Origin: Chara braunii
Taxonomy: Eukaryota > Plantae > Charophyceae
Length of the DNA stretch: 63,038 nucleotides
Direction of reading: 5' to 3'
NCBI GenBank assembly: GCA_003427395.1
Contig: BFEA01000034.1
Coordinates: forward strand, 2,065,089-2,128,126
Shown here: positions 1 to 63,038 of the stretch, one piece after another
Layout of the letters: each line of letters opens with the position of its first letter
How positions within the stretch are numbered: the stretch's first letter is position 1
Notes under the pieces: generated by a model
Database searches by the model: none
Seen by the model: only the letters and a program-made list of their open reading frames with translations
What the model was told of the DNA's origin: nothing
Position numbers and translations under genes: made by a program

Positions 1-2332
1 CCAACACACGTCTTTCCCAAGTTTCTCTGTGGATTTGGGCTCCTCTCAGCGAGCGCAGTCCAAAACCATCTTCAAAAAAAAAAAAAAAAAAAAAATTCCT
101 CCGACGTTTTTTGGCTCATCTGTTTTTTTGGCTCATCTGTTCTTTTCCCTTCTGCAAGGAATGAGCCTCGCAGAGCCTTTATCAGACATACAAGTGCTCT
201 GGGCTGTGGCCCGTAGCAAGCCTCGTGCCTGCCCTAAGCGAAGGCAGGCATAAATATCCACGTGAGGCCTGTTCTCGACAATTTTTCCATATGTGGGTAC
301 TCAGATAGCTGCAGCACGCCAGTTGGTTACAGAACAACGTGAGCCTCCAGGCTCTTTCCAAAAGCAAAGGGCTGCGCTGTACAGTTGAGCCCAGGGCTCA
401 AGCAGTTGCGTCCCGACACATCACGGACTGATTACGGGCCAATGAGGAAGTAGCATTGTCATCACACATGGGGCGCGAGGCAATGAGAACTGCAAACACT
501 TGGAGGCTAGGTGGCTGCCTGGAGGTGCCTAACTGCACGAGGCCCAGTCCAGTTTCGGAAACTGGGCCTGGACGCAGACACTTGGGGCCCAACTGAAGCT
601 ACTGGGCCCACCCACACGCCTGACCAGGACAGCCAGCAGCGACACACTTTCCATAAAGGAAAGTGTGAGCCCCTGGCAGTGGCATTCTGGCCTGCTGAGA
701 CATTGCGGCCACACTGCTGCGGTGTCGAGTGGAGTGCTGCTTGGTGCTGGCAGGCCGGGGCGCACGCGGGCGCTGTGAGGTGAGAGGGCGTTGCGGTGGC
801 AGCGGGCGCACAGCGTCCATGGCCGGGCCGAGTGTGCGGACAGCAGGTGATGGCAAAGGTGGTCTTCGGGTAAGGAGGCGCATGAAGTGGGGAGACGAGG
901 GGTGATGACGAGAGGAGAGAGAACGTACCTGGTGTATGCTGGTGGTCAGCATAGGTAATGATGACACGAACTTTGGTCTTTGACTTCAGAGTGATCCAGT
1001 TGCAAGAATGTAGATAGGCTAGATCCGCTGAGTAGGATAGGCTGGGCGCTGGGCGCCAGACTATGGGTGCCACATTGGATACAGTGTTGGTGAGACCAGA
1101 GAGTGGCTACATTACATTCCAGTCCGTTGTATTGCTCTTATTTGTATGGTATCTTGGTGCATCGAGCTCTCTGCTTGGTTCATGACTATCTGAGCTACTT
1201 CGTGATTTTGCAACTTGGTTTTCTATCTATGGCTCTCGCTCATATTCCTTGCTCTTCTTTTTTTTGCAATGGCGCACGATGGACCACCACGGATCAGATA
1301 TTAAATTGATCAGAAGATTCAGAACTGATACTGCACTTGATATGTTTTTAGCCAAAAGGCTGAGAAACGTACAAAGAGGCGCAATTTTTTTATTTTATTT
1401 TTCGTTTTTTCCGAAGCCGGGTATTGGGCCCGGTAGCTCAACTTGTTCGAAGCCGGGTAATGGCCCCCGGTAGCGCAACTTACTATTTTTTTGTTTTGCT
1501 CCGGGGCCACTCCGGTAGCCTGGCTAATAAATAAATAAAGGGCACATATCGGCCCTTGTCGTTAACCCTCATTGTGAGCAAGCATTCCGCAATGCGAGAA
1601 GTGTTTCAGAAAAGAATTGTAGTTTATTGAGCTCATTGGAACTTCATCCATCCATTGCGGACCATGCCTGATTGGGCGCTGTTGTTGCTCGGCATTGGTT
1701 ACTCTGTGTGATTCTTTTTGCTTTTTCATTTCTTTTGTGTGTAAAAGATACGATGAACTGCCGCGTTTTTATATAGAAGAATAATAAAAGTTAAGTCAGT
1801 TTGTCTTTTCTCATTTACTTTAATATATTCACTTCACTCTCGAGCTCTTGTTGCTTGGCATTGATTGCTGTGTGTGCGTGTTTGTGTGTGTGTGTGTGTT
1901 TTCCTTTTTTTTTTTTTGGCATGTGTGCCAGTTTTTTTATCGAATAGGTATTGGAAAAAAGAAAAGAAAAGAAAAAGATGCGATACACTGCTGTGTTTCT
2001 ATCATAAGAAAAATAGAAGTTTAGTCAGCTAATGACTAAAAGTCTGGTTGTTTTTTTTCGCCTAGTGTTGGAGTTGCAGCTATTTTTCGATATATTGCTT
2101 TCTTTCAAGATTTCCATAATTGGGACCTTAAATCCTTTTCATATGATGTGTGTTGCTGGAGTTTTATGTGCAGCTCTTTTATGTGCTAAGCACCAGAATG
2201 ATGGGTATCAGCATAGCAGCATGCATTGATGTACCAAATTCGCAAATACTAGGAGGGTGATGTGTTCTTTTTTTTCTTAATCTGTTCTTGTGCTTCGTGT
2301 GACAAACATATTGCGTTGTGTGATTCTGCCAC

Positions 2333-3229
2333 GTGTCGCCCACACAGAGCTGCTGCAGTTGCTCCTTACACTGTCATGGCCCCAGTCTCCCTCCTGCACC
2401 GCTATCGCGACGTGTACGCCATCAGCTCATCGAGAAAACTCTTCCCAGGGCAACAGGTGTCAATGCCCTGCCCAGGTTCACAACGGCGACGATGACGACG
2501 GGGAGGAGGAGGAGCGCAAGACGGCTCGTCTGTGCAGCATCCCAAGGAGAATCCTCCGAGGTTGCCTCAGCCGACCAGGATCGTAGTAATGCGGCACCCG
2601 TCCTAACTCGGCCAGCAGCAGCAGGAGATCAATCATCCCCCTCCTCTTCGCCACCCATAACCTCAACAAGCGGCGAGTCGAAGGCTCCATCCTCTTCGTT
2701 GTCGTCCCCCGCATCATCTGGAAGCAATGCAAACGACAAGAAGCCTACAGTCCAGGATGGCGCCAGCGCGAACAGCGGGAGCGAGAGGCGGGAGCAGGTT
2801 GATAAGATTGCCAATGCGCCGAAGGTAGGGGGAGCAGGGCTGGCTGGTGGAGAAAGCGCGTCGGGAAAGTCGACGGCAGCGGCGGTGGGCGCATCCATGT
2901 CAAAGATTGGATTCAGTAGCCGTACAAATTCCCGTGTGCTCCAAGCTCTTAAGCAGAGTGACAAGAGCAGTGGTGATCCCAGTGATCCTGCCTCTCCTGG
3001 AAGTGGGATTAGTCAGCTCACGTTTGGCCGCCCCGTGGCACCGAAAAACATATTTGATGTGGAGCCTTCGAAAGAGAGAATAGCAGCAGCTTCAGAGAAG
3101 AAGAAGCAGCCGTTCAGTGTCTCAAAAGGACAGTTGTTTATTTTGTTCTCTTTCACACTCATCATATCAATTATGGTAGGGACTGCGTACCTAGTATGGA
3201 AAGTTGGTGCTATTCATTACAATACCTAG
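2333..3229 (+). CDS. Probable host gene (or its large last exon): Ser/Ala-rich, likely plastid-targeted protein with one C-terminal transmembrane helix
   Basis: 298-codon uninterrupted ORF. N-terminus is R/S/T-rich and transit-peptide-like (RRRSARRLVCAAS), the middle is disordered, and it ends GQLFILFSFTLIISIMVGTAYLVWKVGAIHYNT. The true start is uncertain: the ORF opens at GTG and the first in-frame ATG is at about 2492. Confidence 0.65.
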   Translation: MSPTQSCCSCSLHCHGPSLPPAPLSRRVRHQLIEKTLPRATGVNALPRFTTATMTTGRRRSARRLVCAASQGESSEVASADQDRSNAAPVLTRPAAAGDQSSPSSSPPITSTSGESKAPSSSLSSPASSGSNANDKKPTVQDGASANSGSERREQVDKIANAPKVGGAGLAGGESASGKSTAAAVGASMSKIGFSSRTNSRVLQALKQSDKSSGDPSDPASPGSGISQLTFGRPVAPKNIFDVEPSKERIAAASEKKKQPFSVSKGQLFILFSFTLIISIMVGTAYLVWKVGAIHYNT

Positions 3230-4889
3230 TGTGTTCTGATATGGTAATGGGTTAGTTAATAATATTTGGGACACTCAAGGGAATCGTGTTCCTCCTCCTT
3301 TTCTCCCCCACACTTCCTCCTCCCCCCCCCCCCCCCCTGGTCCCCCCCCCCCTCTCCTCCCCCTCTCTTGTATTCTTTGTCTTCTCCTTGGCACTACTGC
3401 TTCAATGCACAGTTTGTTTTGCACTTCAGGAGTGCTGCTGCTGCACTCCTCCTTTTTAACTTCTCCTGAATCCTCCCAACTCTCTGCTACAGTCGTCTTC
3501 TCCTTTTTTTATGTTTTTTTTTGGGTCATGCAATAGCTTCTTCTGCCCTGCAAAATGGCATTTCTGCGCTACGTGGTCGTCGGCTGCATGGTACGCCTCC
3601 ACAAAAAAAAAACGCCGGCTGATGAATGTTCTTTTTTACTCAGAGAGCCAGAGCGGAAAAAAGAAAAATAACTCTGGTACAGTGCTGCTGTTAGGCCAAA
3701 AGTGTACAGAGAATTTATTTATTGCATAACAATAACACCTATGAATGTCGAATCGCCGCCGTCGCCATTGCCAAGCGCTCTCCCCCTTAGCCATCCGCTA
3801 AGGGCGGGCCTGTTTTCCTCCATCGCGCCCCCGCATCGGTGACCCCTCCATCTCGCTCTCGCCTGTCGGCCCCTTAGCCACGCCATCTGTGGTTCGTCGC
3901 TCGACCCCGCTGCACTTCGCCCCTCTCTGCAGCGAGCTCGCTGCCCCCTGTCATCGTTCACAGCGTCATCGTGCCGCCGCCTAACCCCCCTCTTCCAACG
4001 ACTTCGGCCAATTCTGATGCCCGTTTCGCCACCACCACGTTCTCCTCCTAGTTGCCAGATCACTGGCCCCCGTGACGTGCTCTCAGCAGTAAGGAAGGAC
4101 GAACGTAGGCCCACACAGGCCATACCCGCTACTTCAACCAGCCGACCTCTTGCCAAGCCCATAGATCGCCAGATCACTGGCCCCCGTGACGCGCGCTCAG
4201 CGGCAAGAAAGGACGAACCTCTGGCACACACCGGGCAGCGATAGGACTTCCGCTGGTCTTCAACGAGGACGTGTCGACAGCAGGCAGCAACGATCGGAAC
4301 CCCCATATCGGCTGCTCCGATCAGCCATCTCCATCCTTGCACAGGTGAGAAACACAGCACACCCCGCGCGAAGCCCCCTACTCCTGCCCCTTGCCCCGAC
4401 CTGCGCTCCGCGTCACCTTTAATCCCCCCCGCCCGGGCCTTCTCCATCCCCCTATACCCAACCCCTTCGCATAAGCCCCGCATCACCCTCCACTCCGCCC
4501 TCGTCCCCTCACCCGGACCCCCCCGGACCCCGATCCCGGACCCTGTTCCCCGCTCTCCCTCGCCCAGATACTCGGCCTCACCTGCTGAAGCAGTCATCGT
4601 CGGTCGCTCATTTTGCCACCTCCTCCCCATAAACCTCGAAATAAACACAGCCCGCCCCGCAGCTACCATAGCCAGTTAGCACCCCTGCACTCTTAGTGGA
4701 GCTCTCAAGACCCGTCCCGGAGCACATCGCCATCTCTACTTAGATATATATTATATACATAAAAAAAAATTAAAAAAAATCAGCCATGTCGGCGCCGTCC
4801 TATGCCCAAGCCCTGGCCCCCCACAAAGCGAGCGGCCAGCCACAAACAAACCCCTCTACGACCCTCCAACCCTCTTTTATTCACTGTCG

Positions 4890-5545
4890 GGCTCTTCCAG
4901 GCCTCACACCCCCACCCGGTTAGGTTACAAGGCAACACGAATCACCCCAGCTCCGGCCAGCGTCTTTCCGAGACTTGGTTGTCCCTTGGAATGCCCACCC
5001 CAAAGCATCCCCAGATCTCTCTACCAGGCCTCATCCTCCTGCTATCAACAGGTTACAACGCCCCAGCCCGGGCCAGCGTCCGTCTGGAATCGGACAACCA
5101 CATATCCTATGAACATTACAGCATCAGAAAAGCCTACAGTGAGTTGCTAGGTTGCTAGGAGCCCCTAGAATCTCAGAGCATTCTAAAAACTACTGCGAGC
5201 AACGGAGAGCAGCAGACTTGCTTATAAAAGAGTGAAAATCAACTGAGATTATTCGGAGAACAGGACCACATTACCCCAGTGCTATTCACCAAACCATCCT
5301 ACAACTGCCTCAACCCCTTATCCTAGATGTCGAGCTCTACCAGGCCTCACATCCCCAACTGCTGGGTTACAGGGCAGCGCGACCCGCCCCAACTCCGGCC
5401 AGCGTCATCCTAGCAACAATTCACGGTTGGCCACTGGAATGCCTTCCACCCTCAGCAATTCCCCAGATCTCTCTACCAGGCCTCGAACCCCCGCTTCACT
5501 CAGGTTACAGGGCCGTGCAACCAAACCCCAGCTCCGACCAGCATC
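4890..5545 (+). repeat. Four diverged ~70-bp units (ctctaccaggcctc...ggttaca...ccccagctccggccagcgtc) in an unclassified repeat remnant
   Basis: Copies near 4893, 5017, 5335 and 5469, arranged as two pairs. Confidence 0.7.
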
Positions 5546-6966
5546 ATTCTAGCATCGGCCAGCCGTGAACCCGTGGATATAACGGTATTGGCCCGTTGTC
5601 AGACCGTCCGCTAAACACTACCGCAGCCATGGCTTCAGTTGTCTAGCTCCCTTCCCGCACTGGACATGCTTGACCCACACTCCGGCAAGACTCGTCACAA
5701 TGGAGCCACCATCTCCGTCGCTGCTATGCCCTAATCCCATCCTACCAGCTAGCCCCATCGCCAGCAAGACGCATCGTCTCCCTCCTTCTATTAACTCACC
5801 CCTACCTATGTGACCCCAGCATGGAGGGGAGAGTTAGAGAAAAGAACCCCGGTACCCCATCCAAGTGAGTCTCTCCACATACAGTGCGAAAAAAGATACT
5901 AGTACACTTATGAATTTAGGATTCAATCAGAGATTTTAAAATTGGGAATAGGTTTCCCTTTTGATGGATAGAGTTTTTTCCCGTTGCAAACTGGAGGCGG
6001 GCGATATGGGTATGGGCGGGCAATTTGGGTTTTTGTTGTTTCCGCTTTTGGCTTTTTTGTCTTCTACTGCATCTTCTGAGAAATACAGTATCGAAGCATT
6101 CTGCTGTTTACTACGCCCAAGTAACGAAATCTAGAATAGACTGCCCTGCCTCATTGGCAGGGCTTACTAAGAAAAAGAAAAAAAAAGAAAAAAAAAATGT
6201 ATTCGCTTTCGGGAAAAAGAAGAAAAAAAAACGTACTTGTGACGAACCACTTTTTGAAACTGCGCAATTTTCTGCGCGAAGCTGTTTTGGGGAAATACGA
6301 CGGGTCGAAGGGGTGAGCGGTGGGCAGACGGGTCGGGCGAGCAATTGGCATGGATGTCCTTGTTTCTTTTTCGTTTTTTTCTGCTAAGAATGTCGGATCG
6401 ATGTCGGGAAGATCCTGTGCCAATGGTTGGAGAACCGCGCCTTAGCGAGCGCGAAGAATAACTGTACCATAGCTTTTTCTTTCTTGTTTTGTTGTGGACA
6501 CTCGGGATTTTCGCGAGATCATTGCGCGAGAATATCGTTTTTGAATTTTCAAGCGGTGTCGTGCCCCCACGGGCTCTCGGAATTGTTTTTCTTCGGAATT
6601 TTTCCTTTGCAATTAGGACTTAAGATATGAATTTAGGCACCTTCTCGATTTTGCTGCGCGGTGCTCCCTGCTTATGCACGCCTTGCCGCGACAAGATCTG
6701 GGTTCTGATTTCTTTTTGCGCCTTAATATTGCACGCAACTATAAAAATTTTGGCGGGTGTAATTGCAGTTATAATCTTCTCGTTCTTGATGACCTTCGTG
6801 TTCTTCCCTCTTCCCGCCTTGTGCTCGCCCGCGCATGCACGCCTTCTTCCCTAATCTGATTGGTTCCTATGCCTGCATGATCGGATTGATGCTCGGAGAG
6901 TGGCTCAGTCCCCCGCGCCGCGGCCCAGACATGCAGACGTAGGCACTTCCTCTCTTCTCCTTCTCA

Positions 6967-7072
6967 TCACTTGGGGCTAATCCCGTATCCCTCGAGCAAG
7001 AGTGCACACTATAAATTTCACTTGGGGCTAATCCCGTATCCCTCGAGCAAGAGTGCACACTATAAATTTCAC
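6967..7072 (+). repeat. 51-bp tandem duplication containing a TATA-like CTATAAAT inside LTR A1
   Basis: tcacttggggctaatcccgtatccctcgagcaagagtgcacactataaatt occurs at 6967 and 7018. LTR A2 has a single copy. Confidence 0.85.
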
Positions 7073-7320
7073 AAGCACGATTAGTTGTCTCTCTAAGAAT
7101 TTCGAGGTTAGCGCGATCAGTGAGGGTCGGCTAACGAGCAAGTTTGGAAGGTAAGTGAGTGTGAGAGTTGGGCGATCCGACGAGTTGGTGTCGGGTATTT
7201 GGGGTTGACGTGCGGGGCCGCGACGGATTGTGGCGCACGGGCGAACCTGGCTTGCATGCTTGAACCAAGTGGGATGACAACTCTGCGTTGATACGTGACG
7301 ACGGACTGTCGGTATCGGGA

Positions 7321-7422
<102 letters not shown>

Positions 7423-8935
7423 TGTGTGGGTACGGGATAAAGTTTTTTTTTGTTATTTCCTTCTTCCCCTGTTCATCTATACAATTTTGGATCCTGGTAT
7501 GGCCGATTTTGTTATCAAGACCCTCCTCTTTTAAACTTCGCTTGTACATTGTCTCGGATTTTCCTGTGATTTTATTCGATATGCATGCATGAAATGAATG
7601 TAAATTATTTTTTATTAGTGATCGTTTCGGATTTCTAGCTCTGTTTTCCGATGTTTGTTTCGTCTCTAACCAATGTTCACTTGCGGGACCTATACGCTCA
7701 GAGCTGATTGAAAATGATCGTCTTGATGTCTGGGGGTCTCGTCGTTAACACTCGGAAGTGTTATGATGAGTTGATCGCCCTTCAGCGTCACATGTATGGC
7801 ATGTAGTGATTGGTAGGATAGTTGCACTTGTGTTGAACGTAACTGGAATCAATCGGTTGTTCCTTACGAGTACATGCTCGCACGATCGCGATCTCGAGAA
7901 AGCCGAGTCGCCACGTACGCGCTCGTCCGCGTGAATCAGCCTTAACCCCGTGTAAGGATGCGGGGGAATCGGCTTACTAGACGAACATGGCTGCGAGATC
8001 TCCCTCCTGGACATCCGATTACGAAAACCTGAGGGACCCGGAATATCGCGAGTATTGGGACGACGAACAACTTAGACTACGGGGAAACTTAAGATATCTA
8101 AAATTTCCCAATCTGACGGAGCACTTTCCACTGGGCTATAACCAGCGATCCTAAAGGCCCAGACTACCCCGGTACGGACAATACTCAATACTACATATCC
8201 CCGGGTTTCGTCGTTATCACCACCAACTTCCCTCCCTTCCATCTCCTCCTCCCCTATCACCAACTCACAGTGGTTCCGTTGTATTCTATAGCTTCCTATT
8301 GGCCCATCCCACTGTGCGAGGGTTGTCGGCATTACCGGGTGTGCCGGGCCTCGGGAACTACCCGACAGACCCGAACCGAGGCTGAGCGTCGAATGCAAAA
8401 CCTTCGTTTACGGCCTGCCTCGGCAGAATCCGAAGCCTGTTGCGAGCGGCGCCTACAACTGGCCGAACTTCGCAATCGACCCCGAAGGTGAAACCAAAGG
8501 CGATGGTGATTTCCATTTTTGGGTTTAAAGCTGATGAAATTGGGGTTCGTTGGCAGGGGCAATGTTATGGGGATTTTGTTCGAGAATGCAAGAGTGTTTA
8601 GATATGTCGACGCTGGGGTCGTAGAAGAGTACCCCGGAAACTTTGGTTTGGATGTACTGCACATGCCATCGGCCCTACGCTGCATGACATCTGCAGTTGT
8701 CCCGCTGTGCATAAATCACGAGAGGTGGTTTACCTTCCTTCTCATAAGGCTTAAAGCGCCAAGGCACGATCTACATATCCCCTCTTGCGCTTTTACCCCT
8801 GAAACTTACCAGAAAAGATCCCAGTTTCGACTTGAGACTCCACCCCCACTTTCCTAAAATCCTTGCCACACCCACTTCTTCGCACTTCTTGGCCCCCGTC
8901 CCATTCGGATCAGGAAGTCGCGCCGGGCGTGAGCT

Positions 8936-8948
8936 TGGTATCGGAGCC
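8936..8948 (+). promoter_or_regulatory. Primer binding site, initiator tRNA-Met type
   Basis: TGGTATCGGAGCC is one mismatch from the canonical TGGTATCAGAGCC and lies directly after LTR A1 homology. Confidence 0.8.
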
Positions 8949-9068
8949 GACACGTGGCGAGCTCACAAGAGAAGCGGGTAGGAAAGTCGCATAGTACGAT
9001 CTGGCGAACAGAGGGCGGGCTAGACAAAGGAACGCGCCGCGACGCGATCCTATAATACTTAGGAACCG

Positions 9069-9095
9069 ATGGTCGGACGGCCTGCCGCCAATACG
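9069..9095 (+). pseudogene. gag: Probable first 9 codons of element A gag (MVGRPAANT), cut off by insertion of element B
   Basis: ATG lies ~120 bp after the PBS. It joins in frame to EAQNVNVQLGGAPV at 43424 (-) when B is removed and the inversion is undone. Confidence 0.5.
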
Positions 9096-11279
9096 GTTCA
9101 GTGTTGATACGATCGGTGCGACCATTGGGCAGCGACGTGAAGACACTGGTTTCAATTGACGTGATTACCGGTCCGGTGCTGGCAAGGTGCCGAGATAGTG
9201 TACTGCAGTTCCATCCTGTTATTTTAGGACCGGGGCTGGTACCGTCATTCTATGGGCACTTACGAGGAGTTGGGAAGAAATATTACAGTCTCCACTTGTC
9301 ACTTTGCTAAGGTTTTTGCTCTCGCACTGGTATTGTACACGTGCTCCTCGGCGTGACGTTCTGCATTGACCCGGTATGATTGTAGGATCGGCACTGACAA
9401 GGACTCGGTCGGATCCTATTTCTCAGGCTCTGTAATCGGCACGGTACTGAAACAACGTACTATGGCTCGACTTCATAGGTTCGACACTGTCATGAATGAG
9501 ACGACGATTGGTGTGCGCGGTTCAACTCTGTTATTTCCTTTCTGGTGCTAGGACTTGGATCGTGGCATTGGTGGTCGCAGATGGTACCCTTGTGCCTGTG
9601 GCGACCCTGCAACCCTGGTACTCGAGCGGAGACCGCCTTAGGGGCCCACAGCCTTTGGTGTCGTGGGAATTTAGACCGGGCGTCGACGGTAAGCACATCC
9701 GGCAAATGCGACCAGGGGAACTGGTACCAATGGTACCGGTGCGCTGTCCCGTGTCGTCCGAGCTATTCAAGGGAACGGGGGAGTCGGGACTTATGGGATG
9801 CTGTTGTGGAATAAAAGGAGGGTATTCAGAGTGGCGGGGGGACAGTGAGCCTGGCGTCCACAACCCACTTGCGCAAAGCCCGGTTGAGGTACAACGGGCA
9901 CTGGACTTGGGGCTCGGGCATGGAGGAGGCGACTATTGGGGGAGACTTCTCTGAGGCGCGCATGGCGTACCCAGCCCACCTCCTCATCGGGGTGAGGTCA
10001 GCGTGAGAATCCTGCAAGGCGCTCCCTATGTGGGAGTGCTTGAACAATTGGGCGAGCTCGGAGTGTGTGCAGCGCGCTCACGAGTGATTGAGTGGGAGTA
10101 TCCAGGCGGAGGATCGAGAACATGGGCGCGACGTGAAGCACCAAAGGACTGGCAAGAACCTGGGGGAAAACAAGTTGGGGGATAACGAGCAAGTACGGAA
10201 TACTCAGCGCCTAGATCATCGGTTGACTTCTCTACCATAGTTGCAGCACGGGCCGCCCTAGATGACGTGCAGGCAGGTGCGCGACAGAGAAGAAGACGAC
10301 ACGGGACATTCGAACTTGGGCGAACTGGGGAAGGTCCTGGTGTGCCACCCGTACACCGCCCACAACGTAGTTCAATCCCGAGCTCGTTGGTGAGATGCCT
10401 GCGAGGAGAGCAAGTCAACAGGGGGGGGCGAACTGAGCTGTGCGGGGACACTTGGAAGGAGCGTAAGACGTACATCTGCCAACTGTGTCTGATTCACATT
10501 GAAGGTGAGCTGCAGTATGCCCAATTCAGGGGGCGAGGACGTGAGATTTTTGCTCACCCGGGCTGGCGGATGAATGGGCAACCAGCATGAGCTGGATAAG
10601 AGGGATTGAGCAGTAACCAAGAAACATGGATCCAGCGAAGAAAGGAGAGGCATTCAATTGCGCACTGTGTACCCAGCGAGGGAGCGCGTGATCAGTCACG
10701 CGGACAACGGTTTTCTCACGAGCGGCGTGACCCCGCCATATCTCTTTGGAGACGAACTGTGGGTTGACGGGATAGAGTGACCAACCAGACTCAAGTGATC
10801 TGTCAATCAAGCGATCCCGCCGGTAGCAGCTTCACTCTGTGAACCATCAATCAAGCGGTTCCGCTGCTAGCGGGAACAACCCTTTTCAGCGATCTGGTTA
10901 TCAGTGATCCGCTTTTGAGTGATTTGTCAGCGGGCTATCGTTACCAATCTGGCAGCGAAAGAGGTAAGGGCGGGAAACTCAGACTCAAGCGTAAGTCGGG
11001 ATATCGTATCTGGGGGCCTGCCTGCGACTCGCGTAATCGGGGCGAGCAAGTCAGCACTTACGACCATGCCGTTTAATTTTATTTTATTATGATCCCAATC
11101 ACAGACAAGTGTTGGGGAAAGGTGGGGGGGAAAGCGAGCTTGTGCACAGAGAAGGGGAGAAGCGAACAACTTGGAGGGAGTGAGGCAGACGAGATAATTA
11201 TATATATATACATTTACGCAGATATACGTGCGCACTTGTGTCTCTCTGCCTACGGTTTACCGGGCAGTTCTGTTTGTGA

Positions 11280-11327
<48 letters not shown>

Positions 11328-11360
11328 ATATATACATATATATATATATATGTATGTATG

Positions 11361-11401
<41 letters not shown>

Positions 11402-12056
11402 CCAGATTTGAAAAGCAAAATTCGTCTCAGAAACATCGCTTCAATGAACTCACCAGATCTTGGTCATGCTTAGATGCGAAGATTGATTTATTACGAGGGG
11501 GATGTTTGAAAGGCACTGTGTGACGAGCGAGCCCGTGTAGTGAGAGGTGGAGACGAACTGCTTGGTTTTGTGCAGAAGAAGCCAGGAATATCTGGGGCGC
11601 AGTGACCGCCCCAAAGGGGGACCCTGTTTATGACTCTCAACCCTGATCTTAGGGTGCGGGGGGGTTGTGACTAAGATATTCAGAGACATTTTGTATAAAC
11701 ATTGACGGAGGACTTGGTGGCTTCCACTGAACAAAACGGCTTCCTCAACCGGTGCATCCTGAACTAGTGGAAGAGCGATCTTCTATCTCTGCCCGAGAAA
11801 GGGAATCGTTGTCTGTTTTATGAGTTCGAAGTGCGGGCGTTTAATCACTCATTTATCCTCACTGTTCATACTGAACGAATATATTAAATCTGGCAGGCTC
11901 GTGTATGCAGTCAATTCTCACTGGTCAAGGGTAAAGTTGAGGGTGTGCTTATGAGAGAGTGAAAGGGAGCACCTCGGAAGTGGGCGTGGCGAGTGACAGG
12001 CGTCGTTGCCCTTGGCTTCGGCGAACAGTAGGCGGCCCCTCTCGGGTTTCCTCACA
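9096..12056 (+). mobile_element. LTR B, 3' portion only (lacks the first ~1.1 kb), acting as 5' LTR of element B
   Basis: Colinear with 30161-32869 apart from ~0.4-kb indels. Ends CTCACA and is followed by a PBS. Confidence 0.85.
11282..11401. repeat. (TA)n/(TATG) microsatellite
   Basis: Read directly. Confidence 0.95.
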
Positions 12057-12059
12057 ACT

Positions 12060-12077
12060 TGGCACCGTTGTCGGGAA
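12060..12077 (+). promoter_or_regulatory. Primer binding site, tRNA-Asp type
   Basis: TGGCACCGTTGTCGGGAA lies 3 nt after the LTR-terminal CA. It resembles the TGGCGCCGTTGCCGGGGA PBS of plant Athila-type elements. Confidence 0.75.
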
Positions 12078-14326
12078 GGGGATTGCACCCCCAAGTTCGC
12101 GGCCTTCCCCAACCAATGGGGGTGCACGGGCTGATTAGTCAAACACTAATTAGCATGTTTTCTTGATTAGTTTTTATTTTTTATAATTGTTTTATTTAGT
12201 TCTTTTGAAATATCTTCTGATCCGCGTGTTTTTGTGTGAACCGCACAGGGATCAAAGTTTGTCTCCTCGAAGAGACGAACATTTTGAGACACTTTTCGGT
12301 AAATTCTGACAGCTAAATTTTTGGGAAATAAATTTTCTTTAATTTTATAATTATTAATTCAAAATTTCCCTTTTTGTTTACTATTTATTACGAAAAATAG
12401 GAGCAAAATCTGGGGAAAACCCCTGCACCAAAGTTGTCCAGAATATTTTTCCTGACATTTTGAGACCTTAGTCGGAGAAAACGGGCGCCGTTTGTAGAAA
12501 CGGCGAGCTCCAGCAGATAAGAAAAAAAAAAGAAAATAAAGGAAAACTTTGAATTTCTTTGTGATTTGATTGAAATTAAAAGGGAAAGAAATAAAGGAAA
12601 GTAGTCCGATAAGATTTTTCTATAAACCTTGTAGAATCTAGCGAAAAATTTCGTACGTCGATACGTAGTTTCCGGTGAGCATGCGAGCACGCGCAAGATC
12701 ATTAAACCCTAATTGGGAAAACCCTAATTAGGGGAGACCCTAGTTAGGCAAAACCCTAATTAGGGCTTTAGGAAGCGAGAGCAATCCCTAATATTATAGT
12801 AAAACCAGAATGTAGAAGGTGCTCACAAATGCCTTAAATTTTGTACTTTTCGGTATTTTTATTTGTTTTATTGATTAAAATTTGTGGAAAATATTTAAAG
12901 TAGTATTTTTATAATTTTAATTGCTTAAAATTGCTCTGCAGATTTCTTTTGGCAACAGATTAAGGGACTATTGTCCCGAACTCCATCCCCACGGGGGGGA
13001 GGGGAACTGCTGCCAAAAAATTTTAAAATTTCTATTTTATATGAATTTTTGGCTAATTAATTGACAAAAATAATATAAAATCCAGTAAAAATCAGTTTAC
13101 CATATTTTCACTATTCCTCTTAATTTTTCCCTTCCGACAACGTTTATTGTGGGCTTTGCCCGAACCCCATCCCAACGGGGGGAGGCGAAGTGCTGCTAAA
13201 ATTTTGATAAATTTCCTAAAACTAGTTCTTACATATGCTACCAGACGGGCTGCCTGGGTCCCGGGTGGCCATCCCGTGCAAGGACAAGGGAGGGTCCCAC
13301 AAAAAACAAACAAAATCCAAAAAATCCGAAAAAAAACCTATGTTATGCAAAAAAATAAACTAAACAACGTTTACCCCAGGGTCACATCAAAATTATTTAC
13401 CAATTTTAAAATATAAAATACAAATTTAAAATATTTTTTATTTTTTTATTTTTTAAATCTTTTTGGCCCTGTCGGGCAAGTGACCCAGGGCCACTCTGGT
13501 AGCCTAGGTTCTTACCTATAAAAGTTTTCAAACTCAGCAAACTTATAGATATATTATACCCTAATATGTATAAACAAGAAAAGGGATTTTATCATAATTA
13601 AATACATTTTCTTTGAATTAAAAATAGAAAAATACTAGGAAGTTCCCTAGAGAGGGAAGAAGAATAGAAGATGGGGTAACCGAGGTTCGGACGAACTTAC
13701 AGGGACTTTCCCGAGGGTTTGAGACTGGAAAAAGGGATTTTCGATAATTAAAAATATGTTTTTCTGTATTTATCTGATATAAATTAGAAACAAATAAAAG
13801 GGAAAGTAAAAAAGAGGTATGCATTTGCCGCGTCACTCGGTAGGGTTTACCTCGGGTATCCCTGTGCATTGAGCACGCGTCAATGAGTGCTTCTTCATAG
13901 AAAGCTAATTTTTGTTAATTTAAATTAATTAAATCCACGAAAATTAACAAAATGGCTTAGAAATCGGCAAGAGAGCGTGTGCAGCTCGTTTACCTTTGTC
14001 CGCAGCTAATAGGCAAGGTCTGTTGGCCGAGAGGGTGTCTGAGGAGCAGTAGGCAGGATTCCCTCGAATTGTGGATGCGCCTTACATTCGAGGGAACTTG
14101 GATATAAGGCTTGTGAGCCCAATCTGAGTTCGGAAAATATGCCCCAGTCGTCTAGGCTACTCTTGGACCCGTCCAGGACATAGGCAGGGAGCGTTTATTC
14201 AGGAATCGCCTCCCAAACCCCATCCCCACGGGGGGGGGCGAAGCGCTGCCGAAATTTTCCTAGGGTTTTAGAGTTTCCCTTGTTCATACTCTTAAGCCCT
14301 TCTGTACACATAAGCACCTAGATCGG

Positions 14327-15349
14327 ATGTGGCAATCCGAGGTCATAGAGGTGTACAAGGTTGATCGTGCGTGGGAGATAGAGCCCCCAAAGCTCGTAGC
14401 TGGGGGCCTAGTAGAGTTTACACTTCCTGAACGGCCCACTGATTGACACGACAGGCAGTCCCGGTGGAGGTCTGTTTTTTTATCCTCTGATGCTTGGCTG
14501 TGGACACACAGCGAGCACCTTAGAGGAGAGAGGGGAGGTATGACAGGCGGACTAGTGAGGGTCTACTTGTACTTAGGGGAGGAGGAGGCCAAAGAGGCCG
14601 CCTTGAGTCTCGTGACCTGGGGGACCAGTTCGATTATTGGTAGAGCCCTACGGTACTTACAGGAGGAGGTTGATGTTTTTCGGGAAGACGAAGAGCCTAT
14701 TGACCTTGTTTCACGGGCGACCTCCCCTTTCTATCACGGGCAATCTCTTGATAGCACCAAACACTTTCTTCCCGCATTCAGGGACCGGTTGGAGAGCAGT
14801 TCTCCCCAGTTTCATGGCAGACACAGTCTTCGGAGGGATATGAGGTTTAGTTGAGGCTTACCTCGCATTCAAAGAGCTTGAGCTCTTTGTCAGACGGAGT
14901 CTCGACGCTTCCTACATATACTACTCCCTCGCGGCGTCAGGCCTTCGCTGGGGAGATGAGAGGGTTCAACTGATAGAGTTGATCCGCTCCTTAGGGGACG
15001 ATTGCCAGAGGGGAGTGCCGCCGCCCTCGTACGTGTGGGACGTATTGGATCGGGGGCTTCGAGATGGGCCTGAGTACTTTACTTATATAGGCAGATTTTT
15101 CTCGGAGGGCTGGGCAGCTGGTGGAGTGAGAACGCTGGACCTCTCATATGTGATTACCAGTTGTCACGATATTATCGGGCGATAGGGCTCCCCCCGTACC
15201 GCATAGAGGACGAGGCGGACGAGAACGGGTGGATTAGAGAGGACGAAGAGGAGGCCTGGGAGCCAGATTGGATTGACTCCGAGAGCGAGGAGGAGATTGA
15301 CGTCACTGACGCTCACTTTCCTAGGATAGGAGTCGTCGTCAGGACATAG
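14327..15349 (+). pseudogene. Accessory ORF family 1, copy a (unknown function; stop codon and frameshifts)
   Basis: MWQSEVIEVYKVDRAWEIEPPKLVAGGLVEFTLPERP..QSRWRSVFLSSDAWLW aligns with copy b (EFDLPTR..QSRWRSTLLEPDVHLW). Distal QLIELIRSL aligns with QLVEFIRAL. Acidic tail. Confidence 0.7.
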
Positions 15350-15493
15350 GAGACGGTGTGTCGCGGTACGTGCAGGGAGGTTGTTTGGGTCCGAGAGTTA
15401 TTGATGAGGGAGTTATCCTAACGATAGTTCAAGTGAGGAGTGGTGACTGAGTGGACTTGGTAGTTAGTGTATTCAGCCGCGGGCTGTGACCCG

Positions 15494-16372
15494 ATGATAG
15501 AGCAGGTCGACAGAGTTGAGCTCCAGATGGGCAGTGCTAGATGGCCTTGGCCTCCTGAGACCGTGGCGCCCAACATACTAGAGTTTGATCTACCGACCAG
15601 GAGTGTGGTCGGACGCGGATATGGACTTCAGAGCCGGTGGAGATCGACATTGTTGGAGCCCGACGTGCACTTGTGGTCCTATGCGGTTGAGACCTTCAAG
15701 TCGGACAACCAGCAGTGGCGGGTGTCTGGTACGATGAGCGTGGAGGTCATAGGACATATTTATTACTCACGCACGATAGAGGCGACGGTCCATTATGAGG
15801 GGCTAGTCTATGATCACCGGCGAGGTGAGCACGGGGGGAGGACCATCCTGTGGGGGACTGTCAAGAGCGTTCGCAGGAAGGCCGAGGACTTGTATGGCCC
15901 AGTTAGGGTAGTGAGGACGACCCTCCGGATCGGAGGGGCCTTTCCATTTCCTAGTGTGCGACGGCGAGTGAGGGTCTCGACATTTGTTGCAGAGGAGCTC
16001 TAGGGTCTGGCCCGTATTTCCGAGACTTATCATGCTAACCTCGAGTTGGATGGGTTGAGGAGAGGGCTAGCGGACCGAGATTGGATTAGCGCCCAATTCA
16101 TCGCAAGGCCTTTTGTTGGGAAAAGGGGGCTCCAGCTTGTAGAGTTCATACGAGCTTTGGCACCTGCCGGAGACCCTGAGTCTTTCTTTTCCTACCAGCC
16201 TCCGGAGTTCTGGTTAGCCCTGGAGAGAGAGACCCAGAGACCTACAGATTATCTAGAGGGCGTAGGCCGACTCCTGAGTGAGGCAGCCGAGGACAGGCCT
16301 GCCCTGCTCATTTCGATCTGGGAGGTTGAGGAACACTATCAGCGGGAGGACCTTGTAGTGGTACGCCGATGA
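15494..16372 (+). pseudogene. Accessory ORF family 1, copy b (one internal TAG at 16001-16003)
   Basis: ORFs 15467-16003 and 16046-16372 are in the same frame and share motifs with the other copies. Confidence 0.75.
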
Positions 16373-16668
16373 TAGGGAGGCCTTCGACGATATAGAGCCT
16401 TGGGGGGATCAGGACCAGGGCTGGGGAGATTTGGCGATTGACATCGGAGAGGCGGTGGAGCAGGGCCGCGTAGGTGGAGAGGCGCAGCCGGAGGACGGTT
16501 GGAGACGCCTCCTTCGGGCCGAGGGACAGGAGGCTATCCCTTGGGGACGCGAGATAGATGGGGATGGAGACGCGAACATGGATTATTGACCGAAGATTGT
16601 GAGCGTATGCGAGCTGGAAGGAGAGAGTTAGAGAAGATGCTAGGGGTTATAGATGGGACGGCATGTGA

Positions 16669-17135
16669 TGTCCTTTAGACGAGTTTAATGGGATCAGCTA
16701 CTCACCGAGGGATGAGGCCCTACGAGAGAGGAAATCGATGATGTCGTACGATCCCTGAACAAGAAGACAAGCAGAGAGGTTCTCCCATACGAGCTCGACG
16801 CATACGATTATGTCCAAGGAGGAGGCGTATATCCTTGGCGAGTGTATGTTCTCACATATCACTTCATTAGCCTGGACGAGTATGACGTGCGAAATTATAT
16901 TCCTGCGACTCGTGCTAGACGAGAGTTGAGTGTGAAGGCTTGGAAGACCGCTGCTGGGTTGGTAGCAGGAGAGGTGGTACGATTACAACATGAAAGAAAG
17001 GTAGTTAGTAGGGATACTGGGATCAGAGTGTTCACAGGAATTCCGAGTCCCCCTGTCATAGGGAGAAACTTATCTAGATATGAATGACATGAGATGATAG
17101 AGTTGGTGACATGGATGAGAGACCAGGAACATTAG
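16669..17135 (+). pseudogene. Accessory ORF family 2, copy a
   Basis: VLPYELDAYDYVQGG..YVLTYHFISLDEYDVRNYI..W..IRVFTGIPSPP aligns with the copies at 19546 and 20070. Boundaries are approximate. Confidence 0.7.
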
Positions 17136-17160
17136 CACTTGCTTTGATGAGGCGGATAAC

Positions 17161-17919
17161 GTGATGAGGAGTGATGCAGATGTATGGTTGACATACGTTT
17201 TGACACGTGATTCAGATTTCGATAGAGCGAGAAAGCTGATAGCGCCAAGAGAGACGGGTGTGGGTTACGATGTACCTCTTCCGGTACGCTTAGAGGAGAT
17301 AGCTAGTGTGCCGGTTCGACACTTTGGCACTTGGTTGGCTGAGGGAGTTTTCTTGTGGACGGTGATTACAGAGGATAGAGGATTCGATATTCCCCGACGA
17401 CTGGAAGGAATAGGACATCTTGTGTTTGACAAAACACGAGATATAGAGATAGGGTTGACGCCTGACGGTGTTAGCAGAGGTTGGTGGAGGTACGAAGTCT
17501 TGACGGAGTCGATAGTGAGACGACAACTGACGATTTTTGCAGGAGACAGGCCTTACACCGTCCGAGTCGAAATTGGGCCTCCGCACTTAGTCTACCATCC
17601 GGTAGAGAGCTGGAGGTTGACTCTTCCTACGTTTGTTGTGGAACAAACTTATGGGAGCATAGACTGTCTGACTAGAGCAGTAAACCACACGTTGTACGCG
17701 CTCTGGTTATGACTAGCGCCTCGATTTAGAAAGGCGTACTATGCAATCTGCGTGAGGTGGGGACCCCTAGACAAGGAAACGTTGAGAACCCTGATCGACG
17801 CTATCTACTGGATAGATTGTCTGAGGCCTGCTGATATGATCTACTATTGTCGTAGACGCGTAGGGGACAGATACCCTGGCTTGGAGGACCTGAGGTATCT
17901 GCTCGAGGACCAGCAATAG
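17161..17919 (+). pseudogene. Accessory ORF family 1, copy c (one internal TGA at 17710-17712)
   Basis: VRVEIGPPHLVYHPVESWRLTLPTFVVEQTYGSI aligns with TRVEVGGWREFKAPMTGLRCRVPRFMVDLVFGSL of element C. WGPL aligns with FGPF. Confidence 0.75.
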
Positions 17920-17924
17920 GAGAC

Positions 17925-18610
17925 ATGCCAGGTCGGACGACTACGAGGATTAATGTAAGCAGGCAATTAGTGAACGAAGGTTTCACGGTGACTGTCTTAC
18001 TCAGAGCACACATAGACGAGGACCTGACAGAGCACGAGTGTTTTCTACGAGCCAGAGAATTCATTCGGGAATACAAACCAGGAGTCCTCCCATGCGTGAC
18101 TTTCCAGACCAAGATAACGTACGAAGTGATGGTATGGTCGACCGGATACCTACGTGCGGAGTTGTTCTTTGATGAGACGGTAGTGGAAGCTAGGAGTAGG
18201 ATATAAGTCAAGTTACCTTGTCATGACAGAGCGCGAGCTACCACTATATCGATATAGACCCCGAGCTTCGTACTCACTCCGGTGGGATCGCAGAGGGTCC
18301 GACTCCTGGAGGAGTGTGAATGGTTGGAATTCCCGAATATGGGAGTGTGACTACCTGCCTGCCTTCTCTGCTGCGACTTCCGTATGCCCGAGTTGTTTCT
18401 AGGCACTTATTGTGTGACGACGAGACACTACAGATTCTTATGAGGGTGAGCATAGAAGAGGAACTGTCGGATAGTGAGTTCAAAGAATTTGTTGAGGACG
18501 TCATACGGGAACAAAGGTTAGGAACACTGAAAGAGTTGACAACACAGAGTTGGGTGGTGTATGAGGTGATCATCTGCGTGAAAGGAAGAGTGCGTTTAGA
18601 GATGGTTTGA
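17925..18610 (+). pseudogene. Accessory ORF of unknown type (two fragments)
   Basis: ATG lies 5 nt after the previous stop. Fragments 17925-18206 and 18320-18610 have protein-like composition. Confidence 0.5.
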
Positions 18611-18642
18611 GACGAGACACCCTTGGAAGCTCGAAATAATAT

Positions 18643-18882
18643 GTGATAGGTGTTTTGGGCTTGGAGAGAGATGGGTCCCAGATGATGGACGACCTAGAGG
18701 AGAGGAAAAAGAGAGTCGAAGATCAAATTATAGAATTAGTGGTTAATCAAGTTAAGGAATTCGGCATCAAGATTCAAGATAGTGGGCCTAACAAGGATAA
18801 GAGTGGGCTACGTAAGATAGAAGGAGCGACGAGGGCAGTAGAAAGGCTTTTCAGAAAAGATAGAGAATTCTTCGGAAGATAG
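18643..18882 (+). pseudogene. Charged, coiled-coil-like accessory ORF fragment
   Basis: 79-aa E/K/R-rich ORF inside the array. Confidence 0.35.
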
Positions 18883-19040
18883 CGTCTAGAATTTTGGGAG
18901 AGCGTCAAGAGGAGAGATCGTAGTAGTAAGGAACAGGAGGGGTCACTTGAGTTGACGGGAAGGAAAGAGGAGTTGTCAGGGGTTGTAACGTCGAAAGAAA
19001 AGACAAATGTTGAAGGAACGTCGGACAATGAAAGGAGACG

Positions 19041-19538
19041 ATGAGCTTTGAAAAATATTATATGCGCATTGTAGGAAGGTCAGATGAACCAGTCGCTTGT
19101 GTGGTGATACAATTGGTCCACCTGGACAGACTTAGCGTAATCGAAGAAGCAGAGTGTACTCGACAAGTTGTGCAGAAAGCGCGAGTGACCGGAATCTGGG
19201 TAGGAGAGGGAAGCGCGTGTCTGATCAACTACTCGCTGTGCGTGTCTCCCTTACATGAGCACCCCTTGAGTAGGGTATGGCGCGGGACTCCTAGAAAGGC
19301 TGAAAAACTCTTAAAAAGTGAGGCGGAAGTGGCTGGAGATTTAGCAAAGGTCATAGTAGAGAGTTCCGTCCTCAGAATGTTCAAAGCGCACAACCATTAC
19401 TGGAGCAAGTACCTTAAGACTTTCGCATATATTGAAGATTTTGGGGATATAGACGACTTCGAGACATTCTACGAATTCTTGGAGGATTCTACGGACAAAG
19501 TCCTGTTGGCTTTAGCGTTGATCTCGATGGAATGTTAG
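19041..19538 (+). CDS. Intact 165-aa accessory ORF, unknown function
   Basis: ATG-initiated and uninterrupted, with globular-like composition. The next ORF starts 7 nt after its stop. Confidence 0.6.
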   Translation: MSFEKYYMRIVGRSDEPVACVVIQLVHLDRLSVIEEAECTRQVVQKARVTGIWVGEGSACLINYSLCVSPLHEHPLSRVWRGTPRKAEKLLKSEAEVAGDLAKVIVESSVLRMFKAHNHYWSKYLKTFAYIEDFGDIDDFETFYEFLEDSTDKVLLALALISMEC

Positions 19539-19545
19539 GGGGTTC

Positions 19546-20060
19546 ATGGAGACAGACGAGAGATGTCACTACCGGAGGCAGAGTTAGTGCAAAGGAGACG
19601 GGGGTTTTCAGTATGGAGCGGACCTAGTAAACTTGAGCACGAGAAAGTCCTTCAAGATTTGAGCGCTATTAGCAGACGGTAAATCTTTCCTTACGAAGTA
19701 GTGAAGTATCAGGAGGCAAACAGCGGTCGGTAAAGAAATCAGTTTTATGTGATGACCGTATATTTTTCTGACTTCGGAATATACCACGTAGGTATATATT
19801 TACCTAGAGAGCGCGAGGATTTTTGTGTCTACACGAGGTGTTGGAGGATAGCCGCGTGGAAGCTGAGGGAAGAGAGAAAGAGATTAGAGGACTTGGAAAA
19901 GACTGTCGAGGTCTGCGACGACATCGCTATATTTGACGATCTGCCTAGGCCGCCGATCCCGTATAGAGGACTGGAGCAGAATGGATGGGAGCCGATAGTA
20001 GACTTCGTCAGGACAGTCAGGACGAGGAGTGAGCTCAGGAAAACGGTGAGGAACGAATAG
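19546..20060 (+). pseudogene. Accessory ORF family 2, copy b
   Basis: IFPYEVVKY..YVMTVYFSDFGIYHVGIYL..RCW..IAIFDDLPRPP. Confidence 0.75.
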
Positions 20061-20069
20061 GATGAAGGA

Positions 20070-20565
20070 ATGAGTAAAGGGAGAGTTATCTCTGATTGCG
20101 AATTGCAGGCAAGAAGAGAAAGATTTCTTGCTGGAAACAGACCATCCGAGGAGAGACTAGAAACTATCTGTGGACTTTTGAGTTCCCTAGGGAGGAGAGA
20201 AGTGATTCCATATGAGGTAGAAAGGTACGAGTTTGTGGATAGTGGATGAGAGGAGATACGACTATATGTGATGACTGTCAGGTTTTTCCATTTAGACGTG
20301 TATGATGTGAGGATCTACCTACATGTGGAGAGAGGAGTAGACCTTTGTGTACGACCGATGTTGGGAGTGCGCTGAAGAGATTGTAGAAGTCGAAAGACAT
20401 AGATTACTATCGCTAGGGAAAAACGTTAACTGGAGCACGCGGATAACGATCTTTGGAGGGTTTCCTAAACCTCCGACTCCGAGTCAAATTGCGCAAAAGA
20501 GAAACTTTGGCACGGTGATTGAACTTGCCTTAAGGCATCAGGCGTTTGATGGCAAGAGGCGGTGA
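20070..20565 (+). pseudogene. Accessory ORF family 2, copy c
   Basis: VIPYEVERY..YVMTVRFFHLDVYDVRIYL..RCW..ITIFGGFPKPP. Confidence 0.75.
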
Positions 20566-20806
20566 GTACCCGTTGGCGGGTGCCAGTGCAGTGCAGCAAG
20601 GATTGAATGAAGTGTCCTGAGACAGGGGTGTTAGAGGTTAGGAGAGGTGCCGCATGTATAGAAGAAAAGGGCGGACGCCCTATACTCGACAGTGGGATAC
20701 TAAGTGTCGAAGGGACCCACGAGGTCCGAGACGAGACCGGAACACTGAGAGTGATACTGAGGGTTGTCGAGAGCTAGATTTAGGCATTTAGAGACCGGCG
20801 GGATTA

Positions 20807-20910
20807 GTTCTGACATTAGGTCCGGGCTGCCGGTTCTGACATTAGGTCCGGGCTGCCAGTTCTGACATTAGGTCCGGGCTGCCGGTTCTGACATTAGGTC
20901 CGGGCTGCCT
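20807..20910 (+). repeat. 4 x 26-bp tandem repeat (gttctgacattaggtccgggctgccN) just upstream of gag
   Basis: Read directly. Units differ only at the last base. Confidence 0.95.
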
Positions 20911-20963
20911 GTTCGTGAAGTAAGGACAATAGACTCTAAGCATGGAGGAAGCGAGTTAAGTAT

Positions 20964-23900
20964 ATGGAATCTGACACAATGGGTCCACATCCGGATGAGG
21001 AACAACAGACCGCTGTGTACCGAGCGTCACCGGATAGTGCTCTGCGGGACCTCAAGGAGCGTATCCGACAGAACGCTCCATTGAGATGTGTGGAGCGACC
21101 CGACGACAGGGAGCCCGAAGTAATGGCCTGCCCAGTCATTGCAGAGCCAGATAGGGCAGCTACGGTGGTACGAATGGAGAGTCGAACCGAACCTCCGAGT
21201 TTTCGGCGAGATTCGAGTATTCGACATTCACCTACGTATGAACAAAGAGATGATAGAGGTGATCGAGGAAGGGATGGCTGGAGGGACCAGTATATCAGGG
21301 AGCAACTTTGGAGAGACAGAGAGAGGGTCACACCGCCCAGACGGATGTATGACCCACAGACGGGCGAGTCGTATTCCCTACCATACGAGAGGAGAGACAT
21401 GTTCATCATCTCACACCAACCTTCGGAGTTGGACACCAACCCCCCTATTTTCAAGGGATACAGTATCACCAAATATCTTGAGAAGTGGGAGCTACACGCA
21501 TACCGTAGTCAATGGTCAGAGGACGAGATTATAGATAACTTCCTATTTAACGGGGATCTGAGCCTGAGTCAGGAGATCAAAGAAGCCCGACCCAAAGATA
21601 GACGATGGGCTACCTATAAGGCCAGTCTCTACCAGCTCTACAAACTAGAAGACGTTAAGTATTCAATCCAAGTATTGGAGCAGTTGACTCAGGGAAAGGA
21701 CGAGAGTGTTCGGGCTTTCGGAAAGCGATTCCAGAAGGTATCCGATGCCCTTATTGCAAGAGGGAAGTTGTCGGAGGTCGAGAGATGCACGATCTTCCTC
21801 GGTCGGCTACCCAGAGGGAAGCAGGAGGGAGTACTAAGAGAAATGCCTCACGATAAGTTAGACTTTGTCACGCTACTCCAGTTGGCAATGAAGGCTGAGG
21901 CCGATGACTACAAGGATTTACTCTGGAGGGGAATGCAGCGTCGGGACTTTTCCCACTATCGGGAATACGAGACTGATAGGTGTCCAGATTTTAACGATCA
22001 GCCATGGGCAGAGTGGCGATATTTGATGGACAAAGACAAACCATAACGACCGAGGGACAACGACACGGTGATAGACGAGGTGAGAGAGATGAGAGAAATG
22101 ATGAAGGGAATGGTCAGGCAGATGGTCAATATTGAGACTAAGGCGGGAGCTACTCGGGACAAGTCGGGGTCCCCCTATTCCTTGCGATGGGACCGTAGGA
22201 ACACCAACCCGTGGAGGAGCGTCAAGGATTGGAACCCTCGCACGCTGGCGGACTACCATGCAAGAGAGATGGACGATGATGCCAGGCGACGTAAAGATGA
22301 TGACATAGACAGAGACCGCCAACGTGACGGGTATCGGGGAGTAGACTCTTTTAGTCGAGGAGGAAGGCTGGAGAAGTATCCGCGCAGTCCCAGATATGGA
22401 GACGGGTACCGGAGCCCAGACAATTTCAATTCCAGCAACAGAGAGGATTCCCGCGGCAGATGGGAATAACACAGGGATCGCCATGATGGGAATCGTGGTG
22501 TATACGAGAGAACAAAGTGAGATGGAGGTCGCCGGAAAGAAACACGCGGGCATTATGACCGAGGAGGATATCCTGCCTCGCCTGGATATCCAAAATCTCC
22601 GAACTATCCCAAGTTCCCGGGACCGTCTACCCAGGATGTCAGACCCGCAAGAGGGCCAACTATTAGGAGCACGGAAGAGCGACCCCCTACTCCCAGGAAC
22701 TCTTGTATCTATTGCAGGGCAGATGATCACGTGAAGAGGGACTGTCGTGACCTCAGGCGGGCAATAGAGGAAGGACTTGTCGTACTTGATGAACGCAAGT
22801 ACGTCAAGTGGGCGGATGACCTCGGCGATGTATCGATGTTCCCTTCTATGAAGGAGAACATTGAAGCCAGGTGTGTACGACCAAGTAAGGGTAAGGAAGT
22901 GGCGAGGAACCAGAGTGTGAGATTGAGTTTGTCTTCTGATGATGGGGCGCCAACGACACCTTTACGAGTAGCGGCGACTAAGTCCGCAAGGGCGTCTTCC
23001 TCTAAGAAGGCTGACACCGATTACGTAATGGCAGAGAAGGATGGGCAGAGGATTGAAGGAGAGGAAGTCATACTTTCGCCGCGCAAGCGAGGAGCCCGGA
23101 AGCTTACCATGAAGAGCAGCTTGGACGATATAGATACGGTAGTTGTATAACCGGCTGAATGCGTTCACGTTCAGACGCGCGCGTTCATACCCCCCGGGGC
23201 CGCGTTCAAACACGCTGCGCGCCACATGGCGCAAAAAAATTGAACGCGACCCCAAGGGGCGCGCGCGCCCGTTACAGACTACAAGGTGGTGGGCCTCGTT
23301 CAAAGAACCCTGAAAGTGCAAGAAAAAAAAAAAAAACAAGGCCTACCCCCCCTACCACATCACCCCCCACCAGATGCAAAAGGTCCTTTTGTTTGGGGGG
23401 GGGCGGGCAGGGGAATCCCCCTAGCACGACTCAGACGGCCCATGCAGGCTATCTGTAGGGTCCTCGCAGCCATGTAGCGCAGACCCCCCCACCGAAATCA
23501 AGGCAGGCAGTGAGTATGAAGTATAGCTCGAGCTGCCCGAATATATACTCAAGATTTGACTTCAGGTCTGTGTTTCAGCAGTTATGGGTTGCTCACGTAG
23601 GGCCTGCTGGTCTCTGCACGTGACTCTTAGGGTCTGGCTGCACTACTCACCAAATGTGCAAAACTAGAATAAATCTTCTGCAAAACATGGAATAATACGC
23701 CGCCATATGTTTTGTCTTTTGTGCATGTGGTGAGTAGAGGCCCTTAGGGCCACTGCACGTATTCCTAAGAAAAGAAAAACCAGAAAAAATGAAAAACGAG
23801 AAAAATGAAAAATGAAAAAAAAGAAAAACAAGAAGAAAGAAAACAAGAAAAAAAACAAAACATATGGCGGCGTATTATTCCATGTTCTGCAGAAGATTCA

Positions 23901-25484
23901 TTCAAGTTTTGCACATTAGGTGAGTAGTGCAGCCAGACCCTAAGAGTGTCACGTGCAGAGACCAGCAGGCCCTAGCTACGTGAGCAACCCATAACTGCTG
24001 AAACACAGACCTGAAGTCTATTCTTGATTATATATTTGGGCAGCTCGAGCTCTGCCTCATATTCACTGCCTGCCTTAATTTTTGTGGGGGGGTCTGCGCT
24101 ACATGGCTGCGAGGACCCTTCAGATAGCCAGCATGGGCCGTCTGAGTCGTGTTAGGGGGATTCCCCCGCCGCCCCCCCCCCCCCCNNNNNNNNNNNNNNN
24201 NNNNNNNNNNNNNNNNNNNNNNNNNNNNNNNNNNNNNNNNNNNNNNNNNNNNNNNNNNNNNNNNNNNNNNNNNNNNNNNNNNNNNNNNNNNNNNNNNNNN
24301 NNNNNNNNNNNNNNNNNNNNNNNNNNNNNNNNNNNNNNNNNNNNNNNNNNNNNNNNNNNNNNNNNNNNNNNNNNNNNNNNNNNNNNNNNNNNNNNNNNNN
24401 NNNNNNNNNNNNNNNNNNNNNNNNNNNNNNNNNNNNNNNNNNNNNNNNNNNNNNNNNNNNNNNNNNNNNNNNNNNNCTCCCCCACCCCGCACAACCACCT
24501 GCGCAAACTCGTCAAACGCGTTCACGCACGTCCAGTGAACACGTATTCACGTCGTTCATACCCTGAAAGTGAAACGCGCGTTCAATGAACGCGCGGTAAC
24601 ACAGTAAGGTAGAGCCTCTTAGACACGCTCTTAGGTAGCCCATGCAGTGTACCACACTTGAGTACTTGGCGGCCTCGAGACCTGCGCGAGACGAGCTACA
24701 GATGATCACGTGCAAGGGACACATTCCTCTGGGAGACGAAGTCCAGGTGACTTCCAAACCGGAGGTACCGTCCGTGGCAGTATCGGGAGTGTGCGCTAAG
24801 GCCGAACGCGCAGCGACAGTGTATTTGGATGGAATGGAAGGTGTGCCTCCTGACAAGTTTTACATTTTAGGGAGTGGGACAGTGGAGACCATTCTCAACG
24901 ACGAGGTAATTCTCCATGCGGTGATTGACAGTGGCAGTGAAGTCGTCATCATAGATGAGGAGTTCGCTGTACGCCTAGGGCTGGACCTCGACAGGTCCTA
25001 CCTATTTGAGATAGAGACAGCTGATGGGAGAAAGCAGAAGATTTTTGGGGTTTGTCAGAAGGCGGCCATTGAGGTCGAATGGTTGCGCGTACTGATGCCT
25101 GTTTTTGCTGTCAGGGATTGCAGCTCAGAGTTACTATTAGGGCGGACGTGGTTGAGCCATGTTCACGCGGTGACTAGAGAGCGACCGGACGGAAGCCAGA
25201 TGCTATCCATCAAGCGTCCGGATGGTCGACGAATTTTGATAGAGACAGTTGAGTCTCGTGATTCGAGAAACAAAGCGATTCTGGCAGCAGGTGGTCGCAA
25301 GCCAGTCACGCTCGGAAGTCGCTCGTTGAACTTTCGCGAAAAGAAGTATGGGTCCTTGCTCACAGAAGAAGGGGGATGCATAGTAGAGGTCGAGGACTTA
25401 GGCAATCGAGTCCTTGTGGGAGGGAACTCCTATCCTAAGGCTAAAGATGAGGAATTCGGAGGTATAATCTCTGTGTCTTTTTAA
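20964..25484 (+). pseudogene. gag: Gag-protease of element B (in-frame stops; interrupted by the insert at 23143-24607)
   Basis: All pieces are in one frame. Capsid-like region (FKGYSITKYLEKWE; QGKDESVRAF), zinc knuckle CIYCRADDHVKRDC at ~22704-22745, protease motifs AVIDSGSE and LLLGRTWL. Confidence 0.9.
23143..24607. mobile_element. Non-coding foldback/MITE-like insertion with 5-bp target duplication GGTAG
   Basis: GGTAG at 23138-23142 and 24608-24612. Removing the insert restores the reading DIDTV-EPLRH. Internal inverted arms at ~23395-23712 and ~23857-24185. Contains an N gap. Confidence 0.8.
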
Positions 25485-28400
25485 GGGCGCAGCCCCCTAC
25501 GGGGGGCGACCAAAGAAACACAAAACAGTAGCTCAGAAGGTTAAGACGGTTGCGGTGGCCCGAGAGCGATTCACACTAGATGGGGTATCTGAAGAAGAGA
25601 TCGCTAGAAAAATTAAAGAGAGGAAGAAGAAGGAGCCGCAACGGTTGACAAAAGAAAGGATAGCGGAGATGGATATAGGAGATGGAAACTTGACCGAACA
25701 AGAGAAGGGGCGCGCGCTAGAAGTACTTAAGACCTGCGACAAGGCCATAGTTTTTAGTGACGCGAAAAGAGGGAGAATTGATCCTAGGTATGCCAAGCCT
25801 GGCAGGATCTACACGATCCCGCATACTCCATGGAATGATGCCGGGTGGAAGTTTGCTCAGAAAGAGAAGGAGGAAGTAATTGTCTTTCTCAAAGAAAAAA
25901 TGGCGTCACATATGGCTGAGTCATCTGATAGCGCGTACGCGAATAGGTGGTTCTTCTTAAGGAAGCCTAATGGGAAGATCTGATGGATTCATGACCTTCA
26001 GAAGGTTAATGCAGTTACAATTCGAGACGTGGGCTCCATACCACATGCTGATCTGTTAGCGAAAGGAGAGACGGGCATATCTATTTACTCTGTCTGCGAT
26101 CTATTTTCACGCTATGATGAGATACCCCTAGATCCTAGGGATAGACATCTCACGACCATGCACGCGCTGCTCGGCTTAGTGCAGATGATGGTCGTGCCCA
26201 TGGGATGGACCAATGGAGTCGCGGTTTTCCAGATAGCTATGGTAGTTATTCTAAAAAGGACTTCATTCCTGATAAAGTTGAAGTATTTCTGGACGACTTC
26301 CCGATTAAAGGATGAGACACAGGTTGCTCCTGGTGTCAGGAGATTCGTAGAGCAGCACCTAACGGACATCTACGCGGTTCTAGAACAGCTAGATGAAGCT
26401 AACTTGATGGTCAGCGAGACAAAGAGTCGGTGGGTTGTATCGACAATTAAGATTCTAGGGTTTATATGCGATTCAAGGGGTCGTCGAGCGGACCCGGGAA
26501 AGTTAGAGAACTCCTGAACTGACCGACTCCATTGGATAGCGCTACTGAAGTCCGCAAATTCTTAGGAGTTGTAGGCTACTGGAGGATTTTCATACGTGGA
26601 TACGCGGAGAAGACAGAACCTTTGCGAACTCTCCTTAGGAAGACGGAGCGGTGTTACTGGGATTCTCCCCAAGAGCTTGAAGTACAAACCCTCAAAGAAG
26701 AGTTTAAAGAAGGGGGATGAATCCTAGGCGTGCCATTTTTCGAGGACGAGACCAACAAGCCATTCATAGTGTCTACGGATGTTGGGCCGTGTTCGGCTGG
26801 AGGGCTGCTTGGTCAAAAGGACACCGACGGCAAGGAGAGCCTAAGCAGGTTTTACTCTACACAACCGGCAAGCCACTCACTTTGCGTCTACTTTCAATTC
26901 TAATTTGCTGGCCGCTAAAATTCGAGAGTCGTACGCTCAACACCGCTGAACGCAACTACAGTCAGTTTAAGAAGGAGGTGTTAGTTGTTCTACGGTGTTT
27001 AGACGCCTTTAGACACTACATATACGGGAGACGATTCGTTCCACGGGTAGATCCTACAGCTGTGGCGTCAGTTTTACAGAAGGAATTCAGTCTGGCGGAT
27101 CCCACAATTGCGCGATGGCTGATTAGGATCTGACTCTACGATTATACTGTAGAGAGGATCTCGGGAACGAAGAATGCGGTTGCTGATGGACTTTCACGGA
27201 TTCCGATCGAGTCGGAGCGACCAATAGCGGCAGTTGCACTAACTATGACTAAACATAGACGAACAAATCGCTTCCTGGTTAACCTCTATGAAGGGAAGTA
27301 CCGGGCCATAGGACTGCATCTGTCATGAGAGGAGAGTTCTGATCCGGAGATTAGGAGACATGTGGCACAGTACTGCCTTCGATCTGACCATTTATTCCGC
27401 CGACCTACGGGATCAGGAATGCCATTACGAGTAATCTGTGACCCCGAGGAGAAGCAGTCCATAGTGGCAGAACTACATGATGGTGTGGTTAGCGGGCATA
27501 GAGGAGTTAAAGGGACATATGAGAAGGTTCGCCGATTATACTGGTGGGAAGGACAGTATAAAGACGCCGAGAAGTATTGTGTCACGTGTGAGGAATGTCA
27601 GAAGGAGTCCCTTGTCAGGTACAAGGAACCGTGTCATCCTTCTTATCCTACTAGACAAGGCGAGAAAGTACATATTGACCTGGTAAAGATGTCGAAGGGT
27701 GTAGGGAATATGAATTATGTAGTGAACATCAGAGACGATTTCACTGGGTTTGTCGACGGCAAGCCTATCAGAACGAAGGTCGCTAAAGAAGTTAAGAACT
27801 TTGTTCTGGAATATTTGTCTAAATACGGGTGTGTCAGTAAGATTGTGATGGACAGAGGGGCGGAGTTCCTGGCAGACGAGGTGCAGAGTGTGTTCAAGAA
27901 AGCGGGAGCGATAGTATCGATAGCTACCGTCTATCACCCTCAATCCAACGCACCTGTAGAACGAGGTCATCAATCATTGATAGCGTCCTATCGAAGTGGT
28001 GTAGAGGTAAAGATAGTGACTGGTCAAAATATTTTCGATATGCGATATGGGGAGATAACGTAACAGTCCGAGCTAGCACAGGATACCCGCCTTACACTCT
28101 GTGGTTTGGGAGGCATTGCCCTCTGCCCATAGAGTTTCATGTCAATAGTTGGACTACAGTTGATTGGGCGGATAGTATGTCGCGAGAGGAGCTTCTGGAA
28201 GCTAGGACTAGTCAGATAGCCTACGGATTAGAGGACAACCTCATGACCGCTGTCAATCGACTGGCGGTGGAAAGGGAGAAAGGCAAGGTGAGATGGGATA
28301 AAGATATCAGAGTTAGAAAGGAAAAGATTAGAGTCGGCGACATGGTGCTTCTCTATCACGCTACATTGGAAAGGACATGGTCAGGGAAGCTGGCTAATAG

Positions 28401-28560
28401 ATGGATGGGTCCCTACCACGTAGTTGCTGCACTCAATTGGGGAGCATATATGATTGCTGAGCTAGATGGGTCGGAGTGAAAGGATCCTGTGGCAGGGGCA
28501 AGGCTGAAGTTGTTTAGGCCAAGGGAAACTCCTGCTCCTGCCCTGAGACTATCAGATCCT
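25480..28560 (+). pseudogene. pol: Pol of element B: RT, RNase H, integrase (stops and frameshifts)
   Basis: RT motifs PMGWTNG and VFLDDF (frameshifted), FLGVVGYWRIFI. RH motifs ERNYSQFKKE and NAVADGLSR. IN motifs HDGVVSGH..CEEC, HIDL, DRGAEF, HPQSNAPVERGH and WMGPY. Confidence 0.93.
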
Positions 28561-29034
28561 AAGGGTAAGGGGAAAGTGAAGGTGACGAATGACGGACCCT
28601 CGAGGCGATTTGAGGTGGGTGAGAGTTCGAAAAGAGGAAGAGAGTGCAGACCAGGAAAGTGAAGGGCTTGACGCTAGGTAAGAAAAGGAAATGGCTTTTT
28701 GTGCTATGAAGGCCTAAGACGGGGTGGAGCATCTGTTGCACAGCCACTCCAACTAAGAAAGAAGCGAAGGAACATTCTTGGAGCATCTGTTGCACGGCCA
28801 CTCCAACTAAGAAAGAAGCGAAGAAACATTCTTATATCAAAGCCCAAACGACCACGACGTAAGAAAGGAAAGAAACATCCTCTCAGTCCTAGAGTCTCAG
28901 AAAAACCCAAGCGCCATACAGACAAACGGAAACATAAGAGTCGCGCGCGTGTGGTCAGTCTAAATCTTATACGATTTGCCTGATTATGAAAGTGCAGGCT
29001 CGACGGGGGCGTCGAGAGGAGGTCCGGGCTTGTT

Positions 29035-32000
29035 TGTCGGGCGGCCGAATGTCAGTCGACCACCCGAAATCCGATGGATTACACCTTAGATTGTCTGCCT
29101 AGAGAGGGATTGACCGGGACGTTCGTCCGAACCGTAAGGAAAAATTAGGGGTCGGGGAGAGACCCCTAATATTCTCTATGTCGGCTATTGAAACTGACTC
29201 TTGAAATTAACGTGATGAACAGGCGCGCCTACCGCGCCTAGCGCCTACCCTTTTCCCTTCGATCCGAGGTTGTTCGCGATGCGGTCGGCCTCGGAGTCGG
29301 GACGTGGTGCTAGGGCTCGGCGCGCCCCTTTTACACTAGCCAATTGATGAGGGAATGAACCCTCAAAATTTCATTAACTCTACTGACAAATTTAAAATTG
29401 CGAAAAAGAATTAAAAATAATAAAAGGAAAGAAAGTAAATGAATATTCGTTATTTTATTAAATTTCGTCAAAATTTATCCTTGATGAAATTATTCGCAAA
29501 TTTCTTCGATTCCAGTGACGGGGTTAAAAATAAGAAAAATAATTAAAAATGGTAAAAAGGGACGAAACTAACGATTTTTTTATTTATTTAATTAGAGTCT
29601 ATGAAATTCCATTCTCACGGATTTTTGTCAAAACTACCCATTTAATCCCTTTCATTGGTTTGATCCGATTCTTGCTAATTTTCTTATGTTCCGCCAACGT
29701 TCCCTGATTTTCCTGGTTTTCTTGACTTTCCTGATATTACCTGATATTCTTGATTATTACCCTCCCTATCAACTAGAGTATTCCTTTTGGGTGAGTGAGG
29801 TCCTTGTTCCACGAACTTTGGTGACGGCGGATGGATCAGCGAGGCGGGGTTTTTGGGGTTACAGCAACATTCTCGGTTTGGCGCTGCGATTGGTACTTCT
29901 ACAAGGCGGCCGCCGGACTCTATTATGGTGGTATGGATGGTGGTTTGGGATAAGCACGTCACTCTGGTTCGGGGCAGGTTCGGTACTATCACAGCGCATC
30001 GAAACGGTACGGTGCTCTGTACTACTGGTACGGCGGCTCGGTACAAGTCGGGACGCTGGGTTGAAACAAACATGGTACACAGGTTTGGGCACGCCACGGT
30101 ACGCTGGTTCAGGTCAGGTGCGGTATGGTTATTGGGACAACGTTGGTACAGGCTACTACTGTTCGGTGTTGATACGATCGGTGCGACCATTGGGGCAGCG
30201 ACGTGAAGACACTGGTTTCAATTGACGTGATTACCGGTCCGGTGCTGGCATGGTGTCGAGACAACATACTGCAGTTCCATCCTGTTATTTTATGACCGGG
30301 GCTGGTACCGTCACGCTATGGGCACTTACACGGATCTGGGAAGGAATATTACAGTCTCCACTTGTCACTTTGCTAGGGTCTTTGCTCTCGCACTGGTATT
30401 GTACACGTGCTCCTCGGCGTGACGTTCTGCATAGACCCGATATGATTGTAGGATCGGCACCGACGAGGACCCGGTCGGATCCTATTTCTCAGGCTCTGTA
30501 ATCGGCACGGTACTGAAACAACGTACTATGGCTCGACTTCATAGGTCTGACACTATCATGAATGAGACGACGATTGGTGTGCGCGGTTCAACTCTGTTAT
30601 TTCCTTTATGGTGCTAGGACTGGGATCGTGGCATTGGTGGCCGCAGCTGGTACTGTTGTGTCTGTGGCGACCCTGCAACCCTGGTACTCGAGCGGAGACC
30701 GCCTTAGGGGCCCACAGCCTTCGGTGTCGTGGGAATTTAGACCGGGCGTCGACGGTAAGCACATCCGGCAAATGCAACCAAGGGAACTGGTACCATTGGT
30801 ACCGGTGCGCTGTCCCGTGTCGTCTGAGTTATTCAAGGGAACGCGGGAGTCGAGACTTATGGGATGTCGTTGAGGAATAAAAGGGGGGAATTCATAGTGG
30901 CGAGGGGGACAGTGAGCCTGGCGTCCGCAGCCCACTTGCGCAAAGCCCAGTTGAGGTACAGCGGGCACTGGACGCGGGGCTCGGGCATGGAGGAGGCGAC
31001 TATTGGGGGAGACTTCTTTGAGGCGCGCATGGCGTACCCAGCCCACCTCCTCGTCGGGGTGAGGTCAGCGTGAGAACCTGCCGAGGCGCTCCCTATGTGC
31101 GAGTGGAGCGCCAGACGTACATCTGCCAAGTATGGCTGATTCACATTGAAGGTGAGTTGCAGTTTGCCGGATTCAGGGGGCGAGGACGTGAGAGTTTTGC
31201 TCACCCGGGCTGGCGGATGAATGGGCAACCAGCATGAGCTGGATAAGAGGGATTGAGCGGTAACCAAGAAACATGGATCCAGCGAAGAAAGGAGAGGCAT
31301 TTAATTGCGCACTGTGTACCCAGCGAGGGAGCGCGTGATCAGTCACGCGGACAACGGTTTTCTCACGAGCGGCGTGACCCCGCCATATCTCTTTGGAGAC
31401 GAACTGTGGGTTGACGGGATAGAGTGACCAACCAGACTCAAGTGATCTGTCAATCAAGCGATCCCGCCGGTAGCAGCTTCACTCTGTGAACCATCAATCA
31501 AGCGGTTCCGCTGCTAGCGGGAACAACCCTTTTCAGCGATCTGGTTATCAGTGATCCGCTTTTGAGTGATTTGTCAGCGGGCTATCGTTACCAATCTGGC
31601 AGCGAAAGAGGTAAGGGCGGGAAACTCAGACTCAAGCGTAAGTCGGGATATCGTATCCGGGGTGAGCAGGTCAGCGCTTACGACCGTGCCGTTTAATTTT
31701 ATTTTATTGTGATCCCAATTACAAACAACTGTTGGCGAAAGGTGGGGGGGAAAGCGAGCTTGTGCACAGAGAAGGGGAGAAGCGAACAACTTGGAGGGAG
31801 AGAGGCAGGCGAGATAATTATATATATACGTATACGCAGATATACGTGCGCACTTATATATATATATGTATAACTTGATTTGAAAAGCAAAATTCGTCTA
31901 AGAAACATCGCTTCAATGAACTCACCAGATCTTGGTCATGTTTAGATGCGAAGATTGATTTATTACGAGGGGGATGTTTGAAAGGCACTGTCTGACGAGC

Positions 32001-32869
32001 GAGCCCTTATAGTGAGAGGTGGAGACGAACTGCTTGGATTTGTGCAGAAGAAGCCAGGAACATCTGTGGCACAGTGACCACCATAAAGAGGGACCCTGTT
32101 TATGACTCTCAACCCTGATCTTAGGGTGGGGGGGGGGGTTGTGAATAAGATATTTAGAGACATTCTGTATAAACATTGACGGAAGACTTGATGGCTTCCA
32201 CCGAACGAAACGGCTTTGTCAACCGGTGCATCCCGAACTAGTGGGAGAGCGATCTTCTATCTCTGCCCGAGAAAGGGAATCGTTGTCTGTTTTATGAGTT
32301 TGAAGTGCGGGCGTTTAATCTTACTCATTTATCCTCACTGTTCATACTAAACGAATATATTAAATCTGGCGGGCTTGTGTATGCAGTCAATTCTCAGTGG
32401 CCAAGGGTAAAGCTGAGGGTGTGCTTATGAGAGAGTGAGAGGTTAAAGGGAAGGGAAGGATACAACGCGAAGTGTCGGTTACCTGCTCATGCTCTTTTGA
32501 TTCGATACTCTCCCTTGCTTCTCTTGTTTTATTTATATTTCCGTCTCTTGGTTAACTATACCCAGGCCTATTGTGTTAATTTCCCCTTGCCATAAACCCT
32601 CCCCTGCCGAACTGCAACAGAAAGGGTCATCATAGTTTTCGAACCCCCTGCTGAAAGCAATCAATTATGACTAAAAAACAAAAATTACATAAAATTACTC
32701 TATCGGAAACAAAGGACGACGGATCGGTTCCGACGCGTGTGTGGCAGGCAAAGTGGACATTCAACCCTGCTGATCGCCGAGGACCTCGGAAGCGGGCGTG
32801 GCGAGTGACAGGCGTCGTTGCCCTTGGCTTCGACGAACAGTAGGCGGCCCCTCCTCGGGTTTCCTCACA
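29035..32869 (+). mobile_element. Full-length LTR B (~3.8 kb), probably a recombinant of two copies
   Basis: TGT...ACA ends. The first 1.1 kb matches the reverse complement of 43423-44514 and the remainder matches 9096-12056. Followed by ACGA. Confidence 0.85.
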
Positions 32870-34400
32870 ACGAGCTATTTCGGAATCATACAACACCTCT
32901 TCACCTCCTCTCATTGTGGCGCCAGATCTTTGTGACCAAACCAGTGCTGTGTTTTGAGTGACATACACTTCTTTCTTCGGGTAGATCCTTAAACCCCTAA
33001 ACCCTTGCTCCTCTCCCTGGTGTCTGATACCCTAGCAATATTTTTTCCACTTTCCTTTCTTAATTTCTTCAATCTCTCCCATACTATTCCAAATCCACCA
33101 AGCAGTTTGATTGGGGAAGGGAGGGATCAGAGAATTCTTCGTTGCGTCTCATCGGGATTGCTGTATCGATCTTAGTCCACTCATGAAAAAGCAGAAGGTA
33201 GTCCCTCACGAGATCCTTTTATCAGGGAATTCATCGTTGGGTCTCATCGGGATTGTTGTATTGATCTTAGTCCACTCATGAAAAAGGAGTCGGTAGTTCC
33301 TCACTAGATCCTTTCTCCCTTGTTCCTCCCTGGGTCCTTTTGTCCCCCTTTCCATTCCACTTTTCCAATCCTCCCGTTGTCGCCTCCAAGCCAGGTCAGG
33401 CTAAATTCCTTGATTTTTTTGTTGGATATGTTTTTGTGAATGTAGTAATTGGATCTGAGCCTTAAACTTCTCAGAGGGTCCATAGTATTTCTGTTTGGAT
33501 CTGTTGTTGTATGCTTTCCGTTAATTCTGGTCCTTCCAGTTTTGCTCTTTCCATCTCGTATGTGCAGCGTCGTTGCCAGAGGGCCTAGAGTACCGCCCGA
33601 CGTCCCAGTTTGAACATACTGCTGGTGAAATCATCTAGTTGGTCCTTAGGCCAGGTTTCGCACAGCAAGGCTTTCCAGTCCCACGGCCACTAGATCTGAC
33701 TTTCTAGTTGTTCCCCGATTCTATCGCCTCCAACCACTCTAAGACCGGATTATTGGAAAATTCATGTTCCAACTGCCTTTGCACTATGTTATGCAATCCT
33801 TCTGACAGGTTATCAAACTGGACCCAGAAATGATCTTTGAGCATCACCTGTCGATGGCGGGATGCCTCCCCCTGAGGTGCCCCTGGAGGTTTCCAAGGGT
33901 GTATAGTGACAACAGACCCTTTGCAGCTGAGGGATTCCAAGGACACAAGGTACCGTGCATAGGATTCTTCCACACATAACGAGTCAAATGCGGGGATGCA
34001 GCCATTCGGGTAGCATGCTTTATGTTCTAGACAGTAAGTTTGGCAAAGGTCTTATGAAGTGGGGGATGGGCAGCCTTCTGGATGGTAGTGTCTAAAGCCA
34101 ACACTCTCCCACGCACCACATCATTCGCACACACACTCACACCCGTGTTGGCTGAAGACCTTACTGATACCGACTGGGAGGATCCAATTGACTATCTCAG
34201 TTGGTTGGCACCAAGAGTGCCACAGGCGACTCTGGGGATTGACCCAACAACCTCCTGAATGCCACTTGTGTGCCTAACCAATTGAGCTAGGCCGCTGGAT
34301 GGAGCCCAGATTCTTCGATTGCAGGAGGGGGAATAAAAAAAAAGAAACGATTAGCAAGCTCCTAAGGGTTGTGCCACCCCACACGCGGCCAGGAAAAAAA
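32870..34400 (-). mobile_element. 5' part of a decayed LINE-like element (continues at 44515 +)
   Basis: Minus-strand ORF remnants, for example 33704-33973. The reading frame ..YDSEIAR joins the sequence at 44515 through the shared TCGT. The outer boundary is approximate. Confidence 0.5.
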
Positions 34401-34532
34401 GCATTTCAAGCTCTAAACTACTAGCAGTGTATCTACCTATGTTATACCAGAAGATTCATGCTCATGTTGCACATTTGTTCAGTAGTGGAGCAGAGCCCTC
34501 GATCTCCACAGCTCTCGTGGCAAAGGTAAGTA

Positions 34533-37139
34533 TGTGACGCCCAACCTCACACCCAGCGCGACTTCCTGATCGGAGTGGGACGGGGCCCCGAAAGTGCGAA
34601 GAAGGGGGTGTGCCAAGGATTTTAGGAAAGTGGGGGTGGAGTCTCAGGTCGGAACTGGGATCTCCTGTGGCAAGTTTCAGGGGTAAAAGCACGAGAGGGG
34701 ATATGCAGATCATGCCTTGGCGCTTTAAGCCTTATGAGAAGGAAGGTAGACCACCTCTCGTGATTTATGCATAGCGGGAAAACTGCAGATGTCGTGCAGC
34801 GTAGGGTCGATGGCATGTGCAGTACATCCAAACCAAAGTTCCCGGGGTACTCTTCTACGACCCCAGCGTCGACAAATCTAAACACTCTTGCATTCTCGAA
34901 CAAAATCCCCATAACATTGCCCCTGCCAACGAACCGCAATTTCATCAGCTTTAAACCCCAAAATGGAAATCACCATCGATTTTGGTTTCGCCTTCGGGGT
35001 TGATTGCGAGGTTCGGCCAGTTGTCGGCGCCGCTTGTAACAGGCTTCGGATTCTGCCGAGGCGGGCCGTAAATGGAGGTTGTCCATTCGACGCTCAGCCT
35101 CGGTTCGAGTCTGTCGGGTAGTTCCCGAGGCCCGGCGCGCCGGTAATGCCGGCAACCCTCGCACGGCGAGTTGGGCCAATAGCGAGCTATGGAATTCCAC
35201 GGAACCACTGGTCCACTGTGAGTTGGTGATAGGGGAGGAGAAGATGGAAGGGAGGTGATAACGACTAAACCCGGGAATATGTAGTATTGAGTATTGTTCG
35301 TATCGGGGTAGTCTGGGCCTCTAGGATTGCTTGTTATAGCCGAGTGGAAATCCCCCGCGCATAGTCGGTCGTGCTCCGTCAGACAGGGGAATTCAGGATA
35401 TCTTAAGTTTCTCCGTAGTCTACGTTGTTCGCCTTCCCAATACTCACGATATTCCAGGTCCCTCAGTTTTTCGTAGTCGGATGTCCAGGAGGGAGATCTC
35501 GCAGCCATGTCCGTCTAGTAAGCCGATTCCCCCGCATCCTTACACGGGGTTAAGGTTGATTCACGCGGACGAGCGCGTACGTGGCGACTCGGCTTTCTCG
35601 AGATCGCGATCGTGCGCGCGCATACACGTAAGGAACAACCGATTGATTCTGGTTACGTTCAGCACAAGTGCAACTATCCTACCAATCACTACATGCCATA
35701 CATGTGACGAAGAAGGACGATCAACTCATCACAGCACTTCCGAGCGTTAACGACGAGACCCCAAGAAATCAAGACGACCATTTTCAATCAGTTCTGAGCC
35801 TATAGCTCCTACAAATGAACATTGGTTAGAGACGAAATAGACATCGCAAAACAGAGCTAGAAATCCAAAAAGATAACTAATAAAAAATATATATATTTCA
35901 TTTCATGCAATGCATATCGAATAAAATCACAGGAAAATCCGAGACGATGTACAAGCGAAGTTCAAAAGAGGAGGGCCGTGATAACAAAATCGGCCATACC
36001 ATGATCCAAAATTGTACAGATGAACAGGGGAAGACGGAGACAACAAAAAAAAACTTTATCACGTACCCACACAACCTCTCTCTCTCTCTCTCTCTGTCTC
36101 TCTCTGTTCTCGATACCGGCAGTCCGTCGCCGCGTATCAACGCAGAGTTGCCATCCCGCTTGGTTCAAGCATGCAAGCCAGGTTCGCCCGTGCGCCACAG
36201 TCCGTCGCGGCCCCGCACGTCAACCCCGCATACCCGACACCAACTCGTCGGATCGCCCAACTCTCACACTCACTTACCTTCCAAACTTGCTCATTAGCCG
36301 ACCCTCACTGATCGTGCTAACCTCGAAACTCTTAGAGAGACAACTAATCGTGCTTGCAAAATTTATAGCGTGCACGCTTGAGCGAGGGATACGGGATTAG
36401 CCCTAAGTGATGAGAAGGAAAAAAGAGGAAGTGCCTACGTCTGCATGTCTGGGCCGCGGCGCAGGGGACTGAGCCACTCTCCCCGTATCGATCCCCTCAT
36501 GCAGGCATAGGAACCAATCAGGTCAGGGAAGAAGGTGTGCATGCATGGGCGAGCACAAGGTGGGAAGAGGGAAGAACACGAAGGACATCAAGAACGAGAA
36601 GATTACGGTTGCAATTACACCCGCCAAAACTTTTACAGTTACGTGCAATATTAAGGCGCAAAAAGAAATCAGAACCCAGATCTTGTCACGGCAAGGCGTG
36701 CGTAAGTAGGGAGCGCCGCGCAGCAAAATCCTGAAGGCCCCTAAATTCCTATCTTAAGTCCTAATTACAAAGGAAATATTCCGAAGAAAAACAATTATGT
36801 GAGCCCGTGGATGCTCGAAACCAGTTGAAAATTCAAAAACGATATTCCCGCGCGATGATCGTCCCAAAATCCCCAGTGCCCACAGCAGAACAAGAAAGAA
36901 AAAGCTCTGGTACAGTTATTCTTCGCGCTCGCTAAGGCGCGATTCTCCAACCATTGGCACGGGATCTTCCCAACACCGATCCGACATTCTCAGCAGAAAA
37001 AAACGAAAAAGAAACGACGACATCCATGCCAATTGCTCGCCCGACCCGTCTACCCACTGCTCACCCCTTCGACCCATCGTATTTCCCCAAAACAGCTTCG
37101 CGCAAAAAATCGCGAGGTTTCAGAAAGTGGTTCGTCACA
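34533..37139 (-). mobile_element. LTR A2 (3' LTR of element A, now inverted)
   Basis: TGTGACG...CGTCACA terminal inverted repeats. Homologous to 6238-8935. The outer flank reads TACT on the minus strand. Confidence 0.85.
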
Positions 37140-37755
37140 TATGTGACGCCCAAGGGGTTTCAATCTTGTGCAAGCTCCCACTTGCACCCATATCTCTCCA
37201 AGGTGCACGTGTCATTACCGTAGGATAAGAGTGTAGAAGTCATTCTGCTGACACGTCCTAATCCTTGCACCCATCTTTAGTGTTCCGAGGGAGGGGGGTA
37301 AGGGAGTCGGAATGCAGGTGCGAGGGGTGGGGGATGTTCTCTCGGGAGTGCGGGTAAGAAGCTTGCCATCCCTGCTACTGTCCTGGGAAGTTCGAGGTAC
37401 CTGATGATGCGGTGTATACGTGGGAAACGATGGCTGCCATAGGGAAGTGAAGCAAGGTAGTCAGGATTAGAGAGTGGAAAAGGTACGAAGTACGACCGCA
37501 CAAAATTGCTCGTGATCTGTACACACAGGGATAGCCCCTGTGATTGTGCAGTACACTTCGATCACATTGTGATCCCGCCATGAGGCGCTGAAAAGAATGA
37601 TGTGAAGGCAAAAGGAGGGAAAGACGCACTGAGCAGTGGGATGCAGGTACACTGTGGCGGCGAGGCGGATAGTGTAGAATTGGTAGAAGAGGGAGTAAGG
37701 GAAAGGATTCTGGGGAAATACGAGTCGGGTGTCGATTTGCCAGAGTGTAAGGTAA

Positions 37756-38603
37756 TCAAGGGGACGACGGGATAATGATCGGGGACGTAGCCCGATGCCC
37801 CGCATCGGCACGTGCTCGAACTGAGGGACGGCGGGAAGGGGAGGGGGAGCGGTTTCGTTGCCTCCGTGTCGGCGCGCTTGAAGCCTCTGCGGCGCAGCGC
37901 TCATCTTCCTTTGTCGCCGGCTCCGGATCTCTGGTCGGATCGTCTGGAATCGGCAAGGCAGTCCCCGCCACTTGCTCCAATGTCCGCTTTCCTTCCGCGA
38001 TTTCTGCCCGGCGTTGCTCGGCTTCAGCAAGGTCCTCTCCGTGTGTCCCCGCCTGTTCCGCCCCTTCTTCCTCGCTCTCGTCCTCCTCCTCTTCCTCTTC
38101 ACTTATCGCCCCTGACTCATGCTCACTGTGCTCGCTGTAATACTCGTCCTCTTCGGGGGTGTCTTCCGATTCGTCTCCCTCTTCCTCTTCTTCTTCTTCT
38201 TCCTCTTCTTCTTCTTCTTCCTCTTTTCCTTCTTCTTCTTCTGACGTCGGCTCCCCTCGATCCAAGAAAAGAAGATTAATTATCTCTGCGGGGTTTAGGT
38301 GGTTACCTTGTGACGGGTAACTACGGTTGTCCCAATCGCCGTCCAAGCACGCCGACCACTGTAGATACGGCAGCTGCTAGGAGGATTAAGAGTTCCCCCA
38401 CAATTAGCTATCGATGTCTTGGCTCCACCGATCCGAAAACGAATCCCAGTAAATCCCCTTCCACCCCCGTTCTCCACGCCTGAATAGTGAGCAACTCCAC
38501 GTCCTCGTTCGTGGCGGGGTGCTCGCTGTCTTTGGTCCAGTTCAGCCTGATCTCGACTAAACACAAAGATAGAGTCTCGGAAGTTTGCCACCACCCTTGC
38601 CAC
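37756..38603 (-). pseudogene. Acidic, poly-Glu ORF in the 3' internal region of element A
   Basis: ORFs 38295-38603 and 37756-38346, with a long E/D tract and an R/S/P-rich tail. Confidence 0.55.
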
Positions 38604-38702
38604 TGTTCGGGCTGATACGCGGATGATGAACTTTTCTGATCACCGAGATGTGTCCGCGTGGCGCTAACATCCGCTCATTGAGTACCTGTTCCGTGGAAAA
38701 AC

Positions 38703-39293
38703 TCATCGCGAAGAGGAGGGAGATGATGGAGGGGGAGAAGAATGAGACTGGGGGACGTCACTTTCCCACTCGGACTCCGATTCCGAGGGCGACCCAGTTG
38801 GAGAGGGAGGAGAAGAAACAGAGAGAGGGCGGAGATAGGACACGTGGCAGACTATGGGCCTAACTGACCGACTGCCTGCCACTTCAGGAGCAAGGTGCAT
38901 GGTGTTCACTCCGTTAGGTCCGAGCTCGATCACTCGAAAGCACCCGAAGAATCGTGGCGCTAGTTTCCCTTGACGACCACATTTCCTTACCTGCACCAAG
39001 TCCCCCAATTTATACTGGGTCGGGGGCCGGCATTCCCATTTCGGGCGACACAAGGGACATAACCAAGCCTTGTCCGCGTTCCAATACTGAATGCGGGCAC
39101 CATGGGCCCTAGAACCACAATGCCGACAATCTACCCATTCAACATATCCTTCCCCGCTAGGACGCATAGGGACTGAATAGACACTCGAGATCGCCTCACA
39201 AAAATAACAAAATTTGTGAGGCAAAGAGAAGAGAGATGAGGATGAGAGGGGAGAGAGGGGACTACCTGAATTACCTCCATCGCCCATTGTCAC
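38703..39293 (-). CDS. PHD-finger-like protein fused to a GPY/F-like (integrase C-terminal type) module
   Basis: CYFC...WVDCRHCGSRAHGAR...WLCPLC, with the Cys after His replaced by Arg, followed by YKLGDLVQV..KLAPRFFGCFRVIE. Confidence 0.65.
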   Translation of the reverse strand: MTMGDGGNSGSPLSPLSSSSLFSLPHKFCYFCEAISSVYSVPMRPSGEGYVEWVDCRHCGSRAHGARIQYWNADKAWLCPLCRPKWECRPPTQYKLGDLVQVRKCGRQGKLAPRFFGCFRVIELGPNGVNTMHLAPEVAGSRSVRPIVCHVSYLRPLSVSSPPSPTGSPSESESEWESDVPQSHSSPPPSSPSSSR

Positions 39294-39296
39294 GTG

Positions 39297-41236
39297 TCAC
39301 TTCTTAGCACGTGGAAGGATGGCCACCTGTCCGTACTGTGGCCCATTGACTGGTTCCGGTTCTTTCCACGGGATGATTTATTCTCCCTTAGTAACCTTGG
39401 TTGGTCGGTGCAGTCGTGTCAGCCCGTCCATGTTCCCGTGTTTTTCCGCCTTTCGATGGATGATGTCGAAATCGTACTCCTGTAGCCGCACTGCCCAGCG
39501 TCCAATCATGCCCGTGTAATTAGTGAGCATCTTGAGGGTCAACAGGGACTCATAATCTGTGACGAGGAGGAATCTTTGTCCATACAGATACAAATGGAAG
39601 TGTCGAATCCCCCACACCACGGCGTAGCATTCCCCTTGGGGCCCCGAGTCGTTTCTCCTTTCGTCTAGTACGGTCCGAGATGCGTACTCGATGACGTGCT
39701 CGCGGCCGATCGCTTCTCGGGGTCGGGCTGGATCAACACAAGGGTCGTGGCCAAGGCTTCCTTCAATATCGCAAAGGCCTGCTCGCACTCAGCATCCCAT
39801 CTCAACGGTTGGTCTTTTCGCAAGAGGTTCGTCAGAGGTCGTGCGATTGTCGTGAAACCCTTGAAAAATCGTCGGTAGTACGAGGCCAACCCCAAGAAGG
39901 CTCGAACTTGCGTTAGCGACGTGGGCGTCGGGGCGCCTCGAACTGTCGCGACCTTCCTCGAATCTGGTCGCAAACACCCTCGCGTCACCACGTACCCCAC
40001 GAACGAGATTTCCGACAGGAAAACCTCGCTCTTTTCCAGGGCGATCTTGAAGTCCGCGTCTCGTAGTGCTCCAAGTGTCCATTCGATGTGTTGCGCATGT
40101 CCGTGAAACGATTCCGAATACACCAGGATGCCGTCCATGTACATGATGACACATAAGTTCACCATTCCCTGCGTTAGCCGAGTCTTGTTAACAAAATTTT
40201 GAAAGGTCAAGTTCATTGCCCTTTGAAACGTAGCCAGAGCGTTGCAAATGCCCATAGGACATCGAACCCACTGCCACGTGCCTTAGAATAACACGAACGT
40301 CGTTGTCGGACGATCCTCTTCCTTCACCAATATGTGGTGGAACCCGTGGTAGATATCGAATTTACTAACGTAGTTAGCACACCCAATCACATCCAACAAA
40401 TCATCAATCCCTGGGAGGGAATATACATCTTTGATCGTGATGTCATTCAACTTCCGATAATCGATGAAAATGCGAATGGATCCGATCTTTTTAAGGACTA
40501 AAACCACGGGAAAGGAACACAGCCCGGTAGTGGGTTCGATCCAACCATTGGCCTCAAATTCTCTGATACTCTCTAGGGCGGTTCGTCTTTCGACCAACGA
40601 GTATCGGTATGGCTTACAATGAATCGGCGGGTGGGCACCAGTCTGGATCTCATGTTGTATGACCATGGATAGTCCTATGTCCGTGTCCTCTGTATTAATC
40701 GCCCTCTGATATTCGGTTAGGATGTCTGCGATGAGTCTATGTATCTCGTTCGACACATAGTCCGCCACATGCAGTTCGTAGTGGCAGTCTCGTATCACCA
40801 CCAGTAGTTGTTTGGTCCTGACCACGTGGGTCTTTCTCGTGGGTGGAGATGATATGAAGGAATGGTCGGAACACCAGGAGAAGATCGTGGCAACCATTTG
40901 AGGTTCCTCTTCTCTGACTGCCACATGTTTCTCCAGGGTGATGCCATCCTCAATATCTTGAAGGTCCACGGCCTTCTTCTCGATTTTTAGCCCAATATCG
41001 AACGGGGCAAGGTCGTACAGCCCAGGGGGTTCCGAAGTCCAGTTTTCAACGCCCCTCTGTAGCAGTCGGATTTCTTTTCCTTTGGTGAGCAACGAACTGG
41101 GAGGGATTTCTGAGAGATCGCAGAAGGACCTCTTATCCTGGTATCTGGGTAACAATGGGGTGGTCGCCTCGTACATAGTTTGAGGGGGTTCCCAAGAATC
41201 CGTCAACTGAGATATCTGGATAAGTGGTTCTCCCAT
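39297..41236 (-). pseudogene. pol: RT-RNase H of element A (frameshifts, internal RH deletion, no integrase core)
   Basis: IDYRKLNDIT, MPMGICNALATFQRAM, YMDG (for YMDD), AFLGLASYYRRF, ECYAVVWGIRHF and HGNMDGLTRL. Confidence 0.9.
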
Positions 41237-41456
41237 GATCAGCGCTCGGGTTCATTGCGCATCCCTTGTGAAAACGAAAGTTTTCGCGGTTTTCTGTCGA
41301 AGTGGGTAGCGGATTCTTTGTCGTGTTAGCTCGAGAATTTGAGGATCTGCATCGTCCTCACTCTCGAAGGTGGACGACGGTAATGTCGGATTCGACGTCG
41401 GATTCGTCCGTGGACTCCTCCCACCTTATCATTCGTAGGATTTCGCAGGGTCCCGG

Positions 41457-42248
41457 TCATTGTCGCTCAGACATCGAGGTTGTTCGGAGGGTGAGGCGCA
41501 TTGGGACGGTGTATGGCTTTCCTCCGGTGTTGTTGAGGATAATTGCTTGTCGTTCGAAATCCGGCGTGGCCTGTAAGGCTATGAGGGCTGGTAATCCGAC
41601 GAGGACATCGTATGTGGTCACGTTTAGGACCACTACGTCGCCTAAGGCGTGGACTTTACGTATTTGAAAAGCGACGTTGGACATCCTTCCTGCAACTTGA
41701 ATCTTACCTTCGTCGGCGGAAATGAAGTGATCGCCCTCCGCGAGAGGAATCACGTCTTTCCGCCGACCAGCCCGCTCGGCCACCCGTAGTGATATGGCCA
41801 GGACCGCGGCTCCGGAGTCAAGAACTGCACTATAGGGGTTTCCCCAGACTTCCACGTCACATTCCACGGATCTCCATGGCAGGGCTTTGATCCGTAGGAA
41901 GTGGTCGTCTTTCCGAATTAGACCCATCCGGACGGGTTCGGAGTTGTTTGGCTCCTCTGGCTTCGGATCTCTAACGAGAGCCTTTCCTTTTACGGTTGCC
42001 AATTTGGCGAGGGCAAATCGCTTCCGGTTTGCTTTGGAGTGTTGTAGCATCCGGTCGTTAGCCTGTTCAGAGATGGTTGGCAGGTGTCCAATGGGCAAGG
42101 GGATGTGGTGATCCAAGGCACGGACTATATCTAACACATCAATCTTTCCTGCAGCGAACGCGGCTCCTTCGGATTCCATTTCCCTTGGGGAGGGTCTCCA
42201 TTTTGAAACTTCGTTATCGTCAAGGGCAGGTTGGATGGCCCCTATCAT
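41457..42248 (-). pseudogene. Aspartic protease of element A
   Basis: AVLDSGAAVL and DVLVGLPAL. Confidence 0.85.
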
Positions 42249-42260
42249 GTCGAGGGCTGG

Positions 42261-43424
42261 TTATCCCAACGATATGTACTGGTCAAGCGGGATAAGCTTC
42301 GCCGCTTTCTCCGTGACTCCCGACAGGCTTGCCCCGTTGTCGGTTTCCTTTACCATTGTGGCCACCCGGCCAGGTTCGTCAGCAATTGGTGCCGCAACTA
42401 CTGGCGCGATTCTTGTTTGCGTGAGACGATGGGGACAGTCCTGGGCTATGTGCCCGGGCTGATGACACGTGTAACAAACACTTACGTTAGCTGCCGCGGT
42501 GCCCCCTACCGGAGCGGGGGCTGCGCCTGGCATCATTGGTGCTGCTCTGACGGCGATAGGGCGCATCGATCTCATCAATGATTCGATCCGAGCGTTGTGC
42601 TCGTGTTGTTCCTTCTTACTTTCTTGCATTAGGCTAACCACTGCTCTAGTTAGTTCTAGGATCGCGTTTGACTCATTGGACCTTGCAGGGGCTTCTTGAG
42701 TAGGCGGAGGCATAGCCACAATCAGTAACCTTGAGGGCGCGTCATGTACCAGTCTCTTGGCTGCGACCTGTTCTAGGTAGGTGACCGGACCGGAGACGAA
42801 ACCCATAGTTTCAAATTTGTTCTGGAGCGCGGCCATCTCCGAAGAGTCTCCATCTTTTGCGTGATCTTCACCTTCCAGGAAGCTAGCAGCGAATTTCCGT
42901 TCCATTTCTTCTGCCTCATCCATAATTTGTTGCATCGTGTGGTTGATGGGGGAAAACTGCTTCCGTAATTTCGCACGCATTGCCCGACTCCGAAGCCCAT
43001 CGATGAATAAATCCCTCCCAACCTTCTCGTCCCTTTCAGATTTGACAAACAGTCTATAAAATCTACTACGATATTCTGTGACAGATTCGAGGGGCTTCTG
43101 AACTCGGTCCTTGATCATAAAGAAAGCCTATTCGGGGTGGATATAATCGAACCTGTTCAAGAAGTCCCTTTCAAAGGTTGGAAGATCTATCCAAGCGTAC
43201 GTGCTAAACCAGTGATGCGCATCCCCTCCTAGTCGGGCGGGGATGTTGATCCGAACTTCATCGTTATCATATTGTTGTGCACGTAAGGTAGCTAACCATA
43301 CCCCAGCCAGATGGTGTGCCGCGTCGAAGAGAAACAAATCGGGTGGAGCCGTAGGTGCGCGAGCTTGAACGGGTGGCGCGGGAACAGGGGCCCCGCCTAG
43401 CTGTACGTTGACATTTTGCGCCTC
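42261..43424 (-). pseudogene. gag: Gag of element A (N-terminus detached)
   Basis: LGGDAHHWF..FERDFLNRF, QKPLESVTEY..F, and zinc knuckle CYTCHQPGHIAQDC. Confidence 0.88.
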
Positions 43425-44514
43425 CCAATAACCATACCGCACCTGACCCGAACCAGCGTACCGTGGTGTGCCCAAACCTGTGTACCATATCTGTTTCAAC
43501 CCAGCGTCCCGGCCTGTACCGAGCCGCCGTACCACTAGTACAGAGCACCGTACCGTGTCGATGCGCTGTGATAGTATCGAACCTGCCCCGAACCAGAGTG
43601 ACATGCTCATCCCAAACCGACGTCCATACCACCATAATAGAGTCATGCGGCCACCTTGTAGAAGTACCAATGGCAGCACCAAACCGAGAATGTTGCCGTA
43701 AACCCAAAACCCCCACCTCGCTGATCCATCCGCCGTCACCAAAGTCTGTGGAACAGGGACCTCACTTACCCAAAAGGAATACTCTAGTTGATAGGGAGGG
43801 TAATAATCAAGAATATCGGGTAATATCAGGAAAGTCAAGAAAACCAGGAAAATCAGGGAAAGTTGGCGGAACATAGGAAAATTAGCAAGAATCGGATCAA
43901 ACCAATGAAAGGGATTAAATGGGTATTTTTGACAAAAATCCATGAGAATGGAATTTCATAGACTCGAATTAAATTTAAAAAAAAATCGTTAGTTTTGTTT
44001 CTTTTTACCATTTTTAATTCTTTTCCTTATTTTTAACCCTGTCACAGGAATCGATGAAATTCGCGGATAATTTCATCAAAGAAAATTTTGACGAAATTTA
44101 ATAAAATAACGAATATTCATTTACTTTCTTTCCTTTTATTATTTTTAATTCCTTTTCTCAATTTTAAATTTGTCAGTAGAGTTAATGAAATTTTGAGGGT
44201 TCATTCCCTCACCAATTGGCTAGTGTAAAAGGGCCGCGTTGAGCCCTAGCACCACGTCCCAACTCCGCGGCCGACCGGGTCGCGAACTACCTCGAATCGA
44301 AGGAAAAAGGGTAGGCACTACCACACCTGTTCATCACTTTAATTTCAAGAGTCAGTTTCAATAGTCGACATAGAGAATATCAGGGGTCTCTTCCCGACCC
44401 CTAATTTTTTCCGACAATTCGGACGAAAGTCCCGGTCAATCCCTCTCTAGGCAGACAATCTAAGGGTTAATCCATCGGATTTCGGGTGGCCGACTGACCT
44501 TCGGGCGCCCGACA
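43423..44514 (-). mobile_element. LTR B, first ~1.1 kb only
   Basis: Reverse complement of 29035-30137. Starts TGTCGG at 44514 and is preceded on the minus strand by ACGA. Confidence 0.88.
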
Positions 44515-47175
44515 TCGTGACACGCCAACATTTTCAGATGCTAGAGAAACCCTTACGAAGTACAACCATGTTCTCCCAGGCAACACAGACATCGATGATC
44601 TTCATCTTACCATGTACAAAAAAGAAAGGGTGAGTGGACACAAATGGGGAGCCCTTTTACAACCTGCTCAGTCAATCCTCTGTAACCCAGAGTAATCAAT
44701 GCTGGCAGGAGTTTTTTAGTTTCTGTTTTTTCTTATGCTATTGAAGGTTTCTGTATCATGTGTACATAAGGGACACTGGACCCGTTTTCCAGCAGGTGAT
44801 TCTCCCCACCAATAGATGGAGCCTCTCCCCAGGTGATAGAGGTGGCTGCTCTCATCAACACCGGTAGCACTAAAGGGAGTTCGTTTAAATTGAAAAAGAA
44901 AAAAGGAAAAAAAAAAGGAGTGGTTGGAGGCGAGCCCCGAGTTCCTTGCCCCCAACGACGACTCTCGCATAGCCTGTCTGGACGTCCCGTTGGGAACGCT
45001 GCCGAATTTCCTGGATGTCTGGGTCTTCAAGAAGAATGGACAGAAGGCCACAGTCTTCCTCTCCACGAAAATCAATCCATCTTGGTTCTGTTGAAGGCGA
45101 AAAGCCCACCTGGGCACATACCCGTTATGCCCAGCAAACACCGCAGCCCCCCAAAAACCGCCTGCTGCCCCAAACTCAACTTGTGGAGTGCCAGGGAGCC
45201 AAGGGGATATGGTTCATTAACCACCCGACTTATCGCAGCTGGGTGTTTGATGATAATCTACAGAAACCAGATGGATTTGGACGCTGCGATCCAAGCCAAC
45301 CATCAAACCCCAGCTCTACCCCCCAGATGACAGCACGTGGAGGGCAACTGGGGCACGCAGGATGGAAGAGACAGGGATCGGCTCCCTAAGACACAACATA
45401 ATTAACGAGGAACTGATCGAGGAAGAAAAAAATGGGCTAGATGATATAGATGATCTTTGCAAATTGGGGGAACAGTTAGAAAGATCACAGCAAGAAACCC
45501 GGCCACAAAAACCCACAACCGCGGTCACACCCCCTGCCAGGGAACAACCAGCTGGCCCCTCCAACATCAATCACACATCCCTCGGCCACAAAACGCACCA
45601 GCAGCCATAGGAGAAAGAGACCACGATGGGGAAGAAGAGGTTGCCGATAACCTGGAAGAAACTGTGGACGGACCGGCGGACAGGGAATGGCTGGAAAATG
45701 GCGTCGCCTAACTTGAAAGAGTGAGTGAAGTTGCACATGGCACACTGCAGGCAATAGTGTAACTTGGCCAAGGCAACATCCACCGCAACTGTTCCTGCGA
45801 GACTCACCTCTGAGAACCGCTACGACATCCTTCGTAAAGAACACGCGCTATCAGAATTTTATGCGGAACAATATAACATGAAAACCAAAATCGAAGGAGA
45901 TAAGTTGAAGATTGACATTGCAATATATGACCAGCAATTCCAGTGGCCCCAGCTCTGTGGTTCACACAAAGACATGAAATCTGCAGCCAAAAGGGCCAGG
46001 AAAATGCAGCACACCGGGCACCCCCCGGAGGAGCAACCAGAAAACTGCACGCAGACGCAGGGAGCGACCGCCTCACTACGCCGCAGAAAACAGGTATTGT
46101 AAGCACAAGTGGCTGTCCTCAAGTAGAAGAATGCCCAGGCAGAGAAAACCTGTATCACCACCCAGAAAATAGCAAACGAAGCTTCGCCGGACTTTGAAGC
46201 CGCTGCGGGCCTTGCAGCCCACAAAGAGACTGGCAAGAGGGTGGTGATTCAATTCAGATGGAACGCCAAGGTTGCAGGCTGGGAAGTGGTTGTCCGGTCA
46301 TCAGGGGAGTTCCTAATCACGACCCAGCCTGACACCGAGAACGGTGAGCTAAGAAAAATGTTAAGGGCACTAATCGATGGCCCTATAATCCAGGTCGATG
46401 CCAAGGACAGAAACACAAAAGAATGGGAGGATCGCCAGGGTCACATACACCACGAGGACATGCGACCCATTCTGGTCCCGCTGAACGAGGACAGCAAACT
46501 ACTCCCCGACCTCATCTGGCTCTCGTGGCAAGTGGTAGAAGCCATGCCATACGGACTGCTGGGACAACGGGTATTAGTGGAGAGTGCCGCAATGGCGGCG
46601 TTACTGATCTCCTCGTATAGGTTGTTTCTCTCGGACAGCGAAGGGTACCAACGCAAGGTGCAAACATTGATGGACAGGAAGGAGATCCTCTCTCTGCCTA
46701 CCTAAACCAGCCATCACCGGCCCGAGGGGAGTGGATGAGATAGATGTCGATGCAACCCGGCATGACAACTCTGCCTTGTCGAGATTTGAGGATAGTCTCA
46801 TGGAACATCAATGTTATGGCAACGCTCCTCGATAACACAGATAAATGGAACAATATCTTAAAGCACCTAGACTGGTTTGGGCCTCAGACTCCCGACATTT
46901 TGTGTCTTCAAGAGATGCACCTTACAGCAACACACGAGCACCAACTCGCTCAAACAGAAATAATCAGATGTTTAAAGTGCGTCGGTGCTTCATACTCGGC
47001 ACCGGCTCCCCGCCCTGGGACAGTAGGCGCACCCATCATCTACAACGAAAACAAACAAATGATAAAGAATATAGTCGTCCAACAGTCACGGCTGGACCCC
47101 GGCTTTGGACGCTGCCCTCATTGTGGCGGACCCACCAGGTGTGGTGCTCCGCCTGGCCTAGAACTGACCCGTTAG
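44515..47175 (+). mobile_element. Decayed LINE: ORF1 remnants plus N-terminal apurinic endonuclease fragment of ORF2
   Basis: 46744-47175 contains LRIVSWNIN and PDILCLQEMH (APE motifs). It is truncated afterwards. Confidence 0.75.
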
Positions 47176-49247
47176 ATATTCAGATCGAACTTTCAGAAGG
47201 CTGTCTATTTCCGCTTTAGTTCCCAGAACATGTTATTCCTCTAACCTCTACGATCAAAGTACCAATCAAAGCATGTCACTACCAATTACATTCTATTTTA
47301 CTCAACATATGACTGAACATCAGATAGTATGAAGTTATAAAAGACTGATAATGAATATGGAGGTATTACCGCTGGGAACCCTTCCCCCTTTCACAAGTGC
47401 TGAGTGTCCAAAACTCTTCAACAGATCAGGTCCAGTTCAATCCATGAATAAAACAGACATGCACAGAATAATGCAAAGACAATCCCACATGCCATGCACT
47501 AACGACGTCAACCATCAACCATTAACATTGTCCCTCACTCCCCAAACCATGTATGACAACTCTATCTTTCATGAGACTTAAGCCCAATCCCCTCACCTTT
47601 CTTCAAAGGACCCTTGAGAGTGACCAAGACCATTTAGGCAATGACCACAAGTGACAGTTTTACTGACCACAGGGTTTGCCTTTAGATGTGGGTATCAAGT
47701 CAAAGTGGAAAAAGTTGAATCGGCAACGACTGACCTGTTATCGAGAGGTAACAAAAAAATTGAGTCCTCTTTGTAGGAATTCTCCTTCAATTGCTGTAGA
47801 TCAAAGCAGGGACCTGCACACACACAGGTCAAAAAAGATTCAACACTCCCTACTCAATTTCTCACATATTGACATCTAAGGGTGAAACCCTTAGATCTTG
47901 TTTGTGAGTTTTTTGGGATCAACATCCCAAAGTCTAACCCTTACTTTCTATCTACCCTAGGTCGTTTGTCACCCCTTCTCCTTTCGTTTCAATGAGTCTC
48001 TTTGCCTATGTCCTAAGTTGTCTTAGGGAAACTCACATTTCCCGTACTCTCAGTTCTTGCATTTTCTGTCATGCGGATAAACACACCCTTTGATGCTTAC
48101 GCCGTAGTCTAGCTGAGATTAATTCCAGTCATTGGCGGTTTCTCCCTTAAGAGTCTATCAATAAACTGAGGCTACGCGAAACTTTGTCTTTTCTTACCCT
48201 CTTCCCCGCAGTATTCGCATTATTTTCCGCTCGTTTTTAAAGGACCTTTGGAGTCGCTCCCGATGAAGCACTCCCTTTTTCCCTTCCTCTTCTTCTTGTC
48301 CTAACATACGCAAGTAGTGGCTGATTCACCCGGGAATCTTCCACTACTTAATCAATTTCAAACAATTTGTTAGCCAGAAGAGTAATCGAGTCGCCCCACG
48401 GGAGCACTCAGTCACCCCTCAAAGTCCACACAGTCCTCATGGAACGAAGCAGTTCATACATTCTACTGCAAGCGATCGGATAACTCACCCAGGAGTATCC
48501 TTTTATTAGTTAAGCAGGTAGTTAGGAGGTCTATGTTGAACCGTCTCAACACTTGACCCAACATTCAGAAAAACACTCCAGACCCAGGTGTGAGTACAAA
48601 AGTCTAGTTAGTAATAGGGGGTCTTCACGGAAGTCCCCTATCACTCTTTGGTCAAAGTTCAGTCTTTCCTAAAAAATGTGTAATAGGAAGACCCTACGGG
48701 AGTTCCCCTACTACTTTCTCATAGTCAGACGAGCTAGGATTATGTTAGCGGACTCAAGCAAACACCAGGTCTTCCCTTTGCTGGAGTATTTTATTAAACA
48801 TGTCAAGGATGACCCTACGGGAGTCTCCTGTAACCTGGCTTAATGTTAAATAGATAGGCCGTCAGTACTTATTTATATCATCCATTAGTCATACATGAAC
48901 AAGTAGTTGGGTTACTCGCCCGGGAGTATCCCTCTACTGTCCAAAACACGATCGCCTCATTCCTTCCCCCCGTCAGTTGACCCCCAAATCAAGCAAGTAT
49001 TAGGATAAACCTCTCGGGAACCATCCTACTACTAGTTTGATCTGTAGGAGATCAATCAAAACAACTCTTGGTCGAGTTTCCCTTACAGTTCACCTACCTT
49101 GCCTATGCATCGTAAATGAGCAAAAGATATTTTGATTCCCACGGGAAGTCGGACAGATCTACCCAGACTTAGAAGTTCGCGTACTTACCCGGGAGCCCTA
49201 CGAAAGCCTCCAACTACCTTTAGTTTTGGTTAGTTGTTGATGACATA

Positions 49248-50008
49248 TACCCCACGGGAGTACCGGATCATTTTGCTTTCATTAATAATTGAAGAACTGT
49301 ACCCCACGGGAGTACTGGATCACTTGCTTTCGTTAATAATTGAAGAAGTGTACCCCACAGGAGTACCGGATCACTTGCCTTCGTTAATAATTNNNNNNNN
49401 NNNNNNNNNNNNNNNNNNNNNNNNNNNNNNNNNNNNNNNNNNNNNNNNNNNNNNNNNNNNNNNNNNNNNNNNNNNNNNNNNNNNNNNNNNNNNNNNNNNN
49501 NNNNNNNNNNNNNNNNNNNNNNNNNNNNNNNNNNNNNNNNNNNNNNNNNNNNNNNNNNNNNNNNNNNNNNNNNNNNNNNNNNNNNNNNNNNNNNNNNNNN
49601 NNNNNNNNNNNNNNNNNNNNNNNNNNNNNNNNNNNNNNNNNNNNNNNNNNNNNNNNNNNNNNNNNNNNNNNNNNNNNNNNNNNNNNNNNNNNNNNNNNNN
49701 NNNNNNNNNNNNNNNNNNNNNNNNNNNNNNNNNNNNNNNNNNNNNNNNNNNNNNNNNNNNNNNNNNNNNNNNNNNNNNNNNNNNNNNNNNNNNNNNNNNN
49801 NNNNNNNNNNNNNNNNNNNNNNNNNNNNNNNNNNNNNNNNNNNNNNNNNNNNNNNNNNNNNNNNNNNNNNNNNNNNNNNNNNNNNNNNNNNNNNNNNNNN
49901 NNNNNNNNNNNNTAATTGAAGAAGTGTACCCCACGGGAGTACCAGATCACTTGCTTTCGTTAATAATTGAAGAAGTGTACCCCACGGGAGTACCGGATCA
50001 CTTGCTTG
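49248..50008. repeat. 51-bp tandem repeat (cccacgggagtaccggatcacttgctttcgttaataattgaagaagtgtac) spanning an N gap
   Basis: About 3 copies left and about 2 right of the gap at 49393-49912. Confidence 0.9.
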
Positions 50009-50487
50009 ACCTAGCCCGTAAGGTAATTAGAAAACTGCACGGCAGCGGCCCGTCACAAACGTCGAAATCAAGTAGACATAGCATCAATTTGTTATTTTAG
50101 TCGAACGAATTGCAGGGTAACTTCGCACGGCGGGAACCCCGTCATCCATCTTAGTTAGCTCATACAAGCAGTGTGACGACCTCTCTGGAGTCCCCATCAC
50201 ACTGCCTTATGTTTCAAAAACAAGCAGACTAGGTTCCTTTTTGGTTCTCCTAGGTTCCTTCCTTACATCACGCAGGATTCTTACTTAGTTCTAAAAAGCA
50301 GGTGTGCTGGGCAGCGAGAGGGAGACTGTACCCAAGACTGTGAGGGGAAAGCAAAAGGGGGGAAGGAAGTGGAAATGGAGGGGAGACTTTTGACAAGTGA
50401 TGCATCGATAAAACGTTTTTCCCCTTTCCATTGATTGCTTGCTCATTGAAAAGTTATTCAAGATATTTGACAAAGTGTTACCAACTA

Positions 50488-50516
50488 TATTATTATTATT
50501 ATTATTATTATTGTTA

Positions 50517-50572
<56 letters not shown>

Positions 50573-50576
50573 GTTA

Positions 50577-50644
<68 letters not shown>
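50488..50644. repeat. (TAT)n microsatellite
   Basis: Read directly. Confidence 0.95.
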
Positions 50645-51144
50645 GGTTGTTGTTTCATTGAAACACTATGAAATAAGCAGGGGTCAGAAAGATAGTCCTC
50701 TTGCTTTCGATGCTTTTAGTCCTGAAGAAAGTCATAAACAGTACATCATACAATCACTTAGGCAGTCCGATAGAAGGGCGTAGCCTGTAAGTCAATAAAG
50801 AAGATGCACGGCACCTTCTCGCTACCAATGTCGAAATCAAACAGACATCTCAGTTTAGTCAGATAATTGGCAGGTAGATTCGCATGGCGAGTACCCCGTC
50901 ATCCGTCTTAGTTAGCTCATGCAAACAGTGTGACAACCCTACGAGACCCTCCATCACACAACTTTGTCCTTCAAGCCCAGGCAGATTGGGTTCCTTCTCG
51001 GTTCTCCTAAGTTCCCTTCCTGAGTCAGGCAGGATTCTTACTTCAGTCACATAGTCCTTTTGTTTTCGATGTTTTTAGTCCTGAAGAAAGTCATAAACAG
51101 TAGATCATACAATCACTTAGGCATTCCGATAGAAGGGCGTAGCC

Positions 51145-51652
51145 TGTAAGGGCATACGGGAAAGGAATAGGTGACGCGTACCTTATGGTTCCCTGCCTCC
51201 AAAGTTCCTCCTAAACTCCGGTAGAGCTCCCGCAATCGCCCTGTTTTCTGCCTGTTTGGTCATTCTTCTTTATAGAGTAGACTTTCAATTCAGAGAGATC
51301 ACACCATTCCAGAAAGTTGTGAAGAATAAGGAAGTGAGGGGGATAGATTACGGGAGCATGGGGAAGGATGGAGGCGGTAGGCACCGTCACATGGTGACGA
51401 CGTCTCTCTCCTCTCCAGGCGCATGCTTGCTGCCCTGGCGCACGGTTGTGGTAATAATGTTGCGCTCCTAGTGTTTGTGGTCCCCTCTTACCAACCCGGT
51501 CTCACGCCGCTTGTGCTCAGGCTACACTTCAATTAACCGGAGTGCAACATTGTCTGAGAAGTGCATAGGAAAACGTTGGGATAACAACCTTTCTTCGGGT
51601 ATTCAGGTCTGCCTTCACTTCGGGCGGACATGAGGCTTGCAGCGGTATCCGA

Positions 51653-51683
<31 letters not shown>

Positions 51684-52380
51684 TAAATAATATAATAAAT
51701 AATCTTCAAATTGCAAAATCACTTTGAAAGTTAGATAGTCCGATGCAGCCCGAACGACCGAAGTGCACTGGTAACTTACCAACAGAAAGTACTAAGTCCG
51801 AATGTTTGCAAAAGCATGCTTTAGTTGTCGCCTATGTGAGTATCCCAAGTCCTTTTTACTACTTGGTGCACTGCGCTTAGACTGTTATCACGCCGTTATT
51901 ACCAAACAGTGAACTGAGCATACCTCTTCCGATGTCAGCAGCAAAACCAAAGTTCATGCATATTCCAGCCATGCTGACCATGTACCTTGCATCCCCATCT
52001 CCCTCTTCTACGTTTTCCTTTTCTTTCCCTCTCACTTTGCTAGTCTGTCTGTTTTCGTCGCTGCCAGTTATGTCCGCCTGTGTGTGTATCTGTTTGGTTA
52101 CCTGTGTCAGGCCGTCCGCCGGCTTGTCTGTGACCGATTGTCTGTTTTTGTTTTGCCTGCTTGCATCTGTCTGTGTTTTTCTTGTCTTTTGGTTATTTAT
52201 ATATTGTTGTCTGTCTGCTTTTGTCTGCCTATCTGGCTGATTGTGTTTGATGGCTCTTCTGTCCTACTGTGTCTGTTGGAGCATCTGCTCATTGGTTTTG
52301 CATCTCACCTTGTGTAATTGTTTGTGTCTGTCTTTTGTTTATTATGCATAGTTACCTCTGTTTGTATATAAGGGCTTACA
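51145..52380. mobile_element. Putative ~1.2 kb LTR of another family, or the 3' LTR of element C
   Basis: TGTAAG...CTTACA inverted termini, adjacent to the point where element C pol is truncated. No target duplication or second copy in the window. Confidence 0.4.
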
Positions 52381-52394
52381 CCCTAGACCAGACC

Positions 52395-52764
52395 ATTTTT
52401 CATTCCAGCATTCATGCTCTACCGTGTGGATCCTAACCGGAGGAACTAGCTTTGCGTCCAACCGCCCTTTCTGGTGATCATTGAAAACGAAAGCTAAATG
52501 GAACTCCTGACACGCCTTCCTTATCAACTGAGTTTCCTCTGCTGTTAGAAACCCTTCCACTCCTATTTTCATGATATCTGCTACCTCATCTGGTATGCGA
52601 TGCCCTTCCGTTGCCCGCCTCTCCCTTATAATCCGTAGGATCTCTTCTTCTTTTTCCATGGCCTCTTCCCTTGATGTTTCTACTAGGATCGAGACTGGCT
52701 TGGCCTTCTTCCCTACGGGTTTGTATTTTTGCATACTCCCTTCTGGGATCGTTCTCCTAAAAAA
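52395..52764 (-). pseudogene. pol: N-terminal stub of element C pol (pre-RT region), truncated
   Basis: YKPVGKKAKPV..GRLDAKLVPPVRIHTVEHECWN is homologous to element B HKTVAQKVKTV..GRIDPRYAKPGRIYTIPHTPWN. Confidence 0.85.
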
Positions 52765-55700
52765 TGAACGGTCGGGATTGGCCTTGCCACCTCCCATTGA
52801 GGCAGTAGCCTTTCTAGATTTCTTCTTCAAATCTTGCAAGTGTTATCGGATCTACCCCAACTTTATGGTATCTAATAGCTTTGATGAGTTGCAGCAAGTC
52901 AGGGATTTCGAGTACTACTTCTGTCGTTTCCTTCCGTCTCTCCTTTGGCTTGGGGAGGCTGGCCCCAAGTTCAATCTCCGACTCCTTTTCTGCGAGCATG
53001 ACTCCTAGGACCTCGCCCTTCTGTCTCCTTTTCTTTAGAGGCAAACCCATTTTGATCCATTCTTTTTTGCTAAACGTCTCATCAATCATAATTTCTACCC
53101 TTTCCCTCATGCCTTCCATTCGTGCGAATGCGCCTTTCCGTGCACTTTCTTCAAACGTCGGCGACCAGGTTGCCAGCTTACCCTTGGGGGGATCCCCTCC
53201 AGTTCCGAGGAGTCGGAGGATTTGTCCGCGACCAGTTACAGGATCCTCTATGTCTACCATATACGTGCCATCATGCAGGTGCATGCCAATCATTTCTACA
53301 TTGGCGCACCAAGGTCTTCCAAGGATTATGTCATGGTCCATTTCTTCCATGACGGTCATCCGTTGAAAAGACCAGATGGATTCCCGAATTCCTGCCCTGA
53401 CCTCACATTTGGTGACATACCCAGTGAAGGGAATTTCTCCGTCCGCTCCCCTGATACTCCCTGCTACCTCCTTGTTCACTGTGCACCCCGTGATCGTTGC
53501 GAAATCCCGTCGCATGAGGGTAATTTTTGCGCCGCCATCCACTAATGCATCGGTGTGGTGAGTTCCGACCTGGACTTTAAGTTTTCCTNCAGGCAGTGCG
53601 TGGAAGCTAAGTTTAGTGCCGGGCAGTGCTCTCATTACTTCGCCACCTTCTCGGTCCAGCAGATTCAGACGAATATCGGCAAAGGCTTTTTCCAAGTCTT
53701 CCAGGCCCCCTGGAATGCTTTGGAGGTTAGAGACTACTTGTGGCGCCTCGACCTCCTCGGGTCCTTGTTCCTGTGGTTCCAGAGCCTCCTCTACTTCTAC
53801 ATGTTTACTCGTCAATAGCTGCCTGAGGCCCTTGAGCAGTCTCGGGCTTGCCTGCAGCATGGTCTGGAAGGATACTGACACCATGGCGCCCAGGAGTTTG
53901 CTCAGAGTGTCATCTAATTCGGGCAGTGTCAGAATCGGGATCTGGTACCTGAACTTCTTCTTTGCCGCCGTGGCTTTATCTACCAGTTCCTCTTCCCTCG
54001 TTTTTCCATAAACCTTCTCATGTTCCCCGGCCTCAGCTTCCTCCTGATCTGCTCTAGCCCCCGCGACTTCTTCCATTACTGTGTCTCGGATGAACTTCTT
54101 TTCCGCGCCAGCCCGTTGGGTAGTAATGTTTACCCTATCCTGCCCATTACTTTCCAGGATGAAGTTGACCTGGGGCCCGCGCCCCCTTGGTTGGTCCCAG
54201 ACAAGCTCAACTACCGGCTCTGCTTCTACGACAACTATATCCAAGTTATTCAGGAGGATGACGACACGCCGCATTCCTCCTGGCGAATTCCAGTTTACGC
54301 GCTCTCCCTGAGGTCCAAGAATCTCACCTTTGAGTGACCTACTGCACCTCTGTCTAATGATGTCGTGGTTAAGTCTCGGGCAGGTCCTTATGAAATGCCC
54401 GACCATTGTACAATATTTGCATTGTTCATTGGCCAGGTCCCTTCTGGGGAAACCTCGATTGGCTACAGCTGCCAGTATTACGGCTTTTTGGGGCGGGAGG
54501 GGGGGTCTGGACACCTGTGCCTGCATTACTAATAGCGCATTTTCCATTATGTCCATCTTGCTGTCAACCCCGTGCACCTTTCATGCAGACTCTTTATTCC
54601 CTTTTTGACCTTATCCCCCGTTTTCCCGGTCAGGTCTATAACCTCCCCTTCCTTAAGCAGAGTCAGGGTCTCAGTTACCACTATCTTCTCTGCAAGATCT
54701 GTTACCATACTGAAATCCACATCCCTTGTGTATTCAAACTTGCTGGTGTGCTGGTATGCTGACAGAATCTTATCCTTATCAAACTCGGAGAACTGCCTGA
54801 GGAAGTATTTACTCATTATGCGGTCCGTTACCCCGGGAATTCGCAGCGCCACTAACGTAAACGCCCTTAGGAAATCGTTGTAAGTCGCATAGTTTTTTCT
54901 CTGGACTGCTGCTAATTCGGCCTCTGTTGCCATTTTCTCTGCCTTCAAATATTTCCTCATCATCTCGTTCCTGGTTTCTTTCCAGGATCCACTGGACGCG
55001 ACGATGACCATAATGTCCCTTCCCAAGCTTAGTGACACGTGCTGCCCTAGGTGCTCCATCTTTTCCTCTTCCGTCCATTTTAGTAAGGCTGCTAGGTTCT
55101 CATAGTCTATCAGAAACTCCGTAACGTTTGCCCCATCGAACGTGAGTTTCTTCTTTGCATCTGCGAGATATCCCTGGTTCTTGTTTAGTGCCCGGGTGAG
55201 GGTGGTGACTATCCTCTTGAGACCACCTTCGGAGCTACCCACTTCTCTTGCTGCACTGGTCCCTTCCCCTTCCTTGCTTTCCCTCTACTTCTCCCTGGTT
55301 TCCGGCGTTCCTTCTGGGTCAAACCATCCTAGCACCCTTTCCCTAAGGCTCCAGAGTCCGTTGCACGCCCCTGTTACTTTCGGCGTGGCTGGCAGTCAGC
55401 TAGTGCCGTTGTCAATGGCAGGCAGGGTCATAGCGTTTTCCGTCCCCTCCGCCGGGGGGTCGTTCTTGTCCTTCCCCTTCTTGCTAGGCGTTCCTTTGTG
55501 GCTATTATCCTTTCCCTCATACCTGGCCTCGTCCTGACCGGTCCTGCGTCCCTTACGTGACCCTGCGCCCTGGGGGTCCTCCTCATCCTCGACCATCATC
55601 TGCTCGATAAGCCTTGCCTTAAATTCTGCAGTCCGCTTTTCTATCTCTGCCAATTTACGACTGGCATCCGAGACTTTTGTCTTTTTAGGGGTGACTCCTG

Positions 55701-55957
55701 CTGAGTTCCGAGGGCTTGTTCTCATATCGTTTCCCCCTACCCTGTTTTCCTGAGGTCCCCTTTTGCTACCCCCAACTTTCCCCGAGCTTTCTCTAGTTGA
55801 GAGGTCCTTTCCGTCTTCTCGGGTTCCTTCCAGTTTGGCTGACTCTCGATCCCCCGTTGATCCCTCGTTTCGTTCCCCATCCCCATTCGTGCCCTNATTC
55901 CCTCCGCTCTGCTGGTCATCGATCCCTTCCTCAGTCGTCATTTCTTTACCTAGCCTG
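52757..55957 (-). pseudogene. gag: Gag-protease of element C
   Basis: FDGANVTEFLIDYE, zinc knuckle CKYCTMVGHFIRTC, protease motifs ALVDGGA and IILGRPW. Contains stops and a frameshift. Confidence 0.88.
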
Positions 55958-56405
55958 CACATGGAAAAAAAAAATTTGCGAAAAAATGGCCGGTTGTTCA
56001 TAACTGCCCTAGTCCCGGCCCTAAAACCCGCCTATTCCCATGTTTTTTTTGTGTCTTACATTAATCGGTCCGACTCTCCTGGCTTTTCTTTCCCAGGGCG
56101 TCCTTCAGGTTTTCTCCCGCCGGGGGACTTGCCGCCGCTGCTTGGCATTTTATTACTGCCACGCTTTGGCTCTTAGGGCGGTGTTTGAGCCCAATGGCCT
56201 CCTTATCGAGGATGACCCTTTTGGCTTTTCGACCTTCAAATGCCCCAGAGTTTTCTAGTGCGGGTGGTCTTCCTAGTTCCTCCTTGCCGTGCTATCGGGT
56301 TGGACGGAACTCCAACCACTGCCCCCCCCCTTTTTTTTTGGTGATAGTTGCCTTCTTATCTTAGTACCCGTCCCTTATTTCCCTATCTTTTCCCGACGCG
56401 TTTTC

Positions 56406-57191
56406 TCATGCTGGTCCCTCAGGCCTGCCTTGCTCGTCCGGTTCTTCGAACAGGTCAGCCACCCCCGCAAGGTAGTTTTCTCCCATCTCTATTTCCCTGA
56501 CGATTATCGGCTCAAATTCCTCAAATGCTAAGCGAGGCAAAACGAATATCAGGATTTCAATGAGGTCAAGCAACTCTCAGGCCTGATTTCCCTAGAACGA
56601 CCCATGCTTGACCGACACGTCGTAAAACATTCCCGTCGTTTGTGGACGGAAGTGGTGGATCCAAACCAGGGTCGAATCCACCAGGTCCCTAGCTCTCTTG
56701 AGGCTACCGAATACCAAGTCCACCATGAAACGAGGTACTCGACACCTCAGCCCGGTCATTGGGGCCTTAAATTCTCGCCAGCCTCCGACCTCCACCCGAG
56801 TTCTTAATCCCACGTTTCTTCTCCCCCGCACTTCCTGGCCCACCCTGTTCAACATCCTAGTAGCCCTCTGGAAGATTGGTAGCAACCCGTGACCTAGTGC
56901 CAATTCCGTTCCTAGCATGTACCATCCAAATTCCGGCAGGTATACGGTCCCCGTCACCCTAAGATCGGTGTACAGATCGTCTCCCGGTCCCCTGTTAATC
57001 CTCATACCATCCCACAAACATTCCACCAGCATGAACGCCTGACCTCTTCCCAGGGTCACGACCCTCCATTCGATGTCCCGTCCTTGGATCATGTAGCTTG
57101 TTGGGAGCGATACCTCCCATCCGCCTCCACTTTCCGTGGGTGGCCGCGGGTGTGTGGACCGTCGCAACATCCGGGCGTGTCTCATCGCCAT
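56406..57191 (-). pseudogene. Accessory ORF family 1, element C copy 4
   Basis: RPPTESGGGWEVSLP..GTVYL..W..RVEVGGWREFKAP..VPRF. Its tail YLAGVADL matches YLEGVGRL of element B copy b. Confidence 0.75.
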
Positions 57192-57310
57192 TTTTTACTT
57201 ACTAGTCCCCTGCACAGTTTAAACAGCAAGCGGTTTTACTTATTTCATTTAATCTTCAACTCCCTCCCCGGTTTCTAGCTTGAACCTTCCTTTTCTTTCC
57301 TTGACCTCTT

Positions 57311-58084
57311 TTATTGGTCTGTCCCTACGTCCATCGGCTCATACAATCGGTACAGATCATCCACGTACACCATCCCTTGACTTATTTTCCGTCGGACGGC
57401 ACCCCACAGGACCTCACTACCCACGACCGGAGCCCTCGGCCTGGTGCTAAACACAGCACGCAAGATGCGCAACACCTCATACTTCTGCTCTCCACTGAAC
57501 GGGCCCATTTCTAGGAAGGCCCGATAGTATTCTCGATGTACCGTCGCATCTTCATATGTCAGGCTTGCGAGGTCGGCTACCGCTTATCTAACAAGTCCCA
57601 GACCGCCCAGCCTTTCCAGCAGGAAGGGCGGCAACCTCATTCGTACATTTTCACTAGGCAATTAAAAACTCCCAACTATGGCTACCCTAAGGTCCGCTGT
57701 TACATCGTCAACCCCCGGATCTGCGAACTCAAATCTCGCTCGCCATACTAACTGCCACGCCCCTTCAAACATGCTCAACGAGTCTTCTTCAGATGCCAGC
57801 CGGACTCTGAACTCCCTCCACCCATTTTCCGACACATACAGTCGTCCTTCTGCACGCACATGCCCCCGCGGGTCCGGGTTCCACTCCCCATTCTCGTCCG
57901 CACGCCATTCAACTTTCGTCACCAAGTAAACCATGTTTTCCGCAAGTTCGACTCCAACCCAATCCGCCACTTGGAGCTAGCCTCCACTCACCGCCGGCAA
58001 GCTAACCTCTATCCCACCCGGTACTTCCCTAGGCGGTTCAATGGCCAAGGGGCGTTCCTAAAGGAAGGTCATTCTTCGCGCCAT
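57311..58084 (-). pseudogene. Accessory ORF family 1, element C copy 3
   Basis: MARRMTFL*ERPLAIEPPREVPGGIEVSLP (compare IEPPKLVAGGLVEFTLP in B), GRLYV..GW, GPF..EVLRIL, YVDD. Confidence 0.75.
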
Positions 58085-58206
58085 CGCGCACTCGCCTTTG
58101 ATCTCCTGGCTCGCGATCCGCACTGAACCCTACAATGGCCAGACATCCCATTCCCTTATCTTAGCAATTTTTTCCATATTTGCATGGCCCCACGGCTTTC
58201 CTGCGC

Positions 58207-58940
58207 TTAGTCGAACCACAGTACCTCGAACAGTTTGAACACATCGTCCACATAACAGGGTGTCGCTGCCACCTCACGGCGGATTATGGCCTCCCTAGTT
58301 TTCGGGGCCACCTCCTGTCGGTCATTCCTTTCAATATCCAAAATGATAAGAACCTCCCGGGCTCTATCGCCGTGGAAGGGCCCGAATTCCAAGGACGTCT
58401 TATAGAATTCCTCTGCCAGCCATGCGCAGTTCACGTGTATTCGTTCCATCGTGTCGGCTACCTCTGTTACGTGATCAAAACGCCCAAACCAGCCTGCTAC
58501 GAACTCAGGTACCCAGATCTTGGTCCGGGTGCCAGGCGGTTTAAATTCCTTCCATCCTCCCATCCCGACTCTACTGCTGACCGTATCCCAACCTTTGTTA
58601 GCAAACCTTTCCCCCGCCTGGCGAGCCCTTGCCTCAGCGTCCCCTAAAAGCCACATCGGATTCTGTCCTGCCGTGAGCATTGTGCAGAACAGGTGCCAAC
58701 CTTGATCGTCCAGACTGATTCCACCCTTCCTTTCGCAATCTCTTCCCATTCTTCCTCTTCCCTCAACGGGTTCCAGACACGCTCTGTCCATAGGTACGAT
58801 AGCTCCGGCACAATCTCATACCCCCGACAATCACATGTGGTCCCCTTCCATTCATTGCTTGGCGGTATTGACATCTCTACTCCCCTTCCGATTCGTCCTG
58901 GTTCCCATGTGCAGTCCCATAGCTCGAGTTCCCGGACCAT
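58207..58940 (-). pseudogene. Accessory ORF family 1, element C copy 2 (one frameshift)
   Basis: GRGVEMSIP..YLW..GGISL..GW..RVGMGGWKEFKPPGT..VPEF..FGPF..EVLIIL..YVDD. Confidence 0.75.
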
Positions 58941-58956
58941 TGCTCCCTACCTGCAC

Positions 58957-59805
58957 ATAGTTGACAACCCGTTTTCCCCGGGTAAGCCCCCCCTTCAGAA
59001 GTCTCAGTCCTCTATCTCGTCCCCGCCCTCCTCCTCACTGGAATCCTTCTCCTCGTCGAAGAACATCTCTTTCACCCCTTCCAAGAAGGTTTCCCCCGCC
59101 GCCACGTTTCGGTAAACTATCTGCCAATGCACCGGACTAGGAACAAAGACTTCGTCCGCGCTGAGGAGGTTTAACACCTCAACGAATTCTTCCGCTCAGT
59201 TTCCTTCAAACGGCCCTGCTTCCACCGACAATCTAAAGAAGTCTTGTCTAGCACATTGGTACAGCCTCAGGTGTGTCATCGATTGGCATATACGTTCCAG
59301 TCTATCCCTGGTCCCAAAGACTGCATCCACTAGAAACGGGGGTACACACACCTCATTGTCCTAAGAGGACGTCTCATATTTTTCCGGTCCCTGAGTTCCA
59401 CTCGCACCTCCATCCTTTCCATCTCCATTTCTGCCCGCTGACATGCTGCCCATACCACCTCCCGTTCCGCTTGCCTAAACAGCTGATCCGGTGCCGTGCC
59501 CAATATTAGTCCCACTACCATTGCATTTTCCAATTCCTGTGATAGGTAGACCCATCCTCGAGCTTCCACTGTTCCCCGAAATTCTAGGTCCATCAAGCTA
59601 GGTGAAAGTCTCGTCAGGCTGACCTTAGTCCAGATTGTCTCTATCCAGAGGAACGCGTCCTTCTCATCCAGTATCATGGTTTCATAGACCGGTTCTAGGT
59701 CAGTCCAAACCCTTCTTCTGGGAGAACAACAGATACCCCATCCCTTACCTCTATAGGCATTTCCGGACCGCTAGAGTAGACAGGAGGCAACAACCATCGC
59801 GCCAT
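58957..59805 (-). pseudogene. Accessory ORF family 1, element C copy 1 (frameshifts)
   Basis: DGVSVVLP..AFLWIE..GWVYL..VRVEL..P..YPRF, with an acidic tail like copy a of element B. The 3' end is approximate. Confidence 0.65.
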
Positions 59806-62800
59806 CTTGTTTCCCGGCGCTTGTCCTGTTTCCACATGAGAGCACCACACGGCCCCTCATGGTCAGATGATTTTCTTTTCTTTTCTAGATGAGAGCTGTT
59901 TTCGGACCCCTCATCCGGGTCTCCCTAACTTTTCTTATCCATTTCCCATGTGCCATTGCCCTACCATACCCCCAATCGATCACCAGTGGCTCGCATTCTT
60001 TTTTCTTGGTTTCACTCCCTTCCAACTCCTATCCAGCCTCTTCCTCATGTTCTCTCACTCGTGCAGACTTAGGCAGGGGTTGAGAATAGACTACAAACTT
60101 AGTTCCCCTTCCAACACTCATCAGGCAGCTTCACAAAGAGAGGTACAAAAAGAAAAACCAAAAAGTCATCGCACACAGGCCGGTCATCTCCTCACCGGCC
60201 TTTTCCCAAAGTGGTCTCTTCGCTGTTACCATCGGCAGGGTCTTACCCCATACCTCAAGCACAACTCAACCGTCGCAAGCGCGGTATCCAGACTCCAGTG
60301 GGGGGTCACCCTCACCTTCTTGCCCAGAATACCCCATCCCGACTTGTCGCTCGTGTGCCCACCTTTAATCTCGGGAATCACCCCGCACATCTCGGTAGAC
60401 CATTGGAGCCAGCCGTCTAGGCATTCACTTCCATCGGTCCGATAAGGAACAGCCTTTCCCAAACCAGGCTACGAGAAGCTACTGATCGCCTCCCAGGCTC
60501 CGTCTTTGCCCCCATGCAGTGGTGCTCCCTCCGCCAGTCTACAGGCTAGGCCCCGCCTGAGGAACGTTTCACACCCCGCCCGGCAGATCAATCGAGCCGA
60601 AGCCCGTCACCGCGCGGACGAGAATGCTAATAAGCACTCGATGTGACAAACTCCCGTTAGACAGCTTGGTGGCCTGAGCCCCGCATACGAACAAACAACA
60701 GTCTGAAAAGAGAACGATATTTGGCAACCCGCAGTGGCCGGTGCAGACCCCCCCTTTCCTTCCAAATGACGGGACGCTCGAAATCCCAATCATGCAATTA
60801 CAAGTCCCAAATGGGACACACATAACACAAGTGCCTTTCCCCTGGTGCACCCAGCGCTTCCTACCCATAGCTCACAATTTTTCTCTCGGGACAGTGCGTG
60901 CCACTCACCCCTAACTTCCATACATAGTGCCCGGTTCCTTCTCGTGAGCATCTTCAAAGGTGAGCTAGTTTTCCTCGGAGTCTAGCAACTCCCTTCATTC
61001 CCTTATCTTCGCTTGTGTGTTCGTTCAAAGGGAAGGATTGTTCCTTCTCGATTACCCTTTGTGTTCATATGAGGTTCCTTCAAGCATTAAGTGTGGTGCA
61101 TGGAGCCCGCTGCGCTCCGGAGAAAAGGAAGGAGAGCACCCGTGTCGGTCGGATCACTCCGCCGCGGGATTTTCATCGGAACCCGGACTAGCCCGGAATC
61201 CCAATCGCCTGCTAGGTAACCGGAGCCCTTCTTTCACACGAAGAGGAAGGGTCGACCTGCGGCTTGCCCAAGGCTTCCCCGGTCTGACGAACATCAGCCC
61301 AAAAGAAGGAGGACTAGAGCCACCTCCAGGGGCGATGGCTGATCAAGCGTGCGAGCATGCATGTTATTCCTCCGGGTCTGGCCTTGCCATGCGCCCAGCC
61401 ACCCTCAAATCTGATTCACTCAAGGGATAGAGCATACATAAATCCATATTCCTTATCTTCATGTTTATGTTCACGGTCATGCGTCGGGCGCCCCCCTCGA
61501 GACCGTATGGGTCAGTTTAACCCAATACCCGGCACCTCCACCATTTTTGTAGGGGCCGTACCCTGAAGGACTTTCGAGCCTAAGTCGACCCCGCTGCGGG
61601 TCCCAGTTGGCTCGACCCGCCCACGCTCATGCTCAGGGCGCGGGTCATTCGTCCCAGGGGCACCCCCACCTAGTGCTTTGAGATGGATGGGGATGGGCCT
61701 TTTGCGAGAGGGCTTTACATTGGGGGATGTAGCTCCGCTCTCGATGGTAGCTGTTTAGGCACTCGTGGCATCTGCTTAATTCTTTCTTTTTTTTTTCGTC
61801 CGACCAGGCAATTGCTCCTTCCAATACACAGGCAGTCCGGGGAGTTCGTTGAGATTTATCTTCATTTCGCGTATAGGCCAAGCGTCATCCATTGGACCAC
61901 ACACCTTTTCACTAAGCCTAGTGACTCAAGACCGCCCTTGCAGCATCCTCGGGGTGGAGTGGCACCGCCCGGGCCCCTAGCCGATATATTTTTTTTGCTC
62001 CAGTCACTAGTATCACATTCACCTATCCAAGACCGCCCTTAGTCCTTCCGGGCGCACACCGCATTCAAGAGAGTCATTGCATTCAATCACTATGCAAGTC
62101 GCATCCGGGCATCTACCATTTATCTAGGCATCCAACCGTCAAACCCATCCCGCATTCATAATTTAGGCGAGGTCTAAGTCCTTCCCTTATCCAATTTTCC
62201 ACCCTCGCCCTCGTTTGCGGATCCGATCCCGATCAGATCGCCCTGCCCACTCACCTGCACAAGACCACACAAGACGAGAGGCCCAAGTACAATCCCCATT
62301 GGGGTCAACACATCGCCCCGTCCCACAAGCCTAAGATTCTTTTGCCCTCGACGTTCCTTAGGTTGTCTTTCCCCTTCCTTCAAGCAAAACCATGCCTTCA
62401 CCTTAGTCAAGCAGTCGGGGAGGATAGTTGAGTCCAACTGACCTTGTTACAAAAACAACACTCCTTTTCGCTTTCTCCAATGTGCACAACAGTCCAGCGC
62501 CTTTCCTTCTTGGTGGCACAAGGGACCGGCTGCCCTCCCCTTGCCCTCGCTTTCCACCAAGTGAGGATCAAGGTTCGTTACCGTTCGTCCCCTCGCAATG
62601 TCACAAGTGAGGGTAGAGGTTAGTTACTTGTCATGGAAGGGAAGGGACGAGGTGAGAGTTAAGGGTCAAGGACCATGGGAGAAAGAGAGCGGAAGGAGAG
62701 AGGAGGTGAGGGGGAGAGAGAGAAAGAGAGAGAGAGAGAAAGTGGGAGAGAGAGAGAGGGAGAAAGAGGAGAAGGAGAGGAAGGGAAGAAGAAGGGAAGC

Positions 62801-62949
62801 GAGAGAGCGGGCACGAGAGGCTCCACATCCTATTCGCCCTTGACCCTTGGCCCACCTTAACCGAGCCCTACCCGGACTCCGTGTGCTCCTTTGCACCTCC
62901 TATGACTCTCGAGTGGACGGGTATAGGTGGTGGAGCTGGAAGTAGGGTT

Positions 62950-63038
62950 GGGGTGGTCGGCTATGGTGGATGGGTGTAGGTGATGGAGGTAGAAGAAGGG
63001 TCGGGGTGGTCGGCTATGGTGGATGGGTGTAGGTGATG
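62950..63038. repeat. 53-bp tandem repeat at the window end
   Basis: ggggtggtcggctatggtggatgggtgtaggtgatg at 62950 and 63003. Confidence 0.8.

Follow-up and report, generated by a model that had tools for sequence, protein, structure and literature searches.

What purpose would a row of small genes serve between the primer-binding site and gag of a Gypsy retrotransposon? The question is raised by positions 14327-20565 of a 63,038-nucleotide stretch of Chara braunii DNA (contig BFEA01000034.1; this whole stretch is referred to as the window), where an initial annotation made from the letters alone had recognized a cassette of about nine accessory genes. We consider here whether these are genuine genes of the element, how widely they are shared, and which function best accounts for them.

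A retrotransposon with a gene array ahead of gag

The cassette is carried by a Ty3/Gypsy LTR retrotransposon (element 1) with two LTRs, a primer-binding site after the 5' LTR, and gag, protease, RT, RNase H and integrase in that order (Pfam PF03732, PF13975, PF00078, PF17917, PF17921 and PF00665). All 22 relatives of its gag protein are C. braunii gene models. The features of element 1 are as follows.

9092-12057, plus strand: 5' LTR, a 93% match to 30157-32868
12060-12077, plus strand: primer-binding-site-like sequence directly 3' of the 5' LTR, assigned from sequence
12078-14326, plus strand: AT-rich, ATG-poor leader with a GC-rich motif three times, at 12988, 13171 and 14224
14327-15349, plus strand: family-A gene A1 of about 339 codons with an acidic tail, interrupted by 2 stops and 2 frame breaks
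15494-16589, plus strand: family-A gene A2 of about 364 codons with an acidic tail, interrupted by 1 stop and 1 frame break
16653-17135, plus strand: family-B gene B1, with an uncertain start and a frame open from 16716, 27-33% identical to B2 and B3 (E 5e-13 and 6e-16)
17164-17919, plus strand: family-A gene A3 of 251 codons, interrupted by 1 stop
17925-18206, plus strand: gene C1 (family C), 93 codons, unbroken
18223-18381, plus strand: mini-frame C2n, with a copy of a 29-aa gag peptide
18383-18646, plus strand: family-C gene C2 of about 87 codons, with an uncertain start and 1 stop, 36% identical to C1
18682-19044, plus strand: gene D of 120 codons, with a highly charged product, interrupted by 1 stop; an open frame with an ATGA overlap with E
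19041-19538, plus strand: gene E, 165 codons, unbroken
19563-20060, plus strand: gene B2 (family B), 165 codons, 2 stops, 34% identical to B3 (E 4e-21)
20070-20565, plus strand: family-B gene B3 of about 164 codons, interrupted by 1 stop and 1 frame break
20607-20777, plus strand: possible small ORF F, 56 codons, open frame only, doubtful
20806-20909, plus strand: four tandem copies of a 26-nt unit just before gag
20964-28512, plus strand: gag, protease, RT, RNase H and integrase, decayed, with Pfam hits in Ty3/Gypsy order
30157-32868, plus strand: 3' LTR, direct-repeat partner of 9092-12057

The LTR pair differs by a K2P distance of 0.08 over 2,345 columns, the microsatellite being left out. 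The primer-binding site may be of the tRNA-Asp type known from Athila; a tRNA search returned no tRNA gene in the window. No target-site duplication was recognized at element 1, and a repeat belonging to another element immediately precedes the 3' LTR, so that the position of the 3' boundary carries more doubt than that of the 5' one. A palindromic insertion, seen as inverted arms, interrupts gag-pol at about 23150-24640. The leader contains 17 ATGs against 28.3 +/- 5.4 expected, and its GC-rich motif occurs three times as compared with none by chance; Rfam offers no credible match for the motif, and of the three copies a single one folds clearly better than its shuffled versions (z -4.5).

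The same-strand array claimed between primer-binding site and gag is indeed present, the former starting at 12060 and the gag ATG lying at 20964, within a Gypsy gene order. It consists of ten gene models in the order A1, A2, B1, A3, C1, C2, D, E, B2, B3, which cover 91% of the span 14327-20565, and of two doubtful small frames, C2n and F. Gene D is the weakest of the ten models. C2n is 55% identical to the element's own gag (E 5e-8), with differences mostly at third codon positions. The sizes given initially, mostly about 165-300 codons, were too narrow, as the actual range is 87 to 364 codons, and the frames are less intact than they had appeared: only C1 and E are unbroken, and the other eight genes together carry 10 stops and 4 frame breaks, a stop total that counts B1 from 16716 and rises by two if it is counted from the ATG at 16653. 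Two of the three tight stop-to-ATG gaps stand, those of 5 nt (17919/17925) and 9 nt (20060/20070), while that of 7 nt (19538/19546) does not, as the ATG at 19546 is out of frame in this copy, where it opens no more than 13 codons, and the in-frame ATG of B2 is at 19563. D and E form a fourth tight junction, overlapping by ATGA at 19041-19044.

Coding selection and paralogy in the cassette

The models contain 10 stops in 1,884 codons, compared with about 136 expected at the off-frame rate. The gag-pol region of element 1 contains 9 stops in 1,988 codons, indistinguishable from the cassette (Fisher p 0.82), so that both would have decayed for about the same time and the cassette would have been intact at insertion. 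In 16 paralogue pairs, identity at codon positions 1, 2 and 3 is 0.35-0.55, 0.44-0.63 and 0.20-0.37, highest at position 2 and near random at position 3, in alignments that were protein-guided and favour such a pattern. All four breaks in A1 are crossed by natural homologues, four of five covering all four, and both breaks in A2 are crossed by one, in each case with a length difference of 0-3 residues; at two of the cassette's four frame breaks other copies show indels. Synonymous changes make up 6 of 39 listed coding differences, as compared with 29.5% expected, and are thus not enriched. The 39 come from 40 of 954 places, chosen as those where this copy stands apart from almost every other, and the frame used to class one of them was corrected afterwards; the count is not a dN/dS test, but neither does it lend selection any support. 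The long selection on coding capacity proposed from the initial reading is supported by the stop counts, the codon-position pattern and the break-spanning homologues, which at the level of sequence comparison establish that the cassette was long selected as protein. Pfam and homologue searches further agree with the proposal that the cassette is neither one known retroelement ORF nor a recognizable captured host gene. We regard it as nearly certain that these are real genes borne by the element.

Protein comparison bears out three paralogues in each of two families, here A and B. Similarity among B1, B2 and B3 and between A1 and A2 exceeds that of all 300 shuffles, and that between A1 and A3 is equalled by 1 of 300; A2 and A3 are not significantly similar pairwise in this test, and A3 matches the family-A genes of a second element in the window (z 6-7). 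Of the roughly three singletons once counted, two form a further paralogous pair, C1/C2 (E 4e-13). The paralogues are alike in protein and not in DNA, as had been noted by eye, blastn finding no DNA similarity (word 7, E<0.1). Profile-profile comparison did not connect A, B, C, D or E with one another, although similar fold neighbours are listed for the A N-domain and B. The array would have grown by tandem duplication.

Homologues at other loci and in other lineages

The second element lies on the opposite strand and has its gag ATG at 55941 (minus strand).

56406-59805, minus strand: element 2, four head-to-tail family-A genes before gag, at about 59805-58995, 58940-58207, 58084-57311 and 57191-56406

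These four genes are 25-29% identical to each other (E 1e-11 to 1e-15) and have homologues at other loci with 71-90% identity, while the RT of element 2 relatives is 39-57% identical to that of element 1. A profile of the window's A genes matched 72 proteins among 1.84 billion; 37 of the 72 are joined to a gag of the element-2 type, and others are joined to the element-1 protease or to a third gag-like type. Looking up 30 of the 72 gave 28 C. braunii models, one assembly-contig protein and one repeat artefact. Two matches, P0095 (repeat) and P0090 (kinase chimera), were dropped. Judged by these linkages, family A is common to several Chara Gypsy lineages, a point that the initial annotation had missed. 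A quick tree groups its members by position in the array; as it is a quick tree only, in which long branches meet, we claim no order of duplications.

In DNA, about 1,840 contigs per run cover all 30 cassette bins. In protein, five homologues of A1 (P0057, P0061, P0064, P0076 and P0083) are 44-50% identical and cross its breaks, A2 has a homologue (P0056) with 54% identity over 370 aa, and A3 has one (P0092) with 51% over its first 123 aa. A C1 homologue (P0014; 59% over 85 aa) and three homologues of E (P0011, P0013 and P0015; 39-42% over about 150 aa) each run into a gag of the element-1 family; for A1 as for C1 and E, a single gene model continues into the protease or gag of that family. 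For B, D and F, protein homologue searches found no homologue outside the window. Word-seeded searches, limited by length, yielded nothing for A3 among 382 candidates or for the B alignment among 2,125 candidates, and no relative turned up when metagenomes were scanned with P0054 or the integrase. A single species supplies nearly all the homologues, in the form of automatic gene models, which as predictions are no evidence of expression.

The identities differ along the element. In the single model P0057, A1 is 50% and the protease 68% identical; E is about 40% identical, as compared with 64-69% for gag; and between lineages family A is 22-29% identical, as compared with 39-57% for RT. In other copies, joints skip B1 (16549 to 17161) or C2 (18196 to 18637) almost exactly, each seen in one contig per run and possibly a single deletion, and these hint at gain and loss gene by gene. 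Together, the comparisons suggest that the cassette genes change faster than their neighbours, an arms-race pattern with duplication and gene loss.

Expression, function and known systems

The LTR transcript would probably yield the proteins through the use of alternative 3' splice acceptors together with stop-start reinitiation. In element 2, each of the three TGTGCAG sites, which resemble splice acceptors, stands 11-19 nt ahead of a start codon, two being those of cassette genes and the third that of gag; this pattern was picked after it had been seen, and element 1 has none like it. The element 1 junctions of -4, 5 and 9 nt appear to suit termination-reinitiation, and leaky scanning is unlikely because the cassette is not depleted of ATGs (102 versus 113 expected). 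Reading ten ORFs one after another by reinitiation would be inefficient unless a helper assisted. Plant pararetroviruses are described as using reinitiation and polycistronic mRNAs, CaMV reinitiating with a helper protein (PMC5902531), and polycistronic mRNAs are reported from green algae (PMC7896298). RNA reads matching the cassette numbered 89 of 16.65 million records in one run, three of them at at least 95% likeness, in both orientations and without joints, and 1 of 8.92 million in another; they come mostly from diverged copies and are too few to decide the mode of expression.

No Pfam family was matched at E<=1 by 15 cassette pieces (A3 not among them), and PF03078, PF10536 and PF04195 are absent from 54 family-A rows (A3 included) and from the 15 pieces. 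As to the silencing-suppressor or movement role suggested initially, the cassette has in Pfam no sequence match to VANC/plant-mobile-domain, Athila ORF-1 or movement proteins, and no transposon domain. The A and B models are alpha+beta, and neither a MAIN-like fold, nor Athila ORF-1, nor the jelly-roll core of 30K movement proteins is among the fold-search matches listed for them; for the N-terminal fold of family A, chimallin is no more than a candidate counterpart; PHROGs, PDB sequences, and Foldseek against PDB and BFVD gave no match for the cassette proteins. A dsRNA-binding domain, considered for B from its alpha-beta-beta-beta-alpha order, is likewise not among the fold matches listed. 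Atlas results for B1 (phage-tail clusters scoring 0.93, but recognized at less than the trusted level) and for P0037 (scores under 0.9 only) were set aside. The modelled fold of family A is a confident prediction. This family has no invariant column in 54 rows, P, G, F and Y are the residues best conserved across the 29 rows that span the full domain, and no transmembrane stretch occurs among the cassette models (highest 19-residue hydropathy 1.47). From these sequences we infer that the proteins are soluble and without enzyme activity.

Our best explanation, offered tentatively as plausible if somewhat short of probable, is that the roughly ten accessory genes encode soluble, non-enzymatic binders of host proteins that would aid the element against host restriction. 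The array belongs to a Chara Ty3/Gypsy family and decayed here along with gag-pol, whole genes may be gained and lost, and the proposed counter-defence role draws on analogy and on the rate of change. The A proteins are acidic (A1 has 32 K/R and 60 D/E residues), and this speaks against their binding RNA directly.

A possible but less likely account has the proteins regulating the element's own RNA, as reinitiation helper or in export or splicing, like TAV or Rev, or forming parts of the particle or of a protective shell. We consider it unlikely that the same genes serve transport, B, and perhaps the A N-terminal domain, being a far-diverged gelsolin-type domain that would bind actin, so that particles would move with the streaming cytoplasm of the giant cells or via plasmodesmata towards reproductive cells. 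The B model, for which B2 was folded, is built on four rows (pLDDT 70, three of five models under 40); all Z scores are <8, the level of a common arrangement, with unrelated folds reaching 5.5 and identity at 6-15%; gelsolin gave no Pfam or PDB sequence match, and Foldseek lists nothing at E<=0.001. Bolder, and rather improbable, is the wider picture in which Chara Gypsy elements would be virus-like, with an expandable accessory 'operon' of families from a captured gelsolin-type domain that would grip actin streaming for movement within and between cells, a movement and counter-defence array parallel to that of caulimoviruses. That the cassette is unused cargo picked up from host DNA or from a virus not yet sampled, or else another element nested here, would fit the weak RNA signal and the restriction of homologues to Chara models and one assembly contig among the 30 of 72 looked up, but is very improbable given paralogues within and between lineages that are saturated at third positions yet stayed open until insertion, orthologues of 40-59% identity kept in front of the same gag type, and a cassette lacking any transposon domain.

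Plant LTR elements are known with one or two extra ORFs of open origin and role; in the algal group that is sister to land plants, several lineages carry arrays of up to ten, made of new protein families. These families undergo duplication and divergence, and single genes appear to be lost from the arrays, which provides many natural variants, and a confident predicted fold for family A is joined by a testable structural lead for family B. Dozens of 'hypothetical' C. braunii gene models are pieces of such elements, not host genes. Among titles and abstract openings we found no published description of such a cassette or of a multi-paralogue array before gag in Chara, which the Chara genome paper, its supplements or those of PMC6317226 may contain.

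Extra ORFs in plant Gypsy elements are described as diverse and mostly 3' of pol (PMC6317226, PMC7264820), and a survey in whose main text Chara is absent found no non-chromoviruses in algae (PMC6317226). Env-like ORFs lie between pol and the 3' LTR, whereas the Chara cassette is upstream of gag and without a transmembrane segment. Small ORFs upstream of gag occur in the Drosophila mdg1/412 group (sORF1/sORF2). These encode short membrane peptides, in contrast to the predicted soluble Chara proteins of 87-364 aa. VANC of VANDAL DNA transposons, a lineage-specific accessory protein in host conflict, is the model for the proposed counter-defence role, but it derives from MAIN-like proteins (PMC13547354), to which the cassette has no Pfam sequence match. 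Bdelloid LTR elements resemble the Chara lineages in sharing one accessory family, ORF3, across diverged lineages of one genome; as reported, however, ORF3 encodes single known enzymes or env downstream of pol (PMC5408684). Caulimoviridae such as CaMV and RTBV also have closely spaced ORFs ahead of the capsid and RT genes, translated through reinitiation or leaky scanning, and their accessory proteins are reported to counter defence (PMC5902531), yet they lack the LTRs and integrase present in element 1, whose cassette in turn has no movement-protein or TAV match and no ATG depletion. The planarian Burro/GYPSM1 is likewise a giant Gypsy element with much added coding sequence, including accessory ORFs that lie upstream and are proposed to interfere with host systems; its extras are recognizable host domains mostly in one polyprotein (PMC6431247), whereas those of Chara are small independent genes that belong to no known family and have multiplied as paralogues. 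Ogre, Retand and Athila come close as large, fast-changing Gypsy elements with long LTRs and sense extra ORFs without known role, some of them upstream of gag (PMC6317226, PMC7264820), although most plant OTA extra ORFs are reported between pol and the 3' LTR. With one or two extra ORFs described in Ogre (PMC6431247) and about ten genes in three paralogous families here, the Chara array is unusual in scale among Gypsy elements with extra ORFs.

Candidate splice acceptors in the two elements

In the cassette region of element 2, the minus-strand Gypsy element, TGTGCAG occurs on the minus strand at window positions 55955, 57210 and 58951. A gene start, that of gag included, lies 11-19 nt downstream at all three sites, which suggests that each gene of element 2 has its own putative splice acceptor. 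Four accessory cassette genes of element 1, the plus-strand Ty3/Gypsy element, end in TAG followed by G (window 15347, 17917, 19536 and 20058), and the eight letters from the stop codon onward are identical in A1 and A3, two of its family-A genes. The TAG stop of the cassette genes could act as a putative splice acceptor as well, a dual use that would also account for the short intergenic gaps. Upstream of gag, a 26-nt tandem unit (window 20806-20909) contains a branch-point-like CTGAC plus an AG, and may have a predicted role in gag splicing.

The leader motif of element 1

The leader of element 1 carries a GC-rich motif in three copies:
12988-13013, leader motif, first copy
13171-13196, leader motif, second copy
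14224-14249, leader motif, third copy

The genome abundance of this motif is very high, with a summed depth of ~8,900 against 90-1,700 for the cassette, and loose ends flank it on either side. One copy is predicted to fold into a three-way junction (z -4.5), and Rfam gave no credible match for the motif, which is possibly a packaging or processing signal.

Shared and inserted stretches around gag-pol

Cassette positions 18265-18339 copy a gag peptide from window 22170-22244 with mostly synonymous differences, perhaps as a putative decoy or shared linear motif. The gag-pol of element 1 is broken by a palindromic insertion (window 23150-24640) with inverted arms of 92-95% and an assembly gap. 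Immediately upstream of the 3' LTR lies a 1.1-kb stretch (window 29035-30137) with a hydrophobic frame of 179 codons (window 29686-30225). A second Gypsy element has the stretch in inverted orientation at its head (window 43423-44514), and there this frame continues into a gag-like frame (window 43128-43943).

Further family-A proteins

Among the proteins matched by the family-A profile, P0090 is a C. braunii kinase gene model with a family-A fragment at its end, a fusion that is probably a prediction chimera. P0085-P0089, P0093, P0094 and P0096 form a third family-A group, joined to gag-like sequence that differs from that of both elements in the window.

Follow-up and report, generated by a model that had tools for sequence, protein, structure and literature searches.

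A Ty3/gypsy retrotransposon of Chara braunii carries its protease (PR) and its reverse transcriptase (RT) in different reading frames, and the locus raises the question of how, and in which direction, ribosomes pass from one to the other. The window analysed is a stretch of 63,038 nucleotides (contig BFEA01000034.1, positions 2,065,089 to 2,128,126 of the forward strand). The initial annotation had proposed a +1 shift at a slippery stop codon (UUU-UAA) in element B, accompanied by a hairpin with a cUACGg tetraloop. Programmed recoding at the PR/RT boundary is indeed very likely, but in the -1 direction. Comparison with related sequences indicates that the site is very probably a remnant, shorter by one T, of a likely programmed -1 frameshift located after the protease in a Ty3/gypsy clade whose named close homologs are all from Chara braunii.

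The junction in the window's copy of element B

The features of element B, all on the plus strand, are as follows.
9092..12056, +, 5' LTR (approximate ends), a direct repeat with 30157-32870 at ~93% identity
21210..23160, +, gag (Pfam Retrotrans_gag, weak; tblastn frame map)
24639..25484, +, end of the Gag-protease frame, with an aspartyl protease domain (Pfam gag-asp_proteas, E 5e-9; ORF list)
25468..28476, +, pol: RT, RNase H and integrase (Pfam RVT_1, Integrase_H2C2 and rve)
25478..25483, +, degenerate slippery site, five T's and an A (six T's and an A in most family copies, judging from homologs)
25481..25531, +, remains of the zero-frame tail, 16 residues long in the family (LRAQPPTGGDQRNTKQ-stop), in the window's third frame
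25484..25491, +, spacer of 8 nt from the A of the heptamer to the 6-bp stem, read from the sequence
25492..25507, +, GC-rich hairpin of 6 bp with loop TACG, the likely frameshift stimulator
30157..32870, +, 3' LTR (approximate ends), a direct repeat with 9092-12056

Sequence and ORFs confirmed the layout first described: the protease ORF terminates in TCT TTT TAA at 25476-25484, the pol ORF (25468-25983) is +1 relative to it, and HKTVAQKV lies 13 codons past the TTT. The hairpin was likewise found where it had been placed, at 25492-25507, beginning 7 nt past the TAA stop. Its folding energy is -16.9 kcal/mol (z -2.6), and 2 of 200 shuffled sequences folded equally well. Comparable hairpins start at only 17 of 63,008 window positions, and the MFE of its 30-nt segment ranks second among 1,287 windows over PR-pol. 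The hairpin is more than chance. No pseudoknot was evident 3' of it; -1 shifts can be stimulated by simple hairpins (PMC3203594).

The window's B copy is the only one in which the P-site codon can re-pair in the +1 frame with a stop in the A site (TTT TAA, with its overlapping TTT). An in-phase X_XXY_YYZ heptamer is absent from this copy, and the relic tail is out of frame with its protease. A -2 slip in this copy was rejected because re-pairing would fall on TGT/CTT.

Element B is assigned to Ty3/gypsy by its gag-PR-RT-RNase H-IN order between LTRs (Pfam and the frame map). Its gag has in-frame stops at 22044, 22467 and 22518, an insertion separates gag from protease, and pol is interrupted by stops at 25981, 26718, 27131 and 27326 and by three further frame changes. 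The LTR pair has a K2P distance of 0.063 over 946 nt. With at least seven stops, three other frame changes in pol and LTRs 6% apart, the window's copy is dead, and a single-base irregularity there therefore needs backing from other copies.

Six T's in family B

There are 106 close homologs of element B, every one named Chara braunii. Twenty-two of these have no alignment to the last 112 residues, 30 stop short of the last residue and 54 reach it. The check suggested by the initial annotation, conservation of TTT-TAR with the +1 offset, went against it: 48 of the 54 run on past F in the phase given by six T's (next residue L in 45, S in two and F in one), and only four stop at F. One of the other two fuses to pol (F-F-K-G) and one is a spurious match. 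The L is mostly followed by R-A (V-S-F-L-R-A), and the zero-frame tail is exactly 16 residues long in 37 of the 48. Note that the protease frame joins the tail LRAQPPTGGDQRNTKQ-stop only when the T run is six.

Chara contigs and RNA reads gave the same picture at the nucleotide level. Among the matches listed, +T and +TT were the only indels at the site. An extra T behind 25477 was found in 10 and 18 contigs plus two RNA reads in the first alignment set and in 4 and 9 contigs in the second, and +TT in 1 and 1 contigs. All 12 pieces spanning 25477 among the matches listed were gapped (there were 196 further pieces), and loose ends requiring one extra T came from 18 and 25 contigs and 13 RNA reads. 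About half of the summed contig depth at 25477 was not scored as insertion, which gives no count of five-T copies, and this unscored depth comes partly from contigs ending inside the T run. The family evidence from Chara consists of predicted gene models and short contigs, and the DNA runs behind the contigs may be the assembly's own source.

From these comparisons most family B copies appear to carry six T's and the window's B copy five. Six T's place U_UUU_UUA in phase, 8 nt 5' of the hairpin, with pol in -1, whereas the five-T run accounts for the apparent +1 offset and for the stop directly after UUU. The hairpin very likely belongs to the recoding signal, as first suggested, lying 8 nt past the family heptamer. 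The cUACGg loop is not family-wide, however: the loop codon is that for Met (ATG) in 37 of the 48 homologs, whose loop is therefore UAUG. No change at 25500 was seen among the matches listed from contigs at least 80% alike, and subfamilies closer to the window's B copy thus seem to keep the UACG loop. Three changes in Chara contigs, which may lie on different molecules, would lengthen the stem and are at most suggestive of compensatory conservation. The stem is also protein-coding in two frames.

By analogy with established -1 frameshifting, the hairpin would stall ribosomes that hold UUU in the P site and UUA in the A site, and a minor fraction of them would move back by one base through tandem tRNA slippage on UUU and UUA. 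The output would be much Gag-protease with the 16-residue tail and little Gag-protease-RT-IN, and the apparent +1 junction in the window's B copy would be decay in the T run.

A genuine +1 subfamily, in which a five-T lineage of B uses hairpin-aided UUU-UAA slippage, is the least probable of the alternatives that we weighed. UUU is able to re-pair on the overlapping UUU, the antizyme of Agaricomycotina shifts +1 at a UUU site (PMC5009743), and in two distant sister loci the frame of pol is indeed +1/-2. The four homologs of the 54 that stop at F include P0003, among the closest (79%). However, a base substitution can also create a stop at F without altering the -1 spacing, a form seen in a loose end supported by 9 RNA reads, and the closest members of the subfamily (P0004, P0058, P0061 and P0081) have six T's. 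Moreover, the window's B copy retains the 16-codon relic tail while dead elsewhere, and changes in T-run length turn up singly in relatives (P0071 and L024). The +1 shifty-stop reading is not supported and should be dropped. The outcome that the initial annotation had set against its own proposal, a continuous frame in most copies, was not found either: only one of the 54 fuses, and another three come into the pol frame within a few further codons (P0071, P0084, P0099 and P0100 are the four that need no shift).

Element C and the distant relatives

By element C we understand the element on the minus strand at roughly 52,380-55,970.
52814..55970, -, Gag-protease; the frame breaks near 54590 and ends early in a TAG at 52816-52814, with a deletion just behind it
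52758..52764, -, intact U_UUU_UUA; its phase matches the Gag-protease frame of the homologs (H-F-L), and pol is in -1
52737..52748, -, weak 4-bp hairpin, 9 nt past the heptamer (an alternative longer fold exists)

Element C had been cited as having the same arrangement as B, but the frame that contains its TTT TAG has already ended at the TAG of 52816-52814 and is displaced by the deletion just past that codon, which removed ~31 nt present in homologs. The frame ending F-I-F-stop, on which that claim was based, is used by none of 65 homologs. In the homologs' frame element C reads CAT TTT TTA, a -1 site. Seven of the 65 end their zero frame I-H/V-H-F-L-G/R-E, two fuse in frame (P0120 and P0165), one crosses by a jump in its gene model and the others fall short of the site. 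The z-score of the fold is -3.9 for 37 nt and -1.9 for 66 nt. For a third Chara family, a single gene model, P0208, gives T-F-F-R at this position, in the frame of pol.

Splicing or separate initiation of pol could bridge the junction with the heptamer being incidental, a reading that we consider very unlikely. In Ogre an intron separates GAG-PROT from RT (PMC6317226), and element B has an in-frame Met in pol at 25669. However, overlapping frames with a canonical in-phase heptamer recur in two or three families, and initiation at 25669 would lose a basic K/R-x-V-A-x-K motif found in relatives, the single-ORF ones included. No splice joint was seen among 69 and 18 RNA reads, thin data from one run (X6) that derive mostly from other copies and are little guide to expression; runs X5 and X7 gave no aligned reads and have no bearing on the point.

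A metagenome scan gave 80 more distant loci with RTs 35-57% identical, 76 of them from one assembly series; 23 were too short upstream, leaving 57 assessable. In 40 of these (29 distinct junctions) ORF1 ends in G_GAU_UUU after the protease with pol in -1, and in 39 of the 40 the heptamer directly precedes the stop. In eight others the motif was present and the open-frame criteria failed, and nine had no motif in the searched interval, among them L047, whose site lies just beyond it. ORF ends served to define the junctions initially, and a scan limited to strict XXXYYYZ picked up G_GAU_UUU at no locus; the motif was therefore found rather than assumed. It is invariant, versus 34-48% conservation of the six preceding bases, in a motif-selected set with which the ORF-end set, made without selection, agrees. 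A protease at the end of ORF1 was detected by Pfam weakly in 3 of 12 loci and by similarity to the B protease in all seven tested, and ORF2 encodes RT, RNase H and integrase. The F-stop thus recurs in distant relatives, but with a -1 offset.

A stem chosen by eye at the distant junctions pairs in 92.4% of 288 cells (32 rows) versus 22.6-45.8% in slid controls, and five of its nine pairs are changed on both sides (compensatory). A second helix suggests a pseudoknot. Structures begin 8 nt downstream of the heptamer in B, 9 nt in C (weak) and 5-6 nt in the distant relatives, and in B, C and the 40 intact relatives the downstream ORF is open in -1 without a start of its own near the junction. The in-phase X_XXY_YYZ heptamer within the overlap is found in family B (from protein phase and +T reads) and directly in element C.

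A third alternative, which we rate a shade below splicing or initiation, is polymerase slippage on the T6 run, during transcription or reverse transcription, that would yield some in-frame mRNAs; alternatively, active masters could be single-ORF and the split copies by-products. In-frame forms do exist (P0071, P0084, P0099, P0100, P0120, P0165 and the +TT contigs), and P0184, the closest relative outside Chara, has a single ORF. Against this, split copies outnumber fused ones by ~11 to 1 and occur in high-depth contigs, and G_GAU_UUU with a covarying stem in the distant loci fits ribosomal slippage, not a homopolymer slip.

The split is not universal: protease and RT occur in one chain in 9 of 33 distant proteins, including P0184. 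In a quick RT tree (midpoint-rooted, 6 of 56 rows dropped, without named reference members) P0184 groups with the Chara families and the G_GAU_UUU loci form a separate branch; by this comparison the PR/RT split seems to have been gained or lost more than once, and the tree does not say which. In the sisters L044 and L055 the junction motif is AG_GUU_UUU, the spacer is 5 nt and pol lies in -2/+1, a candidate -2 shift seen at two loci. It is possible, and we propose it only tentatively, that one Ty3/gypsy clade repeatedly switches the way in which PR/RT is crossed: a single ORF, a -1 shift at U_UUU_UUA plus hairpin (Chara), a -1 shift at G_GAU_UUU-stop plus pseudoknot, and a natural structure-stimulated -2 shift at AG_GUU_UUU with a spacer one base shorter (L044 and L055). 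No relatives of the element were found in the viral contigs or prokaryote genomes searched, and Rfam gave only one match, far under its gathering score.

Comparison with known systems

In the literature searched, which did not include Gao 2003, Leng 1998, the Chara genome paper, Repbase or GyDB, we found no description of this junction in Chara or its clade, although one may exist. Skipper is reported to have been described at first with a pro/pol split. Its protease and RT are drawn in one ORF in PMC5006619, and the parts consulted of that paper, PMC3248453 and PMC12786077 contain no description of the Chara-clade junction. The portion of the 2019 survey covered here gives an overlapping-frame PROT/RT split for no plant lineage (PMC6317226), and a review of a 2003 survey, in the part covered, gives plant elements +1 shifts only. 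The junction is likely a known trick, the -1 frameshift, in an unusual position after the protease, as the initial annotation had remarked of that position.

Such a signal would explain why Chara gene models invent introns or truncate at the junction. If it operates as proposed, retrotransposons that are abundant in this alga, a close relative of land plants, would produce as much protease as Gag and hold back only RT and integrase.

Both U_UUU_UUA and G_GAU_UUU are known shift sites, for which the usual spacer is 5-9 nt (PMC5009743). The gag-pol signal of HIV-1 resembles that of Chara in having U_UUU_UUA, a stem-loop past a short spacer and a -1 shift (PMC5009743, PMC12789967). In contrast, the HIV shift comes before the protease and the proposed Chara shift after it, and the stem in Chara measures only 6-8 bp. 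Rous sarcoma virus/ASLV is a retrovirus with a pseudoknot stimulator and a heptamer other than that of Chara, whereas the Chara element is a Ty3/gypsy retrotransposon. The viral protease is nevertheless in the Gag frame with one -1 shift into RT (PMC12789967), and protease/RT dosing by a -1 shift in Chara would, if true, be this Rous sarcoma virus layout. MMTV and HTLV also have a -1 shift between protease and RT, although their pro-pol shift is the second of two, and in Chara gag and protease share one frame. Retand and Ogre of the Tat lineage are, like the Chara element, green-lineage Ty3/gypsy elements with GAG-PROT split from RT-RH-INT, but there the split is made by a stop codon or by a spacer/intron (PMC6317226).

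The heptamer and nearby stop of the distant relatives (L001-L079) match the G_GAU_UUU site of Pea enation mosaic virus (PMC5009743). The latter is a plant RNA virus, whereas in the distant relatives the stop comes directly after the heptamer (39 of 40) and is followed by a local stem and a probable pseudoknot. The shifty stops of prfB and antizyme are similar only to the slippery codon before the stop in the window's single copy of B; family B does not keep the +1 offset and no regulatory logic is apparent in it.

Short natural cassettes are available from the clade, with heptamer, stimulator, spacer and direction all varying, and the relation of spacer length to shift direction is thus testable on natural sequences. 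The candidate -2 sisters L044 and L055 are the best lead. Their AG_GUU_UUU resembles the -2 site of PRRSV (PMC4937337), and their 5-nt spacer fits the preference of -2 shifts for spacers 1-2 nt shorter (PMC3458567). If the -2 shift is real, they would represent a retrotransposon that shifts by -2 and a naturally occurring example of a spacer rule described for synthetic constructs.

The element B junction in other copies

Element B, the decayed Ty3/gypsy element on the plus strand, carries a 6-bp hairpin (25492-25507) 8 nt downstream of a degenerate U_UUU_UUA. Changes bordering this stem were found in other copies.

25490-25491 and 25508-25509: changes that would extend the stem at the element B junction, in contigs of sequencing run X1 and RNA reads of run X6

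Changes at 25491, 25508, and 25509 occur in high-depth X1 contigs and in roughly half the RNA reads of X6. With these changes, the stem would reach 8 bp, leaving a spacer of 6 nt.

Among Chara braunii gene models, five homologous proteins (P0010, P0084, P0091, P0099, and P0100) constitute a subfamily of element B marked by ..KERNEEFG..I.., in which the frame following the C run varies, with three of the five reaching the pol frame. This subfamily may be an in-frame sublineage, may reflect an unstable C run, or may be a gene-model artefact.

Surroundings of element B

12057-12080: primer-binding-site-like sequence directly 3' of the element B 5' LTR, which we take to resemble a tRNA-Asp site
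23160-24630: insertion between gag and protease of element B, with nested inverted repeats
6238-8938 and 34541-37139: long inverted repeat copies
29035-30137 and 43423-44514: long inverted repeat copies
37400-44000, minus strand: third Ty3/gypsy element, decayed

The nested repeats of the insertion have arms of 206 and 98 nt, and an N gap (24186-24476) lies within it; the insertion is possibly a non-autonomous DNA transposon. The members of the two long inverted pairs are 88-92% alike and are copies of other repeats that either flank element B or sit inside it. The third element of the window is differently related. Its protease and RT are also in separate frames, near 41400-41460, where no heptamer was noticed at the frame change.

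Junctions of the distant relatives

L001-L079 (metagenome relatives), 20-65 nt 3' of the heptamer: candidate H-type pseudoknot, from segment pairing
L047:3017-3070: G_GAU_UUU junction at the end of ORF1, pol in -1
L044:2835-2900 and L055:2497-2560: -2/+1 junction (pol frame offset), group's stem present

An H-type pseudoknot after the heptamer is suggested in L001-L079 because a G-rich loop segment is complementary to a C-rich segment downstream (5-8 bp). This pairing had a mean score of 15.9 versus 12.1 for shuffled sequences, with p<0.05 in 10 of the 30 tested. L047 is a more distant element found in a different assembly, and its Pol shares 47-49% identity with the remaining loci. It too has an ORF1 (811 residues) ending at G_GAU_UUU, but its hairpin differs from that of the other relatives.

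L044 and L055 are sister elements (77.5% DNA and 81% Pol identity), each with Pol open over 1,100 residues, that retain the group's stem although pol is in the -2/+1 frame. A rival to a frameshift is that pol starts at its own ATG, one being present in the pol frame a few codons upstream. As to a frameshift, ORF1 ends with CAG GTT TTT, one further codon, and TAG, giving AG_GUU_UUU with a 5-nt spacer, which resembles the PRRSV -2 site, GG_GUU_UUU.

Follow-up and report, generated by a model that had tools for sequence, protein, structure and literature searches.

The window, by which we mean the whole 63,038-nt stretch of the Chara braunii genome that was analysed (contig BFEA01000034.1), carries two copies of a 2.6–2.7-kb repeat, which self-comparison placed at 6238–8935 on the plus strand (A1) and at 37139–34544 on the minus strand (A2). 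The two copies start identically with TGTGACGAACC, share 87.5–89.5% identity by blastn and are mismatched at 8.1% of 2569 gap-free columns. They form the long terminal repeats (LTRs) of a retrotransposon, whose parts, including a primer-binding site (PBS) and the position at which a polypurine tract (PPT) would be expected, are distributed as follows.

6234..6237, plus strand: TACT, left copy of the target site duplication (read from the sequence)
6238..8935, plus strand: A1, the 5' LTR, starting TGTGACG and without a terminal CA
8936..8948, plus strand: PBS adjoining A1 (from the sequence; same junction in 57 contigs of run X1 and 60 of run X3)
8990..9095, plus strand: 5' part of gag, ending at the left inversion break (its translation corresponds to the N-terminus of P0037, a relative)
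34529..34532, minus strand: TACT, right copy of the target site duplication (read from the sequence)
34533..34543, minus strand: B2, terminal TGG-GCGTCACA, the right attachment end (loose ends of contigs before 34533)
34544..37139, minus strand: A2, body of the 3' LTR (from the sequence), with a TATA-like motif at 36367
37133..37148, no strand: palindromic att-att junction CGTCACA-TA-TGTGACG (CGTCACATATGTGACG), a perfect 16-bp palindrome
37140..37141, minus strand: TA spacer between B1 and A2 (from the sequence), in the position of the 2 nt usual between PPT and LTR
37142..37152, minus strand: B1, TGG-GCGTCACA in the PPT slot, the putative template of B2 (sequence and contigs)
37168..37187, minus strand: predicted hairpin just upstream of B1, with a 7–8-bp stem and a purine-rich loop
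37756..38640, minus strand: degenerate extra open reading frame (ORF) with an acidic tract, common to relatives (tblastn of P0076, P0030 and P0003)
38703..39296, minus strand: remnant integrase ORF, consisting of the first residues and an SH3-like C-terminal part, without zinc finger or catalytic core
39381..40552, minus strand: reverse transcriptase and RNase H, interrupted by stop codons and a frameshift (profile matches)
41460..43423, minus strand: gag with CCHC zinc knuckle, and aspartic protease; the right inversion break lies at ~43423 (profile matches)

The termini of this element are unusual. As the first-pass annotation had observed, the 5' LTR runs straight into the PBS without its terminal sequence: A1 ends in GTGAGCT and is followed, with zero spacer, by TGGTATCGGAGCC. 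We take this PBS (8936–8948) to be of the initiator-tRNA-Met type, differing by a single A-to-G change from the motif usual in plants; no tRNA gene corresponding to it was found within the window. A2 ends in GTGAGGT, followed by TGG-GCGTCACA and then by TACT. The 12-mer said to stand both at the end of the 3' LTR and directly before it, TTGGGCGTCACA, occurs exactly twice in the window, both times on the minus strand (37153–37142 and 34544–34533), where 0.008 copies would be expected by composition, although the repeat shared at the level of the family is 11 nt long (see below). Directly before A2 it is followed by TA, and TTGGGCGTCACA-TA together with the start of A2 forms the perfect 16-bp palindrome that had been reported at 37133–37148. 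This palindrome (CGTCACATATGTGACG) is one of six non-trivial perfect palindromes of at least 14 bp in the window, three of which lie within a TA microsatellite, and it does not count as independent evidence because it is composed of two 7-bp inverted termini plus TA.

In the usual geometry of LTR elements two nucleotides separate the PPT from the LTR. Here, no purine run longer than 7 nt was found within 500 nt upstream of A2, in agreement with the earlier remark that a PPT is missing; the last 20 nt contain 9 purines, and the sense strand of the high-depth family sequence across 37130–37160 is not purine-rich. The outer ends of the element, by contrast with its inner ones, are conventional (TGTGACG..CGTCACA, hence TG..CA, with TACT on both sides). 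TG..CA ends are not present on both LTRs, since GCGTCACA is missing from the 5' LTR here and in 57–60 contigs. The 176-nt region 37125–37300 folds no better than shuffled sequences (z −1.06). Within it, the hairpin at 37168–37187 is a candidate signal; in one other subfamily, compared by eye from loose ends at 37163, two pairs of its stem have changed on both sides and one pair is broken.

With A1 on the plus and A2 on the minus strand, the element has lost its collinearity within the window. All parts of the layout A1-internal-B1-TA-A2-B2 proposed in the first pass are present; its LTRs, however, face in opposite directions, because the element is split by one ~34-kb inversion (~9096–43423) with breaks near 9095 and 43423. 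The N-terminus of the relative P0037 matches window positions 8990–9075 on the plus strand, after which the protein resembles the minus strand from 43423 downward. A second repeat, intact at 29035–32871, has another copy whose two parts sit at both inversion breaks. A single inversion accounts for the TACT pair, the continuity of P0037 and the split second repeat. The pairing of A1 with A2 itself rests on the duplication and on the continuity of gag, since their 8% divergence is no closer than that to other copies. A mis-oriented contig between the N gaps at 24186–24476 and 49393–49912 was considered as another source of the arrangement and rejected: a neighbouring element's gag and protease keep a single orientation across the first of these gaps, and the breaks fall at ~9095 and 43423. 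In the host region elements are nested within one another, and this copy is itself old, nested and inverted.

The coding region follows the order gag-PR-RT-RH-IN, with IN reduced to its tail. Profile matches were obtained for zf-CCHC (E 1e-5, above the cut-off), gag-asp_proteas (E 1.5e-4, below the cut-off), RVT_1 (E 1e-13 and 1e-7) and RT_RNaseH (E 1e-17). The remnant integrase matches SH3_Tf2-1 with E 0.002–0.003, below the curated cut-off, and the relatives P0122 and P0124 match 39107–38829 within it at 55–73%; tblastn gave no match to an integrase core in this copy. All 120 RNase H relatives among the matches listed are from Chara braunii (62–86% identity). The DDE integrase that the first-pass annotation had expected is encoded by relatives: P0076, P0122, P0124 and P0127 carry, ahead of the same tail, an H2C2 zinc finger together with a D-D-E rve core (34 residues between D and E). 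For P0076, the matches are rve at E 1e-9 and H2C2 at E 3e-7, and the best solved match is foamy virus integrase (E 2e-8). P0127 is 80% identical to this copy in reverse transcriptase and 76% in RNase H. The full gag-PR-RT-RH-IN order with rve was found in P0076, P0127, P0128, P0131 and P0132. A loss of integrase throughout the family, suggested by a stop 30–43 residues after RNase H in 22 of the 109 relatives with the motif, was dropped because the integrase-bearing P0127 has the same linker; the integrase of the family seems to lie in a separate frame. The domain order, the DDE integrase with H2C2 (in the family), the tRNA PBS and the TG..CA ends with a 4-bp duplication are those of Ty3/Gypsy elements, while matching LTR ends and a PPT before the 3' LTR are lacking. 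The element is thus a Ty3/Gypsy (Metaviridae) retrotransposon, with the integrase core deleted in this copy.

Outside Chara, seven of the ten RT-RH matches looked up (of 150) were non-Chara or unnamed, namely animal or metagenome Gypsy proteins at 37–49%. No moss protein was present among these ten or among the 5 of 17 integrase matches looked up. No relative turned up when viral contigs were scanned at the protein level, and a pattern scan gave 20 loci in viral contigs and 6 in metagenome contigs, none of which resembled the window beyond the pattern.

The first-pass annotation had also likened the element to Ngaro/PAT tyrosine-recombinase elements. As regards repeat topology this is apt: A1-B1-A2-B2 is the split direct repeat described for Ngaro, PAT/TOC and VIPER elements, and implies an end joint copied from an internal B-A joint (PMC9210276, PMC4157794). 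It would be consistent with a true element of this type, or with a Gypsy element mobilised in trans by such a recombinase through the B/A junction. Against this, no Pfam match to a tyrosine recombinase was found in the 40 plus 34 window ORFs scanned (74 scans; 165 ORFs of at least 100 aa exist), nor in the Pfam lists of the 120, 6 and 17 relatives among the matches listed. The element instead has a protease, a tRNA PBS, TG..CA ends and a 4-bp duplication, with a DDE integrase in its relatives. Ngaro/PAT elements are not known to have a protease, a DDE integrase or a classical target duplication. Moreover, the TA spacer is gone from the outer ends, the target having been duplicated on insertion, and B measures 11 nt with a 2-nt spacer, compared with 152 bp in the Xenopus example (PMC9210276, PMC4157794). 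A tyrosine recombinase, whether the element's own or borrowed, is therefore extremely improbable.

The test of recurrence used contigs from four public DNA runs, made on two samples within a single study; 11,574 (X1), 10,982 (X3) and 10,315 (X4) contigs aligned to 34400–37400. At 34533, 148 (X1), 160 (X3) and 177 (X4) contigs stop and continue into unrelated flanks (agreement 0.32–0.33); many insertions therefore genuinely end on the right in GCGTCACA. At 34541, 57 (X1) and 60 (X3) contigs pass into sequence like 8939–8960, so that the truncated 5' LTR end recurs as well. This LTR-into-PBS junction is not among the best six rows listed for X4, where 64 contigs show a one-base-longer end variant at 34543, which is either a subfamily difference or imprecise joining. 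Free left ends at 37139, again with unrelated flanks, were seen in 23 contigs of each of two runs (23 + 23; agreement 0.4).

The internal CACA-TA-TGTG junction recurs too. Depth is at its maximum at 37139–37147, with 188,038 in X4 and 152,318 in X2 (single long contigs, 6–20, over the stretch 37040–37280), alignment depth on the junction not being a copy number. In X4 it stands at 151,390 at 37153, 6,852 at 37166 and 8,384 at 37123; given the fall between 37153 and 37166, most of the depth crosses the junction if the aligned pieces are at least ~31 nt long. One contig with 20 differences bridges the junction, with 58 and 46 letters on its two sides. No variants were present at 37130–37152 among the 40 of 79 rows listed; 37127 and 37129 vary at 11–14%, and 37160 is C in 97%. 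Since 37153 is G in about 96% of the aligned depth, the repeat of the family is the 11 nt of TGG plus GCGTCACA, and the twelfth match seen here is incidental. In the RNA run X5, 80 reads aligned, none at 99% or above, which is too few to place a transcript start or end. The 4-bp duplication was read in one copy (n = 1), because the contigs are short and no second full-length copy has both ends readable.

These data establish that the layout A1-PBS-gag-pol-B1-TA-A2-B2 is family-wide in a high-copy family. Other copies did not turn out to be ordinary elements with identical LTRs and a PPT, the outcome that the first-pass annotation had named as contrary to its reading; the atypical junctions recur in the DNA-run contigs. 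Its second suggestion, a one-off tandem insertion, or some other local rearrangement of an ordinary LTR element, might have seemed natural for a copy that is old, nested and inverted, but it is refuted by the recurrence of each of the three junction types, which were seen in dozens to hundreds of contigs that have other flanks or differ from this copy at many positions. It might also be supposed that B is a product of integration behaviour, the element having inserted at, or recombined with, the B1-TA of another copy so that B2 and the TA junction are target sequence. A nest of elements rearranged by inversion would offer such targets. B2, however, adjoins unrelated flanks in ~150 or more contigs per run, and the free left ends are without B, although a target remnant would bring internal sequence along; we regard this explanation as very unlikely.

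The layout is real, family-wide and unexplained by the textbook cycle. In LTR retroelements a single U3 and a single U5 supply both LTRs of each new copy, and, with a tRNA priming at the PBS, the right end of the new copy stops at the PBS. Because U5 here lacks CA, and the tRNA-primed minus strand cannot copy B2 from the 3' end of the RNA, B1 is the only template left for the right tip. Templating of the tip from B1, by some route of end joining, is accordingly a reading that we hold with high confidence. In most copies the end of the PBS and B1 have exactly TGG in common, which is complementary to the CCA of the tRNA. As B1 is moreover followed by two bases and TG, the geometry of a PPT, we propose that an extra end-to-end strand transfer takes place at TGG, after which the DDE integrase would cut CACA-TA-TGTG; on the strength of the sequence, this specific route appears somewhat more probable than improbable.

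The proposed route begins from the layout A1-PBS-gag-pol-B1-TA-A2-B2, which is present in many copies. By established LTR biology, tRNA priming followed by two strand transfers yields a linear DNA that terminates on the right in U5, extended at most by the TGG copied from the tRNA's CCA, and so lacks CA there. Plus-strand synthesis would start at or upstream of B1 from a putative non-purine primer, leaving B-TA before U3 at the left end. The TGG of the right end could then pair with the CCA of the left end, and reverse transcriptase would add GCGTCACA, producing a ring-shaped, probably nicked intermediate. Integrase would finally nick after CA on each strand, across TA, and insert with a 4-bp stagger. 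From plus-strand initiation onwards these steps rest on sequence logic. A copy without an integrase core, such as the present one, may have used the enzyme in trans or lost the core after insertion. Some steps have published precedents: reverse transcriptases, that of Tf1 included, can prime in vitro from 3' ends with 2 nt of complementarity (PMC3035444), and the integrase of foamy virus cleaves both strands of the palindrome at the virus's own LTR-LTR junction (PMC1180852).

Blunt joining would give the same product, because TGG could come from either end. Host end-joining might thus ligate blunt ends into a closed two-LTR circle, whose palindrome integrase would then cleave, as proposed for foamy virus. 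Besides yielding an identical product, this route is favoured by a junction that is perfectly palindromic and nearly invariant among the rows listed, by the existence of a one-base end variant, and by precedent for the in vitro cleavage of LTR-LTR junctions by integrase (PMC1180852 and PMC9785060). A ligated circle, however, contains two equal junctions, and neither elements ending at B1 nor tandem U5-B-TA-U3 joints appeared among the rows listed; it also leaves the conservation of TGG at the PBS and at the start of B1 unexplained. We consider such ligation, although it is the strongest competitor of the transfer at TGG, rather unlikely. More specifically, no loose end at 37142 or 37153, as expected of permuted products, was present among the best 12 of 185 rows listed (smallest rows 9 and 7 contigs), and no go-back joint among the best 15 of 117 joints listed; the rarity of permuted forms is a bound set by the rows listed. 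This scarcity favours a marked, end-specific junction, as the transfer at TGG would make, over a free circle with two equal junctions. The circle with a preformed junction envisaged in the first pass is in this respect modified: the recurring layout and the DDE integrase of the relatives support an unconventional replication route, but the scarcity of permuted products speaks against a circle that is free. A one-LTR circle was rejected as an intermediate on logical grounds: in every such circle the PBS still follows U5, and the resulting elements would end at B1.

If the transfer at TGG or a related joining step operates, new DNA copies would likely have to join their two ends before insertion, a step absent from ordinary retrovirus-style copying. 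In the open-access papers searched, no account of such a layout for an element with a DDE integrase came to light; the present analysis contributes the counts across the family and the finding that the Chara element lacks a PPT. The broader proposition, for which and against which we see an even case, is that a streptophyte Gypsy clade, in Chara, depends on an obligatory third transfer by end joining, with an internally templated att-att junction of the circle type as the substrate of its integrase. Were it true, this would be the first natural group of LTR retroelements obliged to integrate through a circle junction, with a DDE enzyme converging on the split-repeat logic of tyrosine-recombinase elements and with plus-strand priming that needs no PPT. 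LTR-LTR circles as integration precursors have been debated since 1984; early reports were not substantiated, and the circles are usually called dead ends, according to PMC1180852. With a high-copy family unable to make its right tip by the textbook route, the circle-precursor question becomes one that genome data and the sequencing of cDNA can test. Such elements would likely be miscalled or missed by structure-based finders, which demand matching LTRs with TG..CA ends (as used in PMC6317226).

Among other systems, the two-LTR circles of prototype foamy virus (Delelis et al. 2005, PMC1180852) and HIV-1 (PMC9785060) resemble the Chara element in having a palindromic att-att junction open to cleavage by a DDE integrase. 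In those viruses circles arise on the side, and both tips are already present on the linear DNA, whereas in the Chara element the genome itself encodes the junction, which includes a 2-bp spacer, and completion of the right tip requires end joining. Troyka LTR retrotransposons likewise have atypical termini, but of another kind, with CG..CG ends and 3-bp duplications and with no split tip described in the accessible text of PMC12440569.

With plant Ty3/Gypsy elements in general, the Chara element shares the gag-PR-RT-RH-IN order, a tRNA PBS, long direct repeats, TG..CA outer ends and a DDE integrase; it differs in its 5' LTR without a CA end, its internally duplicated right tip and its lack of a PPT. 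In target behaviour, the nearest of the plant non-chromovirus elements is Phygy of Physcomitrella, for which a 4-bp duplication with an NCGN preference is given by Neumann et al. 2019 (PMC6317226). Here, CG stands at positions 2–3 of the majority flank letters in four of five DNA-run rows (three right-end rows and one of two left-end rows); the TACT of this copy does not fit NCGN. The flank letters would fit a 4-bp NCGN target preference, a tentative likeness to Phygy, and the 4-bp length of the one duplication read agrees with it. The PBS of the Chara element is of the Met type, whereas that of Phygy is 81% tRNA-Trp (PMC6317226).

Element A, the Ty3/Gypsy retrotransposon, is divided within the start of gag by an apparent ~34-kb inversion, with breaks at 9095 and 43423, and short look-alike sequences are present at both breaks. 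The same apparent inversion also divides a second repeat, the intact form of which lies at 29035-32871. Within the LTRs of element A, two further features were seen:
35703-35709 and 7786-7792, inside both LTRs: a second CGTCACA motif, followed by TGTATGG
6967-7068, in the 5' LTR and not in the 3' LTR: a perfect 51-bp tandem duplication
The LTR-internal CGTCACA, which repeats the motif at the right tip of the element, is possibly a relic attachment-like site. The duplication in the 5' LTR doubles a TATA-like motif (7010 and 7061). Outside the LTRs, the sequence of the element's right outer flank is also repetitive in the genome, with a depth of 4,000-13,000 in contigs of public DNA runs. When joined, the two outer flanks (34529-34500 (-) and 6210-6237 (+)) resemble a 5' splice site with a T-rich tract after it.

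In the pol region, a conserved stop ends RNase H ~43 residues past its last motif (39380-39270 (-)), as it does in many relatives, including the protein relatives P0127, P0028 and P0122. Judging by protein models, integrase seems to start in a separate frame that overlaps the RNase H frame. Such an arrangement is unusual for Gypsy pol.

The window also holds other elements and repeats:
20806-20909: 26-bp tandem repeat preceding the gag of a second Gypsy family
20940-28500 (+): this second family, distinct from that of element A and carrying gag, protease, RT, RNase H and integrase of its own
52814-55284 (-): third Gypsy gag-protease region
9103-12056 and 30167-32869: ~3-kb direct repeat (93-94%)
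14400-20500 (+): long run of decayed ORFs
46744-47175 (+): weak endonuclease/exonuclease/phosphatase match (E 0.004)
49235-50005: tandem repeat with a 51-bp unit, surrounding the second N gap
50488-50643: long (TAT)n tract
An insertion breaks up the second Gypsy family at about 23147-24610; it carries a fold-back inverted repeat (23395-23720 / 23850-24180) and spans an N gap. The ~3-kb direct repeat is probably the LTR of another element; after its 9103-12056 copy, at 12060, comes a motif that begins with TGG and resembles the tRNA-Asp PBS of Athila. The decayed ORFs gave no Pfam match and show protein-level self-similarity, for example 37% for 17955-18206 versus 18395-18646. The endonuclease/exonuclease/phosphatase match is likely to represent a LINE fragment.

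Follow-up and report, generated by a model that had tools for sequence, protein, structure and literature searches.

Our analysis concerns a 63,038-nucleotide stretch of the Chara braunii genome (the window), whose minus strand carries the 5' part of a Ty3/gypsy retrotransposon that we call element C (Table 1). Four accessory units, C4, C3, C2 and C1, lie between its leader and gag. The initial annotation had read them as four tandem paralogues 5' of gag, and at the minus-strand positions of Table 1 this is borne out: all six C-C pairs are significant, with Smith-Waterman scores of 112-191 where 300 shuffles average 33-35 (z 14-32), and with pairwise identities of 21-27%. The alignments identify C1-C4 as paralogues derived from ancient tandem duplications. 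The ordered motif string ascribed to all four turned out to be a composite, since RVE-x-GGW-x-EF occurs only in C1 and C3, and YVDD only in C2 and C3. Six-frame translation of 56200-60000 finds every unit broken, and of the C2 stops two or more occur in this copy alone; the window copy of element C is dead and decayed. We did not mend the broken units but read them with X at every stop or frameshift.

Table 1. Features of elements C and B in the window (positions count from its first base; a slash marks the candidate splice boundary)
Feature	Position	Strand	Remarks
5' LTR of element C, 3' part	61548..63038	-	runs past window end; ends in CA; matches end of L010 3' LTR
Primer-binding site TGGTGGAG...	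61526..61543	-	3-4 nt past LTR end; kept in 6 copies
Leader, ~1.7 kb	59833..61525	-	conserved, ATG-rich, without conserved ORF
Candidate splice donor in leader, AG/GTATGG	60248..60256	-	GT 60253-60252 kept in 6/6 copies; top consensus score
Candidate acceptor of C4, AAACAG/G	59826..59832	-	kept in 5/5 undisrupted copies
Accessory paralogue C4	58995..59805	-	ATG 59805, stop 58995; two frameshifts (near 59705, 59385) and stops
Candidate acceptor of C3, TGTGCAG/G	58951..58957	-	TGCAG in 6/8 copies; L001 has TTTACAG, L010 has none
Accessory paralogue C3	58207..58940	-	single frameshift near 58750
Candidate acceptor of C2, TTGTAG/G	58130..58136	-	TGYAG in 6/6 copies
Accessory paralogue C2	57311..58084	-	four in-frame stops
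Candidate acceptor of C1, TGTGCAG/G	57210..57216	-	TGYAG/G in 6/6 copies
Accessory paralogue C1	56406..57191	-	two in-frame stops
Candidate acceptor of gag, TGTGCAG/G	55955..55961	-	past a T-rich tract; YGCAG/G in 3 copies; CACAG/G in L010
gag, zinc knuckle, protease, RT start of element C	52345..55941	-	decayed, cut off; gag ATG 55941
Unit B1 of element B	14327..15110	+	homologous to C units; upstream of gag
Unit B2 of element B	15494..16369	+	homologous to C units; upstream of gag
Unit B3 of element B	17185..17916	+	homologous to C units; upstream of gag

The gag-NC-protease part of element C reaches 52814 and matches Pfam Retrotrans_gag and gag-asp_proteas with scores short of the curated cut-offs. 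Similarity to related loci stops near 52390, shortly into RT, so the window copy is truncated. Three relatives (L002, L005 and L010) go on to RT-RH-INT and, together with the gag-NC-PR-RT start of the window, they give the Ty3/gypsy order gag-PR-RT-RH-INT. L010 is a full element of ~22.4 kb, with TG..CA LTRs of ~2.9 kb that are 92-96% alike, a primer-binding site, a PPT, and all four HMM spans of the cassette without stops; of the terminal features the window shows only the 5' LTR end and the primer-binding site, which we take to be tRNA-Ala-like. The order C4-C3-C2-C1 followed by gag and/or pol recurs in L002, L005, L006, L007 and L010. Window DNA is 83-91% identical to loci of the Chara assembly, and one DNA run contributed 9,747 contigs on the window stretch, with a summed depth over the cassette similar to that over gag; such even depth fits a multicopy family in which the cassette is standard. 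We explain the element as belonging to a family of large (~22 kb) Ty3/gypsy LTR retrotransposons in Chara braunii that has a fixed four-gene accessory cassette.

Several further features of these elements deserve mention. C-type LTRs contain a 53-bp tandem array (window 62913-63038; ~40 units in L002 at 3757-6002) that is unmatched in L010. The pol of L010 has one RNase H family by Pfam; between 16240 and 20754 this locus has ~180 residues separating RNase H from the integrase zinc finger, and extra unannotated ORFs past integrase, for neither of which Pfam gave a match. Searches of L010 pol, the downstream ORFs and L008 returned no Chromo match at E<=0.05, a search that divergent chromodomains can escape. 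The PR/RT junction, CATTTTTTAG/GA at window 52736-52765, is kept in four copies (window, L002, L005 and L010) and fits a UUU-stop +1 shift, yet it resembles a splice acceptor too. The synonymous distance of the window copy from L002 runs from 0.10 in protease up to 0.81 in C3, and from L005 the distances are 0.88 for protease and 0.34-0.64 for the cassette; this mosaic of dS values suggests template-switch recombination between subfamilies. On the minus strand at window 37756-43943 lies a third gag-pol; its zf-4CXXC and SH3_Tf2-1 matches are weak, and no unit of the accessory family is nearby.

Accessory units in two element lineages

The plus strand of the window holds a second element, B, whose gag ORF lies at 20964 and whose RT is about 41-45% identical to that of C elements. 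Compared singly, B and C accessory units show weak to moderate similarity (best z 7-9), and C3 against B is not significant. At the profile level the homology is clear: hhalign of C against B gives a probability of 97.5, E 5.3e-12 and a score of 85 over 226 aligned columns, where 100 column-shuffled controls score 21.7 at most. Moreover, an HMM built from C alone recovers B1, B2 and B3 (E 1e-9 to 3e-5) and nothing else of significance in the six-frame translation of the 63 kb. The initial proposal of a tandemly amplified accessory family, held at a fixed place upstream of gag and common to two element lineages, therefore stands, as does its link to gag-pol: 41 of 45 long Chara gene models with the domain also match gag/pol, and in 39 of the 45 the gag/pol match is downstream of the domain.

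The tree built from 39 units gathers each C position into a single clade (support 92-100), and B1, B2 and B3 are likewise clades; the position labels require 4 changes, against a shuffled mean of 22. The deep order of this tree is not resolved, and it does not tell independent from shared expansion in B and C. Among B-type loci, B1-B2-B3 is found in L008 and L012, two units in L011, and a duplicated B1 in L003. L003 and L004 appear to be duplicated 21-kb loci, 61 kb apart on the same scaffold and encoding identical protein, the result of a recent duplication or an assembly artefact. We are highly confident that the cassette consists of functional, element-borne paralogues.

How widely is the family distributed? 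Single-sequence searches with C1 gave no match, and profile search alone succeeded. A profile of N-terminal pieces drew 57 proteins from 1.84 billion representatives; among the 20 checked were 18 hypothetical models of Chara braunii, one Logan contig, which carries two tandem units, and one false positive. A deeper profile returned Chara proteins only. The description of the family as lineage-wide thus holds for Chara braunii and one Logan contig, and these searches showed no wider spread. L001 (Logan ERR14794633) has an open, divergent C3-like ORF, 35-40% identical to Chara braunii members, that lies behind a C4-like tail and has its acceptors arranged in the same way; it may come from another characean species. 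Pfam, plant mobile domain included, had no match in 33 family members, nor had PHROGs or NCBIfam any for the family. Two apparent relatives were rejected: the designed Pizza beta-propellers of the PDB, whose sequence matches are summed 5-bit repeats, and the ENA match P0053, with six short stretches, to which a fuller profile gave no match. GenBank and UniProt list dozens of Chara 'hypothetical proteins' that are cassette pieces mis-joined to gag-pol, not host genes.

Constraint on the cassette

We estimated dN/dS by the Nei-Gojobori method from natural copies compared by codon, with breaks masked and dS running from 0.3 to saturation, for whole genes and in 40-codon windows over six or seven sequences. 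Between element copies C1-C4 give values of 0.06-0.26, mostly 0.10-0.15. This range overlaps those of gag (0.05-0.16), protease (0.09) and integrase (0.05-0.27), one very close pair aside. Purifying selection acts on each of C1-C4, which implies that every one of them was translated and of use to active elements.

The family had been described at the outset as fast-diversifying in a manner typical of conflict genes, and the measurements do not support this. Could the cassette nevertheless comprise arms-race genes, rapidly diversifying under positive selection? In favor of such a reading one may cite the mere 21-27% identity of the paralogues and the faster loss of amino-acid identity in C2 and C3, which retain 50-65% between distant copies, versus 83-92% for RT/RNase H. 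Against it stand the low gene-wide dN/dS, the position-specific clades and the conserved order, and the check for positive selection, at both levels and with six or seven sequences, found none: no gene or window had dN/dS above 1, and pN/pS in 40-codon windows never exceeded 0.43 (window maxima 0.29-0.43). We therefore consider an arms race improbable. The 21-27% identity reflects ancient duplication followed by conservation, with no current rapid change. A role of the cassette in host conflict is possible.

Candidate splice sites and expression

Over six copies aligned from 61900 to 59830, the leader has 51% invariant columns and 44-53 ATGs. It is strongly conserved (59833-61525) though synonymous sites are near saturation, and it has neither a conserved ORF nor an Rfam match; it is on these grounds probably a structured cis-acting RNA. 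An ATG-rich leader without a conserved ORF also argues against simple scanning, and the genomic RNA would not be scannable through this leader and four ORFs. How, then, might the downstream genes be expressed? Each ORF, like gag, has an acceptor-like motif 12-50 nt ahead of its ATG, and these motifs are kept across copies while the flanking spacers are diverged and poorly alignable. A strict TGYAG no more than 55 nt from the ATG is present for 4 of the 5 ORFs of the window element, versus 9% in the background (P about 3e-4). Polypyrimidine tracts are poor before C2-C4. The best conserved candidate donor, GT 60253-60252, sits 1.3 kb into the leader. We propose that alternative splicing, joining an upstream donor to the acceptor before the respective ATG, would place each ORF, and gag, on a subgenomic mRNA of its own, and from the arrangement of these sites we judge one spliced mRNA per ORF to be likely.

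Of two oligo-dT RNA runs, one (X5) yielded 2 reads, and the other (X6) gave even two-strand coverage by diverged reads, which resembles DNA carry-over. No spliced read was seen, which counts against the proposal, and the joints listed include no GT-AG joint. In an RNA-type run (X8) the deepest contig terminates at 57209, the base immediately past the C1 acceptor; we estimate a chance of ~5% for such a coincidence and regard it as a weak hint of C1 acceptor use. An RNA-type contig joining about 60227 to 57268 was considered as a leader-to-C1 splice, a reading that we dropped, since the junction lacks GT-AG and the filler letters carry on the leader beyond the candidate donor. We read it as a template switch or a deletion variant. 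On window 60216-57289 a contig of X8 is without C4-C2, with its join at a short microhomology, and is possibly a deletion derivative keeping only C1. Introns of the annotated gene models are inconsistent, and we did not use them as support for splicing.

Lineage B has a different arrangement. Its first ORF is preceded by a strong pyrimidine-rich acceptor (window 14327-20565; L008, L011 and L012), and one or more of the later ORFs begin within a few bases of the preceding stop (TAG-GGA-ATG). This spacing may indicate coupled translation, in which case the B and C lineages would express the family differently.

Possible functions and comparison with known systems

What might the cassette proteins do? 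An AF2 model of a family protein (pLDDT 82, pTM 0.74) predicts two parts, an alpha/beta N-domain and a helical C-domain, whose halves are not repeats of each other; three paralogues are acidic and one is basic. The family has no invariant catalytic set, its conserved columns being mostly P, G, W, L and F, and C1-C4 lack a transmembrane stretch (maximum 19-residue hydropathy 0.9-1.5). They are not env-like, with no transmembrane segment and a place upstream of gag, not after pol. Sequence and fold searches gave no match linking a family protein to any function. We dropped the idea that GW motifs serve as Argonaute hooks, as they are located in the folded part of the model.

With these properties, the products would be soluble, non-enzymatic two-part proteins acting in trans by binding host proteins; such binding would most plausibly blunt silencing or restriction, each paralogue having its own conserved partner. 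Our preferred reading, which we advance tentatively, is that the cassette proteins work in trans by attaching to conserved proteins of the host, probably to counter silencing or restriction. Positive selection, often seen in antagonists of host defence, is not seen here, and this counts against an antagonist role. We can imagine a still broader scenario, possible but doubtful, in which a charophyte Ty3/gypsy lineage independently evolved a genome like that of complex retroviruses, with at least four spliced accessory mRNAs upstream of gag, a fold absent from the libraries, and each paralogue binding its own conserved host factor of silencing or restriction; a sister lineage, B, would use closely spaced, possibly coupled ORFs for part of its expression of the family.

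The four proteins might instead be co-operating structural subunits, forming a hetero-oligomeric shell, a scaffold, or a chaperone of the particle or replication site. This would explain the fixed number and order of all four, and we think it unlikely, though it is the alternative that fares best. Transport factors, acting from cell to cell or within the cell in the manner of movement proteins, would be useful in the giant-celled Chara with its plasmodesmata; given that a transmembrane segment is absent, that the BFVD/PDB matches include no viral movement or env protein, and that gelsolin scores are at background, this is if anything less probable than an arms race. Degenerate BTB/POZ adaptors recruiting CUL3 are very improbable: the C-terminal half looks similar by eye and ESM Atlas feature matches to BTB clusters reach 0.79-0.83, but with just 64-74 shared features and at the level reached by shuffled proteins, a Pfam BTB match is absent in 33 or 24 members, no BTB chain is among the matches listed (Foldseek, VIA; whole and C-half models), and the C-half model has a pLDDT of only 69.

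Complex retroviruses of the HIV type carry several small accessory ORFs behind 3' splice acceptors. The Chara element resembles them in its small accessory ORFs, each with a 3' acceptor and a good start context and with one mRNA per gene predicted. It differs from them in that its accessory genes lie upstream of gag and are mutually paralogous, that gag also has an acceptor, that no env-like transmembrane ORF was identified, and that there is no sequence or fold similarity.

Among plant elements, transcripts of the Ogre type are reportedly spliced. Ogre-type elements have 1-2 extra ORFs of unassigned function 5' of gag, often, not universally, with the plant mobile domain PF10536 (PMC6431247; PMC6317226). 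With the Ogre/Tat/Athila (OTA) group the Chara element shares the Ty3/gypsy domain order, a size class of 16-25 kb, long LTRs and internal extra ORFs (PMC6317226; PMC6431247); unlike Ogre, it has four tandem paralogues without a Pfam match and a candidate acceptor before each. Extra ORFs are common in plant LTR retrotransposons and mostly unexplained; an element usually has one or two of them (PMC6317226, PMC7264820). The additional ORFs of PMC7264820 lie between pol and the 3' LTR, and bdelloid LTR elements carry multiple ORFs, as far as the available part of PMC5408684 describes them. Within that same scope, both sets are like the Chara ORFs in being element-specific, conserved in most copies and of obscure origin, and the Chara ORFs differ in being 5' of gag, on the sense strand and tandem paralogues.

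A plant precedent for anti-silencing by a transposon protein is VANC, a protein of the Arabidopsis VANDAL DNA transposons that binds to DNA motifs and acquires new targets in evolution (PMC5735166). Like VANC, the Chara proteins are transposon-encoded accessory proteins that diverge between families, in elements with tandem repeats in their non-coding parts (PMC5735166). Unlike VANC, three of the four are acidic, dN/dS is low and the carrier is an LTR element, and no similarity was detected.

In the literature covered, which did not extend to papers on the Chara genome or Ogre splicing, we found no paper on this family or on a tandem paralogous cassette with per-gene acceptors. Here one family of unmatched fold has been quadruplicated and shows gag-level constraint across diverged subfamilies, with a testable route of expression. 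The partners of the cassette proteins would reveal what lets a retrotransposon prosper in a genome rich in repeats, within the algae related to land plants. Since L010 and L007 contain open natural ORFs, the proteins lend themselves to expression, structure determination and pull-down in unaltered form.
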